A model generated the notes under the pieces. The model was given only the letters and a program-made list of their open reading frames with translations, searched no databases and was not told the origin of the DNA. Below are positions 1 to 64,000 of a DNA stretch of 64,000 nt, piece after piece (positions within the stretch are counted from its first letter, which is position 1; each line of letters opens with the position of its first letter). This DNA comes from Paragordius varius (lineage: Eukaryota; Animalia; Nematomorpha): positions 10,106,001 to 10,170,000 of the forward strand of contig OZ176050.1 of assembly GCA_964247055.1 (NCBI GenBank). Direction: 5' to 3'. A program made the translations under genes and the position numbers.

Positions 1-48
1 AACTTAAATAAATCATTTGCCAAATAAATTTCAATGAAATTTACCAAC

Positions 49-330
49 CTCTTTTCCAATCTTATGTTGTAATTTGCTTAATTCATATTCCTTTTTTAGG
101 AGGGAAAGAGACATGAGCAATCTTTGAGGTATATTCGTTTCTTCCATCACTTTTTGAAGTTCAACGCTATCGGCGGAAGTGAGAGTAGCACCCAAATCAG
201 CCAAATAAACTGGGTTATCGGTGACTCCGCCTATTCGAGTGTTTTGAAACAGTTGAGCCACACTTTCTCGATAAAGTGGATTTAATGTTATAATATCCCG
301 GATCGTTTTAAGCACTTCAGCACACAGAGC
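49..330 (-). CDS. LONP1: LONP1 exon 5; the gene continues beyond the left edge of the window
   Basis: aatatag|GCT acceptor. Encodes [24 protein letters not shown]...[56 protein letters not shown]. Donor gttggt at 48. Confidence 0.92.
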
Positions 331-352
331 CTATATTTTGGAATAATTGATA

Positions 353-356
<4 letters not shown>

Positions 357-390
<34 letters not shown>
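357..390. repeat. (TA)n microsatellite in LONP1 intron 4
   Basis: Direct reading. Confidence 0.95.
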
Positions 391-395
<5 letters not shown>

Positions 396-430
396 ATATC
401 ATATGTAAACTTTAAGATAAAAAAGATTAC

Positions 431-798
431 CTTAATTTCTTCCGTCATTCGGAATTTTTCATGGGAATAATTTTCAACTTCGACCATAAGTATTGGAATT
501 TTTGGGTTGTTGTGGATTGGACCTCCTCCGTCATTTGTCAAAGGATTATTCATTGTATTGCCGTTTTCTTCGAGAGTCACATCAAATGGTGTTTCAATAA
601 TCTTTTTCTTTTCTGGTTTTATTATGGAAGTTTCCTCTTTTTTAGCGTTTAAAGTGGTTTGAGTTGCACGACGCCAAGCCCTACTAGGTAGGCCATTTAT
701 ATTACCGAATAAACTCGATTTCAAACGTGGCGTTATAACTGATTTATCTGAGGAATTACGTTTGGCCCCTGAAGCAAAGCCGTTATTATTGTTGGTGT
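431..798 (-). CDS. LONP1: LONP1 exon 4 (variable linker, then ILMVEVENYSHEKFRMTEEIK)
   Basis: aaattag|AC acceptor is phase-1 compatible and in frame with ORF 392..724. Phase-0 donor gtaatc at 430. Confidence 0.85.
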
Positions 799-1265
799 CT
801 AATTTGTGGTTGATATTTATATATAATACAGGTTAATGTTTATGCTAGATGTGGTAAAAATGGTTAGTGCAGGGTAAAATTTACCATTGAAAAGAAATAG
901 GCATGATGCCAAATGTAATGAAACAACAAAAAAATATATGAAAATTAGTGCAATAAATTAAAAAGACAATATAAACCAAAATGTCCTGTCACACTCTTTT
1001 CTAGTACCTGGATACCAAAATGTTTCGAAAACTTCAAGATAGTTTTAAAAAAATGTTAGATTACTTCTTAGCACAAAAATTTCATAATTAAGCAAAATCC
1101 TCAACTTAAATAATATAAAAATCATAAGTTGTTATTGTTAAATTTTTGTTTTGATTTAGTAAAACGAAAAAACATTCAATATAATAATTAAAATAATTTA
1201 AGTGGGCTGCTATTATAAATTGTTGCCAATAATGAATAAATGCTTAGGTAAATTTAGTGATTAAC

Positions 1266-1432
1266 CTTGGGCTACATCTTCAATATCTTTGATCATATTT
1301 AATATCTTAATTCTGCGATGGGCCATAACTATCATTCGGATTTTATCGCCTAAATCCTGCATTTCGTGAATATGAACAAAACTTCCTACCCGGTATAAAT
1401 CATCCATATTGTATAAAATTTCATGTTCATTA
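1266..1432 (-). CDS. LONP1: LONP1 exon 3
   Basis: atattag|T acceptor. Encodes NEHEILYNMDDLYRVGSFVHIHEMQDLGDKIRMIVMAHRRIKIL. Phase-1 donor gttaa at 1265. Confidence 0.9.
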
Positions 1433-1457
1433 CTAATATTTATAAGCTTATAATTAC

Positions 1458-1546
1458 TTGTCATCTTTTTTCATAAATATACCGGCATAAGGTTGATTTA
1501 ATTTAATTTTTCGTCGGAGTAATTCAATTAAAAGTTTATTTGTCAC
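1458..1546 (-). CDS. LONP1: LONP1 exon 2 (89 nt; not in the ORF track)
   Basis: ataatag|GTG acceptor. Encodes [29 protein letters not shown], colinear with human [29 protein letters not shown]. Phase-2 donor gtaatt at 1457. Confidence 0.92.
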
Positions 1547-1572
1547 CTATTATGATTATTTAATTAATAAAC

Positions 1573-1851
1573 CTCTAAAATTTTTATAAACCGTGGAAAA
1601 AGTGGATTTCTGTTGACAGCAATTACTGGAACATGCGGATAAACTTCAGGTATATGCATGGGAGCTAAAGCCATATTTTGTGTGGTGTACATTGGTGGAG
1701 CTGAATCTGGAGGTGCGGATTTCTCACTTTCCTCAAATTCCGGTGGCTCGTCATTGTTTGATTTGGACGAAAAATTTCTTTGCGCTATCGTTCGGCGGAG
1801 AAAATTTGAATAATTTGATCTGAATAAATAAATTTGAAATCTTGCTAACAT
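1573..1851 (-). CDS. LONP1: Mitochondrial Lon protease, coding exon 1 (targeting peptide and start of LON N-domain)
   Basis: ATG at 1851. The Arg-rich, acid-free N-terminus [29 protein letters not shown] is presequence-like. It continues to [27 protein letters not shown], matching the Lon N-domain. Phase-0 GT donor at 1572. Confidence 0.93.
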
Positions 1852-4608
1852 ATCCTGCTGATTGTCAAACCTAGGAGAGAATAATAAGTGTTATAAACAT
1901 GACAAAAAATATCCCGATTAACTGAGGGAATATTTATTAGGGTTTTGGATGTTTAGAGTAGGAAATATAGCAAATTTTACCCAAAAAAATTAAATCATAC
2001 TCTATAATTGACACTTCATAACGTTTTATTTTTTGGACGCGATGACATTTTGGGATAATTTTAGATCCTTAGCCTAGAGCGGTAAACAAACAAATGTTAA
2101 AAAGTTTTTTTAGTAAAAAATTAATTATCAATCCCTTTCTAGCACAGTGTCCACAAAAAATATCCTGATGAAATATATAAATATTATGATAGGAAAATGA
2201 ATTGGGATATGTTGGTGCTTTTGGTTTTGGCTCTTACAAATAATTTAAGTGGCTTTTTTACCTTTATGTAAGAGATCCATACCAGAAATTGCAAAAATTT
2301 CGCACATTTTAAATATAAAAATTACTAAAATTATCATATACGTATAAAAAGCAAAACAATATAGATGTGGGCTCAAAAATTTATTAATTTCTTCGCCTTT
2401 CTAAAATAGACTAATTCTCTAAAAATAAATGCGAAAATGGCGAGAATTTGCAATATCTCGAATATCGAAATATGCATAGAATTTTGTAAAACTTAATTTT
2501 TAGCAAAATTTTGTTAAAACGTACTTTATACTATTTTAAGGCATAATGGAAACAATGTCCGCTTTAAGATTATTAAAAACACTTTTTATTTATAATTCGA
2601 TGATGCTGAACCTTAATACCTTAGAATTTGGTTATTCATTTGTCCATAATATTATATAAAAATTGTGCTTTTAATAAAAATTTAAAATTGAAAGCAAACG
2701 AATCTTTAAATTAGAAATCTAACATAGAAATATTCAGCAACATCGAATTATATAGAAAAATTGTTTTATAATACCTTAAAGCGTTTTTATACCGTTTTAT
2801 ATTGCCCTAAAATAGTATTAAGTACGCTGCAATAAAATTTTGCTAAAAATTTAATTTTTTAAAAAAGTATGCATTTTTTATTTATAGTTTTAGTTGATAT
2901 CAAAATTTTACATATATTTCAAATTTTTATACCGCAATCTCGGCATTATCGCGTTTACAAGCCCATTTAAGAAGAGCAAAACAAGGAACTTTCAAAGCCC
3001 ACATCTAAAAATTAAATTTTTTCAAAAATATTGTAACTTTTTAAATGTAATTTATGATATCTCAGTGATATTTTTGTAATAAAACATTTAGCTTCCAAAA
3101 AATTTTGGGTAGCGCAGAAGCTACTACAAAAGTGATAATATTTACAACATTTTTCAAGGCCAAACCAAAAGCACGATGATAATCCTGATACATTTTCTTA
3201 TTAAATATATATTTCATGACAATTTTTTATATTTTCCGATTGTCAAGCAATGTACTAAAAAAACTAAAAATTTTTACAGTTTCTTAACTACGATTGAAAC
3301 AAATTGCTTGTTGTATTTGCGATATAAAAAATCCAAAAGAAAATATAGCGGCAAATTTAGTTATTTTATTTTCCATTTTTTTAAATTTGTTTAAGGTTAT
3401 ACGCATATTTAAATTTAGGTCAATACTATAATTTTTTATAGATATTTAACTAACTCTGGGGGATAAAACTATCCCAAATCATTAAGTGATTAAAAATTAC
3501 AGAACATCTATATACTTTAAATTAAGTAAATCCTTTTTTGACTTCGCTATAATCGATTCGGCTGTGTGAAATCAAGCCGCTCATGTCATTTAAATACAAC
3601 AAACAAAATTTATGCGTTAGTTGTAATTAACATATTTAAATAATACTAAATCGCCGAGGCAAAAGTTAAAATTGTATGCTTTTGGATTCGGACAATCATT
3701 CGCACATGACAAGTTATGAAAAACGGCCGCTAACATTTGTGACTTGAAAATAGGCGATGGCCAAAAGCATTTTCCACTTATTGAGGAATGGAAAATTTTA
3801 GTTGAATTTGATAAATGTTTTTTTCAGGAAGTTACATTTATTAACCGACCATAAGAATTATGGTTGTGTGGTAAAAGACTTTGCGTGATATTAACAATAT
3901 TTGATTTTAAGATGTATAACACTAGACGAAATTGGGAATCGAAAATGCTCTATTTATTAATATCATTTAATACCAAAAAGATAATGAATATTAATATTAT
4001 ATTTTTATATTATTAACCAAAATAAAAAATCGCATTCTTGTCGCACATTAGGTCGAACAAATTTTAATACAAAGGAGAAAAACGCGTCTACGCTATTTTA
4101 GATAATATATACCATAAGGATATTCCCAAACGCAAAATATTATCAATTACGATTTGAAAAAATCTAAGGGTTAAAGAACTTACGGGAATTAATGCCAAAG
4201 TGCACTTTGATGTAGAATTAGCACCCAATATATTATTATGCGGTCAATTTAAAATTTTTTTCTAAATATCATATACTATTTATAGAAAGTTTGCCCAATA
4301 TATCGCGTTTAAAAAATGTTTTTAGGATTATATAAGAAAAAGAAATTTTTTTACGTTTTGCAACAAAGCGGAAATAGCGCATAATTACAAAACATTAAAT
4401 ACATTTACTATACTCGATTGAAAAATAATCTATCGGCTCAATTATTCGATATAAGGAGTTTTTATGCCCAAAAACAGGGGTCAATAGCCAAAATGACACT
4501 AAAATGGTCAATCGCAACGATCACGGGTGATCTACACAAAAGGTTTTGCGGGCCGAATTTTTGTATACTAGAGAAAATTTGATATATAACTATTTAACGA
4601 CCTAAAAC

Positions 4609-4883
4609 CACAGGTGTCCAACACAAATGGCTTCGCGAACCGCATTTTTGGGTTAAAAAATGGATCGGCCGCATTCGCAAACTATATGGGCACTAAAAAA
4701 ATTTATTGGATAATAAAGATATGACTGTAAAAACTATTATTTATTTTAAAAATTGCTGGTTTATTGCCGAAATTCAGAAAAGCTTATTCAAAAATATTAT
4801 TTAAAAAAATTAATTTTACTTAGCGTTTGAGGTTTTTCGCGGGCTGCAAAGCTTTTCGAAGAGCCAGTTGTTGGACACTCCTG
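4609..4883. mobile_element. hAT-type MITE
   Basis: Terminal inverted repeats CACAGGTGTCCAAC / GTTGGACACTCCTG, and subterminal GGCCGC/GGGCTGC motifs. Flanks cctaaaac and gcataaac match at 5/8 as a degenerate 8-bp TSD. Confidence 0.6.
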
Positions 4884-5329
4884 GCATAAACGAACAATTA
4901 ATGATGTTCATGAAATTCTAGCATCAGTTAACAATTTTCTGAGAATAAGAAATATTCAAAAAATTATATCATAAAGGGGAAACTGATATTATAGTATATG
5001 TTGAATTAGTTTTTAACTAATATTTTTATTAAAGAATTTTGATTGTATATAAAAAAAGTTTATAATTTCGTGGGCGGGACAAAAAGTCGGGAAAGGCCGC
5101 ATTTTAAAACCCCTATGCTGGATGATGATGTCAAAATAAATTTCGAAAAAAATATTTTTTTAAATAATATTTTAGCGAAATTCGGTTAAAGCGTATGATT
5201 TGGTGGATACAAAGGGACCACAAGAACACTCTCTCATAATTGATGCCGCTCCTATTTTCTATTACCATTGTTTAACACGTCCGTACCTTTTTAGCTAACT
5301 TATGATGGATTTTAAATATAATTAACTTA

Positions 5330-5600
5330 AATAGTATCTCATATACGATGCAAAAATATGCATTCTGTGGCCTTTACGGCGCTGAATGCATGAAATCGGT
5401 AGATATAAAAGATATGCTGATATTTATCATCTAATTAAAGAATGCATCAGGATTATGGTTTTTTTTGGTTTTATGGCTTACAAGTTATAAGGTTATTTGG
5501 ACTAAAAACGCACAAATGCCAAGATTACATGATAAGAATTTTATGTGCGAGATCAGGGGAGTCCCACACGCAGCGCTCTGAGACATTATATGCGGCCTGA
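5330..5600 (+). mobile_element. Highly decayed RTE-like LINE fragment
   Basis: LYGAECM at 5372-5392 (RTE LYGxExW motif), with later RLFG and GSP-like segments. Heavily broken. Confidence 0.35.
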
Positions 5601-6416
5601 GAAAATTTGCAAAATAATAGGAATAATTTGCAAAATTCTTATGAAATAGCAAAATTGACATTCTTTAAATACATTTCCTAAAAAAATTCACTTCTAAACA
5701 ACCAAAAAAATTGTTCATATAAATAGAAGGTATTTTTTTACATTTAAAATCTGATAAAATATTCACTAATACCCAATATTTTCTAATGCGGCTAGCCATT
5801 TGTGTTGGACATTTCAGTGCTAGATTATGATTTGTATTTATTATTAAAAAATATATAAAAATGATTGAATATTTCTGCCTTTTTGTGTTTAAATGATTAA
5901 TGAATGATATTCTCACAAGAACAAATAAATATTAATTTTGGGCACGGCTAAAAAAAATTGTTTTTTGCTTTATACCTTTAATGTTTTATCCACTTTGCCA
6001 GCCATAATTATTCTAAATTTCACTTGTTATTTTAAACGGTTGTAAAGAATCCGTTCACGAAAATGGTTTTGGGTTTATTTCTTTGAGAAATGATAAATTA
6101 TTAAATTAACTGCACAATGCTTTGATTATCACAAATTAAATTTTAATATTTGACGTTAAGGTTTTAAAAAACTAGAATTTTACGCTTCTCATTTCTTTAT
6201 GCCCCATGTTGGAATTGGTTTAGTCTCAAGAACACATAATTTTTTACGCATTTAATAAATAAATTGTGCCGTTTTATGCCAATTCAACTATATAATTTGG
6301 ATTGTATCAAATATATTCAATATAGATATCTAAACTAGTTTAATTCAAAACTAAAGATTCAATCACAGAAGTTAAAACAATTTAAATGATTCCTTTTATC
6401 ACACCAAACATAAATT

Positions 6417-6465
6417 TTAATCCATATGCGGTTCTGGATGAAATTTCTTCATGTGATCCGTATAT
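6417..6465 (-). CDS. CUX1: CASP-specific terminal exon 15b
   Basis: attttag|A acceptor. Encodes YTDHMKKFHPEPHMD-stop (human FADHLHKFHEND). TAA at 6419-6417. Confidence 0.88.
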
Positions 6466-6521
6466 CTAAAATAATAAATAATATATAAATGTTGCAGAAA
6501 ATCGAGTAAGTAAAATGAAAC

Positions 6522-6565
6522 CTTTCAGCCCAATCACTTTTTGTCCAAGCCAAATGATACAATAC
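6522..6565 (-). CDS. CUX1: CASP-specific exon 14b
   Basis: ctctacag|GTA acceptor. Encodes VLYHLAWTKSDWAER (human VLYKLAWSES). Phase-2 donor gtttca at 6521. Confidence 0.88.
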
Positions 6566-6940
6566 CTGTAGAGTTTAAAAATCATATCATTTAATTTATA
6601 AATAACTAATAATTTTTAAGTCATTTAATAAAACCTTATATAACTTGCGAAAAATGACCTTTTAAGCGAAAAAATTTAGAAATGAAAATTTATTAAGCTA
6701 ACTTTCGTTTTCTGCGCTATGAAAAAATTGCCATTTTAATATGGCAAATTAAAAAATCCAAAAACATTATCACATAATTCTAAATTTATTTCCTTTTTAA
6801 ATGAAGCAAATAATTTTTAATTTTTATTATATATCTTAAGGAGGATGATGCCCAACAATGATTACATTTTCAACCAAACTTTTTTAGCGATTATACATAA
6901 ATATTTTCTACAATAAATGGATGTTTTAGAGATATTATAC

Positions 6941-7078
6941 CATAAAAACTAAAACATGTAGCGAAATAATGTAAATGAATGCAAAAAAACGTGTCCGTCG
7001 ACTTGAAACCATGTTAGTAGCCAAAAAATGGATAATACGTTCAGGCGGATTTAAACTGTTTAATTTTCTTTGTTTTTC
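6941..7078 (-). CDS. CUX1: CASP-specific exon 13b, transmembrane anchor
   Basis: ttatgcag|GAA acceptor. Encodes EKQRKLNSLNPPERIIHFLATNMVSSRRTRFFAFIYIISLHVLVFM, which has the Tyr/His (n, n+5) pair of the CASP/giantin/golgin-84 TM segment. Donor gtataa at 6940. Confidence 0.92.
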
Positions 7079-7138
7079 CTGCATAAATTAACAAAAAATG
7101 AAATGATATAAATTCCATATAATTAATTTTGATTCAAG

Positions 7139-7143
<5 letters not shown>

Positions 7144-7180
<37 letters not shown>
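7144..7180. repeat. (TA)n microsatellite starting at a CASP splice donor
   Basis: Minus strand reads AAG|gtatatatat... Confidence 0.95.
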
Positions 7181-7181
<1 letters not shown>

Positions 7182-7184
<3 letters not shown>

Positions 7185-7442
7185 CAAATGAAAATCTTTG
7201 AATGGGTCCAATCGATTTTCATAACTCTCGCTGTAATTAATTTCTACAACTTTGCCTTTTGACTTACGAGATGGTGAGACAGATCTTTCTCTTATACTGC
7301 TCAAACTTGCAGGCCCAATAGAAGTGGACGGTTTATAACTTTGGAGAAATCGAATTTTTTCGTACAACATCAAATTATCATTTTTTAGATTACGTAACTC
7401 ATTATCGGTCGTTTGTAGTTTGCGTTTCAAATCAGAATTTTC
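7182..7442 (-). CDS. CUX1: CASP-specific exon 12b (CASP_C region)
   Basis: ttccatag|GAA acceptor. Encodes ENSDLKRKLQTTDNELRNLKNDNLMLYEKIRFLQSY...YSESYENRLDPFKDFHLK. Donor gtatat at 7181. Confidence 0.94.
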
Positions 7443-7725
7443 CTATGGAAAAGAGCAAAAAAGTTAGCCTAAAAACGAAGAACGGCATAGTTTATAAATA
7501 ACATTTATTTTATGTTATTTTTATTCCTATGATACAAATACATAAATGATCTTTTCAATATTTTTACTAAATATTTAATTAAAAACTATATAATATGGAG
7601 CTAATTAGCCCAAATCAATTTATTGCTCGCAAATATAATTGTTACTACTAATTAAATTGTATTTATACACAAACATTATAAATATAACAAATATCGTAAT
7701 TTAGTTATTTCTAACGATAAATTAC

Positions 7726-7835
7726 CAGCTCCAATTCCTTTGTTCGAGTTTTAAAGCGTTCCCTTTGGCTTGATACAATCGGCAGCAAAGTATCTGCCGT
7801 GGCCATTGAATTAATAGATTCCATTGATGAGAACC
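7726..7835 (-). CDS. CUX1: CASP-specific exon 11b
   Basis: Encodes FSSMESINSMATADTLLPIVSSQRERFKTRTKELEL (human SLLSIISSQRERFRARNQELEA). Donor gtaatt at 7725. Confidence 0.92.
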
Positions 7836-7909
7836 CTTATTTTGTGTAAAAATGTTGATTGTAAAATATGATACGACAAATATTTTGACGTTAAATTAAA
7901 TAATTTTAC

Positions 7910-7976
7910 TTATTTGCCCTGGTGGAATAAGTGCAGATTTAAGAAGATCTGATGACAAGGGAGATTGCAGTCCACT
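7910..7976 (-). CDS. CUX1: CASP-specific exon 10b
   Basis: tttttcag|AGT acceptor. Encodes SGLQSPLSSDLLKSALIPPGQI. Phase-1 donor gtaaaa at 7909. It bridges the phases of its neighbours, but sequence similarity is weak. Confidence 0.72.
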
Positions 7977-8739
7977 CTGAAAAATATTAAAAAAAACAAT
8001 TTTTCATTTATCAAAATAAAAACATAAAATATGGCATATAATAGCGGGTAATTTTTATTTGATATAATTTTTGAGAAAATATATAGGGGCACAAAAAATA
8101 TAACTTAATTTATTTTACCAGATTGCTAAAATATAATTTTAAAGGGCATTAATGGGTAAGTAGTTATTGATTTTTTTGTAAAAAACGGATATTGAAATAT
8201 TGATATTTAAGTTGCTTCTGACAATAGCGCCTTCAAATTAATAAATTAGTATAATTAATTATATGAAGTTATAATTTAAAAATATAATTTTTATTTGAAT
8301 TATCATGTCTCCAAGTTATTTACATAGTAAACGTGAATTTCCTCCCTGTACAAAATTGGATAAATATATCCCGACAATAATTATATATATATAGGTCTAG
8401 GATTAATTATCATAGTTGAGTAAGGCTGTGCCGGAATGTTTTACAATGTATTGTTACCGATGCTCAAAGAGTGAGTTTTCATATCAAAGTTATCGCTTTT
8501 CATTGGATTTTGTAAGCTTTTGATCTGCTGTGTGGTTATGTTATCTAAGCCTAAGAGTTTTACGCATGTTTTGTAATGATTGACCTCGTCGCAAGATTTT
8601 ATTATTAGTCATTCAGTAATTTAATAATCAATAAATATGTTATGAGCTTTTGCTTTTCATATTCCGATATGAACTTTTTATCATACTGATTTAATTAATG
8701 GGTATTTTTGATGACAATTTATTGAATTAACGGCCAAAA

Positions 8740-9460
8740 ATTTTCGGCGTCGTCGCCGTAATCTGGAAAAACTTGAAAAAGTCAAATCTGGATTTAACAC
8801 CTCTTTTGCTCTAATGCTCTATCTGCCACACAAAGGTTAAAACGAATGCGATTTTGTGTACATTTTGTAAAATGTGGGCTTACAAAAATGCACTAACTTG
8901 AAGGAAAATTAATTGACAATCATAACTTCAAATGCCAAAGCTGCATATTGAGGAAACCAAACATACCTAAATTACGAGAGTTAATTATATAAAATTTTTG
9001 GTTCGAAATCATGAACAATTTCACCTATCTAGGTAACATCCGTTGAGGATGCCAAACAACCATATCACATAGAATCAAACTCGGCCGGGCAAAATTTAAC
9101 CAACTCAAATATGTATTAATACATAGAGACATAACCGTAAAAATAAAATCAAAATGTATAAAGTGGGTGTCCGCCCTACCCTTACCAACGTCTGCGAAAC
9201 TTGAGCCATCAAAAAAACATTAGAAATAAGATTAAAAAGAATGGGAGACAGAATGCTAAAATAAATGATGATAAATACTACCATAAATGAACTAGAACCA
9301 ATAACAGCTTTTATCAGAACAAATAGACTTCACAAATTGGGCCACATAGGATCTACTATAGACTCATCTGCAAAAGAAATTCTTGAAGGGACTAAAACAA
9401 CTTGGACCCAGATTATAGAACAAGATTCAAATTCCTAAACTTACCTCGCGCAACAAAAGA
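8740..9460 (+). mobile_element. RTE-clade LINE remnant (RT C-terminal region with embedded PHD-like finger)
   Basis: Broken translation: ICHTKVKTNAILCTFCKMWAYK..C...FKCQSC (from 8821), then NNFTYLGNI, RIKLGRAKFNQLK, KMYKVGVRPTLTNVCET*AI, RTNRLHKLGHIG. Confidence 0.8.
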
Positions 9461-10158
9461 TAGAGATATATATCGTAAATTAATCCAACCAATAATACCT
9501 ATAATAAACAGAAAAGCAGTTTAATAATGTATTACGCTATAATAGCCGATTGTACTTTGGAGAGTTAAGAATGTTGATTTGGGTTTTAATTTCTTTTATT
9601 AATTTCATGTATATAAAGTGGATTAATGCGAGAAGACAAACAGTTTGTGTTCGATTGATAACTCAATGAGACAATTTCCTCTGTCGTAATTGCCTGTTAT
9701 TTGTGATTAATCTTCCGAGACAATGGCGGCATTTGGCTTCTTTGCAATAATATTGTTTATTCATTTTTCTTGAGATATGAGCGTCGAAATTGATAATAAT
9801 ACGTCGTTATAAAAATATTAAGTTTCAGATACGTTAGTTAATGGTTTAATTAGTAAAGGTCCATTTCGTTTTGATCAGTGAATTGGTGGGAAAGAGACAT
9901 TGTAGGTCTAAATTCCTATTACTATGACATTTATTTCATTTGCGATTGCTCAAGTACAAAAGAAAATTCGTTTTGTGCATTTTCATAATATTGTGTAACG
10001 GTTTCCTTGACCGCACTTTATATACAAATCTAAGGGCAATACTTTTAAATTTAATCCATTTCAACAAAAATGGATTTAAAACTAGTAAATGACTCACTTT
10101 GTAAGCGAAAATGCAAAAAACAATACTAAAAATATATAAGAGAAGAAATTATAAATAC

Positions 10159-10301
10159 TTCATTCATTTCATCGTGCCCATGACCCATAGCCATACCTTG
10201 AAGTGCAGACACGTCTTTCTCCAATTTTTCAATCAAAGCATTTTGTTCAGTGAACCGCTGCTCGTTCGCTGTATTTTGCACATTAAGCTTTTCGACTTTA
10301 T
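10159..10301 (-). CDS. CUX1: CASP-specific exon 9b
   Basis: tttgcag|AT acceptor is phase-1 compatible with donor 20892. Encodes DKVEKLNVQNTANEQRFTEQNALIEKLEKDVSALQ (human ...TATEQRELIARLEQDLSIIQ). Donor gtattt at 10158. Confidence 0.9.
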
Positions 10302-11617
10302 CTGCAAATAATGTAATATAGTTAATAAAACCCATATAAAATCACACATACAAGTTTTTATATTTTAATACCATTTTATATACATAATTAAATCCAAAAT
10401 CGTCGCTTTTTAATATTGTCACTCTATAGCTTCATTTTAGCCTCCTAAAAACATATTAATACCTTAAATATAAGGTTTAACTACCGATATTTAGCTTGAG
10501 CAAGCCATACGTAAACAACTCAATTTTCAATTAATTTTGAATTTATTGAAAAATATACATAATTTAACTAAATTGTAGAATAATAATAATATATGGGATG
10601 TATGAATTTAAATAGTATAATTAATATAATATTATAATATATGAATTTTTAAAATGAGATTACGTTGAAGTACATGTTTGACATATCAGTTTTTGTTACA
10701 AAAAATATTTCATGTGAGATTATCAATAAGTAATCAAAAGTTTTATTAAGAAAAGTATAAATATATATATCAATGTAGATCCAAAAAATTCCGTCAAAAA
10801 ATGAGCACAAAACATTTGTTAAGGTTTTTTTGGTTGGCATTTATCATATATATTTGATCATCATCCATTGTGTATTCTAAATACAATTTTTTTGGATCTG
10901 TCTGTACATAACATTTGGCAACTTTGGAATTAAAATGGGAGGGAAGGGAATGATAATTAGGAAAAAGTATACATAATAAAAAAAACTGATTAGATAATTT
11001 AATGAGATTTCTGGTTTTTGATTTAGTGCGGAAGGGGAAAAACGACAAACCCTTTTCTCTGGTCAGAAAAACCCTGTGGCCAAACATATACTTATCCAAC
11101 GTTACTTTGTTAGTAATATGAGGAAATATTGGCTACCAATTAACCGGGAAATTTTTGTAAACAACGGGATACAAACTTTCTATCAAAATATATTGCATTG
11201 ACAAACAAAAATTATATAGGGATAAATATAAATACATGGAAAAATATTAACATATAAAAAATGATAGATTGTGAGAGTAACATATAAAAAATATGTATCA
11301 TAAAATGCCAATTAACAAAAATTTGGTCATTTTGCCGTGTTGTGCAGGAGTTATGGAAAATAAGTAGTGCTGAGGAGTGTATGGTATTTTGTACAAGATT
11401 GAAATTTGATCAAATTTGGTTTTGATTTAATTTTCATTCCCATTACGTAAGGAATGAAAATGTAAATGCATACAACCTTTTATAGTCCCTTTTAAGTTAT
11501 CAAAAAACTTTTCTTCAACAAACATATATCACACAAATTATGTATAAATATAAAAAAACAAATTCATTATAAAATAGATAGAAAAATGTTGGCGTTTGGA
11601 AAGTGTGTACGTATAAA

Positions 11618-11896
11618 TTATTTTGTTGAAGCTTGTATGAGCGATGGTAAGGATGGAAAGTTTTCAGTGACCGATCCATTGCTAGTTAGATAATTTGAGA
11701 AGGTTGAAGCACAACTACTAGCTAGCCTTTCATTCATATCACAATTTTCTGAGGATTCCGTTCTGTTGGAGGAAAGAGTTTGAGTTAGGGTAGAAGAAGA
11801 CGTTTTCATCAAAGGCTCCTTACTCTGATTTTTTTCATCTCCAATGGTTTCATTTGATGAAGGAATGTTTGAATAACATGAGACCACTGCAGACTT
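11618..11896 (-). CDS. CUX1: CUX-specific terminal exon 17a (ends ...LIQASTK-stop)
   Basis: attttag|AAG acceptor, in frame with ORF 11618..11887. TAA stop at 11620-11618. Confidence 0.75.
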   Translation of the reverse strand, partial: KSAVVSCYSNIPSSNETIGDEKNQSKEPLMKTSSSTLTQTLSSNRTESSENCDMNERLASSCASTFSNYLTSNGSVTENFPSLPSLIQASTK

Positions 11897-11961
11897 CTAA
11901 AATATTGTATACATATTATGTAAAATTTTAGCATTCATATTATTATTATTATTATACCAAC

Positions 11962-12168
11962 CTTGTCCAAAATGTGCTCGATGGGATTCTGATCACTGGT
12001 TTCCAATTTAAAGGGCGTGTTCCGTTTACGCTTAGAAGCGCCATTATTAGAACCAGAGGTAAGCTCATTCTGAGAAAGATTCATTCCATCTTGAACACTC
12101 GCATTGCAATTGTCATTCAAAGATACAGTGGAAGATTTATCATCTACTGAAGATGATCTGGAAGTTTT
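11962..12168 (-). CDS. CUX1: CUX-specific exon 16a
   Basis: attatag|AAA acceptor, in frame with ORF 11935..12120. Contains a basic patch KRKR. Donor gttggt at 11961. Confidence 0.78.
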
Positions 12169-12261
12169 CTATAATATTGTAAACAAAAAGAGATTATTAG
12201 GTAAAGTAAAATTGTTAATTTAAAATACGAATGAGAAAGTTTTCGTCTATATATTTCTAAC

Positions 12262-12677
12262 CTCTGATTTTTGCTCATGTGTTTGCATAATACACATGGG
12301 ATCAGTTGCATCTCGAGATTTATTTATCCGTGATAACGAATCCGAAATGGGACTTCCAATTTTGGATATGTTAAAAAATGGACTTTTCATCACATCATAA
12401 TTTTGTTGGGAAAGAAAATTTAGGAAAAAATCTTTCGTTGACATTGAGATATCGGATTCGTTGGAATTATTTTTAGAGTTTGCATTTAAAAGTGCTGATG
12501 ATATCTTTTCATTGTTTGGATCAGAAAAGGATTCAGACTTTAAGGATTCTGTAGGTGTTTGTACACTTTTTGCCGCATCCTTAGCTTTATATGATGGAGT
12601 GCTATTATTATTTTTAACAAATGGGGGATCAAATAGTGTGTTATGATTAGTGCAACTGCTATTGTTGTCCTTAATTG
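12262..12677 (-). CDS. CUX1: CUX-specific exon 15a (low complexity, no homeodomain)
   Basis: tttttttctttacag|CA acceptor is phase-1 compatible. Open frame continues into ORF 12247..12444. Donor gttaga at 12261. Confidence 0.82.
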
Positions 12678-12742
12678 CTGTAAAGAAAAAAATAGATTAT
12701 ATTACAATAAAAATAAAAAATATAAAAAGTTTTTTTACTTAC

Positions 12743-12887
12743 TTTTCTTTTTTTGTTTCCAACTCTTCAACTTTTCTATGTTGGAAGGATCATTCAACCA
12801 AAAATGCATGCGAATAAATGGTTCTCTCCCCTTTAGGCTTAACATGTGCCATGGTTTGGGTTTGGATAATAATTCGCTAACCGATCC
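12743..12887 (-). CDS. CUX1: CUX-specific exon 14a, second half of CUT repeat 3 (not in the ORF track)
   Basis: tgtttag|GGA acceptor. Encodes [48 protein letters not shown]. Perfect donor gtaagt at 12742. Confidence 0.95.
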
Positions 12888-13006
12888 CTAAACAAAAAGG
12901 TTAAATTAGTAATTTCGAACACAATAAATTAAGATATAGTTAAATCACGGTTAAGGTCGAAATGGAGATCATTCAATTATGCTTTAAAATGTATTTAAAA
13001 TTCTAC

Positions 13007-13686
13007 CTGTGATAACCCAAGCACCGATTCCCCAAAAACTTTTTGCCCAATGTTGTAATTAACCAATATTTCTTTGATTCTCATGGTTAGCGTCAGAGTG
13101 TCAATATTACCAGACACGGCGGTGTATTCGAGCAAGCTATTAGATGGTGTAGATGTTACGCCTGATGGTGTAGTAGAAGAGCAGACAAAAGTTGGAACAG
13201 CCATACCATTACAATTTTTGCTAGAAATCTGATTTGGATTTAAAGTGTTGTTTGATGAACTCACAAAACATTTTCCCTTGTTGGAATTGTCAGTATTTGA
13301 TTTCGTAGTATTTGTAGCTGATAGAGTTGACGTTAGAGGTGATAATATGGAAGAATGAGAAGAGACATTTTCAGTTGATGGGGATGAAAAGCCATTTTGA
13401 TTTAAAAAGGTTCCATTTAAACAATCTTTGAAAGGATGGGATTGATGATTGAAACTATTTGCAATATTGGTATCAATTGGATTTGCTATCAAAAAAGAAT
13501 AAACATTACCATAGGCACTCATATGATGATCTTTAGCGGTAAATATAAAACACTTACATCCTTTTTTGTACATCAAATCATTCATAAGCTTGATCATAGA
13601 AGAAGCATCCAACGCCCTAGCCAACAATGGGTTTTTAACGTCATCTTGATAATCAGTTATTTGGTCTTTATCATCATTGGTTTTTT
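13007..13686 (-). CDS. CUX1: CUX-specific exon 13a, ending in the first half of CUT repeat 3
   Basis: attatag|AA acceptor, in frame with ORF 12995..13627. Ends IDTLTLTMRIKEILVNYNIGQKVFGESVLGLSQ. Donor gtagaa at 13006. Confidence 0.92.
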
Positions 13687-13751
13687 CTATAATATGTTAT
13701 TGTAAATGTTAACAGCCATTAATCAATAATGAATATCAAATATTAATTTAC

Positions 13752-15530
13752 CTTTAAAAGCGTTATTTTGAAGATTGCTTTTTTCAACAAGGGGCGTAGT
13801 ATTAACTTTTTGAAATGATTGATTAGTAGGGGGGACTACTGATCCGTTCATAGATTTTTTAATTAATGAAGCAAGAGATGCTGCACCATTTTCATACGGT
13901 GTAATTGGAGGAGTTATAGTGTCTATGTTTAGGAAATGGGGAGGTGGAGTCCCACCACTCTGAACAGTGGTTGAAATCGGGAAGAATGGAGGTTTATTTT
14001 GCGTCAGTTGTTCATCCAAAAATAGTTGCATCCTTATAAATGGTTCTTTCCCTTTTTGGGTTAGGGATGACCAAGGTTTTGGTCTGGCTAATAAATCGCT
14101 TACTGACCCTTGTGAAAGTCCCAAAACCATTTCACCAAACACACGTTGACTTATGGAATATTTTGCTAGGTATTCTTTAACACGCCTTACCAATTCATCA
14201 GTGTTGATGTGGTTTGCATTATCTGTGGATGAGGGTGTAGCCTGGGAAGAACATGTGGATTCGGATACAGAACCATTCTTGGATAAGTTGCTGTTTTCAC
14301 CTTTTGAGGCACCATTATTTATTTTTTTACATGGTGGAACACTTAAATCTTTGGCTAACAAACGATTTTCTAGGCTATTTTTAGGGTAATTTTTACCTAA
14401 ACCATCGTTATTATTGTTTGATTCGGAATGTGTTAATAAAGTCATTTTATGGTTTTGGTCCTTTTGTTGTAGTTGATCATAATGATGCTGCTTGTTAGAA
14501 AGTGTGTTTTCAAACGCCTTGTTCGCATCTAAATCAAATTCAATTTCATCCGCATCTCGTTTCCGCTTGAGATTTAAACTCAAATTTAAAGGGCTCAAAG
14601 GGGAAGATGTCGCATTGTTCTCGTGACTAAAAAATTTAATATGAGATGCCTGAGTGGATGATGGTTGATGAAGAGTGGTTGTTGTTGTATAATAATGTTC
14701 CAAATAATCAAAATATTGTTTGGAATAATTTGCAAATGAATGTAAAGGATTATCAGGAATGCCATAATCTTTGTTTTCATGTGAGCTTTTGTCCGAATTA
14801 TTTGTCATTGGACTTTTAGCATTTTTATCAAGCGCTGCCATTAACAGTTTTAACATAAGCGATGTGGTTGATGAATCATCTATGCTTTTTGTTGTGTTGC
14901 AATTTTTAGTTAAGGCGGCAGACTCTAAATTTGGGAAAGGCGCCTTTTCATCAAGGGCACTTGTGGTAAAATTAGTCATATACTCTTTCCAAAACCGATT
15001 AAAATACTTGCCGGGGGCGATTTCATAATTATCATCCATTTGACTGGTGTTGCCTTTATTATTATATTTTGAAGTTTTGGAGATATTATCAGAGCTTTCT
15101 TTGTCTTCTCCAGCACTTTTATCATCATTGCCATTGTTAGGATCTGTATTTCGGCTTTGATGACAGTTATTATCATTATTATGATTAGTGTCATAATCAG
15201 TTTCCGCAATGACAAGAGGAGCAACATTTGTTTGGTTTGAGCATTGAGTTGTGTTGCCTTCGTCCGATTTTGAGTCGAAAGATGCGACGCCCGGGGATTC
15301 AAAACTATTATTTGCAGCAGAAATGACACAGGGTGTTGAAAGTAAGGACGGAGACAAAGTTGACGTTGCTGTTGTTGCTGGAGAAGTGTTGGTAGTAGTA
15401 CTAATATCTCCTCCACTCCCCAAGTTATTATAGCTACTGTGATTAAAATCTTGGAATGCTTTAAGTATGTTGTGTGAGGAATTGATAGCAATGCTTGTTA
15501 GGGCTGATGAGGCACCATTTATATCTTTGG
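13752..15530 (-). CDS. CUX1: CUX-specific exon 12a containing CUT repeat 2
   Basis: tatttag|CC acceptor, in frame with ORF 13723..15423. Contains [64 protein letters not shown]. Donor gtaaat at 13751. Confidence 0.93.
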
Positions 15531-15685
15531 CTAAATATTTGCATAAATATACCGTTATATTAATTTATAGAGCAATTTTAATGTGTGATTACATTATTAA
15601 TCCATATAGTTTTACAATTATCATCGCATTTTTCAAAATAAAAAATTTAGTTTTAATTCCATTGTTATTGGGAAAAAATTCAAAC

Positions 15686-15838
15686 CTCTTTTCGGGGCAA
15701 GGCATTTCAACGCAACGATAGCATTAGGATCACACACCCAAGCGTACATTTTTCGATATGACTCACGGCCCTTACCCGACAATCGTTCCCATGGTTTAGG
15801 TTTTGAAAGCAACTCACTTACAGTTCCCTGGGATAAAC
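15686..15838 (-). CDS. CUX1: CUX-specific exon 11a, second half of CUT repeat 1
   Basis: ttgcag|GT acceptor. Encodes [51 protein letters not shown]. Donor gtttga at 15685. Confidence 0.95.
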
Positions 15839-15904
15839 CTGCAATAAACGCATAAAATTTCATTTAAAAACTTCAAATTTAAGAAATAACGGGGGATTTA
15901 TTAC

Positions 15905-16212
15905 CAAGAATGTATTTGGCAAACACTCGTTGGCCGATTTGATTAAAACACAAGGCTTCTCGCACCCTTTTTGCAATTTCTTCCGTGTTTGGGAGCAGGG
16001 AATTTTTTCCCTCTTCGTTATGGTGTTTGGATTCATCCGAATTGGCTGGGGTACATGTTTCGTTAGAGGCGCTGCTATTATTTTGATCACAAAGTGGTAA
16101 CATAATTGTCGAGGATCCAACCTGAATTTTAGTTTCATTCTCATTCATCATGTTGTACTGTTGGGATTGTTGAAATTTTTTGGCATTTTCTGTGCTGCGA
16201 TTAATACCTTTT
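15905..16212 (-). CDS. CUX1: CUX-specific exon 10a, first half of CUT repeat 1
   Basis: ttttatag|A acceptor. Ends NTEEIAKRVREALCFNQIGQRVFAKYIL. Phase-1 donor gtaata at 15904. Confidence 0.92.
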
Positions 16213-16338
16213 CTATAAAAGGTATACAAGAGTTATTTCAGCGCAAACAAAGATGGGATTATGGACATTCATAAATTTAAGTATATAAACAAATTAAACA
16301 GTTATAATGAGTAAATACAAATTAAAAAGTATACTCAC

Positions 16339-18004
16339 TCTTTTTTGGGGTGAAAGTTTGCGATATCACTGGTGTTTTTATGGGAATGATCAGTGTCAAA
16401 AGAGAATTTTGATATCATGTCATTTTCACCACCGGATGATAAAGCATTAAATAAATGATGACTAGTTTGATTTATTGACTCATTTGAAATATATTGAAAT
16501 TGTTTGTACGTTGGATTTTGCACATTGGACTGGGATGTATTTTCGCATTTTTGATTATTTGTTACATCTGTTTTGCTATAACTGCATAGCAAATCAAATG
16601 TATTGCAATGGTCACGATTAAGATCCAATAGTTGACTTATAGTATTTGATTTGTTTTCGATGCCTCCTTTGGAAGAATTAACATAGTTATTCAAAAATAC
16701 GGGATCATTCATTAATTTTGTTGAGGATGGTCCCTTGTTACTCTTTGGTACCTTGTGATTATTATTACTTTTTGCTGTGTTTGAGAATTTTATATGGCTT
16801 TCATCTACATTCATAATGTTTTTTGTTTTATCAGCCATCTCTCTGCCATTTGGGTCAGAATATGAGAGTGCTTGTGCGGCGTAAAAATTTGGAGACACTG
16901 GTGATACACTTAATCCGGTTGAACTTGGTGCCAAATTAAACAATGTCGTAAAATCTAGAGCATTATTCGTTGGGTTTGGAGAGGCATCGTTGGCCATGTC
17001 ACTCTTGAAAAAATGACGGTAATAAAATGCGGCAGCCATACGTTGATAGGCCAAAAAGTTTTTATCCAAACAGGTGTCCCCAGATAATGAAGTGGGCAGA
17101 TTTTTACTGATGTTAGTGGTATTGGCAAAATTTTCGCTTTTGATTGCAGGTTTGATTGAATTATTTTTTGTGGAATCGCATGTTGTTTCGTCACAATCCA
17201 TATCTATTTTCACACAAGATTCATAGTTTAACGGTTTCAAACTAATCAAATTATTATTGTCATCACCAATACTATCGTTGCTATTATGAAATGCATGGGT
17301 ATTTTCTTGTAAAACTTTGGCTGATATGGAGTTGTTAACGTTATCTGAGGTGTCGGGAATCCGGTTGTCGCGATTAGAAAATACAATATCTTTTTCATTT
17401 TTATTGGATAACTTATTTTTACCCAAACTCACAATCTTGTTATTATCGTCCCTGAATTTGTCTCCTTTATTTCCAATATTTTGATTGTGTTTTGTAGAAT
17501 TAGAAGTGCCACCATTTAGATATTCAGGTAAGGCATAATGCCTCGCCCAATAATTTTCAGGGGATGATAAATTATTCATGATTGAATCAAACATGACTGA
17601 GGACTTTTGGTTAGATGATATTAACGTTTTATTTTTGGGTTCGTGAGATTTCATTCCCTTGTCCAAATTATCCAATATTTCTGGTTTCACAGCATATGCG
17701 TGCCATGATGCAAAATTTTTATTTAATTCTAGGGTTGTTACGATATCTGAATAATCAGTTTCAGGTTCAATTTTTATGTTGGGGAGTTTATTCAAAGAAT
17801 TGGGATAATTGTTTAGTAGTTCATTCTTTTCTTTTAAGGGTATACTAGTGTTTGCAGAAGATAATAAGGCACTAGAAGAAGATGATGATATTAATGTTGA
17901 GGAATTATTTGATTGAAAACAAGGTAATATCGATAAATTTGATGTTGCGTTTTGTATTGTCGTCGTTATTGTTGGTGCTGTAGCATTATTGAGAAAGGTA
18001 GCGC
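16339..18004 (-). CDS. CUX1: CUX-specific exon 9a (large N/S/T-rich low-complexity exon)
   Basis: The frame is open from 18002 into ORF 16335..17795. Phase-1 acceptor is either catgaag|GC (18004) or ctacag|CA (17977). Canonical phase-2 donor GA|gtgagt at 16338. Confidence 0.82.
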
Positions 18005-20667
18005 CTTCATGTTAAAAACATAAATTTTATTATATAAAATAATATAAAGGTAGAAAAGTATAGAGAATGTAGGATAAAAAGGTTCTTAAGAAACAATCAT
18101 TTTCATTTTAGATTAAAATCGCAACGATATTGTTGTACTACTTTACGTTGTTCAATAATTGAAAAAAACGACTTTTAAACATGCGAAATAAATCTTATCG
18201 GATTATTATATAATTGTGAAATTTTATAAAAGATTCTTCCCCAAATACAAAAATAGAAAAATTGATGGACTTTTTAAAAATAAAGAATTTAAATCGAATG
18301 TGCATATTTCTTTTACCTTTTATCATTACACTTTTACATAAAAGTTTAAAAGATTGCAAAAAAAGAACTCAACAACAAATTTGTTGTGCGATTGTCAACC
18401 TCTATTGTTAGATTTCATTCGAATTCACAAAATATTGATAAATATTTTTTACGATTTATAAATTACACATGTAAAAATATGTCTTTTAGATTTAGAGAGA
18501 TATAGGCTTATCTGAAAAAAAGGTTAAGATACAAGATTAACCTACTTATCAATACTATATTTTTTCTGAGCTTTATCGTTGTTTTTAAATTTTAAAAAAT
18601 AAGATATGAAATATGACGACTATATTTTAACTTAACTAAAAAATCATTGACGAGGGAAAATCACATCGATTATTATTGCCATTAATTTTTTTACAATCAT
18701 AATTTTGATTGCCAAGAACAGAAAAATTGAATCAAAATAATTAATGTGAAACGTTCGTTTTACTAATAATTTTTTCGCAAGAATTAAAAAAATTAAAAAG
18801 AAACTACATCTATATTGATAAGGTAAAATATATTAAAATTCGTATTAAATGAAAAATATAATAATTACCTTTTAAAGTAATACACAGACGACTATATCAA
18901 TCAAAAATATATGATTAGTATATTAATAATAGTAATAAATAATTTGACATAATAGATAGATCGATATAATAGATTCAAATATCAAATAATCAATGTTTGA
19001 TGTGAAATATTACAATATAATGTATAATAATAATAATAATACATAATGGAATTGTTATCGAATATCAAAATAGGAAAATATGATCAAATCAAATAACAAA
19101 AATATGGTATAAACTGTGCTGTGTAAATGACAAATTATTAGTATGTTACAAAGTAGTATTCTGGAAAACTGCGTTACTCCAATTATATAATCATATAAAA
19201 TTTTAAATTATTAATATAAATATTAAGATTGCGTGTGAATGTGTTGCATAAAGGATGTAATTTATTTTTGATACAATCAATATATGTACCATAATTTAGA
19301 TAGATATATATTGATCAATGATTAGAGTTATTGAATGCAACATACAATTTCTGCACAGAATATTACAAATATCTTTACATCTCATAAGATAATTGTTGGT
19401 ATGTGAAATTGATAAAATGTTTAACCCCATACAAAAAATAGTTGGTTGGTTTAGTAACTTTAAAATCCAAAATATATCCGCCTACACTCTACTATTAGCA
19501 ATATTTACACTATCTAACAATTAGTCAAGTAATCAATATACGGACGGTCGTAATAAAACATAATGTCCAATTTGTATGTCATTAACTATTAATATCATAC
19601 CCAAAAATCAAACCACAATGACAGTTGATTTGTTTATTATTATAAAAACCATTTGGCACGCCCGCGCAAACCGTAGGTCAATAGCCCATCTTTGTGCATT
19701 CTCTATAATAGAGGTGGTCAAGTTCGTGCCGGTAGTGATTTTATGGTAAAAATTAAATAATGTCAATTCCCGAAAAAAGAAACAAGATTATTTGTCTCTA
19801 ATTTATTCGCTCTAAACATTTCGGCTTATAATTATGAAAAATTATTTTTAATTTATCCATAGTAGTTTGTGATTTGGCTCAAATACACATTCATAATCTT
19901 AAGAATAAAATAATCAGATCATGCATATTTAAATCCACATATGGCTTAGCCAAAAAATGATTTGATATATTTATTATTAAACCGTGTGATCCAATTATTA
20001 TTATTATCAATGTTTAGTTTTTTAAACAATATTGTGGTTTGGTTTTGTTGTACCGAAAATAGGCAAAACCGATGCTTATCAGAACCAATCTCAAAATACC
20101 ATATGTGGTTTTTGGTTATTGCATACGCAAAAATAATATATTTGATATTTTATTTAATATTCATTCAATAATGATAATAATAATAATATGTTTAAATTTA
20201 AAAATAAATGTTATTTCTTATTTTAATTTCATGCATTGTTATCTGATAAAATTTTTGGATACATTAACAAAAAAATTAATTTAAAAAACTGTTTAAATAA
20301 CTAAATTGTAAAAATAATAGGATGAATTTAAATAATTTTACATGCAACCGAATCCTAATCAGATTATTAATAATTAAGACAAATAATAAATGTTCTTTAC
20401 AGCAGAGGGAAAAGTTCAAAACTTATACATGTAATTTTTACTTGGAAATATATTTAAATAATAAAATATTGATAAATTTAATATATATAACCTCTTTCAT
20501 AAAATTTATAGTTTGCCTACGATTATTAAAGAAATAATACTTTTATATAATTTTTTTACGTTATTATTATTTAAAATTTAATCTTTTCTGTAAAACGCTT
20601 TGGTTTATGATTATATTTCTGCAAATTTAATCAACCATCCATCCATAAAATATGGTTAAACATTTAG

Positions 20668-20669
<2 letters not shown>

Positions 20670-20706
<37 letters not shown>
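20670..20706. repeat. (TA)n microsatellite
   Basis: Direct reading. Confidence 0.95.
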
Positions 20707-20712
<6 letters not shown>

Positions 20713-20892
20713 CAATAAAATTAAATGAAAATATATATAAATATATATACTGAAAGAATTAAAAAAGGCAACCTTTAAACTATTTGCAATTATAAAACAA
20801 TTTCGAATATGATTATTTCTCACCAAAAAACTTATTTTTTTTCATAAATTTGTTTATAAGTTTTTTTTTATGGAAAATTAATAAAAATTAAC

Positions 20893-21062
20893 CTGACAAT
20901 TGTTCATTCGTCATTTTCAAGTGATTGTTTTCATTTTTCAAAATTTTATTCTTTTCCATAACTACAACTTCCAAAGGTTTTTCTTTTAATATTGTGGATG
21001 ATTCTGACTCAGATCCATTAGTTGTCAAAGATATATCATTCAGTTCCATCGATTTGAAAACG
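20893..21062 (-). CDS. CUX1: CUX1/CASP last shared exon 8 (branch-point exon)
   Basis: gaatag|C acceptor. Encodes VFKSMEL...KPLEVVVMEKNKILKNENNHLKMTNEQLS (human ILKSMEF...[29 protein letters not shown]). Phase-1 donor gttaat at 20892. Confidence 0.92.
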
Positions 21063-21136
21063 CTATTCACACACACAATAGTTTTATAACCACTATAATT
21101 AAATGGCTAAGGAATAATTAAGCGTATAACTTAAAC

Positions 21137-21423
21137 CAGGGGTATTCAATACAAATGGCATGGTGGGCCGCATTTTAAACTGAGAATTCGAAAGTTGGGT
21201 ATCAAGAAATATATTATTTTGCACGCATAAGTTTGTAAATAAATTTACAAATACAATAGAAGCGCTATTTTTTTCACCAATTTTTGCAGTTCGGTGCAAT
21301 AATTGGGAAATACTTTTTCAGAAAATATCTCGAGAAAAATTTTATCAAGATAATAGCATTTTGTGCAAATTATAAAATATCGCTTTTATTTGGTAATTAT
21401 TAAGTCGCGTGTAGGACACCCTA
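21137..21423. mobile_element. hAT-type MITE in CUX1 intron 7, same family as 4609
   Basis: Left end CAGGGGTATTCAATACAAATGGCATGGTGGGCCGCATTTT resembles 4609 CACAGGTGTCCAACACAAATGGCTTCGCGAACCGCATTTT. Right end GTGTAGGACACCCTA is degenerate and I see no TSD. Confidence 0.5.
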
Positions 21424-21443
21424 AATTATGCTAAAATTCGTAC

Positions 21444-21625
21444 TCTAATTCCCGCTTGATGTTATCGTAATCACTCATAGTTGTTAATTTGGATTCCAGG
21501 ATGGTTAAATTTTGATCTTTTTCTGAGAGTAAACTTCTTAACTGATTCAAATTTTCTTGATTAGTTTTCTCCTGAACCTCAAGATGTTCTTTGGTTGATT
21601 TAATTTCATTATATAACTTTTGTAT
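21444..21625 (-). CDS. CUX1: CUX1/CASP shared exon 7 (not in the ORF track)
   Basis: ttttag|ATA acceptor. Encodes IQKLYNEIKSTKEHL...LTILESKLTTMSDYDNIKREL (human QADYEEVKKEL). Phase-2 donor gtacga at 21443. Confidence 0.88.
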
Positions 21626-21696
21626 CTAAAATTAAAATACAATATAATAACAATTATTTATTCATATATTGACCAAGTAAAATGAAAAATTATTAC

Positions 21697-21883
21697 TTCA
21701 TTATCCTTCAGAGTTATTTTTTCTTCCAAATGGGCTTTCATCGTTTCCATTTCTTTCAGCGGTGTATTTACTCTATTTTCGAGTCCTTCTGACGAGCTTA
21801 GGATTCTAAGTTGTCTTTCAGCATTCTCCGATCTTTGATTCAGCTTTTCAACATCCTTGGCTAACATATCAATTTCATAATTT
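21697..21883 (-). CDS. CUX1: CUX1/CASP shared exon 6
   Basis: catag|A acceptor. Encodes NYEIDMLAKDVEKLNQRSENAERQL...EEKITLKDNE. Donor gtaata at 21696. Confidence 0.88.
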
Positions 21884-21952
21884 CTATGAGGCACATAAAA
21901 ATATATAATTGAGATTGATAGAATATGAATATATAACAAACTAAATATGATC

Positions 21953-21974
21953 AATATATATATATATATATATA
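21953..21974. repeat. (TA)n microsatellite starting at the exon 5 splice donor
   Basis: Minus strand reads GCAAA|gtatatatat... Confidence 0.95.
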
Positions 21975-21975
21975 C

Positions 21976-22175
21976 TTTGCCGATATGTCCTGGTCATATT
22001 TCGATTTCAAGTCAAACAATTGACCATTGACCGTATCAAAAGATTGGTGCAAGCCTTTCAACTCATTCTGCAGACGGTTGATGGTTTCATTCAGCCCTTT
22101 TTGTTCTTCAAGCAATTGCTTTTCCCGTTCACTGAAGGTGGCAGACATATCACTGTGTAGTTTTGACGTAATCTC
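21976..22175 (-). CDS. CUX1: CUX1/CASP shared exon 5
   Basis: tatag|GAG acceptor. Encodes EITSKLHSDMSATFSEREKQL...QLFDLKSKYDQDISAK. Phase-2 donor gtatat at 21975. Confidence 0.9.
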
Positions 22176-25034
22176 CTATATACATATGTAACATAAAAAA
22201 ATATATCATCGGTAATAATGTGATTGAATATGCAATTGACGGGATAATAAAAGTGTTTGGAGTGGGGCAGTTAAAAAAACAAAAAAACCATCCACACATA
22301 TATTGTATACCATGGCAACATAAAAGTCATAAAATTAATTTGTTATTGCAATAATTACGATTATGATCATGATATGGCTATTAAGAGACGGACGCTGAAG
22401 TTTAAAATCCTTTTTGATTTTATACAGCGTGTGCAACAAAGGAAACAGCTAAAACCTATAAAATACAATTATTGTGCGTGAAGCTATAAATTTCTAATAA
22501 TTAATAGATCTGCTAAACTATTAAACAAAACCATAAATATCGTCAATAAATAAAATTATTACAAACTCATGGTAACTGAAATTACTTATAAAAATTTTCT
22601 CCCATACAAACTTTTTAATCATTAAACTACTATATTTTTTGTCTTTTTGCATAAGTTAAAGCACGGAGACAAAAGCTTTTTTAATCAATGCAATCTAAGA
22701 TGTCAATATATGATTAATTATGGGTAGCACAATAATTATGTAGATTTAGATCACAAAAACTATGCCCCATAACCCTGCTTATCGTTTTTGCTTTAAAATC
22801 AATTTCCATATTAAGAATCTGTATTATCGTTTTTGATAACAAAAATTATTGAGAATTGATCAATAAAAACCTAATTGGCTGGCAGTTTTATAAATCTTAA
22901 ATCATAATTGAACCAAAAACGGGAAATAACTTAAATACAGTTAATCTCTATCAAATTTTATACATTCACATGCGCATGGCTTTCAAATAAATTATAGGTA
23001 TCAGAGTAAATAAATTTTATAATATTTCAAATCTGATGCAAGAGACACTACAAGATGGGAAGTGGTGGCAAAGTGTCATTTTAAATTATTTCTAATATTA
23101 AAAGAAAAACAATTAAGTATTTATATATTTTTTGACTTTTTATGCTTCATTTAATCAAAGAATCATCCTCATCATCATAATATCCAAATTTGATTTAAGA
23201 TGACATACTAAAAGGAATGGGAAAGAAATTTTTAAGCATTTTATCCATTACAGTTTGACCACACTCTATAATATTATTGTGAAAGAAAAGAGCAAGCTAA
23301 TGCGATGATGATAATAAAAGCTATTATTTAATTGCTTCCTTTTATCTTCTTTCATTAATTGAATACGGACGATTTAAGGAATATAGTAAAAACGATGGTT
23401 TGATTATCGTTGTAATTAGCCACAGCTATGATATGGTGACAATTTTTTGGTTAAAAGTGATACTATATTCCACCACATTTCCCCTTCAACTTTTTTAACT
23501 TATTCCATTACTGATATATAATTTACAAGGAAATAGCAAGTCATAGACTGAAAGGCTCAATAAATAATGTGTGCTATAATATTTTTGGAGGGGTTCATAG
23601 AGAACAAAGGATACTTATCTATTATTATCGTCTTTCAACTAATTGATATTATTTCATTTTAATATTGTTTATATAAAATATCAACCAACCATATAACATC
23701 TTAAATATCTTTGAATGAAAAGTATATATACGAATACCACAGATAAGATTTACAATGTTTTTCATTAATGATAATAACATACACACACATTACTAAATAT
23801 AATTGGAAGGATGATCTGTCGTCATTTTTTTCTTGAAACAAAAAAGGGAATGTCTAATACAATACAATACAATAAATAATCCCTAAATTTTCTAAACTGA
23901 GGTTAATGTATGTTTGTAGCACCATGAGATTTTTTTATTTCAATACTTAAAAAGATGGACGGACAATAGATATTTTGGCGACATAAAAGGCATAGATAAA
24001 TATCTATATAAGGATATATATTATTTTGAAAGCTCAAATTCCAAAATTCAAAACTATTTTCCCCTCTGTTGCAGATTTTAAAAAGATAAATAAAATGATC
24101 GGATCGGTATGATGCCAAAATTTCATTTATTTAGTTTGAAACAGTGTGCCATCAATCTAACTTACATACACCAAAAATATTTTTTTCATACAGATGAAGA
24201 TAATCACAGCCATAAAATCTAATCAATAAATGTTAATCCATTTATCGATAATTCAATTATCAAATTAGCTTGTGTGCTTGGTAGAAAAAAATGTGAAAAG
24301 CGTACGGATAGATATAAAAACTAAAAAAACATTCTTAGATTTAAATTGCTTTTTTAGAAACAACTACAAAATCGCAAATCAATCGTAAAAGATTTAACTC
24401 CAAACAACAACGAGCTTAAAATTTTTTTGAAATCAAATTTTTATAGTTTAATCCTTACATCATAGTTTATGTGCGAATATAAATTGAAATATGGGATATT
24501 ACAATTTTTTTAGTAATACCCGCATTTTGTCAAAATTTCCCCCCAAAACTCGTATGTTTCGGGAAAAGAATGAGAAAATCGATCAATGCTTTGTTCAAAC
24601 CTAGTCTTAAAAATAGTCATTATGAAAATAAAGGTAATAAAAATTAAAATCTTTTTATTCTAATGCACACATATAAATTAAAAAATCTAAATTTTTAGGA
24701 GGTAGTACCATTCATCTTAATTAATTTTTATTTTATAAAATGATAATTTGAGTGAATATCTATCTGCATTCGTTTTCCATCACAAAATGTGAAATCAAAT
24801 ATAACCATATACATAGCTAAAATTAACGCAATATAGGTTTAGCAGTTCCAGTCAATAAAAAAGGTCAGAAAGTGAGATCATAAATATTATATTATAACTC
24901 TTTAACTGTGTTGTTTATGAGCTGTAACAGAAAAAAACTATATAAAAATATATTTTTTTCTCCCGGTTGACAGTTTGAGGATCCAATTAAGCCAGCACAA
25001 TAATATTAATTTTTATTGTTTTTATATTTGTGGA

Positions 25035-25038
<4 letters not shown>

Positions 25039-25084
<46 letters not shown>
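25039..25084. repeat. Compound (TA)n-(GATA)n microsatellite
   Basis: Direct reading. Confidence 0.95.
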
Positions 25085-25085
<1 letters not shown>

Positions 25086-25421
25086 TAAAGACAAATTAAC
25101 TGAAATATCTCTCTTTAAATGATCTTAATTCATCACACACACCACACACACATCACAATTAATTTGAAAGGATGGTGCCTGCAGGAAAAATCATAAAATA
25201 TTTAATTTTTTAACGCAAACCAATTATTCCCAATTAAAATTAATTTTTATTATCACCAACCGACAGAGAAATATTTATAAATTTTATGATTATTTAAATT
25301 ATGTGGGATATAAAACTCTAATAAAAATTGAAGCGAGACGACATCATAAAGCCAAATATCAAACTAAATTTTTACAAATAACGCGCAATATAGCACAATA
25401 GCAAAAAAAACTAAAACAAAC

Positions 25422-25627
25422 CTCAGTTAAAGTTTGAATGTTGGATTCGCTTTCTTTCAATTTAAGTTCCAACTTTCGGCATAGTTCTTCAAAATATTTG
25501 GCTTGAACCAACTCATGATTGGTGTTTGTGAGCGTTTCACGTAATTGTTGATTTTCAATTTCAAGGTCTTGCGCCCTCTGATTAAATTTTTGTGCCTTCT
25601 CAGCCTGATCAATCAAGGTACCAGGAT
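25422..25627 (-). CDS. CUX1: CUX1/CASP shared exon 4
   Basis: gttttag|AT acceptor. Encodes DPGTLIDQAEKAQKFNQRAQDLEIENQQLRETL...ESNIQTLTE. Donor gtttgt at 25421. Confidence 0.9.
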
Positions 25628-26913
25628 CTAAAACAAATTATTTAGCAGCCTTAAAAAAAAGTTATTTATCGCTAAAATTAGTTGTTTAAAACTTGTTCAG
25701 GCAAGGGTGAAGAAAATCAAAAATTATATTTTTTTTCTTAAACATATAATGGCAGAATGAATTTTAGGTGAGCAATGGATTTAACACAAAATAATAATTC
25801 ATCTTCACATTGTTTGCAATAAAGGGTAAAATTGAGTTAAACATTTTGGTGCACGAGATATATATTTTTTAATATTAGGTAATAATCAATTATTTAAAAC
25901 CATTTAATAAATATCCTGCACTACAATCTTGGAGTTTATTTGTTCGTATTTTTATGCAAGGTTGTGCGAAACAAAATAATAGGTGGCCCATTACTAAATA
26001 TGGTAATTCCCAATCAATCCGATTTAATTGTTAATCTTTTTAAAGTGGTGTTTGTGTATGTTTTTTACAATTTTTATTTTTACAACACAAAAATTTAATT
26101 TAACAAACACTAGTATAATTTTCCATTAGAGTTGAAAAATATTCTTTCAGGAAGGATACTATAACGATTTATTGTAAAGGGAAAATAAATTTTAATTAAT
26201 ATCCAAATTCCTTACTATTTATTATAAAGAAAATCACCGTCAATTATAGCTTTAAATCTTCCAGCCAGGCGCACTAATATTATTTAGAGATTAAAAATTA
26301 TATTTATAAATGTTATTTTTTTCAATTATATAATTATAGTTTGTTTTAAAGGATATATTTTTGATATTGGTCATTAGACAGATCAAAAGAAAGTTATATA
26401 TATATCGTTCTAATTCCCTGTGCACACATGATATATTTTTTATATCGGTCTTTCTTCGGTCGCTAATAATCATTTTTATTCTTATAATTTTTTTTTCTTC
26501 TTATGAATGAAATAAACCAAAGTAAAAAAAATGACAAATCTAATTGAATTTTTTGATTTATTAAATATTTTTTGTTAATTAAAAATGATGCTTTGGCACT
26601 ATTAAACCGTTACCCCCGAAACAACTTAACCAAATTTGTGCCAGACATATAATTATACTTGATAAAGATAGGCATTCATCTGTGTAAAACTCCAACTTTC
26701 AATATTAATTAATATTCAAAGAATACATAGGAAAGTAGGTAAATGTTGAGTACAAAAACTTGAAAACTGCAATAAATATGCATATTTCTGCATATTGTAC
26801 ACTCATACACACCACAAGACTAGAGAAAGTTATATATATTTATAAATATAATTAGGATAGTATGTACATGTAAATAAAAAGTATCGTTTAAAATCAAAAT
26901 CTAATTCACAGAC

Positions 26914-27040
26914 CTGCAAAATCAATAATTTGTTTGTAGACTGAAAGGAAGGCTGCTTCGGCCGCTTTGCTACGTTTTGATAGGGAATCTATTTCTTGTT
27001 GAAAGTTCTTAAACAAGGGCGCTACACATTTCCGAATATC
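26914..27040 (-). CDS. CUX1: CUX1/CASP shared exon 3 (127 nt; not in the ORF track)
   Basis: Encodes [42 protein letters not shown] (human [42 protein letters not shown]). AAG acceptor; phase-1 donor gtctgt at 26913. Confidence 0.93.
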
Positions 27041-28379
27041 CTTCACAACATGATACAAACAAATAAACACAATTTTATAATATGAAAATAAATGTCATTT
27101 TTTGTTGAAAGATGGTTAAGAGTCATTTTGTAGTATTTTAATACTATATGGCTCTTCCCGAATTAATTATATGGAGAACACCCAACGACTTTTTGCGGTC
27201 ACTAAAAAAAAAATTTAAGATTTTGTGTGGTAAAATTTGATTCAAAAAAACTGGGTAAATAATTAAATTGATTGCGACAAACAAATTTGGATGTTAAAAA
27301 ATCGAGAAAATAAATGATATAGAATAATAATGTTTGGACACCAACATAAAATATGTGGATTTTAAGAATATTTATCCAATATAAATTTGTTAGCCAAAAT
27401 AAGGGGTTAATAGAATCATTAGTTTTTATCAAAACTAAATGTTTCAATACAATACAATATAATATAAATTAGAAATGAATATGATATTCTATAAATATAT
27501 AACTGATAAGAGCAAACAATAATTAATAACAGTGAAATATCATAAATAATATATATAGTAGCCGTTTACACTTAAAAACTAACTTATTTAAATTAATTTG
27601 CAAAATATTAAGTATGGGGATAATTTTTGATATAAAGATATCTAGTTGATTTAAAATTTTGATAATATGCAAAAACATCAGATAGCACGAGTTGAAATAT
27701 ATGTTATTAAATTGAATATAAATTTTTGAAACAAACTCTGACAAATTTATATAATAACCATAACAGATACAATAAACAAATTAATAAAAATTCCCTTATA
27801 AACCATTCACAATATATCCATCTATCTATCTATCTTCTTTTGGCCAACGTAATATGCATAAGGCCTAAAAATAATAGATTTTATCCATACACATTCAAAT
27901 TAAATTTTATTTTATATTTTTTTAAAATTTAATATTTCCTGATTTATTAATTCAACTTTCATGCGATAATCAAACGCATTTATATTATAAAAATTAAACT
28001 GTAGTTTTAAATCTCTTTAGGCCAGAATTTGTATATGGTGGTCAATTTTTCTCAATTTTATAGTATTATATGTATCAGATATTTAAACAATTCGAGCGGC
28101 ACTAAAATTCAAATTATGCCATCAAATGATGAACTTTACAATAAAGCTAAATTAGTTTTATAGAAGCTGGAAGCCTTGTAGTAAGGTGAAAATGTGGAGT
28201 AGCCACCATAATTTGGTTAAATAATGAGACAAATATTTTCGTGAGCTCAATTTAATAAGGTGATGTTATGCTACATTCGTCATTTACTTTAATTATACAG
28301 AATTCGGCAAGTGTTAGAAAATCATAATGGATATTAAACCATTTACATTTATTTTTAAACATATCATGTCATCAGTAAA

Positions 28380-29050
28380 AAGGAATCACCCCCTCAATTT
28401 CGATTTTCAAATTGTCAGTTATAAGCGCAACTCTGCTCTTAATTCCCATCGTTTTGAGGCTTTCACTTATGTGTCATTAAAACATGTCGCCACCTTCATC
28501 TCTGACCCTACACTTGAATATCAATTTATCCTATCCTATCTGTATCCCAGAATTCGACAGTTTGTTATACTTTTTTCACTTCATCCTTCTTGATATGAGG
28601 ACTCAATAACGAGTGTCTGATGTATTTTTTTCTTCCATGTTTTGCGGTTGTAGGCGTCTTTAACATCAATTTTTCGTTCCTCAAGATCTTCTGTGATTGC
28701 TTTGTGCCATGTTAAGGGACACTACCTCTTTTATATATAATTCATAATGTTGACAAACATCATCTATTCGCTCAATGTTTCCTAACCAGCTTAGTTTTCT
28801 GGTTTGGATTATATGATCAATTTGATCTATTTGAATTGCGTGGGCGTCAAAGTTATTATTGAAATAAGATTTTTCACTATTCTATTTTTATATCTGCTTT
28901 TAACAATACTTCTAATAAATTTATTTTTTCCTGGAATATTTTTTACTCATCAACCTATCCATTCTCATATTTGCTACATTAAAAAAAGGCAAATCAATGC
29001 AACTTATACATCCTGGTTGGCTGAATCAACATAACTCTATGTCTATGCTT
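28380..29050 (-). mobile_element. Two adjacent RTE-like LINE 3' remnants
   Basis: RKLSWLGNIERID (28800-28762) and KR*CPLTWHKAITEDLEERKIDVKDAYNRKTWKKK (28730-28625); a second piece reads CRILGYR*DRIN (28559-28524). Confidence 0.7.
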
Positions 29051-32000
29051 CTGTCACTCAACATTTTTGTCGCATTTATTTTCCGATTAAACCAAATTTT
29101 TATAAATCTTACTTTTAATAATCTGTTATATACAAAACTTAAATTCATGTCATTTTTGAAATTTTTAATTGTACGTACAATCTAATTACTTAATCAGTAA
29201 ATAGTTGTTTTTTAGGTCGATTTCGGACAAAATTTATTAAAAAAATGCAACATTTACACAGTTAATTAGACAATTAAAAAAATAATTTCATTTTATCACT
29301 AGCAATTATATAACGATAATATTTACAATAATAATTAGGTGAAATGGTAAAATAGCGTATGGTTAGAAAAGTAGGACAACAAACATCCATTATAAGCGCA
29401 TAAATAATAAATATAGCCTTTTCAAGATATCTCAAAATTTTTGAAACTATAAATTCGTTTAAGATATTTTTATCAAATAAATTTGATGTAATTTTAATAC
29501 TGATAATTTTTTGGTGAGGCAAAGTGTCTTATTTTGTAAAAAAATTTAAGAAAGATATTTTTATTTTAATAAATATTTAAATGATATATACAAATATAAT
29601 ACTCCATAATTTTTTGGTTGAATAAATTTTATAAATTAAAAAAGTAGGCCATCAGCTTTAATAATGATAACAAAAATGTGGAAATCATTCATACTACCTC
29701 AATGATTTTTAAATATCAATCCTTATAAAAATTTATTTTTAAATTTAGATTTTCCTTGTAGATTTGGGTCAAAATTTAGATTATTTGTTTTTACTGTTTT
29801 AAAAGGTTGACTCTATGTTTTTCACGACGTTCAAAGTATTTAAAAAATATTATTATTGCTTGCTAATATAAAATATTATTAGAAAGCAGGACATAATAAA
29901 TAGTCATTTTAAAGTAGACCAAGGACTTAAATTTTGTTATCTATCATTCAAAGAAAAAGTTTTTAAATGACCGTTTTAATCCTTAATATTTTAATACTTT
30001 ATAATGAAATATATAATATTTTAAATTTAGCATATTTAATTTAAAAAAATTAATATTCAATATTTTATTTTGTAAAAGTTAAACTTATATTTTTGTATAC
30101 CTTTTAATCGACACACATTTAAGTCGGGTTTGTAAATACATTAATGACCGCGACTGGTATCGATCTTAAAATAACCAGTCAAAAACTTTTAAAAATTATT
30201 TATATACCATAATTAAAATTAAAAGTTTTAAAATTTATCAAATTTTTACTAATTGTAATGATATATTTACAATATTAGGAAAACCAATTTAAATGGTAAA
30301 TTTACATAAATTGCAATGATATATTTATATTATTAACAAATCAATTTAAATGGTTAATCTAGTGTTTGGACATTTGTGTAATGATGATATATATAACCAT
30401 ATAACTGTATTAGTAGTTAAACCGGTAATTATTTTTAGATATAGAAAAACCAACCCGAATTATGAGTATATGTCTAATTTTTTTAATTTAAGATAGGTGA
30501 ATTTTATAAAAATATTGCAATTTGTAAATAAATTGAAAATTAAAGATAATTTTAACTGCTGAATAAGATAAAGTTTGATTGAATCTTAAAATTCTTTTGT
30601 TACAATTTCTACGACCATGCTTAAAAGAAATGTTTAGTTTAATAGGTTAAATATGGAGTTTATTGCATTGTAAATCACACAAATTAATAGAAGAGTCAAC
30701 AAAGTTGGATATGAAAATATAAACAGCCACAACCGCATTATTCAGATTTGAAATATTCAGATAAAATAATTTAAAAGAGTTAATTGTATGTACTGTAAAT
30801 AATTATGTTTAGCAGATTGGATTACTATTTGAGTGAATAAACTGTCTTTTAAAATCTAGAAAAATTATTTTAAACATAAAGAAATTTGGCCAATTTATTA
30901 ATTAAAAATTTAATTTAAGTAAGCAAGTAGAAATAATTATTAATAATAATTAATGTTATTGATAAAAATATGTTGAAAAAAAATGTAATCCCATAAAGAA
31001 AATCAAAAGAAAACTTACTATAAAATACACCAAACTTATGTTAGTATCTTCCGTAATCCCTCAAAAAAATTGTTCAAAAATATTTTTTTAATTTTATTAA
31101 AATTTAGACTAATTAAAATTTACAACTGAACAAGAACTTTGAAATTCTTGTGTCAAAATCTTAATTAGCCATTCGCGTAATGGCAAAGAATGTTTTGAAA
31201 GATTGAAAATATTCGCTAATACTTATTAAAGGTTACCTAAGGATATTTTTTATCAAATTTTACTTAACTGAGTTGGTTAATCTAATATATATTTAATTCA
31301 AATAAAAAAATCTTTTTTTTGAAGTTGCATACTCTAATGTGATTTATAAGTTATACGTATTTATTTTATTGGACTATAAATATATTCTGTAACTTTTTAA
31401 TTGTATTAATATTTTTGAAAAAATAAAAATTCTCATCTCAAACACTTTTCCGCGAAATATTATTTGCAATGTTGACCATAAATAGCAAATATATTTGAAT
31501 ATTAAAATGCTTAGTTAACTTAAATAATTATATATTATGATTCTCAATTTATTAAAAAATGTAAGGTTTATTTCATCATTTAAAGAATTTTAATTTTTAA
31601 ATGTATAATTATATAAAAGTAATATAGAGAAATTTTAAATATATAATTAAAATATCAAATATTTTTAGAAGCCGCTATATATTTACCTTTTTTACGATTC
31701 TTAAGTATGCAAAATTTTATTTATGTGTAATTAAGCGACAATTATGGTTGTCCCTTTTAATATTATAAGTTTTGATTGTGCTTGGCCTTTTCATATTTAT
31801 TAAGAAAATTCTACAAAATATAATAGATTTAAAAGTGAAAGAATACTTTTCCACCAAAAAATTCATTAGTCATAACTTAAAAAACCACCAATAATCAAAA
31901 CATCTCTCGTATTCTATAACTAAAATACAATATATTAGGCGCAGAAAAAGTCCGAGGTTAACCAAACCTTTTTTTCAATATTGTTAAGTAACAATGAAAG

Positions 32001-33374
32001 AGGCGAGAAGAAAAAATAATTCGTCCCATGAATATTAATTTAAATATATTACCATAATTAGTATATGCCAACATAGGATATATATTTATAATTAATATTT
32101 AGAATAGGCACAGAAGCGTAAACCAATTATTCAATATTGTGTTCAAAATATAATATTAATTACTTTTGAATATTGCATAAGCATTTTTTTTGTATCATAT
32201 AACAAAACATAGTGTTATTTTTCTGACAAACTTTTCGACATTAACATTTTTCCTTGGTGGTAAGGGGATGCAGATCAACTTGTGAATATTTTAATTAATT
32301 TCTTAGAATACGGTCCACCAACAAAGATACTTACTGTAAAACTTATTTTTAACAAAATTGTATTTAAATATTATTATTATTATTATTGAACTATTAAATA
32401 GGGTTGATTTGAGAAAAATAAAATAAAAATCTCTGTTATTGGAAATCATATTCACTCTACCCCTCCAACAAAAAAGCAAAACAGTCGATTTTATTAAAAA
32501 TATTATATTTTTATATATAGTATAATATTTTAAATTGGAAATATTAAATATTGTGTAGCTTGCTATATTTCGAATAATCTGATAAGGACAGTTTAGGGTA
32601 GTTTTATACCCCAAAGCCATTTTAAATAAAAATATCTTAAAAAATATTTATAATATAAGCCAAATTTAAAATTATGTTATCTTTTTTTAGGCATACAATT
32701 TTTTTAAAAATGTAAAATTTTAAAAACTCGTATAAATTTTTTCATCGCCATTATTTGCTTTAATTTTTAATTGTGAATACAACATGCAAAACACTGCATA
32801 TTTTGGTTGAAAAAATACAATTAATTGACTTTGGAAAGCTTTCAAATTGCAATTTACCAGCAAATGTTTGATATTTATTTATTTTTATATCAGCTGTTCG
32901 TTCAGTGGAGCTATCTGAATTTGAGATGTAGGAATTTGAAACTTTAAGAATTCTATGTTTTTTATCAAATACAAAAGAAGAGGATAATAAAATTTTCAAA
33001 ACAACTTGTAAAACAGTAGTTTGTTCATTAGTTTAAGCTCTGGGGTCAAAAACTCCTTCCGAGGACAAAAAATGAAAATGTAATGAAGTCTTTAAGTTAT
33101 TATTACCTCCGATATTTCGGTTTGGTATGCAGGGGAAAATTAAAAACTTTAATTTATTTTGGATAAATAAATGTAAATTTTACTTCATCTTTAGGTGCGA
33201 CTTATTTTGAACGTTTATAAACAGACTTCTTTGCTTATTTTTCAATAATAAAAATAGTTTCAATAATACATAACCCTATATTTTCCAAAACAACGTAGGT
33301 GCATTAAACCAATGTTTATTAAAAAACTTTTTATATATTGATTGCAATAATTAATCATTGAGAAAATAACGGGC

Positions 33375-33641
33375 ATATACCATTCAAAACTCAAATTCAC
33401 ACTTGAACAGTTAAATTCACCTCAAACAATTCAAAGTCACCCTAAAATAAATTAAGTTTTTTTTAAGATTAAAAATTACCTCTATTTTATAATATTATTA
33501 AATTATAAAATTCTGTTTAAAATTAGTATAATGCTGAAAAAAGAATTATGTCGTAAAAATATATTATCCCGAAAACACATAATTTATTTTTAGGGTAAAT
33601 TTGAATTGTTCAAGGGTGAATTTAAATTGTAAATGGTATAT
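33375..33641. mobile_element. MITE with long imperfect TIRs
   Basis: ATATACCATTCAAAACTCAAATTCACACTTGAACAG...CCCTAAAATAAATTA is mirrored by TAATTTATTTTTAGGG...TTCAAGGGTGAATTTAAATTGTAAATGGTATAT. The left arm has an extra ~20-nt subrepeat. Confidence 0.6.
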
Positions 33642-35177
33642 TTAGCGCCAGATACATAGTTCACCACCATATTTGTCATTTGCTCTTTGATATTATGAGT
33701 TTTGAGTAAGATAAACTTTCTAGTTTTATATGGCACAATCATTTTAATCTAACATGATTTCAAATTATTTAGATTGAAAAAAAAAATTTAAATCACATAT
33801 ATGTAGATCCAAATATATTAATATTCTGACACAACAAATACATAAATTATTAGATATATATATATATATATACAAAAAGTTAAGAATAAATTAAAATAAA
33901 TAAATATATTGAACATTTTGACACCCGTATCTCAATCTATCTATCTAGAATATGTTTCACACATTAAAATATTTTAGTAATTATATATGTTTTTTCAAAT
34001 CAAATGTATGTGACCATCAGTTTATGCAAATTAATATTTTTCACATACCAGATATTGATCAATCAAAAATTTCAGTAAAAAATTTCTAAATCTATATTCT
34101 GACTGAATATTTAGAAAAATGTGGAAATAGATTGGGGAGATAACACATACACAAAAAAAGATTAATTAAAATTAAAATTTTAATTTAAATGCACTGAATG
34201 CAATGCAGCAGGCGACAAAAATACTAAATCACAAAATTTATGGTTTTTACATATAATTTGTATAATTGTTTATTGAAAAAAAATTGTAATTAACGCGCAC
34301 GGATTATTGTAAAATTATGCCAACCACAATCAATAAGGAAGGACATGCAATCTAAATATTTCCATTTTTAGTTATCAAGGGACATTTAAAATTTAAATTA
34401 TTTTGCTTAAGCCACCGATATTTTTGGGTCTATAGATATTTAACATCCACATTATCATGAATTAACAACTTATATTTACGTTAATATCGTTACATCAAAA
34501 ATATATCAAGGGTGGTCGACTTCTTTTTAAAATATTACGTCGCTTAACATTAGTGAATAATTCAATAATTCTTAATTTATTTAATAAAAATAAATAATTG
34601 AAGAACTTAACCACTTAATTTCTCATCATAAAAATTAATAAAAGAAATAACCTTTTTATTCGCATAAATTATTTAGACATAAACAAAGTTAAGAAAAAAA
34701 TATAGATTAATATAAATATATTTGCATGTGTTTGCATATATTTGCATTCAAGACACGAATTTTAATCATCAGTTTTCCCCTATATATCAAAAAAACAAAA
34801 TTTAACAGAGGGGACATGATATATATACAGTAATGAATAATAACTAACTATAGATTGTTTCAAAAAAATGTCCACAAGAAAAGAGGTGTCTCACACCACT
34901 GATGAAAAGTGGTCAAAGTTTTAGCCTATAATTTTGATCCTTATCAAAATATACATATTCCAATTATTTTCTAATTTATATTTTTGTATATATGTATATG
35001 TCTACATCTTAATTTTAATATATTTGCTCCACACACCACTATTCATCACACAATGTCATCCATCCTTTCATTATTCAAAGTTTGGTTATATAGTATTTTG
35101 TTAGACACCACAAAATAAATTAATTATATGTGAATAAATTCACAAATTATATATAATCAGCAACAAAGTAAAAGTTT

Positions 35178-35183
<6 letters not shown>

Positions 35184-35212
<29 letters not shown>
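35184..35212. repeat. (TA)n microsatellite
   Basis: Direct reading. Confidence 0.95.
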
Positions 35213-35217
<5 letters not shown>

Positions 35218-35285
35218 TATTTTAGGAGATTATTCATTATAAACAAGTAACTGAGTTTTTTAAGAAAAAAATGTGTTTTATTAAC

Positions 35286-35396
35286 CTCATTATTGGTCCG
35301 TTTGAATTCACGACTTTGTTCGACGAGCTTTTGGCGAGAGTTATCACTTTCATCCTGGCGATTAGCGATATCCAATGCGACTTGATCAAGTTCTTT
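35286..35396 (-). CDS. CUX1: CUX1/CASP shared exon 2 (111 nt)
   Basis: ttag|AAA acceptor. Encodes KELDQVALDIANRQDESDNSRQKLVEQSREFKRTNNE (human [37 protein letters not shown]). Donor gttaat at 35285. Confidence 0.93.
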
Positions 35397-35604
35397 CTAA
35401 ACGAATGCATAAAACATGTATAAATAAAATTAAGGCCCATATATTCAATAGATTTGATAATATGGGAATTAGCTTTTTGTAAAACAATATTTTAGCTAAG
35501 GAAATTCATAAATTAATGAGTAAAAATATCATGAAACCGTTTCACACTCAGCTTTCAATAATCGGTCAACATTTATAATATCATTCGTGACTTGCCCTAA
35601 TATA

Positions 35605-35716
35605 CAGTAGCATATGGTATAAAATAAATTTGTCCATAATTAAATAAATAAAATTAATGTTTAAAGGTGAGAAAAAGTTGTCTAATTCCAATCCAAAATT
35701 TTACCATACGCTACTG
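35605..35716. mobile_element. Tc1/mariner-type MITE (TIR CAGTAGCRTATGGT)
   Basis: TA|CAGTAGCATATGGT ... ACCATACGCTACTG|TA: 13/14 TIR match with a TA TSD. Confidence 0.7.
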
Positions 35717-37399
35717 TAAATGTAACTCTCTGTAAACTGATCTACTAAATTTAGTCAGAATTTTTGCCTAATTTACAATTTCACATATTTGATAATCTTA
35801 GTGATTAAAAACGCACATTATAAAAGGGACCTTTTTAAAATTCAATGAGCAATTCACATATTAGGGTTATTAGAGTCCATCTAACACATATACACAATAT
35901 TTAATATCAATTAGTAATAAAGGAAACAGTATTGATCAATATAATATATAAATGCTTTAGCAAGATTTAATGATTAAAATATATGTTATAAATAAGAGCA
36001 GCAATAATATGCCAACTAATAAATAATAATAATTGGTGACCTATGTGTCAGAATAATGATTTTTTGTTTTTTAGATACTCAATAAACCCTGTGTGGATCT
36101 CGCAATATTCTTACGTCTTCGAATTTTAATTGATTAAACACGAGTAATTCAACTAACTTAGACCATTAATAAAAGTATTAAGAAACAGAGATGGTATTTC
36201 ATAGTTTTAAACTAAAGAAATAGGTCGATTTTAGAGAAAAATCGTATAAATTAAAAACGGGACTTTGATACAAAATATCCAGATTTAGAAGTAGACTTAT
36301 TTATTAATAATCTATTTTATTTATTATCTGTATAGATATAGTTCAATCACCTTAGCTTAAATATTAATTAGGAGTTTTATTTCTTTTTTTTCAGGTATGT
36401 ATGTATTGAATGTGCATTTATATACATACATCGTATAAATAGATATCGCTTGCTTCTCATATATCCAATATCCTGTGTTTTAATTTTTTTTGAAGAGACT
36501 AGTAATTTGTTTGATTTGCTAATCAGCTTAATAATAATAATAATTAAATTTTAGTTGTTTTTTAATAATATTGATGTACATTTAATTGGTCAAAATTATT
36601 AACAAAAAGGTTGAAATCGCGTGTTTAGAAACAAAGGAAAGCATAGCATAGCCATTGTAAAATTTAACACCCTTTAATCGATCACAAATACAGTTTTTGC
36701 CTTGCTTCCTACTACATCATATACTCAGGTAGCAAAAATCAATATAAAGAAGTTTAAAAGTATTATTTAATAAGCATTCGTGTTGAATTTAACTATAAAA
36801 ATTTAGCGAAATCAGATTTTGTGTTATATTACAATTAAACGATAAGGGAAACTTAAATGAAATTAAACAGATAAAAATATTTAATCACGAAATCAATTTA
36901 TAGGCTCTTTCATCACTCTCAATTATTCTCGTTACACACTGTGAAATAATTATAGATACAAATAAATTGTGAAAAAAATCTTTTATGAATCCACTTGTTT
37001 TAATGTTTAAGTGTCTCTCTATTCCCTTAAAGACATAAATCTATAATATATTCTAGAAAAACGGTATAAATGCATAGCTTTTTTCAGGTAAAAATAAATA
37101 TCATCTACGAATATGTTTTCACACGACGTCCAATCATTCATTGCGTGTCAATATATGATTATTTTCTTCCGCTTTTTTGTTAATAACAATAAATCGAAAT
37201 ATCATGTTGTAAGGTCAACTAAATTTAAACTGAGTGATGAATTAAAAATAGATACGTCCGAAAATTACAAAAAGGATATTTTTATTTGAAGAATAAAAGG
37301 TATTAAGGTATAATTATTAAGGCATTGGGCTAATAAACTATGGATGAGCGTGTAACAGAGTTATATCCCCAAAACTGAACAATAGTACCATCAGCTTTG

Positions 37400-37790
37400 G
37401 GCAAGGGAGATTGAAGCTTTCAGAACTTTCGGAATATTTAAGTCATTATTCTTATACAAAAAAGAAAATAAAGTTAAACGATTGGTACTCGAACCGCGGC
37501 ACTATAAATTTTTATAGCCCTGAATTTATTAAATTTTTTATTGAGTATAAAGATTGGCAAATGTGTCAAACAACTATGAAATTTTTATCGGTATATATAT
37601 GGGGCAGGACTCTTGAGACAAAATTGGATGATTATCACCGCTCTATACTGGATAATATTTTTATTACGAAATATCCTAACGATTTTATTAAATAGGGGGG
37701 CTCGTTTGAGAAAATCCAGGTAATGATATCACCCACATTAAGAATCCTAAACATAAAAAGTGATTCTCACATTTATAAATCACTGAAATA
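37400..37790 (+). mobile_element. Possible LINE apurinic endonuclease remnant
   Basis: ORF 37411..37695 contains LNDW, QMCQTT and SILDNIFITKYP, and is followed by SDSH. This resembles the end of CR1/L2-type APE domains (Q.V..PT...ILDL.F...SDH). Confidence 0.35.
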
Positions 37791-38450
37791 AACAGGGATT
37801 AAAAGTTTTTTATCACAAGTTCAATACAAATTTCATCTAAAAATGATTGAAATATAACACAAACTCTCAATAATAGAAATTTAATTTGAATTAATTCTCG
37901 CTACATTTTTCAATATAATATAATATACATTTTTCACAAAAATTTTATTTTTTAAGTTCCCCGTATTTTAGATAGGTCATGATGACAAATATTGTCATAT
38001 ATAATATATATTACGCACGAATGAGATTGTATATATGTAATAAAATCTACCAACCACATTTAAAACTCAATCAATCTATCTCTAGGTAAAAAGTTGGTAT
38101 GATTTATTTTCCCCTTATTTGAACATAAAAATAAATTTTATTTTAGATTTAAAACGAACGAAATAAAAACGATGGATGGATAAATTTGATTTTTTTAAAT
38201 TTTTTTATCAATCAAAATTCTTTACACATCCTCATATTGGTATTAAATTATCAAAATAATAAATCACTATGGACACAGTATCAAATTCAACCAAATTGGT
38301 AAATAAACATGGAAAAATTTTAAATTCCTGGAGAGATATATAAATTAGATTGATTGAAGCTCAATCTAAAAGGTTTTACGTTTATTGGAAAAATAAATTA
38401 TATTAATTAAGAAATGCCAAAGACAAAATCTATCTTATAGGAAAAGCTAT

Positions 38451-38453
<3 letters not shown>

Positions 38454-38482
<29 letters not shown>
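38454..38482. repeat. (TA)n microsatellite
   Basis: Direct reading. Confidence 0.95.
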
Positions 38483-38485
<3 letters not shown>

Positions 38486-41400
38486 CACAAAGATTTGCGT
38501 TTAGGTTTTCTATGGATAAATTCATAATTTTTTCTTTAATTCGCCAATCAACTTCAAACTCTATTAAAAAAGATTCCGTTTTATGACTAAATATCGTAGA
38601 GTTACCCGTGTTTATTTTAGTTTTGCTAAGCCAAAGTTCCAATAAATTATCTGTTTTTCTACGTATCATAACAATATTGATAGTTTTAAATCACCATATT
38701 TCGAATAACCGTATTTTATATGCTAATTATAAGCCTTAATGTTTTGGAAAAAAGGATAGATTTCAAATTTTGAAAGAACTTTTAAAAAAGTAATACCACA
38801 ATAGCAAAATAATCTATTTTTCATATCGCGACAAGTCACACATACTCTTTAAAAATAGTAGTAAATCTATTATTAGACTAAAAGATAAAATACAATTTAA
38901 CAAAGGGTTATGGTGGTCGTATATCATATCACCATTTTAAAGTTTAAGTTTTATTTTTGGAAAATATAAAATCAAATTTAATAAACCTCAATTGTGAAAT
39001 TGAAATCCCTAAGCGCGTTTCACATCATATTTTTAGTTTTATTTTGTAACCAAAAAATGATAAAAAGCGCATCTCTATTAGAGATAGATGTTTATAAAAG
39101 ATAAATACGATAAAATCCTTTTTTTTCAATAACAATAAATCTGAGAGATATGTGAATGTTTGACATCATTTTCCCAAAATTTGTCATAAATTGCAAAACT
39201 CAATCCAAAAAAAAGAGTACACACACATATTGTTAAATTACTTATGTTTTTTTCCATAGAAAAGAGGTAAATATAGTGTCTCTAAAGGTAAATTAAATTT
39301 AAGGAACACAATTTACAAGATCAATCTACAAAGGGATAGTAATAATTTATTTTGCACAAAATTTATATTTTAATGGCAATTAATTTTGAAAAAAAAATTC
39401 GAGAACGCGCAAATATCTTATCTCAAGTCTAAATCATTAGTTTGTAGGCGTAACACTTTCATATTTTCTGCTATAATAATAATAATCATGTTTTTACATC
39501 TTGTAAATATAAACGATACCAAAAGATATAAATGTCACAATATATGTAATTGCATCAAATAATTTAAATTAAATTTATATAAAGGTGAGTGAATACTTTA
39601 CAATGTTTGTTGAAATAAAAAAGTACATTGATCTTTATAATGGGTAGCCAAATGTAAATGTTAAAATATATGGGGTTAACTAAGTACGTTAAAAATTATT
39701 GGGTCGATGTTTTATAGAAATACTATTACAAACTGAAAATGTATTTTCTAATCTAATCATAAAAAATGAGATTGATTTTGATGTAAAACTGGTTAATAGC
39801 GTTATTTTTTTTATTGTGAAAATCAGACATTGTTTCAAATTTCCTTCTTTATCATATTTTATGGTAAACTTGAATTCATATGCAAAAAGTTATTAAAATT
39901 GATGTAGTTTATATTGTTTAGAAATCCCAAACTAAAAAAAATTAATTTGTTAAGTTAAAAATAGTAATTTTCATCTTGCATTGTTTTGGTAAACCCCTAG
40001 TTAAATAAATATTACATATTATCTTACATATATATTATGCCAAATTCAGGGTCGAATACCTGCTTTAAGAATCTAAAAATATTGGTCACTTTATGAGTAA
40101 ATAAATTCGATAAGATTTTAAGCAGTCAGATGTTGCAAAATGGCTAAACATTGCAAGTTAATAGATAATAGTAAAATAGTCAACTAAGTTTGTGTTCAAT
40201 AAGCTTCAACATTTATATAGTAAAGCGTCCAAAAGGCAAAAAGCAGATTTTTAAAACAAAAATAAAAGTATTTTATAGAATTTAGTTAACATTGCATGGT
40301 GGTTTATAAAGATGCAAGCATCAGGTTGACTAACACTTCGCATTCGCTTCTTAATTTTGTGTTTCATGTAATTAACCCGTTCGCTATTTCAGATGGCAAA
40401 TTATATATAAATGTAATTCAAGCTTTATAATTTTATAAAAACTAAGGTGTGTATTATTATTCAATTAAAGATTCATCTATGACAGAAATACAAGGATATA
40501 ATATTTATTGACTGGTTCAGATGAAAGACTGCCATAAGCAGCCAAACTGGTCATAATTATTTAGGTGGATAATCCAATTTGATGGAGAATTTGAAAATCA
40601 AGGCTTTGAAAAGGAGTCCAGGTTCTATTTTAGCAGGAACCTTAGGTTAAGGCGAAAACAATCAGTTTTCTTGCACTGGAACCAACCCGGTTGCATTTAA
40701 TTCAAAATAACCGGTTCTTACCATTCAATAACCATCTAATTCTGGTTTTACTTTTTTGGCCTGGTTAGTAGCCCTTGTTTTCAAATGTGTCCTCGATTTG
40801 CTTATATTTTGATTTTTTGCCTTAATCTTGCATAACAATTGGATAAAGTATTTTCAAAAAATATAACTGTGGATATTGGAATGAATATAAAGCTTTTATG
40901 GAGCAAAAAATGCTTAAATGTCAAATAACTGTCCTATAAATTTTAGATGGTAAACAACTCTCCAAAAAATACAAACTGAATTGCATAAGAAGTGTGCTTG
41001 TTTATATTACAATAAAAACTGGTCAAAAAAATTGAATAAAGATTCAAATTTGTCTTGGCCATATCGAACAATGATTAATGGATAATATGGAAACTATTCA
41101 TATTGTAACTAGGTTTGAATAAATAGTTTTAGTTAGATTGAGAAGAAATGCAAGACATTTTGTAATATATCATATGTATATATGTATAGTTTTTGCAAAA
41201 AAGTGTGCTTTCGAAACATTTTATATTTATCGTCCATAAATAAATATTATTAGCAATATATAAATATATATCATGAATAAATGAATCCATAATATTTAAT
41301 CTTTCTTTAAAACTAATAAAATCAAATTTAGTATGCAACAAATATATCCATATAATAATCATATTCTGTACACATATCCATTCGTATGTGGATTCGAAGA

Positions 41401-43125
41401 TTTTTATAAAATTTTACATTTTTGTATGTATATATATATACAGTTATTTTATATGATTTTATTTTGCAAGAAAATAAAATTGTTAGCTTTAACCCATCGT
41501 CGTATATTGTACATTAATGGTACAAAAGTGGTCAGTTTCAGTTAAACAACAGTAACAAATATTTGGATAAAAAGTTATTGAATATGCATAAGAACAAATT
41601 CGTAATCCCTAAACTTCATCTAATAAAACATCATTTATATGTATACAGAGAAGTCGCAATTTATTGAATTAATATATACGGATATTATTTATTGATAGAT
41701 AGATAGATAGGTAAATGAAGAATAATTTAATCAAGTTAACATTTAATCTTTTTTTGTTAATAATATATACTCTACGATTACTTATAATTGTATTCTATAT
41801 ATTTTTAATAAGTCTATTTTTTATTTAGGCTCCTTAGAAGAAACATTCAATTTAGTAATATAATTTTATAATTCGTCGTCCAATTATATTAAGTTATGTC
41901 AAACCTCAATAAATCAATCTTATTAAATTACTCATTATTATGTAATGCAGCAAGTGCTTACTATGTTAGCCATTTGTTTATATATGGCTATTTCTACATT
42001 TTTGACAAACAAATATATTACAGTATCGTGTGTAATTGACCCATTTTTCAGAATAATTTGTTTTATAATCCATAAATATCTGTAAAAATGAATATAGAAT
42101 TTTATTTGTAAAAAAATAGGGTATTAAATACAAACTAACATCAAATATCCTTCCTATTAATGCGAAGATTAGAGCATATTGTCTTTGTTTTAAAGTATGG
42201 GTCTGCTTAACCTTGTGATAAAAATTCTCAACCATAATAGAATGTAGTAAACATCCACAAAAAAGAGGGACACTAAAAGAATCTTTCAATAGTTGGAAAA
42301 AGATCAACAAATTTCAAAATATCGTCTAATCGAGCTTAGTTAAACAAAAATCCTAAATATAAGAGTATATCTCATTCATATGTCTTTTGTAAAAAGATTT
42401 AAGTATATATTACAGTGAAAGAAAACAAAACTGATTATGCCGCATGGCGTCGTGACAAAATATGTTACCCATAAGTATATTTAATTTACAATTTTGATTA
42501 TCGTTTTCTTCGTTTCGGAACTTAATTTCTAGTTTATGAAATATAGGATGGCAATTTTAAAGAACTATTTAAACCGAATAATTTGACCAAATCTCAACCA
42601 CATTAGAAAGAAATGAAAATGTAAAAGATGTAAGCATTTAAAACAAAATATAAATTTCAAAGTAGTTAAAGATTAAACAAATTGAGAACTGTAAAACATC
42701 TTTTTATAATAACCAAAATAAATTATAATTTAAAATTAGAGTTGTTTATTACTAATTGTCGGGATAAAAATGTAAAAAAAACTTTTTTGTGTGGAAAAAA
42801 ATTCGACCAAAAAAAGAATTGACCTGTAATAGATCAGCGAAAACGGTGTATCACAAAAATGTAACATTCTTTTGGCACAAATAGCGAAAAGGGAAAAAGG
42901 TCCGCACCAAAGGTTCGAAATATCAATTTTTAATTTTATCACATAAAAATCATTAAGCCTTAAGTTAAATTTGAAAAAAATGGTAATAGAAAAAATGAGA
43001 ACATTTAAATTCTAAAAAGTGGAACATTTAATTTTTAGCCATTCCGGGGCAATATACGGTCTATCCCATTTTTGTGCGGACGGCAAATAAATCTGATTTT
43101 TTAATTTTTTTAGTAAATTTAATAG

Positions 43126-43218
43126 TAAATAGCGTATGGTATGAAAAAGTTTTTTAAACTAAATTACTGACAAAAATATAATCAATTTTAATCGTTTATT
43201 TAACCATACGCTACTGTA
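43126..43218. mobile_element. Second copy of the CAGTAGCGTATGGT MITE family
   Basis: Left end taaATAGCGTATGGT is degenerate. Right end ACCATACGCTACTGTA is identical to 35703-35718. Confidence 0.6.
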
Positions 43219-44429
43219 ATTATATAAAACCATATTAAAACACTTTTGAAATACTTAATTCTTAGAAACTCTTCTTTACAAATTGTATAAAATTCAAGAT
43301 TTATAACTGCTTTATCAGATACTCTACTTTAATAATTCATAAAAAGATTGATGGAAAAATAAAAAAATTCAAAAGAGTATATATTTTGACCTTTTATGCC
43401 GTGTTGACATAGATATGGGGCTTTGTGAATTTTTAGCTTCTGCCTACAACGAGTTTGTCTGTATTTTATTTAAGAAAACTGTATAATTCGCATCGTTTAT
43501 CTATATTTAACATATCTATTAATAATGTAATTAGAAAATTGCCATTAAAAATAAATCTATCGCAGTAGTTGTATAACCATTCCCAAAAAATTAAGTCAAA
43601 CATTTTTAAAATGATGTAAATAATTTTGTAAAGCATTTGACCAAAAAAGGTTTGAAAATGACATGAGAAAGAATCGACCTTAAAATCAGATATACAAGAT
43701 GCAAATTATACTCAAAATACTTTCTCGGTATAACAAAATCAAATTTTAAACCTAAAAAAGTAGACAAATCTAAAAAGTTAACAATTGTGTATGAGACAAA
43801 AAAATATTTCAAATTTTAATATAAGGTTTAAAATTAGTAATTATAATTGAGATTATAAAAAAGTCAATTTCTTACTTTATAAAGATAAATGTTTATCAAT
43901 TAAAAATTCTGAACGTTAAAATGATTCGATATGACCTGTCTAAAACATGATGAAAACTAATAAAAAAAAAACGGGGAAAAGTTTGACATTAAGACTTTTG
44001 TTTAAAATATCTAAAATGACATGATGGCAAACAATTTCGTTATACAGGCGAAAAGTGTCTCAACTCATGATAGACACAGGCCAGTTTGCAATTATTCATC
44101 CATCCATTTATCCTTACTTTTCTCTTCATTTGACAACAAAAATGCCTATCACATTGAATGGACAATTTTTAAAAATTCTTATCAACATTAACTGACAAAT
44201 CTATGGACAAAGTTATAGAATATTTAGAGAGACTTATAATTGTAAAAATTGGCACATTTATCATAGCAGCCCAAAGATTAATAAATCGAGCGCCAACATT
44301 ACAATAATCCCACTCTTATCAAAAAATGAGAGAAAGGTATGTATCTATTTGTGGGATTGTCACACTTCTGGGGAACTATTTATTAATATAAAAACTGCCG
44401 ATCCAAGTAAATAGATAATTAAAGCTTAC

Positions 44430-44800
44430 CTTCACCACTTAGGGGTTTTGAAAGTTGGGCCATCAAAAATTATATAACTATAATGCCACCGCAAAATTCT
44501 AACAAATAGATCGATAATACCACTGAACATATGAAGCAAAAGATGAAAATACCTGTATGCACTCAAGTAATATAACACATAAAAATCAAAGGAATTGTTT
44601 AGGTCACATCTAAAGAAAGGAGCTTTTTTTATAAAATCATCCATAATTTTAGGAAATAGTTGATGGAAAAGTTTATGTGACAGGATTATACGAGATATTG
44701 GATCAAACAAAACGCAATAATAAGAACATATGTTAGCTATTGCAAAAGACCGTAACGCATGGAAAGCTTGCATTCCACCTTCTAGGGTCGAAAAGAACTT
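44430..44800 (+). mobile_element. RTE-like LINE 3' remnant
   Basis: LRGFESWAIK near 44437, a (W)NCLGHI-like segment near 44590, and the terminal MLAIAKDRNAWKACI at 44730-44774. Confidence 0.7.
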
Positions 44801-47800
44801 ATCACCTAATCTGTCTCTAAATAATTAAGTCTCAATATTAGTTTTAATGTAAATAAATTCATCAGAAATGTATAATATTAATCTATTTTTAAATAAATGA
44901 ATCAAGAATTTTGACAAATATTATAAAACTTTTCTTTGAAATAAAGGCATAACCGCTTTACGCTTAAATTATGGTTATGATTTATTTATTTAAATAATAT
45001 TTGAAATTGTTTTTATAGCCTGAATAAATTATTTAAATCGCGACTTAAATGGCAAAAATTGATTGTTGTAATACTTATAAATATATTATTTTTTGACATA
45101 ATTTGATTGTTGCAAGTATTATTCATTTGATTTGGAAATATATGGTGGATTGTTAAAAACACTTATAAATATTTTTTGGTAACATTTAAACATTTTTTTA
45201 AAATGATTGCTAAAATGTAATATAAACACCATTTTGTTTGTTGTAATTTAAATTAGGGAATTACCATATTTTTTGTATTGTGATAATAAGTTAAGAGATT
45301 GAGGCTTAAATCGTTTTTATAAACCAGTAACCGATGGCACAATCCTTTTCCATAATCCCTTATAAACCAAATTTTTATAATGGTTGCAAACTTTCCATTT
45401 TTGAAATGTTTTCTATTTTGTTTTTGAACCATTAATACATGTTTTTAAGATATTGAAGTCATACAATAAATTTTTGTGACTGGCTGTATTTCACCTATTA
45501 AATTAAATTAAATCATCTATAAACTTGAAAAAAGGGAAGGCAATTAACCTAGTTGAACAAAATATAACAGAAAATCAGTAACATAAGAATTGACTTAAAA
45601 CTGAAACAAAAACAATCCGGTAAAATCAAAATTTGATTTTATACAATGCATCAGATTTACATCACATTGACCGCTATTGGACCCAAAATTTATGAAATTC
45701 GCCCTAAAATCTAAATTAAATATATTTATATACTAGGAACATTGGGACCTGAACAAGCTTTTTTCTAAACCATTTGTATTTTCCTCTTTAACCCTATTCA
45801 ATTTTTAATAAATAAATTATCAGACCGCAACCAAAACAATTTGGTCTAAAACAGCTTTTGACAAAAATTTTATGTGAACCTAAACCGAATTTATAAAATC
45901 GCTTAAAATTGAATCCTAAAACGGTTATGATTTAGTGTTTATGCCCATTCGAAACTGTTTTATCATTTATTAAAAATGGAACCTATATCTAGCTATTAAT
46001 ATTATAATCACATTAAATGAATAATGCTATGTTAACAAAATATTTTATTAAAAGTAAAAAGACGGTTATTTTTTGTTAGATCCAATAAATTCTTTAAAAA
46101 AACTAACATACTACATATGGATTTCCATAATAATAATAATTTTCCTGATTTAATCAGGCACAAGACATTATCAGGACATATTTGACTTATCCATATTCAT
46201 ATTTATTTATTTATTTTTAAAAAAGAGAGGACAAATTCATTAGTTTATGTGTGGCAAAGCACACACAAAAAATGATAATTTTATGGATTCATCGTATTTG
46301 ACTTATAAATATAAATATTGAATATTCATTCAGATATGATAAATTTTTACCATCAATAAATACATAATTTTTATTTTTAAAGAAGAAGGACCGTTAGATG
46401 TCACATATGAATAAATCTTTGTTGGCTTTTAAAGTGGTATATTTTGTATTGAATTAACTGGTTGCTTATGATGAAGTTATACTTAGTTACTTAAATTAAA
46501 ACCAAATATATATTCAGTATGGCTTTTTGAGACTTTTGCAATAAAGTAATAATTTTTACAGATAAATATTATTTTGCCGTTTCATGATTTATAAATAAAG
46601 AAATAATTTTTTGTATCAGTTATATTATATTTCCATAAATATATATTATCCCAAACGTTTGATAATAACATTTATGCACGTATATTTATACTAATCAGAA
46701 AAAAGTGAATATTTATAAGCGTAAGAAGATCCATACAAATTAATTTTATAATGAAACTTCAAATAACGTTTGTGTTAGCATAAATAATAACTTATAAATT
46801 GTTGGGAAAATATGGATAATTTGTTGACAAAATCTTTGTAAACTAAATATTCAAAATTAGTATCATTTTTGTAATACACACTATTTTTTGAAGAAAGTTT
46901 TTAAATTCTGGCATATGACCACAATAGTAAATACATATTTTAAAAATTAATATTAAATTTTAAATAAATTTTAATATTAGTTTTTTTTATTTATAAATTA
47001 TTCTACAATTCTGTTTAAAATGGTCAAATTTAATTTTGATATTTTAAGGGTAAAACTACCAACAACTCAACTTTACACATTTATAATTTTAAAAAAAGGA
47101 CCCTATTTTCAGAAAGGTGCATGGATGTTAGTTAATAGCCGCTGCTTATTTTTAAAAGCTCATATAGGAAAGGGCTTCTAGTTAAGGGATTCACTGTAGT
47201 TATATTATAATATGGTTGAGGAACAAAACTAAAATGCGAAACTGTATTAATTTAATAATCAAAAATTAAAAATTTGGCAGAAGCTAAGACACTAATTAAC
47301 ATGTGAGGTTCAAAAAACTAGATGAACAATTTTTAGGATTTTCCCATTTAGTTAAGAGGAAGTATACTATATAATATATAAAAAACGAAAACATATAGCA
47401 AGAGATGATTAAATGAGTAGTTTACTAGCCCAAAATTAACTCGGAATATATATGTATAAAACTAAGACCTTTAAAGTTCAAAAATAGAATCGGTTTTTAG
47501 GGAAAAAAATCGTTGTTAAACAAATTAGCGCCATTTGTGGTGGAAAAATTACAATTTTTAATATATTTTATTGAAATTTATGAAACTAAAAAGAGCAATC
47601 GTTCTGATTCAATTTATTAAAACCTTTGGCAGAACAATATCTATTGTATTAAATAATCGAAACCAATGTTAAATTAAGAAATAGGCTAGGCGCAATATCT
47701 TATCATATATAATAAAATCACTAAAATATTATATAATGATCAGCAGGCAACATTATTATAAAAAATAAAAATAATTTTATAAATTTCAATATTTTTTAGT

Positions 47801-50537
47801 AAAAGAACTGATTTTATAGTACAATACAAACATTCGTATATAATGGATTTTCCAATTAATAATTAGTTAATTTATGTAACATAAGAGTTGAATGTTATAA
47901 TTATTAAAATATTGATGCATTTATTATTAGCTAATATCAAGTATCAGTATCATGAACTTTATAAAGAAAATATTGAATCAATAAAAATATTTATAAATAT
48001 GATTAATATTATTTTTACAGGAATACTACAGATTTAAAATTAAAAATAATATTGACCTCTCCTCTGTTTCTCCTCTTATTTTCCAATATTTGGGATTTTT
48101 AATCTTAAAAACAAGCCAATATTATATAAATCTATTATTTATAAATTTATTTTTAATTATTAAAATCACCTAATTGTATTGGTATAACCTAGTTTTAAAA
48201 AAACAATTTTTATAAACATGTCGATTCTCGCCTGTAATTGTATATTGTAAAAGCCAATTAGGGATATAATCTAAGTTATACTAAGCCTTGGTTACATGCT
48301 TAAATTTCTAAAAATTGTGTACATTAGTCTCCTATTTGAATAAAAACTTATAAACGTACCTAAAAAATGTAATGTGTTAAATAATTAAAAAATTCAGAAT
48401 ATTTGAGAAAAAATATTTGAATCAATTTCATAAAAAAAGATTGAGAACATTTTGAAAACTATCAAACGTGGACGTATGAAAGAGCAAGCAAAACATTGAT
48501 ACGGATTAATAGGTAAATAAAATTCGACTGATAATGATTAAAGTATCCATTCTAATTTATTATTGCATTTATCATGTATAAATTTTTAAACAATTATAGC
48601 CAGAAAACAGAAGGGGCAACACAAAGCATGTGAAAAATCAATATCAAAAATTATGAAAGCTAAAATATTGCGCAAATTGGTGATTTTTAGCGTTGCATTC
48701 CAATTATAATAGTTAGTTATTAATTTATCAATAATGATTTTTATCTATGTCTATGGTGTCGGACTTCGCTTTTAAGCATAACTTTATTTTTAATTTAACA
48801 CATATTGCTGATAAAAAAGAGTTGTACGGAAATGTTATTTTACATTAAATTTTTTGCAACAAATAGAATATTAGTATAATAGAATATTATTATAAGGTAT
48901 ATTGTCCTGCCCATTTTTTGTTTTAAACTTCCAATTTTCTACTTCTAACCAAAAATAATTTCAAAAGGTTAAAAAAAATTCTTACAATATAGCTATTAAT
49001 CTCTAAACTATCACGGCATTTTTATTACCACTTATTTGTAGAATATAACCCTTACCTTTAAAGCTTTTTGACAAAAAAGGGACGCAATAATATGTTACAT
49101 ATATATAAAAAGTCCAATAAATTCGGTAACTAGATAATATTAAAAATCTCCAATAGCCAGTGATAAAAAATGTAATAGGTTAGATTAGACAAGGCTGTTT
49201 TCGACATATTTTGTACCATGTATAGATTGGAGTATATGTAAAAAACAATTTCGAAATTGATCAAAATAATATATAAAATAAAAAAGAATACATTGTCGTT
49301 TTTTACCCATTTTTTATATGTCCACATTTTTATATAATCCATCTATCTATCTATCTATCTATCTATTCACTAAACAGAGTTAGTTTATGTGTATGGGTTA
49401 GGGGAAAATCAATTTGGGAAAAACAATCAATATATAGAAAATATCCAAATACGAATGTAATAAAAAGCTAAACTACACTAGACTCCCCCTTTCTATTTGT
49501 AATACACATATCCATTTTATACACTATATTGGGAGAAAAAGGCCTTTTTGATTTTTTTGCTCAAAAATGCACCATTAAATTTGGAATACAATTCCGTTTA
49601 TATAAATGAAAACACTTAAAAATGGTAATTATTAATGAAAATTCGTAGATCAATTGATTTTAACATAAAATTAAAGCTTCAGATGTTCATATATGGTGTG
49701 TGAAAAAAATTCTAGAAATAGAATTAAAAATATCGAATCCTTATTATTAATTATAATATCGATAATAATAAATATTATAACATTGTAAATGTTTTTTATT
49801 CGTGCTCAATACAATTTTGACGTCTCAAGAATTTTAATTGTAAAAAATGGTAGGAAAAATTAGCTATAACATATCTATTATCTGGTGGTGAGAAAATACA
49901 TATTTAGCAAACATACATGTTTCGTATAGATTAGAAGTGATTTATAATTTTGGTGTTGTTTCAATTTTATAATTCCTCTTTCTCTCGTTATTACGAAGAA
50001 TTTGAGAGAATAATAAAAATTTATAAATATTTTTTAATTGTTTAAGTTTTAGAGAATTATTATAGATTTATTAATGCTTTAGAGCAGGCATTATTGAACT
50101 AAATATGGTTTATGATAGTTAGATAGATATATATGTGTGAGATAGTGAATGGGAAAATTTTGAATTAAAGAGTTAAAAAACGTAGAAAAAATTGAAATTT
50201 GGAAAACTATTATAACAAATAAGATTTTGAGATAAACATAGCTTATTTATGATTTTTATTAATAGACTAGCAAGAATGGTATGATAGAGATTTAAATACA
50301 GTTTATTCCCATTAAAATTCTGCAGTACGTAAACAATCGCTAATAACTATAAAACTATATTTATATGTGCTAGCATAAAAATTTTTTGAAAAATTAAAAC
50401 TTTTAAGGACAGGCTCGAAGTCTTAATAACCCTATGAATAGGAATGGCGAGTAACATTAAAAAATCAGGTTGCTATAAATTTAACCTAGATTTTTATCCA
50501 AAAAATATATTTAAATTAAAAATAAAAAATATTTTAC

Positions 50538-50600
50538 CTGATATTTGGGAAGATCAAACGATTTCCAAAAATTTATAGTTGTATTTTGGGTAGAATTCAT
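50538..50600 (-). CDS. CUX1: CUX1/CASP shared coding exon 1 (63 nt; not in the ORF track)
   Basis: Encodes MNSTQNTTINFWKSFDLPKYQ, matching the 21-aa CASP start [21 protein letters not shown]. Phase-0 donor CAG|gtaaaa at 50537. Confidence 0.88.
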
Positions 50601-51790
50601 TATAGGTCAAAAAGTGCGTGTCGTATTATTATAATTGTGCCATTTGATGTAAAACTTTCTATTGGTAAAAAACGACAAAAGTGACATTTATCATTATAAT
50701 AGGTTAGGTAGTATATGAAAAAAGAAATTCGTAATTTGAGAAGAATTCATTAATTAGATAATACAGATAAAGAGAGATTGTTTGAGGAATATATGATTTC
50801 TATTCTGAATGTCAAGGTTTTTGTTTTGGTGTCGTTTATACTTTTTTCACATCCACCGTGTATATGTATAAAGTATATGTAAAATGAATAACTATATCAC
50901 AGAATGTCTTTTTACTTTGGTGAATAATTTCCGTTATGTGTGGGACATGAAAGAGTGGTCATCATAATAAGTAACAAAATATTAAATGCAAGGTATATAA
51001 GTTATTCTCATCCAATATTTCGTTAATTAGGAACGATTATTTGGACTTGTTATCTAAAAAGAAAATCGAAAAATATGAGATAAAGGGTACAACAAATTTC
51101 AATTATACTAGTTAAGGCATAAATCAGTTATTGATAAAGCAATAATATGGGATGGTTAAATTTTAATCCGTAAAAAGTTTAACCAATGCATATTTTCTGA
51201 AATGTTAACCAAAAACGGAAAAAACATTAAATTTAATTTTTTACAAAAAATAAAACCATATTACAACACACATCTGATAAGGTGATGCATGCGCGTTAAC
51301 GTAAAGAAAAAAGGTTTTAAACTTTAATAATCTGGAGAAGGGAACAAAAAACATAAATGTAATCAGTTATTACAATAAATATATTATTATACAATGATTA
51401 TATTTAATATTTTACCTTGTTCGGATGGATGTAAGTTTTGAAAAATTAGAAGACAATAGAATATTTATATACAGCAATAAACCTTGATATTAAACAATTA
51501 AAATTTTTGGGAAGATTATATGATTCGAAAATGTAAAGCATAAACTAAAATTTATTCAAAGTATTTCGGATATTGGTAACAATTTTAAGAAAAAGAATAC
51601 ACGATAAAATTTTCCTAAATGCCGATGACAAAAAAAATAAAGGTATATATTAAAGTAAAGATTAGGATTCGGTATCAAAATTTTAAAAATTATTTAATTT
51701 TAAAATATATGCAATAAAAATTATCACAAATATTAGGTAATATTCCATTTCTGAATAATAATAATCAAAAAAAATTAATCCCTTACTTAC

Positions 51791-51900
51791 CTCTCTTTTT
51801 TACTTCCTTTCCTCCTTTTCTTACCTTTTCGAATTGAAACTCCTCCTTGTTATTGAAATATTTTTGTTCTATTCATATTCATTCAAAATATGATTTATTG
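51791..51900 (-). other. Candidate non-coding 5'UTR exon of CUX1/CASP (5' boundary unknown)
   Basis: A purine-rich block ends in a perfect donor GAG|gtaagt at 51790, with a second donor gtaaga at 51824. A polypyrimidine acceptor (cacttttgtcgttttttaccaatag|) lies at 50659, 58 nt upstream of the ATG. Confidence 0.35.
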
Positions 51901-54900
51901 AATGGATAAGATTATAAGGATTTTACACCATTATGTATTATTTGTATAATGTAAAGCGATTTAAACTTTATTCAATAGAAAATAAAAATATATATTTTAT
52001 TTTAACAATGATTAAATCCAAATTAAATTCAAATTTTAAAGAAACTATAAGATTAAAAATATATTTATCACCAATTGTATAAAAATATTGATTTGATTAT
52101 GCTTTAATATGCATAGTTTAGCATAATTGTAAAATATTCATCCCCTCCTCATTACATATACCGAAAAGCATATTAATAATAATAAATATAATTATTCCAG
52201 TTTATTGAAAAAAAACATATGATATTTATCTTAGCCTCTGAATAGATAAATCCCTCAATCGATACAAAGCACATAATTTTATGTAATAACAGTTTGTTAA
52301 AACAAAGTTTTATAATATCTGATCAGGTATAAAGAATAAATAATAAATTATTAATGTTTATGCGGAGATTTGATAAAAAAAATGTTTCACGTTTTAATAT
52401 ATTTGATCAAACGCCGCCCGCTTATATTTTTGGATTTTGATTAAATTAATTTATATCCAAAACCAATAACATGTGTTACAAACAACAAAATTGTATGAAA
52501 AAAGTTTTACAAAATTTAAGATTAACAAGTAAACTAAGGAAACATTATCTACAACGTTAAAATAATCATTATATCCTGTTTTTAGGTCTCTTCACCTTTT
52601 TTGTGTGTGTTCACTTTTATTTATTAGGTGTATCATATTTCTCTTCATATAAATAGCTATCCATATATTTATAAAATTATCCAATAAAAACGAAAAAAAT
52701 CAGGCAGGTAAAAAAATCAATCAATAATTTTATATACATATGTTTCCGAAAAAATTAAATCTGATTAGTAAAAAAAATATTCTTTATTTTGGACTAATTT
52801 TGATTAAGCAAAAAGATATTTAATGTGTATGGAAACATTAATTAAATCGTTTATTAGTTTTTTAAATGGGTACAAATTTAAATTTCAATTATTGAATTTT
52901 AACCTTTAAAAAGTATTTAAATTTAAATATATAAATACCTCAAATGGGGTTAATTGAAGAATAAAAAAGTATACAGTAGATATCAATTAAGTTAAAAGCA
53001 GACGATACCAATACGTGTTTGTTTTCGATAAAAAAAGCCACGTGTTAACAAAAATTAAGATTTGAACAAAAAAAAACAAAAACGGTTTAAAACTTGTTTT
53101 GATTGACTATTGTTTTTTATCCATAAAAAATATATTCGAAAAAAAAAATTCTTTAGGCATTTACTTATTGACAGGCTTGATTAAAATAGATAATCTAATT
53201 TATTTTAATCAGAATGATAAAAGGAAACATACAAAATATGTGTGTGCGAAAAAACGATAAATATGGATTGAATATCATCGTTCGCCGTTGAATTTTAATT
53301 TTTTATCATTATTTCCATTACTACTATATGTTAAAATTTTTGTGTCCAATCTAAATATTTATGCATACACATATTATCAATAATTTTATTTATATAGGCA
53401 TAAGCACAAAAATGAGAAATATAAAACTGAATAAATTTAAATAAAGAATTTAAATTATATACCGTTATCAATAATAAAACATGAATAAAAAAATTAATCT
53501 TACTTATGCTCACTTTCTTTTATCACAGAGCTATTTATAAATATTTCTTTGGAATAAAAATGATCATCCGCGTTCGTTGTCTTTTTCATGAAAATCAAAA
53601 TAAAATCAGTATAGATATGTAAAATTTTTTGTTAAGTGAGAGAACAACAAAGGAAATCGTTAAATTTAGTTTAGTTAAACGTTGTCGTGTATATACGAAA
53701 AATCAAAAAATATATGTTGATATATTTAGTATTATACAAAATTTGAATATGAGAGATGATAAAAATATTTTTCTCAGAAAAATAAAAAATCACATTTAAT
53801 AGAGCCAGGGGTAATGGAGCAGATATAAATTGAATGTGAAAATAAAAATGGATAGTTTTATAAAAGAATTTTATTTTATGCAAAACAATTAAATATACGA
53901 AAACGATAGGGAGAAAGAAATAATCAAACATGGCCAAATTTAAACAAATATACACAATTTTTTTGTAGCAAATATATAAATATAGATTTATGTATGAAAT
54001 CACTTTAAGCCTTAAATTTTTAACTTTTTGTTTGTACATACACATATACATGCATATATGATAAATAGGTTTGGAGTTTAGTATTTTTCCGCATGTATAA
54101 AAGGCATATTAGGTATTTTGTTTATTTATCGATAGGTTAAGTTTTGAATAAAATGTATTTGCATATACACGTACCAACCATCTCTATCTAAGGTTATTTA
54201 TTTATTATTGCTCGCTCTACCACCTTAAATTGTTTAGATTGAATGTCTAACGCGATAAAAAGTATAATTCAATAAGTGTTGTCATTAGAGATATTATTCC
54301 ATCAGATTCTTAAATTACAAATAAATTGGATATATAGTAAGTTCGTTCTTGTTTTTTAATCGGATGCCTAATTATTTGCAAAAGTCCGTGAAAATTATAT
54401 TGCACAATGATTGATACATTCTGAGACCATTTATTTATAGCATATTCGGCCACTTCGCTCATTAAGCGTCTCTCAATTTTTTAGTTAAAGGTCTTTTCTT
54501 TATTGGTTCAACACTTTTCTTATAAACTTAGCCCATTTTTTCCATGGTAGCCAATAATAGAGTTCATTCCAAACATCTATCTTTAAAATACTACCAGAAA
54601 AAACCCTTAATATATATTCAAAATCTGGTGATTAATTTTTATAACTTATAAATCTTTTATTTGATCCAAATTTTACTACTGGGGTTCATTTGGTCGGTTA
54701 ATAAAATTAAGTATATATTAAGGGGTGTATTCCCAATTAAAATTTTATCTGTAATTAGCGGTTGATTGTATTTTAAGTCAGAATGGTATTTTTGGATTTT
54801 TATGCAGGGATTTTAACCGGAGGAATGACAGGCTTATTTACAACAGTTATGGAACACAAAATTTTCAAAATGGTTCAACCGCGATTAGTTTTCTTTTAAT

Positions 54901-55202
54901 ATTTTAATCAAATTTTTAGCATAAATTTAACATATAATTATTGAATATAAATAAAATTATCCATTTTAGAAAAATATGGATGCAATCATTTGTCGTTCAT
55001 ATGTTTATGTTTTTGCGACCATTTATTAATATTCTATCAAAATTTAATATATTGTAATATTTAAAAATAGAACAGAAACAATTACCATTTTCCGAAAAAC
55101 AATAAAATTAAAACAAAAGAACCGAACTTAGTCAATTTTTTTTGCAAAAAACATTTAGTACCTAACCATTTTTTGTAATCGCTTTTTGGGAAAAAAATAG
55201 GA

Positions 55203-55262
55203 AAACCCGAAAAAATACTTCACCTGAAACCCGAAAAAATACTTCACTTGAAACCCAAAAAA
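55203..55262. repeat. 24-bp tandem repeat, ~2.5 copies
   Basis: AAACCCGAAAAAATACTTCACCTG, AAACCCGAAAAAATACTTCACTTG, AAACCCAAAAAA. Confidence 0.85.
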
Positions 55263-57299
55263 TTTAAAAAGGTTCGAATTCCTCCTTGCCTTAGGGTTTT
55301 TATTTCGATCCATATTAGCAAGATAGTCAATTCATTTCCTTTTTGCTCATATATACAGTAAAAAGATTTATAATTGGATAATAGCAGTAAAAGGGAAAAA
55401 ACTAACTTTTACCCAATAAATACGCATGTCAATATTATATGCTATCTGGCAATAATTAGTGAAAAACCAGCAATGTTTACTTACTCATATACTGTACTAG
55501 AGAAGGTCAACTCGAACATTGCAAACCCATAGAGGTCAATTTTCTTTATTTTACATAAGATTTTATATCGAAGCCCCTTATTTAGTTCTTTAATATAACC
55601 TAATTTTATATAAATATTTTTATTAACTTTATGTAAAATTGTTTTAATAAGATCATAATTTGTCTTAAATAAATAAGCGTTTTTAAAGGCTAAATTCTAA
55701 TGATCAGAGTCCATTAGAATAGTTTTTCACGGATGCAAATATCTTGTAATTATTATCCGTATTTTAATAAATAATTCGTCTTATAAAGTTTACAGAGGCT
55801 CAAAATCTATTTAATTTTGTTAGTTAGAATGGAATTGAATATTTCTACTAAGAGCTGATAATTTAAATATGAATCACAATATTATTCGAGCAATCATAAT
55901 TTATTTTTAAGGTCTAAAAGGATTTTGGTAGATTTTATTATTTTTTTCGTCATTACATATTTTTAAATACAAATAAATTTTTTTGGATAAGAGTGATTAA
56001 ATGGATACTACGCTATTATGATTTTTATTATAAATACTAAATTATAAATTATTTTGAAACTTAAAAATGTTTAATAGAGATAGAGATGAGAGAGAGGACA
56101 AACAACGACGGATCTAAAACAGAATTAATGATTATATTTAACAACTAATGTAAAATAAATTAAAATGTGCCGCGGGCTCCACCTATTTCACATTATTTTC
56201 GTTAGATTAATAATTATTTTTACCTATTGCATTCTTAGTATTTCCAAATATTGCTTTATTATACAATATAAATATAATTATTCTATTATATTTCGTATTT
56301 CGTAATCTCCGTTTCTGAGAAAAAAAGAGATATATAGATAGATAGTATGATGATCATTTTTTTATTAATAAATATTTTTGTGTGTCTCAAACAGACAAGG
56401 CAAGGCAAGCAAACAACCAATGAGTGCATAAAAATATTTATCTGAATTTTTTATTTGTACCTGCCTGCCTACTTTATCGACGCACACAAAAAAATAAAAT
56501 ATTTTTAATATAACATGAAATAAAAAAGGTAAATTAATCGTAGAGTTTGCTTCTTGTCCGTAGTACACAAATTGGAAGAAAAAATTGAAAACAATTGTAT
56601 TTATAATAAATAATTTTGCAATAACAATACAAATAACTCCATAATTACCTTACCACTAAGCCTTTATAAGAATTGTCTCTCCACAAACTAATTGGAGTTT
56701 AAGGGTTAAACAATAAATTCGAATAATAAATAAAAGAAAGGTAATGGAATAAATTATGGCAAAAACAATTTTATTTCACGTAGATAGATATATACATACG
56801 AAAAAAACCAATATGTTTAAAAGCTATAAAAAATTGCCAGTGTATTCTAGAACGCCCCCCAAAAAATCAATCGTAAACAATTTATATTTATCAATAGTAG
56901 GTATGTAATATTATTTTATATTATACAAAATACTATTTTCCCAGATAATACCCAATAATATTAAAGAGCGATTGAATTGATTTACCACATGCTATGTAAA
57001 TTAGGAACCAATAGGCGATATCTGAAAATATGCAAATGATAATATTAAATGATTTATATATTTGACCTATAATGAATGCCTTTTACATTTTTTATAAATG
57101 GAATTCGGAAAACTTTTAAAACTCTTTTAATATGATTGCTATTTTTAACTAAATAAAATTTTAACAACCCAAAGACATGCGTGGTTAAGCAGTGCTTGTA
57201 AATATATAAAACAAAAATTTTTTTGGCATTATTTAATTCGATAATTTTACGAAATGGGGGTCCAAACGCCATACACCGAAATAAATACGTTAAACAACT

Positions 57300-58020
57300 G
57301 TTTATGTGCCCATAACTTCATTCAAAGGGGAAAACGATTAAAATATTTCACCTCACTGAACTTTCCATAAAAAAACACCCAATCTCTATCATATTTAATC
57401 ACGAAAATTCTTTGATGCTTATTCTAAAGGCATCTATTCAAGAAAGTGGATTCTTTTATCGCAGCTTGATTTCCCATATCCATAGATTCTGCAAAAGCTT
57501 TAAACTAAAAGGTAGACCTAACGAATAGAAAGGCTTTGTTGAAGTTGGTAGTTTTGAATGTTAATTCCCAAAATCTACTGTATTATCAAATTAACTTTTG
57601 GAAAGGAGAATTTGTGGATAATAATTTAACTTTAATTCATTTACATTTGAAACTTATTAAGGATAACCGCATAAATTACTAACGTTTATCTTTTAATTGT
57701 TTTCATTTGTCATGCGCAACCTCTAATGCGCTGCCGTGCAAGACCTGACTCTAACGAGACTCGTTGCCAATAATTGTGTGACAACGAGATCCTAAGTAGA
57801 ATATTGAAGCCATTCATATTTGAGTAGGGCTGATTAATCTTCAGCATTTATTTTAGCCGAAATTGAGAATTGGTACAGGACGGTTTATCACGGTTTGCCC
57901 TAGTTGAGTAAACATCTGAAACATGGTCGCACGAAGAGGTAACGTCGACACTTGTTGGTGTGCAATATTCCAAAATTGATTTACCTTAATTGTCTCTCAT
58001 TTAGTAGCAAATAAACACCC
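57300..58020 (-). mobile_element. Possible CR1/L2/Jockey-type LINE RT remnants
   Basis: Minus-strand fragments ESMDMGNQAAI (D.G..VD.IY-like) and ILEYCTP (LEYxxxVW-like), with locally elevated GC. Motif order is not clean. Confidence 0.3.
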
Positions 58021-58139
58021 TTTTTGCGCCAAAGATATGATATAGACCTTAACATTTTGAGAGTAAGGACTATAATGCTGTTTGTGCTGTTATTCAAAAT
58101 CAAATATTGCTTTATCACACCTAACACGGCAAAATAAAC

Positions 58140-58142
<3 letters not shown>

Positions 58143-58172
<30 letters not shown>
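58143..58172. repeat. (TA)n microsatellite
   Basis: Direct reading. Confidence 0.95.
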
Positions 58173-58173
<1 letters not shown>

Positions 58174-58589
58174 TACAGCTTATACATTAGTTACATAATA
58201 AAGGCATATTTTTATTTATGTAAGTAACATCAAACTCATCATTCGATGTGTCTCCCCGCTCTGAAGCTCCAATGCGTTACGGGTGGGTAGGGAAAGTCTG
58301 GACGGCAGGTCGACGATACTGCTCAACACCTTTTACTTACTTAATTATAATTATCCAATTATTATATAAGGAACGTAAATAGGTTAAAACACCCCTTTCT
58401 TTTTTATGTTTACACATAATTATTGAGATGTAATGCCATATAAAACGTTAATGCCAAAAACTGTGCACCAACCAGCTCCTTATCAACTAATTTTAATCAA
58501 ACATAATCCATTTTAAACTCTTTATAATTGACGCCATATGTCGAAACTAATAGGATGGGAGTGCAGCTAAATATATAGTTAAAAATATA

Positions 58590-59715
58590 TCAGATGTATT
58601 CTTAAGCTTTTACCGGTTTTTTGGTAAAAACACCCAATTACGAAAGGAAATTAATTATTTATTTTAGTCAAAACATCATGCATCGGCTTCGCATTTCGCT
58701 CATCTTTCATGCACTATACGAATGCTGTGCCAGAACATGGTCGTTTTCGGAAAACCTTTCGTCAAGCCATTTTTTACGTCTTCATCTTGGCGAAAGTATG
58801 CCCCATTGATGCCAAGTTGTAGTCAGATGGTGGCGGATGCGAACAAATTGCCTATCAAAGCGATTTCAAGGTGGCTTTTACAGGTTTTACCGCAAGAGAC
58901 GAAGCATTTTCATGTAGCAAAATTACTTTGCCATGTCTACTGACCGATTCGGGTGTTTTTTTGATTAATGCATGGTTTTAAATTATCATTTGTTATCGAT
59001 AGCATTGTGTAATGACGGTTTCACCGGGTTGGAAAAGATTATTTCTGGTCCCACCAAACACGGAGCATGGTCTTCTTCTCAGCAGTCGGCCTTGAGGCTT
59101 GACAAGGTGCCATGATTTCTCGTTAGATTCAAAGCTCCTCTCATCCCACATCCCTATTCAAAGCAAAAATATTCTTTTTGTGACGTTGAAGCAGGATTTC
59201 ACAAGTCACTTCAATTTTCAGTTTGCATTCATTAAAATTGCGTGGGATCCATTTATTGAGATCGTTTTTCCCATTGCTGTAGACATTTATTGATTTTTTT
59301 TGTGATACATGTAATGCCTCTGCAATTTTTTAAGTTTGAATTGAGACATCAGCTATAACTCTTGAATATGATCGTTTTTGTTTTGTAGTCGTACCAGAGC
59401 GCCTACAGTCTTCATGAAATCCCAACTTTTAATATTTCAAAACCATATTTCAAATTAATCGATAGGAAATGTCACCTTATGTTTCTGCCTGCAAACGATA
59501 ACTTTCAACAGCCTTTTTCTAATGCGTACCGCAGACGTTCTTTTTATTGTCAAAATTTGACGTGATTACTGATTAATAACATAAAGACGCTAGTTTTTAG
59601 CGAACTCAACTTGTGTGAGTTTGCCGTTTAATGTCAAATGAATGTATAAATGAAATGTGTACTTTTCGCTGGCGTGTTCTCTTATTAAACGGTAATAACT
59701 TAGAACTACACCTGG
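58590..59715 (-). mobile_element. Decayed mariner (DD34D family, Mos1/mauritiana-like) transposon
   Basis: Imperfect ~28-bp TIRs (TCAGATGTATTCTTAAGCTTTTACCG / CCAGGTGTAGTTCTAAGTTATTACCG) flanked by TA at 58588-89 and 59716-17. The minus strand gives broken transposase motifs in order: KKAVESYRL, WF..IKS.DF, KWIPRNFNE, TCEILLQRHKK, KKTMLRVWWDQ, PGETV, GKVILLHENA, PSDYNL, FW..I....ERW.KC. Multiple stops and frameshifts. Confidence 0.93.
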
Positions 59716-62602
59716 TATATTGCAAAGATAAACTTGAGTTGATGAAAGGTAAACTTTCAAATTTATAAAAAATAACAGAATACGATTCATACTAATCTTT
59801 TATTATCTTAAAGTTAAAGGATGCAATGGTATATTTTGATTTTTTATTTTAGGGTGAGAGTTGCTCCCACTATATCGTATTTAAGTGAATTAACAATATT
59901 TATAATATGGTTATTCCCTATTGTTTCTGAAAACTGCCTCTCTTGCAAACATTATTTTGATCAGAATGCGTATTATTCCAACTTGATTTAACTTAACTAT
60001 TAATGTCTGAAAATAGAATTTTTTTATTTCTATTTCTATTCATGTCAGGCCTTAAAATTTTTATTTATGATTTTTTTATTCCATCATTGCAGGCAGACGG
60101 TAAAAAATCTTTAATGACTTGCCATGAAAAAATGGAGTATTTACTGATATTGTATGCTTCAAATAAACTGATAAATATATTTACAACTATTTTTTATGTT
60201 ATAGATTTTATAGTAATAATGAATCCAAAAGATTTAATTAACACTCGCCTGTCCAGGTCTTACAATGATGGTAAAAAATGTGCGGTTTTGGGATTCGAGA
60301 TTACGCAAAGCCAGACTAGTGTGCAGTTTGATGAAGTAACCTTTGACCAAAATTTGAGGTTACAAATACAGCACTTACAGTTTCTAAACCCAAATTATAA
60401 GTAAATAAATAAATAAATCATAATGCCTTTCTATATTCAAATGATTACCTTATAGTTTTATTTCAAAGATGTAATTGCAATCGAAAATTCTTAATGTTGA
60501 GTTTAATTTTTTATAATTTACTATTAAAATTCCAACGTATTTGCCATAATTAAGGATATCTGCGAATTGCTATTACAAAAAATTTGATAAGTATTGTAAG
60601 ATATAAATAAATTGAGATGTGTCCAGTAATTAAAAGGTAACCAGTTCAAAGTTCGCATTTAAACTGAATTCTTAATTTATTAAATTTTATTATCACGATA
60701 CTTTCGATTTAGATATTTTTTAAAGTTATTAATGAATAATATAATTAACCTTTTTATAAATTATTTGTTTTCATTAATCTTTCATAATTTTGAGTTATAA
60801 TATGCCAAATCGATATATTTAACACAAATTCCTAAATAATTAATATTGCATTATGATTGTGTTTATAACAAATTATATCCTTATATTTAAGTATATCTAT
60901 CGTGTCACCATAGTAACTTTGCCTAAAATATTTTTTTTTAAGATTTAAACTTAGACATTTTTTAAGCCACATCTATAAAAAGATTTTATATAATTTTTTT
61001 TATTAGACTTTAGAGGCTCTTTTAATTTATAAAAATAATTTCAAAAATGGAATATAAATATATCTAGTTATTTTGACATTGCCTGATTCTGACCGCTTTT
61101 ACTCAAACTAGTCAAAAAGATGATAATGTTCAAAAGATATACAGTAACGTATGAAAATTATTCCCTTAACATAAGCAATTAAAACACATGGTAGATATGA
61201 ACATCATAATGTGTTTTTTTGTCATCATGATATTGTAGAAAAGAAGATTTGTGTCAGTTTGCTTAAATAGGGAAGTGGTGACACACTATGCATGTGAATA
61301 ATTCAGAGTTAACCCTACAATTTTTCCATATTCGCTGGGCATTGTTAAGGTTTCATCGGTCCGGTTTTACTAAAGTTCCTAACCTACAAAAGCTAAAAAT
61401 AGGCTATAATATTTATATTTTTTTATTTTGCATCGTTGTTTTAACGTATAATTTTAAAATATAAACACAATTTGCAATAAATATTAACTAACAAACTTAG
61501 TTTCTTTTCCAAATCCATTGAAATAAAAAGATTATTATTAAACTATTTTAAGGTCAAATCTGAAAAATAAAGATTTTTTTTCATAGTTTAAAGGGAATGT
61601 AATCATCTACTAATGAATTATTTTAAATATTAAGATTATTTAGATTTTTAGAATGAATATTTATAGTTATTATAACTTTTTTGGAACAGTCATAAATAAT
61701 GTAAATTGACTAGTCAGTAAAATATTTAAAACATGTTTTAATATTCTTTATGCTAATAACTAAAATGTTTAATAGTTGTTATGACAAAATAGGGTAATTT
61801 GCACGAAAAAACCAATTATTAAAATAATTTATAAGCACTCTCCTTATTGCATATATAATATGGGAAAAAATGGTAAAAAATAAGTTTTTGGACAATGTAT
61901 ACAATACCTAGTTTATTTATTATGTTTTAAAACAATGAATCGGTTAAACTAAATAATATAAATATACATATATAGGGAACAAAATAATTAACATTATAAG
62001 CAACTATACGACATATTTTATATTTAATTTTTAATGTAATAAAAGTTTCCACATAAAATTATTAGTATAGTGAGTGTTGTCACCAATTCCTAACTGAGCT
62101 GATGATGCGTCGACTGCGTGTTACGGCTTAGTTCAGTTAAGGTTTCAAGCTATTCTATTTGGCGGGGTTTGCGAATTTAAAGCGGGGCATGTTTAATCCA
62201 CCATCAGGCTGAAACTTGAAATAAATTGATTCATTTAACATGTATAATACCCATTTTTCTGACCCTCATTATTGGAAAATAAAAGCATTTTATGGTTTAT
62301 ATTTGTATTCCTCCTATTTCCATGATCCGTTTCTGCCTTTTTTTGTTTGCCAATTTGCAATTTTAAATTATTTATTCTAGACTGAAATCAAGTTAAAAAA
62401 TGCAAATTTTAAAACCATTTCGTTGCTGAACCACGGTATTATCAACTCGTCACAACATCAGTGCGATTTGAATCAAATATATAATCCTTTTACGCGTATT
62501 ATTTATAAAAAATATTTTTAAAGCCATATTCAATAAATCTTTTTCTCAAATTTAGCACTTTGTAATAGTTTGTTTTGTGATAGCACTAATAAATTTTGCT
62601 AT

Positions 62603-62779
62603 ATACAGTATGAGTAAGTATACATTGCTAGAAAGTTATTAATTATTGCCAAATAGCATATACAACAAAGGGCAGTATTATTGGCTTCTATTTTTAGCCA
62701 ATAATAATTCTCTTTGCTGCATATGCTATTTGACAATAATTAATAATTTTCTAGCAATATATACTTAATCATACTGTAT
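62603..62779. repeat. Fold-back palindrome / MITE (84-bp arms, 9-nt spacer)
   Basis: Arms 62603-62686 and 62696-62779 match at 75/84 positions with no gaps. Ends read TA|CAGT...ACTG|TA. Confidence 0.9.
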
Positions 62780-64000
62780 TTTTTGAGCCTTCTACTAATA
62801 TTAAAAGAGATTTGTTGCAATCGGATTTGGAAGTTTCTATAGACTGTAAAAATTACAAAAGTTAAATATTTATTATTATATTTATTTGAATATCCGGGTA
62901 AAACACCAAAAATAGGTTTTTTTATCCATTGTCAGCAAAAATTTACAATGTTACAATTTCTTCGTCATAGCATAATATTTTTAAGTTTCGAGACGGCTTA
63001 CGGTTTAACCTCGTTGAACCGTACAGTTGACAACATTACACTCAGTTGTAAAGCTTATTGTTGAATATGTTATCAATTAAATTTGTAAAATTTTAATTCT
63101 TTGGTTTTTAGAGAGAAGTAGTCTTTAACGAAGAATCAATGCAAATATATAATTTTTATAGCTAACGATATCAGCTTTATGAGTGGAGTTAAAATAACAT
63201 ACCCCTAAAATTATTTTTGAGTATGGATGATACCATAGGAAAGTCCTAAGGGTAATGCACAAAAGGTTTAGATGATAAATAGTTTCAAAGGAAATTAATT
63301 AAAGTCATAAAAAGATATATATCGAACTAATATTTCGACCACAGATGGTCTCTCGATACCAAACCGTGATAATCATCGGTTGGGCTCATCATGGTTTGCA
63401 AATTAAATTGATATTTGGCAAGATTGGAAGCCGTCCGCAAGCCGATAAAATCGTAGATCCGATTATGAAATCAAGAATATATTAGTGATTTGCATATGGT
63501 TTAAAACCTCAAAGCCTAAAATTTCAAATATTCAATTTAAATAGAGCAAATAATTATAATTTTTCTTTCAATATGTTATGCGCAGCAACAGTGAATTTCA
63601 TTAATAGAGCCAAATGTTTGATAGTTTGATTTTCACAAAGGCTTTAGCATTAATACCAAAAGAAAATAAAGTGTATGAAATTGTTTATTTGAAAATATGA
63701 TTAACATTTCGTAATTGGGGTATTTAAATACCCCAGACTAAATTTGAGTTAAGATTTTTAAAAATGGTCACAATTTAAATTTATGATTCTATCCTAATAA
63801 AAATTATATAAATATGCCAAAAAATCTTAATAAAATTTTGTTTTGAAAAAAAAGTTCCATGTCAAACTACTTCGACGCCATTTTTATTTTAAAATGTTTT
63901 TGCAAAATATCGTCTTCATGTAATTTTAAAGGTAAAATTAAATCTAATTTTTTATTTAAATTACATCTAACATTGATAGAAATAGAAAAAGCGGTTTATT

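Follow-up and report, generated by a model that had tools for sequence, protein, structure and literature searches.

Proteins of the CUX class are textbook multi-domain transcription factors, in which stable DNA binding is attributed to the third CUT repeat (CUT3) together with the homeodomain (HD). In the canonical members, Drosophila Cut, C. elegans CEH-44 and vertebrate CUX1 and CUX2, the HD follows three CUT repeats. In known CUX/CASP genes, the N-terminal coiled-coil exons are common to the CUX and the CASP products. [quoted passage not shown]

Binding of the related protein ONECUT2 to DNA is begun by its CUT domain and stabilised by its HD (PMC11490551). Full-length CUX1 displays rapid but transient binding and represses by competition, and stable binding to ATCRAT has been described for shorter CUX1 isoforms devoid of the N-terminal region and CUT1 (PMC7272708). 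The CUX1 form p150, in which the HD is impaired, is reported to lack DNA binding and to function as a dominant negative (PMC7272708). CUT domains alone are able to stimulate OGG1 (PMC5386666).

Here we describe the CUX/CASP locus of the hairworm Paragordius varius, which lies in an AT-rich 64-kb stretch of DNA (the window; GC 26.6%). Our main reading, to which we assign a probability of about 75%, is that this is a single CUX/CASP locus whose transcription-factor branch has lost the HD and ends after CUT3 in a coding tail.

Layout of the locus and its CUT repeats

The locus retains the ancestral layout: the minus strand of the window carries N-terminal coiled-coil exons, followed by CUX-specific and then by CASP-specific exons. 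The exons encoding the CUX1_N and CASP_C domains were found on one strand and in this order, which is the mark of a CUX/CASP gene with two products, and the CASP-specific exons lie downstream of the CUX-specific ones as in nematodes and amphioxus (PMC10515288). The features are as follows.

20885..35429, minus strand: N-terminal coiled-coil exons (tblastn with CUX proteins; Pfam CUX1_N)
35429-35286, 27052-26918, 25634-25416 and 22163-21975, minus strand: N-terminal HSPs (tblastn), approximate limits
21885-21694, 21625-21446 and 21088-20885, minus strand: N-terminal HSPs, continued (tblastn), approximate limits
16339..17795, minus strand: large low-complexity CUX-specific exon, a 486-codon open frame with a GT donor at 16338
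16212-15905 + 15838-15686, minus strand: CUT1 in two exons (Pfam CUT), with a 66-nt intron after ...ILG
13752..15530, minus strand: CUT2 exon, with CUT2 at ~14214-13996 within long Ser/Asn/Thr-rich linkers
13007..13686, minus strand: exon with the first half of CUT3 at its end, closing with ...LGLSQ (Pfam CUT; frame checked)
12743..12887, minus strand: second half of CUT3 (Pfam CUT), ending in the basic run KQKKK
10335-10126, 7836-7714, 7442-7137 and 7087-6938, minus strand: CASP-specific 3' exons (Pfam CASP_C), approximate limits
1..1851, minus strand: start of LONP1, the next gene (start codon at 1851), which delimits the CUX/CASP locus on the 3' side

At the N-terminal end, CUX1_N (PF25398) scored 49.9 bits on 26918-27052. 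CASP_C (PF08172) scored 14.7, 31.5, 59.8 and 48.4 bits on 10126-10335, 7714-7836, 7134-7430 and 6938-7087, respectively, and the last CASP-specific exon (7087-6938) encodes a membrane anchor. The LONP1 open frames 1564-1851, 1261-1464 and 31-315 were read as the Lon presequence and N-terminal domain; the N-terminus is presequence-like, and the gene runs off the start of the window.

Nine exons with GT-AG borders, running from 17795 to 11618 on the minus strand, form a single frame with one stop after 1807 codons. The eight introns of this chain measure 126, 66, 155, 65, 119, 65, 93 and 65 nt. The large CUX-specific exon at its beginning matched no Pfam family and is in frame with the exons after it; its boundary at 17795 is set by the extent of the open frame and not by a mapped acceptor. 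Inside the exon upstream of CUT3, a 72-nt segment (GTAAGT...TTTTTTGATAG; 13557-13486, minus strand) lies in frame, and since the frame is kept whether the segment is retained or spliced, it may be an optional intron.

The three CUT repeats that characterise the CUX subclass were all found with Pfam (PF02376). CUT1 gave 23.9 bits (profile positions 6-35; 15879-16229) and 54.2 bits (positions 32-73; 15633-15863) for its two parts, and CUT2 gave 93.8 bits at residues 404-476 of the 566-codon open frame 13723-15423. For CUT3, the scores were 29 bits (positions 3-38) for the first half, on 12995-13627, and 53.4 bits (positions 38-76) for the second, on 12738-12887. The recognition-helix motif LSQG[TS]VS[ED]LL..PKPW is intact in all three repeats.

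CUT2 is 72-77% identical to its counterparts in arthropod and mollusc CUX, and the second half of CUT3 is 82-89% identical to that of flies, wasps, spiders, scorpions and snails, the value of 89% being reached with spider CUX. Each CUT repeat had its positional counterpart in CUX proteins as best match. The top matches of both protein searches were three-repeat CUX proteins, which points to orthology with CUX and not with ONECUT or SATB; those that were named came from insects, spiders, molluscs and vertebrates and are annotated as 'homeobox protein cut(-like)'. In the segment 14300-14480, the pre-CUT2 motif SPLQRMQSI...LPP[VI][ST]QEQF[DE][KR]Y, conserved in many CUX proteins, could not be recognised.

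Search for a homeodomain and properties of the tail

The helix-3 pattern W[FY]xNxR was absent from all six frames of the whole window, and relaxed patterns returned noise only. Pfam searches at E<=10 with the tail pieces and the sizeable open frames between 12.7 and 10.8 kb yielded nothing but CUT3. When CUX proteins (first 120, then 253, of which 78 have three CUT repeats plus an HD) served as tblastn queries against the window, CUT1-3 and the N-terminal and CASP exons were matched, and an HD never was.

A profile was also built from 77 CUX homeodomains (the CUX-HD profile) and run with filters off on the 4233 stop-to-stop pieces of the six frames. The best hit in the window had an E value of ~4, and the tail pieces all scored below 0 bits, under conditions where the positive controls gave 107.4 bits (Priapulus, locus L003), 96.8 bits (Steinernema, L004) and 98.0 bits (a genome from ENA, L002). 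Micro-introns of 22-28 nt could alter details of the tail model, though they could not conceal helix 3 from such a local six-frame search. The distance between CUT3 and the HD is no more than ~1-2.5 kb in each of the control loci. In P. varius, the CASP exons (10335-6938) and then LONP1 (from 1851) leave no room for an HD downstream. The HD that marks the CUX subclass, as well as homeobox genes of any class, is thus absent from this locus; the gene is a CUX orthologue by descent, and by definition no longer a homeobox gene.

The sequence that follows CUT3 has these features.

12677-12262, 12168-11962 and 11896-11618, minus strand: tail exons (splice sites, frame), with the stop codon at 11620-11618
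12022..12033, minus strand: basic motif KRKR in tail exon 3 (exon 12887-12743 being counted as the first), read from the sequence
10336..11617, minus strand: non-coding 3' flank of the CUX product (GC 25%, indels), which would be intronic for CASP

Counting from exon 12887-12743, the tail introns measure 65, 93 and 65 nt and have AG/GT borders. The tail comprises 300 residues after CUT3, of which 40% are Ser, Asn or Thr and 21% hydrophobic, and it contains no Trp. With stops at a frequency of 0.084 per codon, one is expected per 12 codons at this composition, and the probability of finding open runs of 139, 69 and 92 codons by chance is ~5e-6, 2e-3 and 3e-4, respectively. The GC content is 33-40% in the exons, 12-20% in the introns and 25% in the 3' flank. 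No Pfam family matched the tail at E<=10, nothing was recognised in it by a language-model search of a protein atlas, and word searches with the largest tail exon and the CUT3a exon found no homologue within the length range covered. We read the tail as fast-evolving yet still coding, and presumably disordered.

These results bear out what an earlier note had read from the letters of this DNA. The exons 12887-12743, 12677-12262, 12168-11962 and 11896-11618 that it had proposed were confirmed in their AG/GT borders, frame and single terminal stop, as were the three intact CUT repeats (all found by Pfam) and the Ser/Asn/Thr-rich low-complexity character of the tail up to that stop. Its statement that no helix-3 WF.N.R motif follows CUT3 agrees with the six-frame motif search and with the tail being devoid of Trp, and for the interval between 12743 and the CASP exons, where it had seen no WFxN-type segment, the motif, Pfam, tblastn and CUX-HD profile searches concur. 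The homeodomain HMM search that it had suggested, carried out here with Pfam and the CUX-HD profile on the pieces of the window, returned no HD. Its proposal that the HD was lost while the CUT repeats stayed conserved is supported at the level of this genome, CUT2 and CUT3 being 72-89% identical to those of other phyla.

The KRKR motif is a candidate nuclear localisation signal, judged by its sequence. Canonical CUX proteins have basic runs in the segment that separates CUT3 from the HD (KRRR or, within the arm of the HD, KKPR). We considered a vestigial HD around KRKR and dropped the idea, as the CUX-HD profile gave no signal and no statistical support for homology between the surroundings of the motif and the HD arm. 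A 112-codon open frame at 10797-11132 (minus strand) was likewise rejected as a hidden exon, since it matched no Pfam family and contains frame-breaking 1-nt and 2-nt indels (10887, 10903); it is unusually long for its composition, and probably non-coding. No Pfam family was found in the open frames of the 3' flank (10336..11617).

Five sequencing runs matched the stretch. They behave as DNA, with introns evenly covered and no splice joints, and their loose ends start with GATC, which is typical of Hi-C libraries. In runs presumed to be RNA, no words of the stretch were matched. Contigs of four of the DNA runs were placed on 10100-16099, divided into thirty 200-nt bins. X1, X2 and X4 (three runs from two samples) covered 30/30 bins, and the fourth run (a third sample with another organism label, ~5x) covered 26/30. 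The only structural joint listed was a low-depth, opposite-strand joint in the fourth run. An assembly gap or error between 10300 and 12750, named earlier as a possible objection, is thus not borne out: the contig cover is even, and the better-covered runs showed no structural joint. A loose end at 10124 in three runs was set aside as an edge effect, its letters matching 10084-10113.

The variant figures rest on 40 of the 238 substitutions and 12 of the 35 indels. Among the variants listed, the tail had 8 silent and 8 replacement changes, replacement sites making up 79% of its sites, which gives a pN/pS of ~0.27 (one-sided binomial P=0.01). Both variants listed inside CUT2 were silent, and the linkers of the CUT2 exon had 9 replacement and 3 silent changes among those listed. 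All 12 indels listed (10100-12900) fell in introns or the 3' flank; the positions given are 10887, 10903, 11375, 11559-11609, 11921-11927 and 12218. Since the tail variants favour silent changes and the listed indels lie outside the exons, the tail is coding and the gene is not decaying. As evidence for coding constraint on the tail, we regard the listed variants as supportive rather than conclusive.

Two further observations were made on the contigs. The X2 and X3 haplotype has five deletions (3, 7, 1, 9 and 2 nt) at 11559-11609, the first of them 8 nt past the stop, and the adjacent coding exon has substitutions only, so that a sharp boundary of constraint coincides with the predicted stop. 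In X4, two contigs depart from the reference at 11934-11955, in tail intron 3, one of them carrying 255 letters that differ from it and have no match elsewhere in the window; either an insertion polymorphism or a break of the contig at the (TAA)n-like run could account for this.

CUX proteins of other phyla

When the 566-residue CUT2 exon was compared exhaustively by phmmer with 1.84 billion representative proteins, no likeness was found outside the CUT domains. Of the 29 matches that were named in the various searches, none was from a hairworm. In the nearest outgroups available, Strongyloides, Syphacia, Steinernema and Priapulus, the HD is present in all, which indicates that its loss in P. 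varius is derived. The CUT3 intron after LGLSQ has the same position in Priapulus CUX. In the annotated CUX of Priapulus caudatus (L003; KQ715436.1), the model omits the second half of CUT3, passing from ...LGLSQ directly to the exon with the HD; the locus contains 2403 N, and the skip is probably due to the assembly gap. An AT-rich contig from ENA (P0230, at locus L002) was examined as a possible relative and rejected, as it belongs to a compact, unrelated genome with a normal HD.

A CUX without HD proved less peculiar to this lineage than the earlier note had implied. Predicted CUX proteins with three CUT repeats but without an HD were found in Neoechinorhynchus agilis (Acanthocephala; KAL7669517.1), in Paramacrobiotus metropolitanus (Tardigrada; RefSeq isoforms X1/X2, XP_055345699.1 / XP_055345708.1) and in Schistocephalus solidus (Cestoda; UniProt A0A0X3NK60 and A0A0X3NVB4). 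By Pfam and the CUX-HD profile, these proteins resemble that of P. varius in having three CUT repeats and a tail (175-335 residues) without an HD. The N. agilis tail, of 335 residues, is Ser/Asn/Thr-rich like that of P. varius and contains the basic motif RRKR in place of KRKR. No HD was found within 10 kb downstream in the N. agilis locus (L001) or in that of P. metropolitanus (L005), where the next gene lies 1.1 kb downstream. A transcript-like 4.35-kb Logan contig of the Schistocephalus cluster (L006) contains a complete open frame without an HD.

The three species belong to unrelated phyla, and their tails have no detectable similarity to that of P. varius; these would thus be independent losses. 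Our literature searches found no paper describing a CUX with the CUT repeats kept and the HD gone, and the proteins of N. agilis, P. metropolitanus and S. solidus have apparently gone unremarked.

Other proteins retain parts of the HD. A 620-aa protein from a JGI metagenome (P0032) has three good CUT repeats and, at residues ~505-557, a degenerate helix 3 (...STWLHHGQMR; 6.9 bits with the CUX-HD profile); from its sequence it looks like an intermediate stage of HD loss. Schistosoma proteins keep the CUT repeats and a weak HD at the Pfam threshold (22.8 bits), and Pomphorhynchus CUX retains an HD fragment.

Homeobox surveys have scored Cux as lost in flukes and the monogenean Gyrodactylus (PMC4040987), and in dicyemids, where only Onecut is listed (PMC6543705). 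These are likewise fast-evolving, mostly parasitic lineages with no Cux in HD-based surveys. The surveys infer the loss of the whole gene from the missing HD, and persistence of the CUT repeats was not asked; in P. varius, by contrast, the gene persists and only the HD is gone. Surveys that count homeoboxes report 'Cux lost' where perhaps only the homeobox is gone, so that parasites may have lost fewer developmental regulators than such counts suggest.

Alternative explanations and comparison with known CUX proteins

An HD could persist outside the window, as a result of mis-assembly, translocation or a very distant 3' exon, and be spliced to CUT3 in some transcripts, the tail then belonging to only one isoform. 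The 3' ends of the CUX product are predicted from DNA alone, which is in favour of this explanation, but we consider it improbable: the CASP exons come immediately downstream and LONP1 after them, the DNA cover is even and free of structural joints in the better-covered runs, the control loci all have their HD ~1-2.5 kb from CUT3, and the coding constraint on the tail exons indicates that they are used. About as improbable is that only the CASP (Golgi) product is functional, the CUX-specific exons being a relic that is unexpressed or in decay. The CUX product, too, is a prediction from genomic letters, and the long linkers are near-neutral, with the 9 replacement and 3 silent changes listed outside the CUT2 domain. 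Against this stand ~1800 codons that are open where a stop is expected every 12, the 72-89% identity of CUT2 and CUT3 to distant phyla, the exclusively silent variants listed in CUT2, the tail pN/pS of ~0.27, and the fact that no frame-breaking exon indel is listed.

We regard as least probable, and very unlikely, that an HD-like fold survives in the tail, diverged beyond detection by sequence. Gradual decay of the HD does occur elsewhere, as the helix 3 of the metagenome protein (...WLHHGQMR) and the weak Schistosoma HD suggest, and the KRKR motif of the tail resembles an HD N-terminal arm. The composition of the tail, without Trp, poor in hydrophobic residues and rich in Ser, Asn and Thr, speaks against such a fold, as does the failure of the HD profile, Pfam and the language-model search to recognise it in any tail piece. 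We thus favour the reading that the transcription-factor branch of the locus has lost its HD.

The expression, nuclear location, DNA-binding mode and function of the HD-less product we infer as follows. The likely product would be a protein of the nucleus that combines a coiled coil with three CUT repeats, in which the coiled-coil N-terminus would give oligomerisation and the KRKR motif (12033-12022) may serve as import signal. Since each repeat retains its recognition-helix motif, contact with DNA via the CUT repeats is likely. Without the clamp of an HD, binding would be fast but brief, as in the competitive repression known as 'CCAAT-displacement'. The CUT repeats could also have HD-independent roles, such as stimulation of base-excision-repair enzymes or service as a scaffold, either alone or alongside fast on/off binding to DNA.

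We put forward tentatively, at less than even odds, that loss of the HD with all three CUT repeats kept is a recurrent, selected outcome in fast-evolving lineages, here a hairworm, an acanthocephalan, a tardigrade and a cestode. Were this true, the conserved core task of CUX would be an HD-independent CUT function (such as transient DNA binding by competition, or assistance to base-excision repair), and several published 'Cux family losses' would be losses of the HD only, from a gene still at work. An HD-less CUX under purifying selection is a natural experiment on the action of CUT repeats by themselves. In practice the finding is of modest use: in this genome the gene should be annotated as a CUX orthologue and not as a homeobox gene, and four lineages are indicated for comparative biochemistry.

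Compared with canonical CUX, the P. varius gene has the same CUX1_N and coiled-coil exons, the same three CUT repeats in the same order and a basic run after CUT3. It differs in having, in place of the HD, a 300-residue low-complexity tail, in its very long inter-repeat linkers (~1800 CUX-specific codons), and in the absence of the LPP[VI][ST]QEQF motif upstream of CUT2. A parallel is mammalian CUX1 p150, which likewise keeps the N-terminus and CUT repeats and has no working HD (PMC7272708); by analogy with it, CUX lacking an HD might fail to bind DNA altogether. However, p150 is a C-terminally processed, proteolytic product of an HD-bearing protein, found in one tissue, and is dominant negative against HD-bearing forms, whereas in P. 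varius no HD-bearing form appears to exist.
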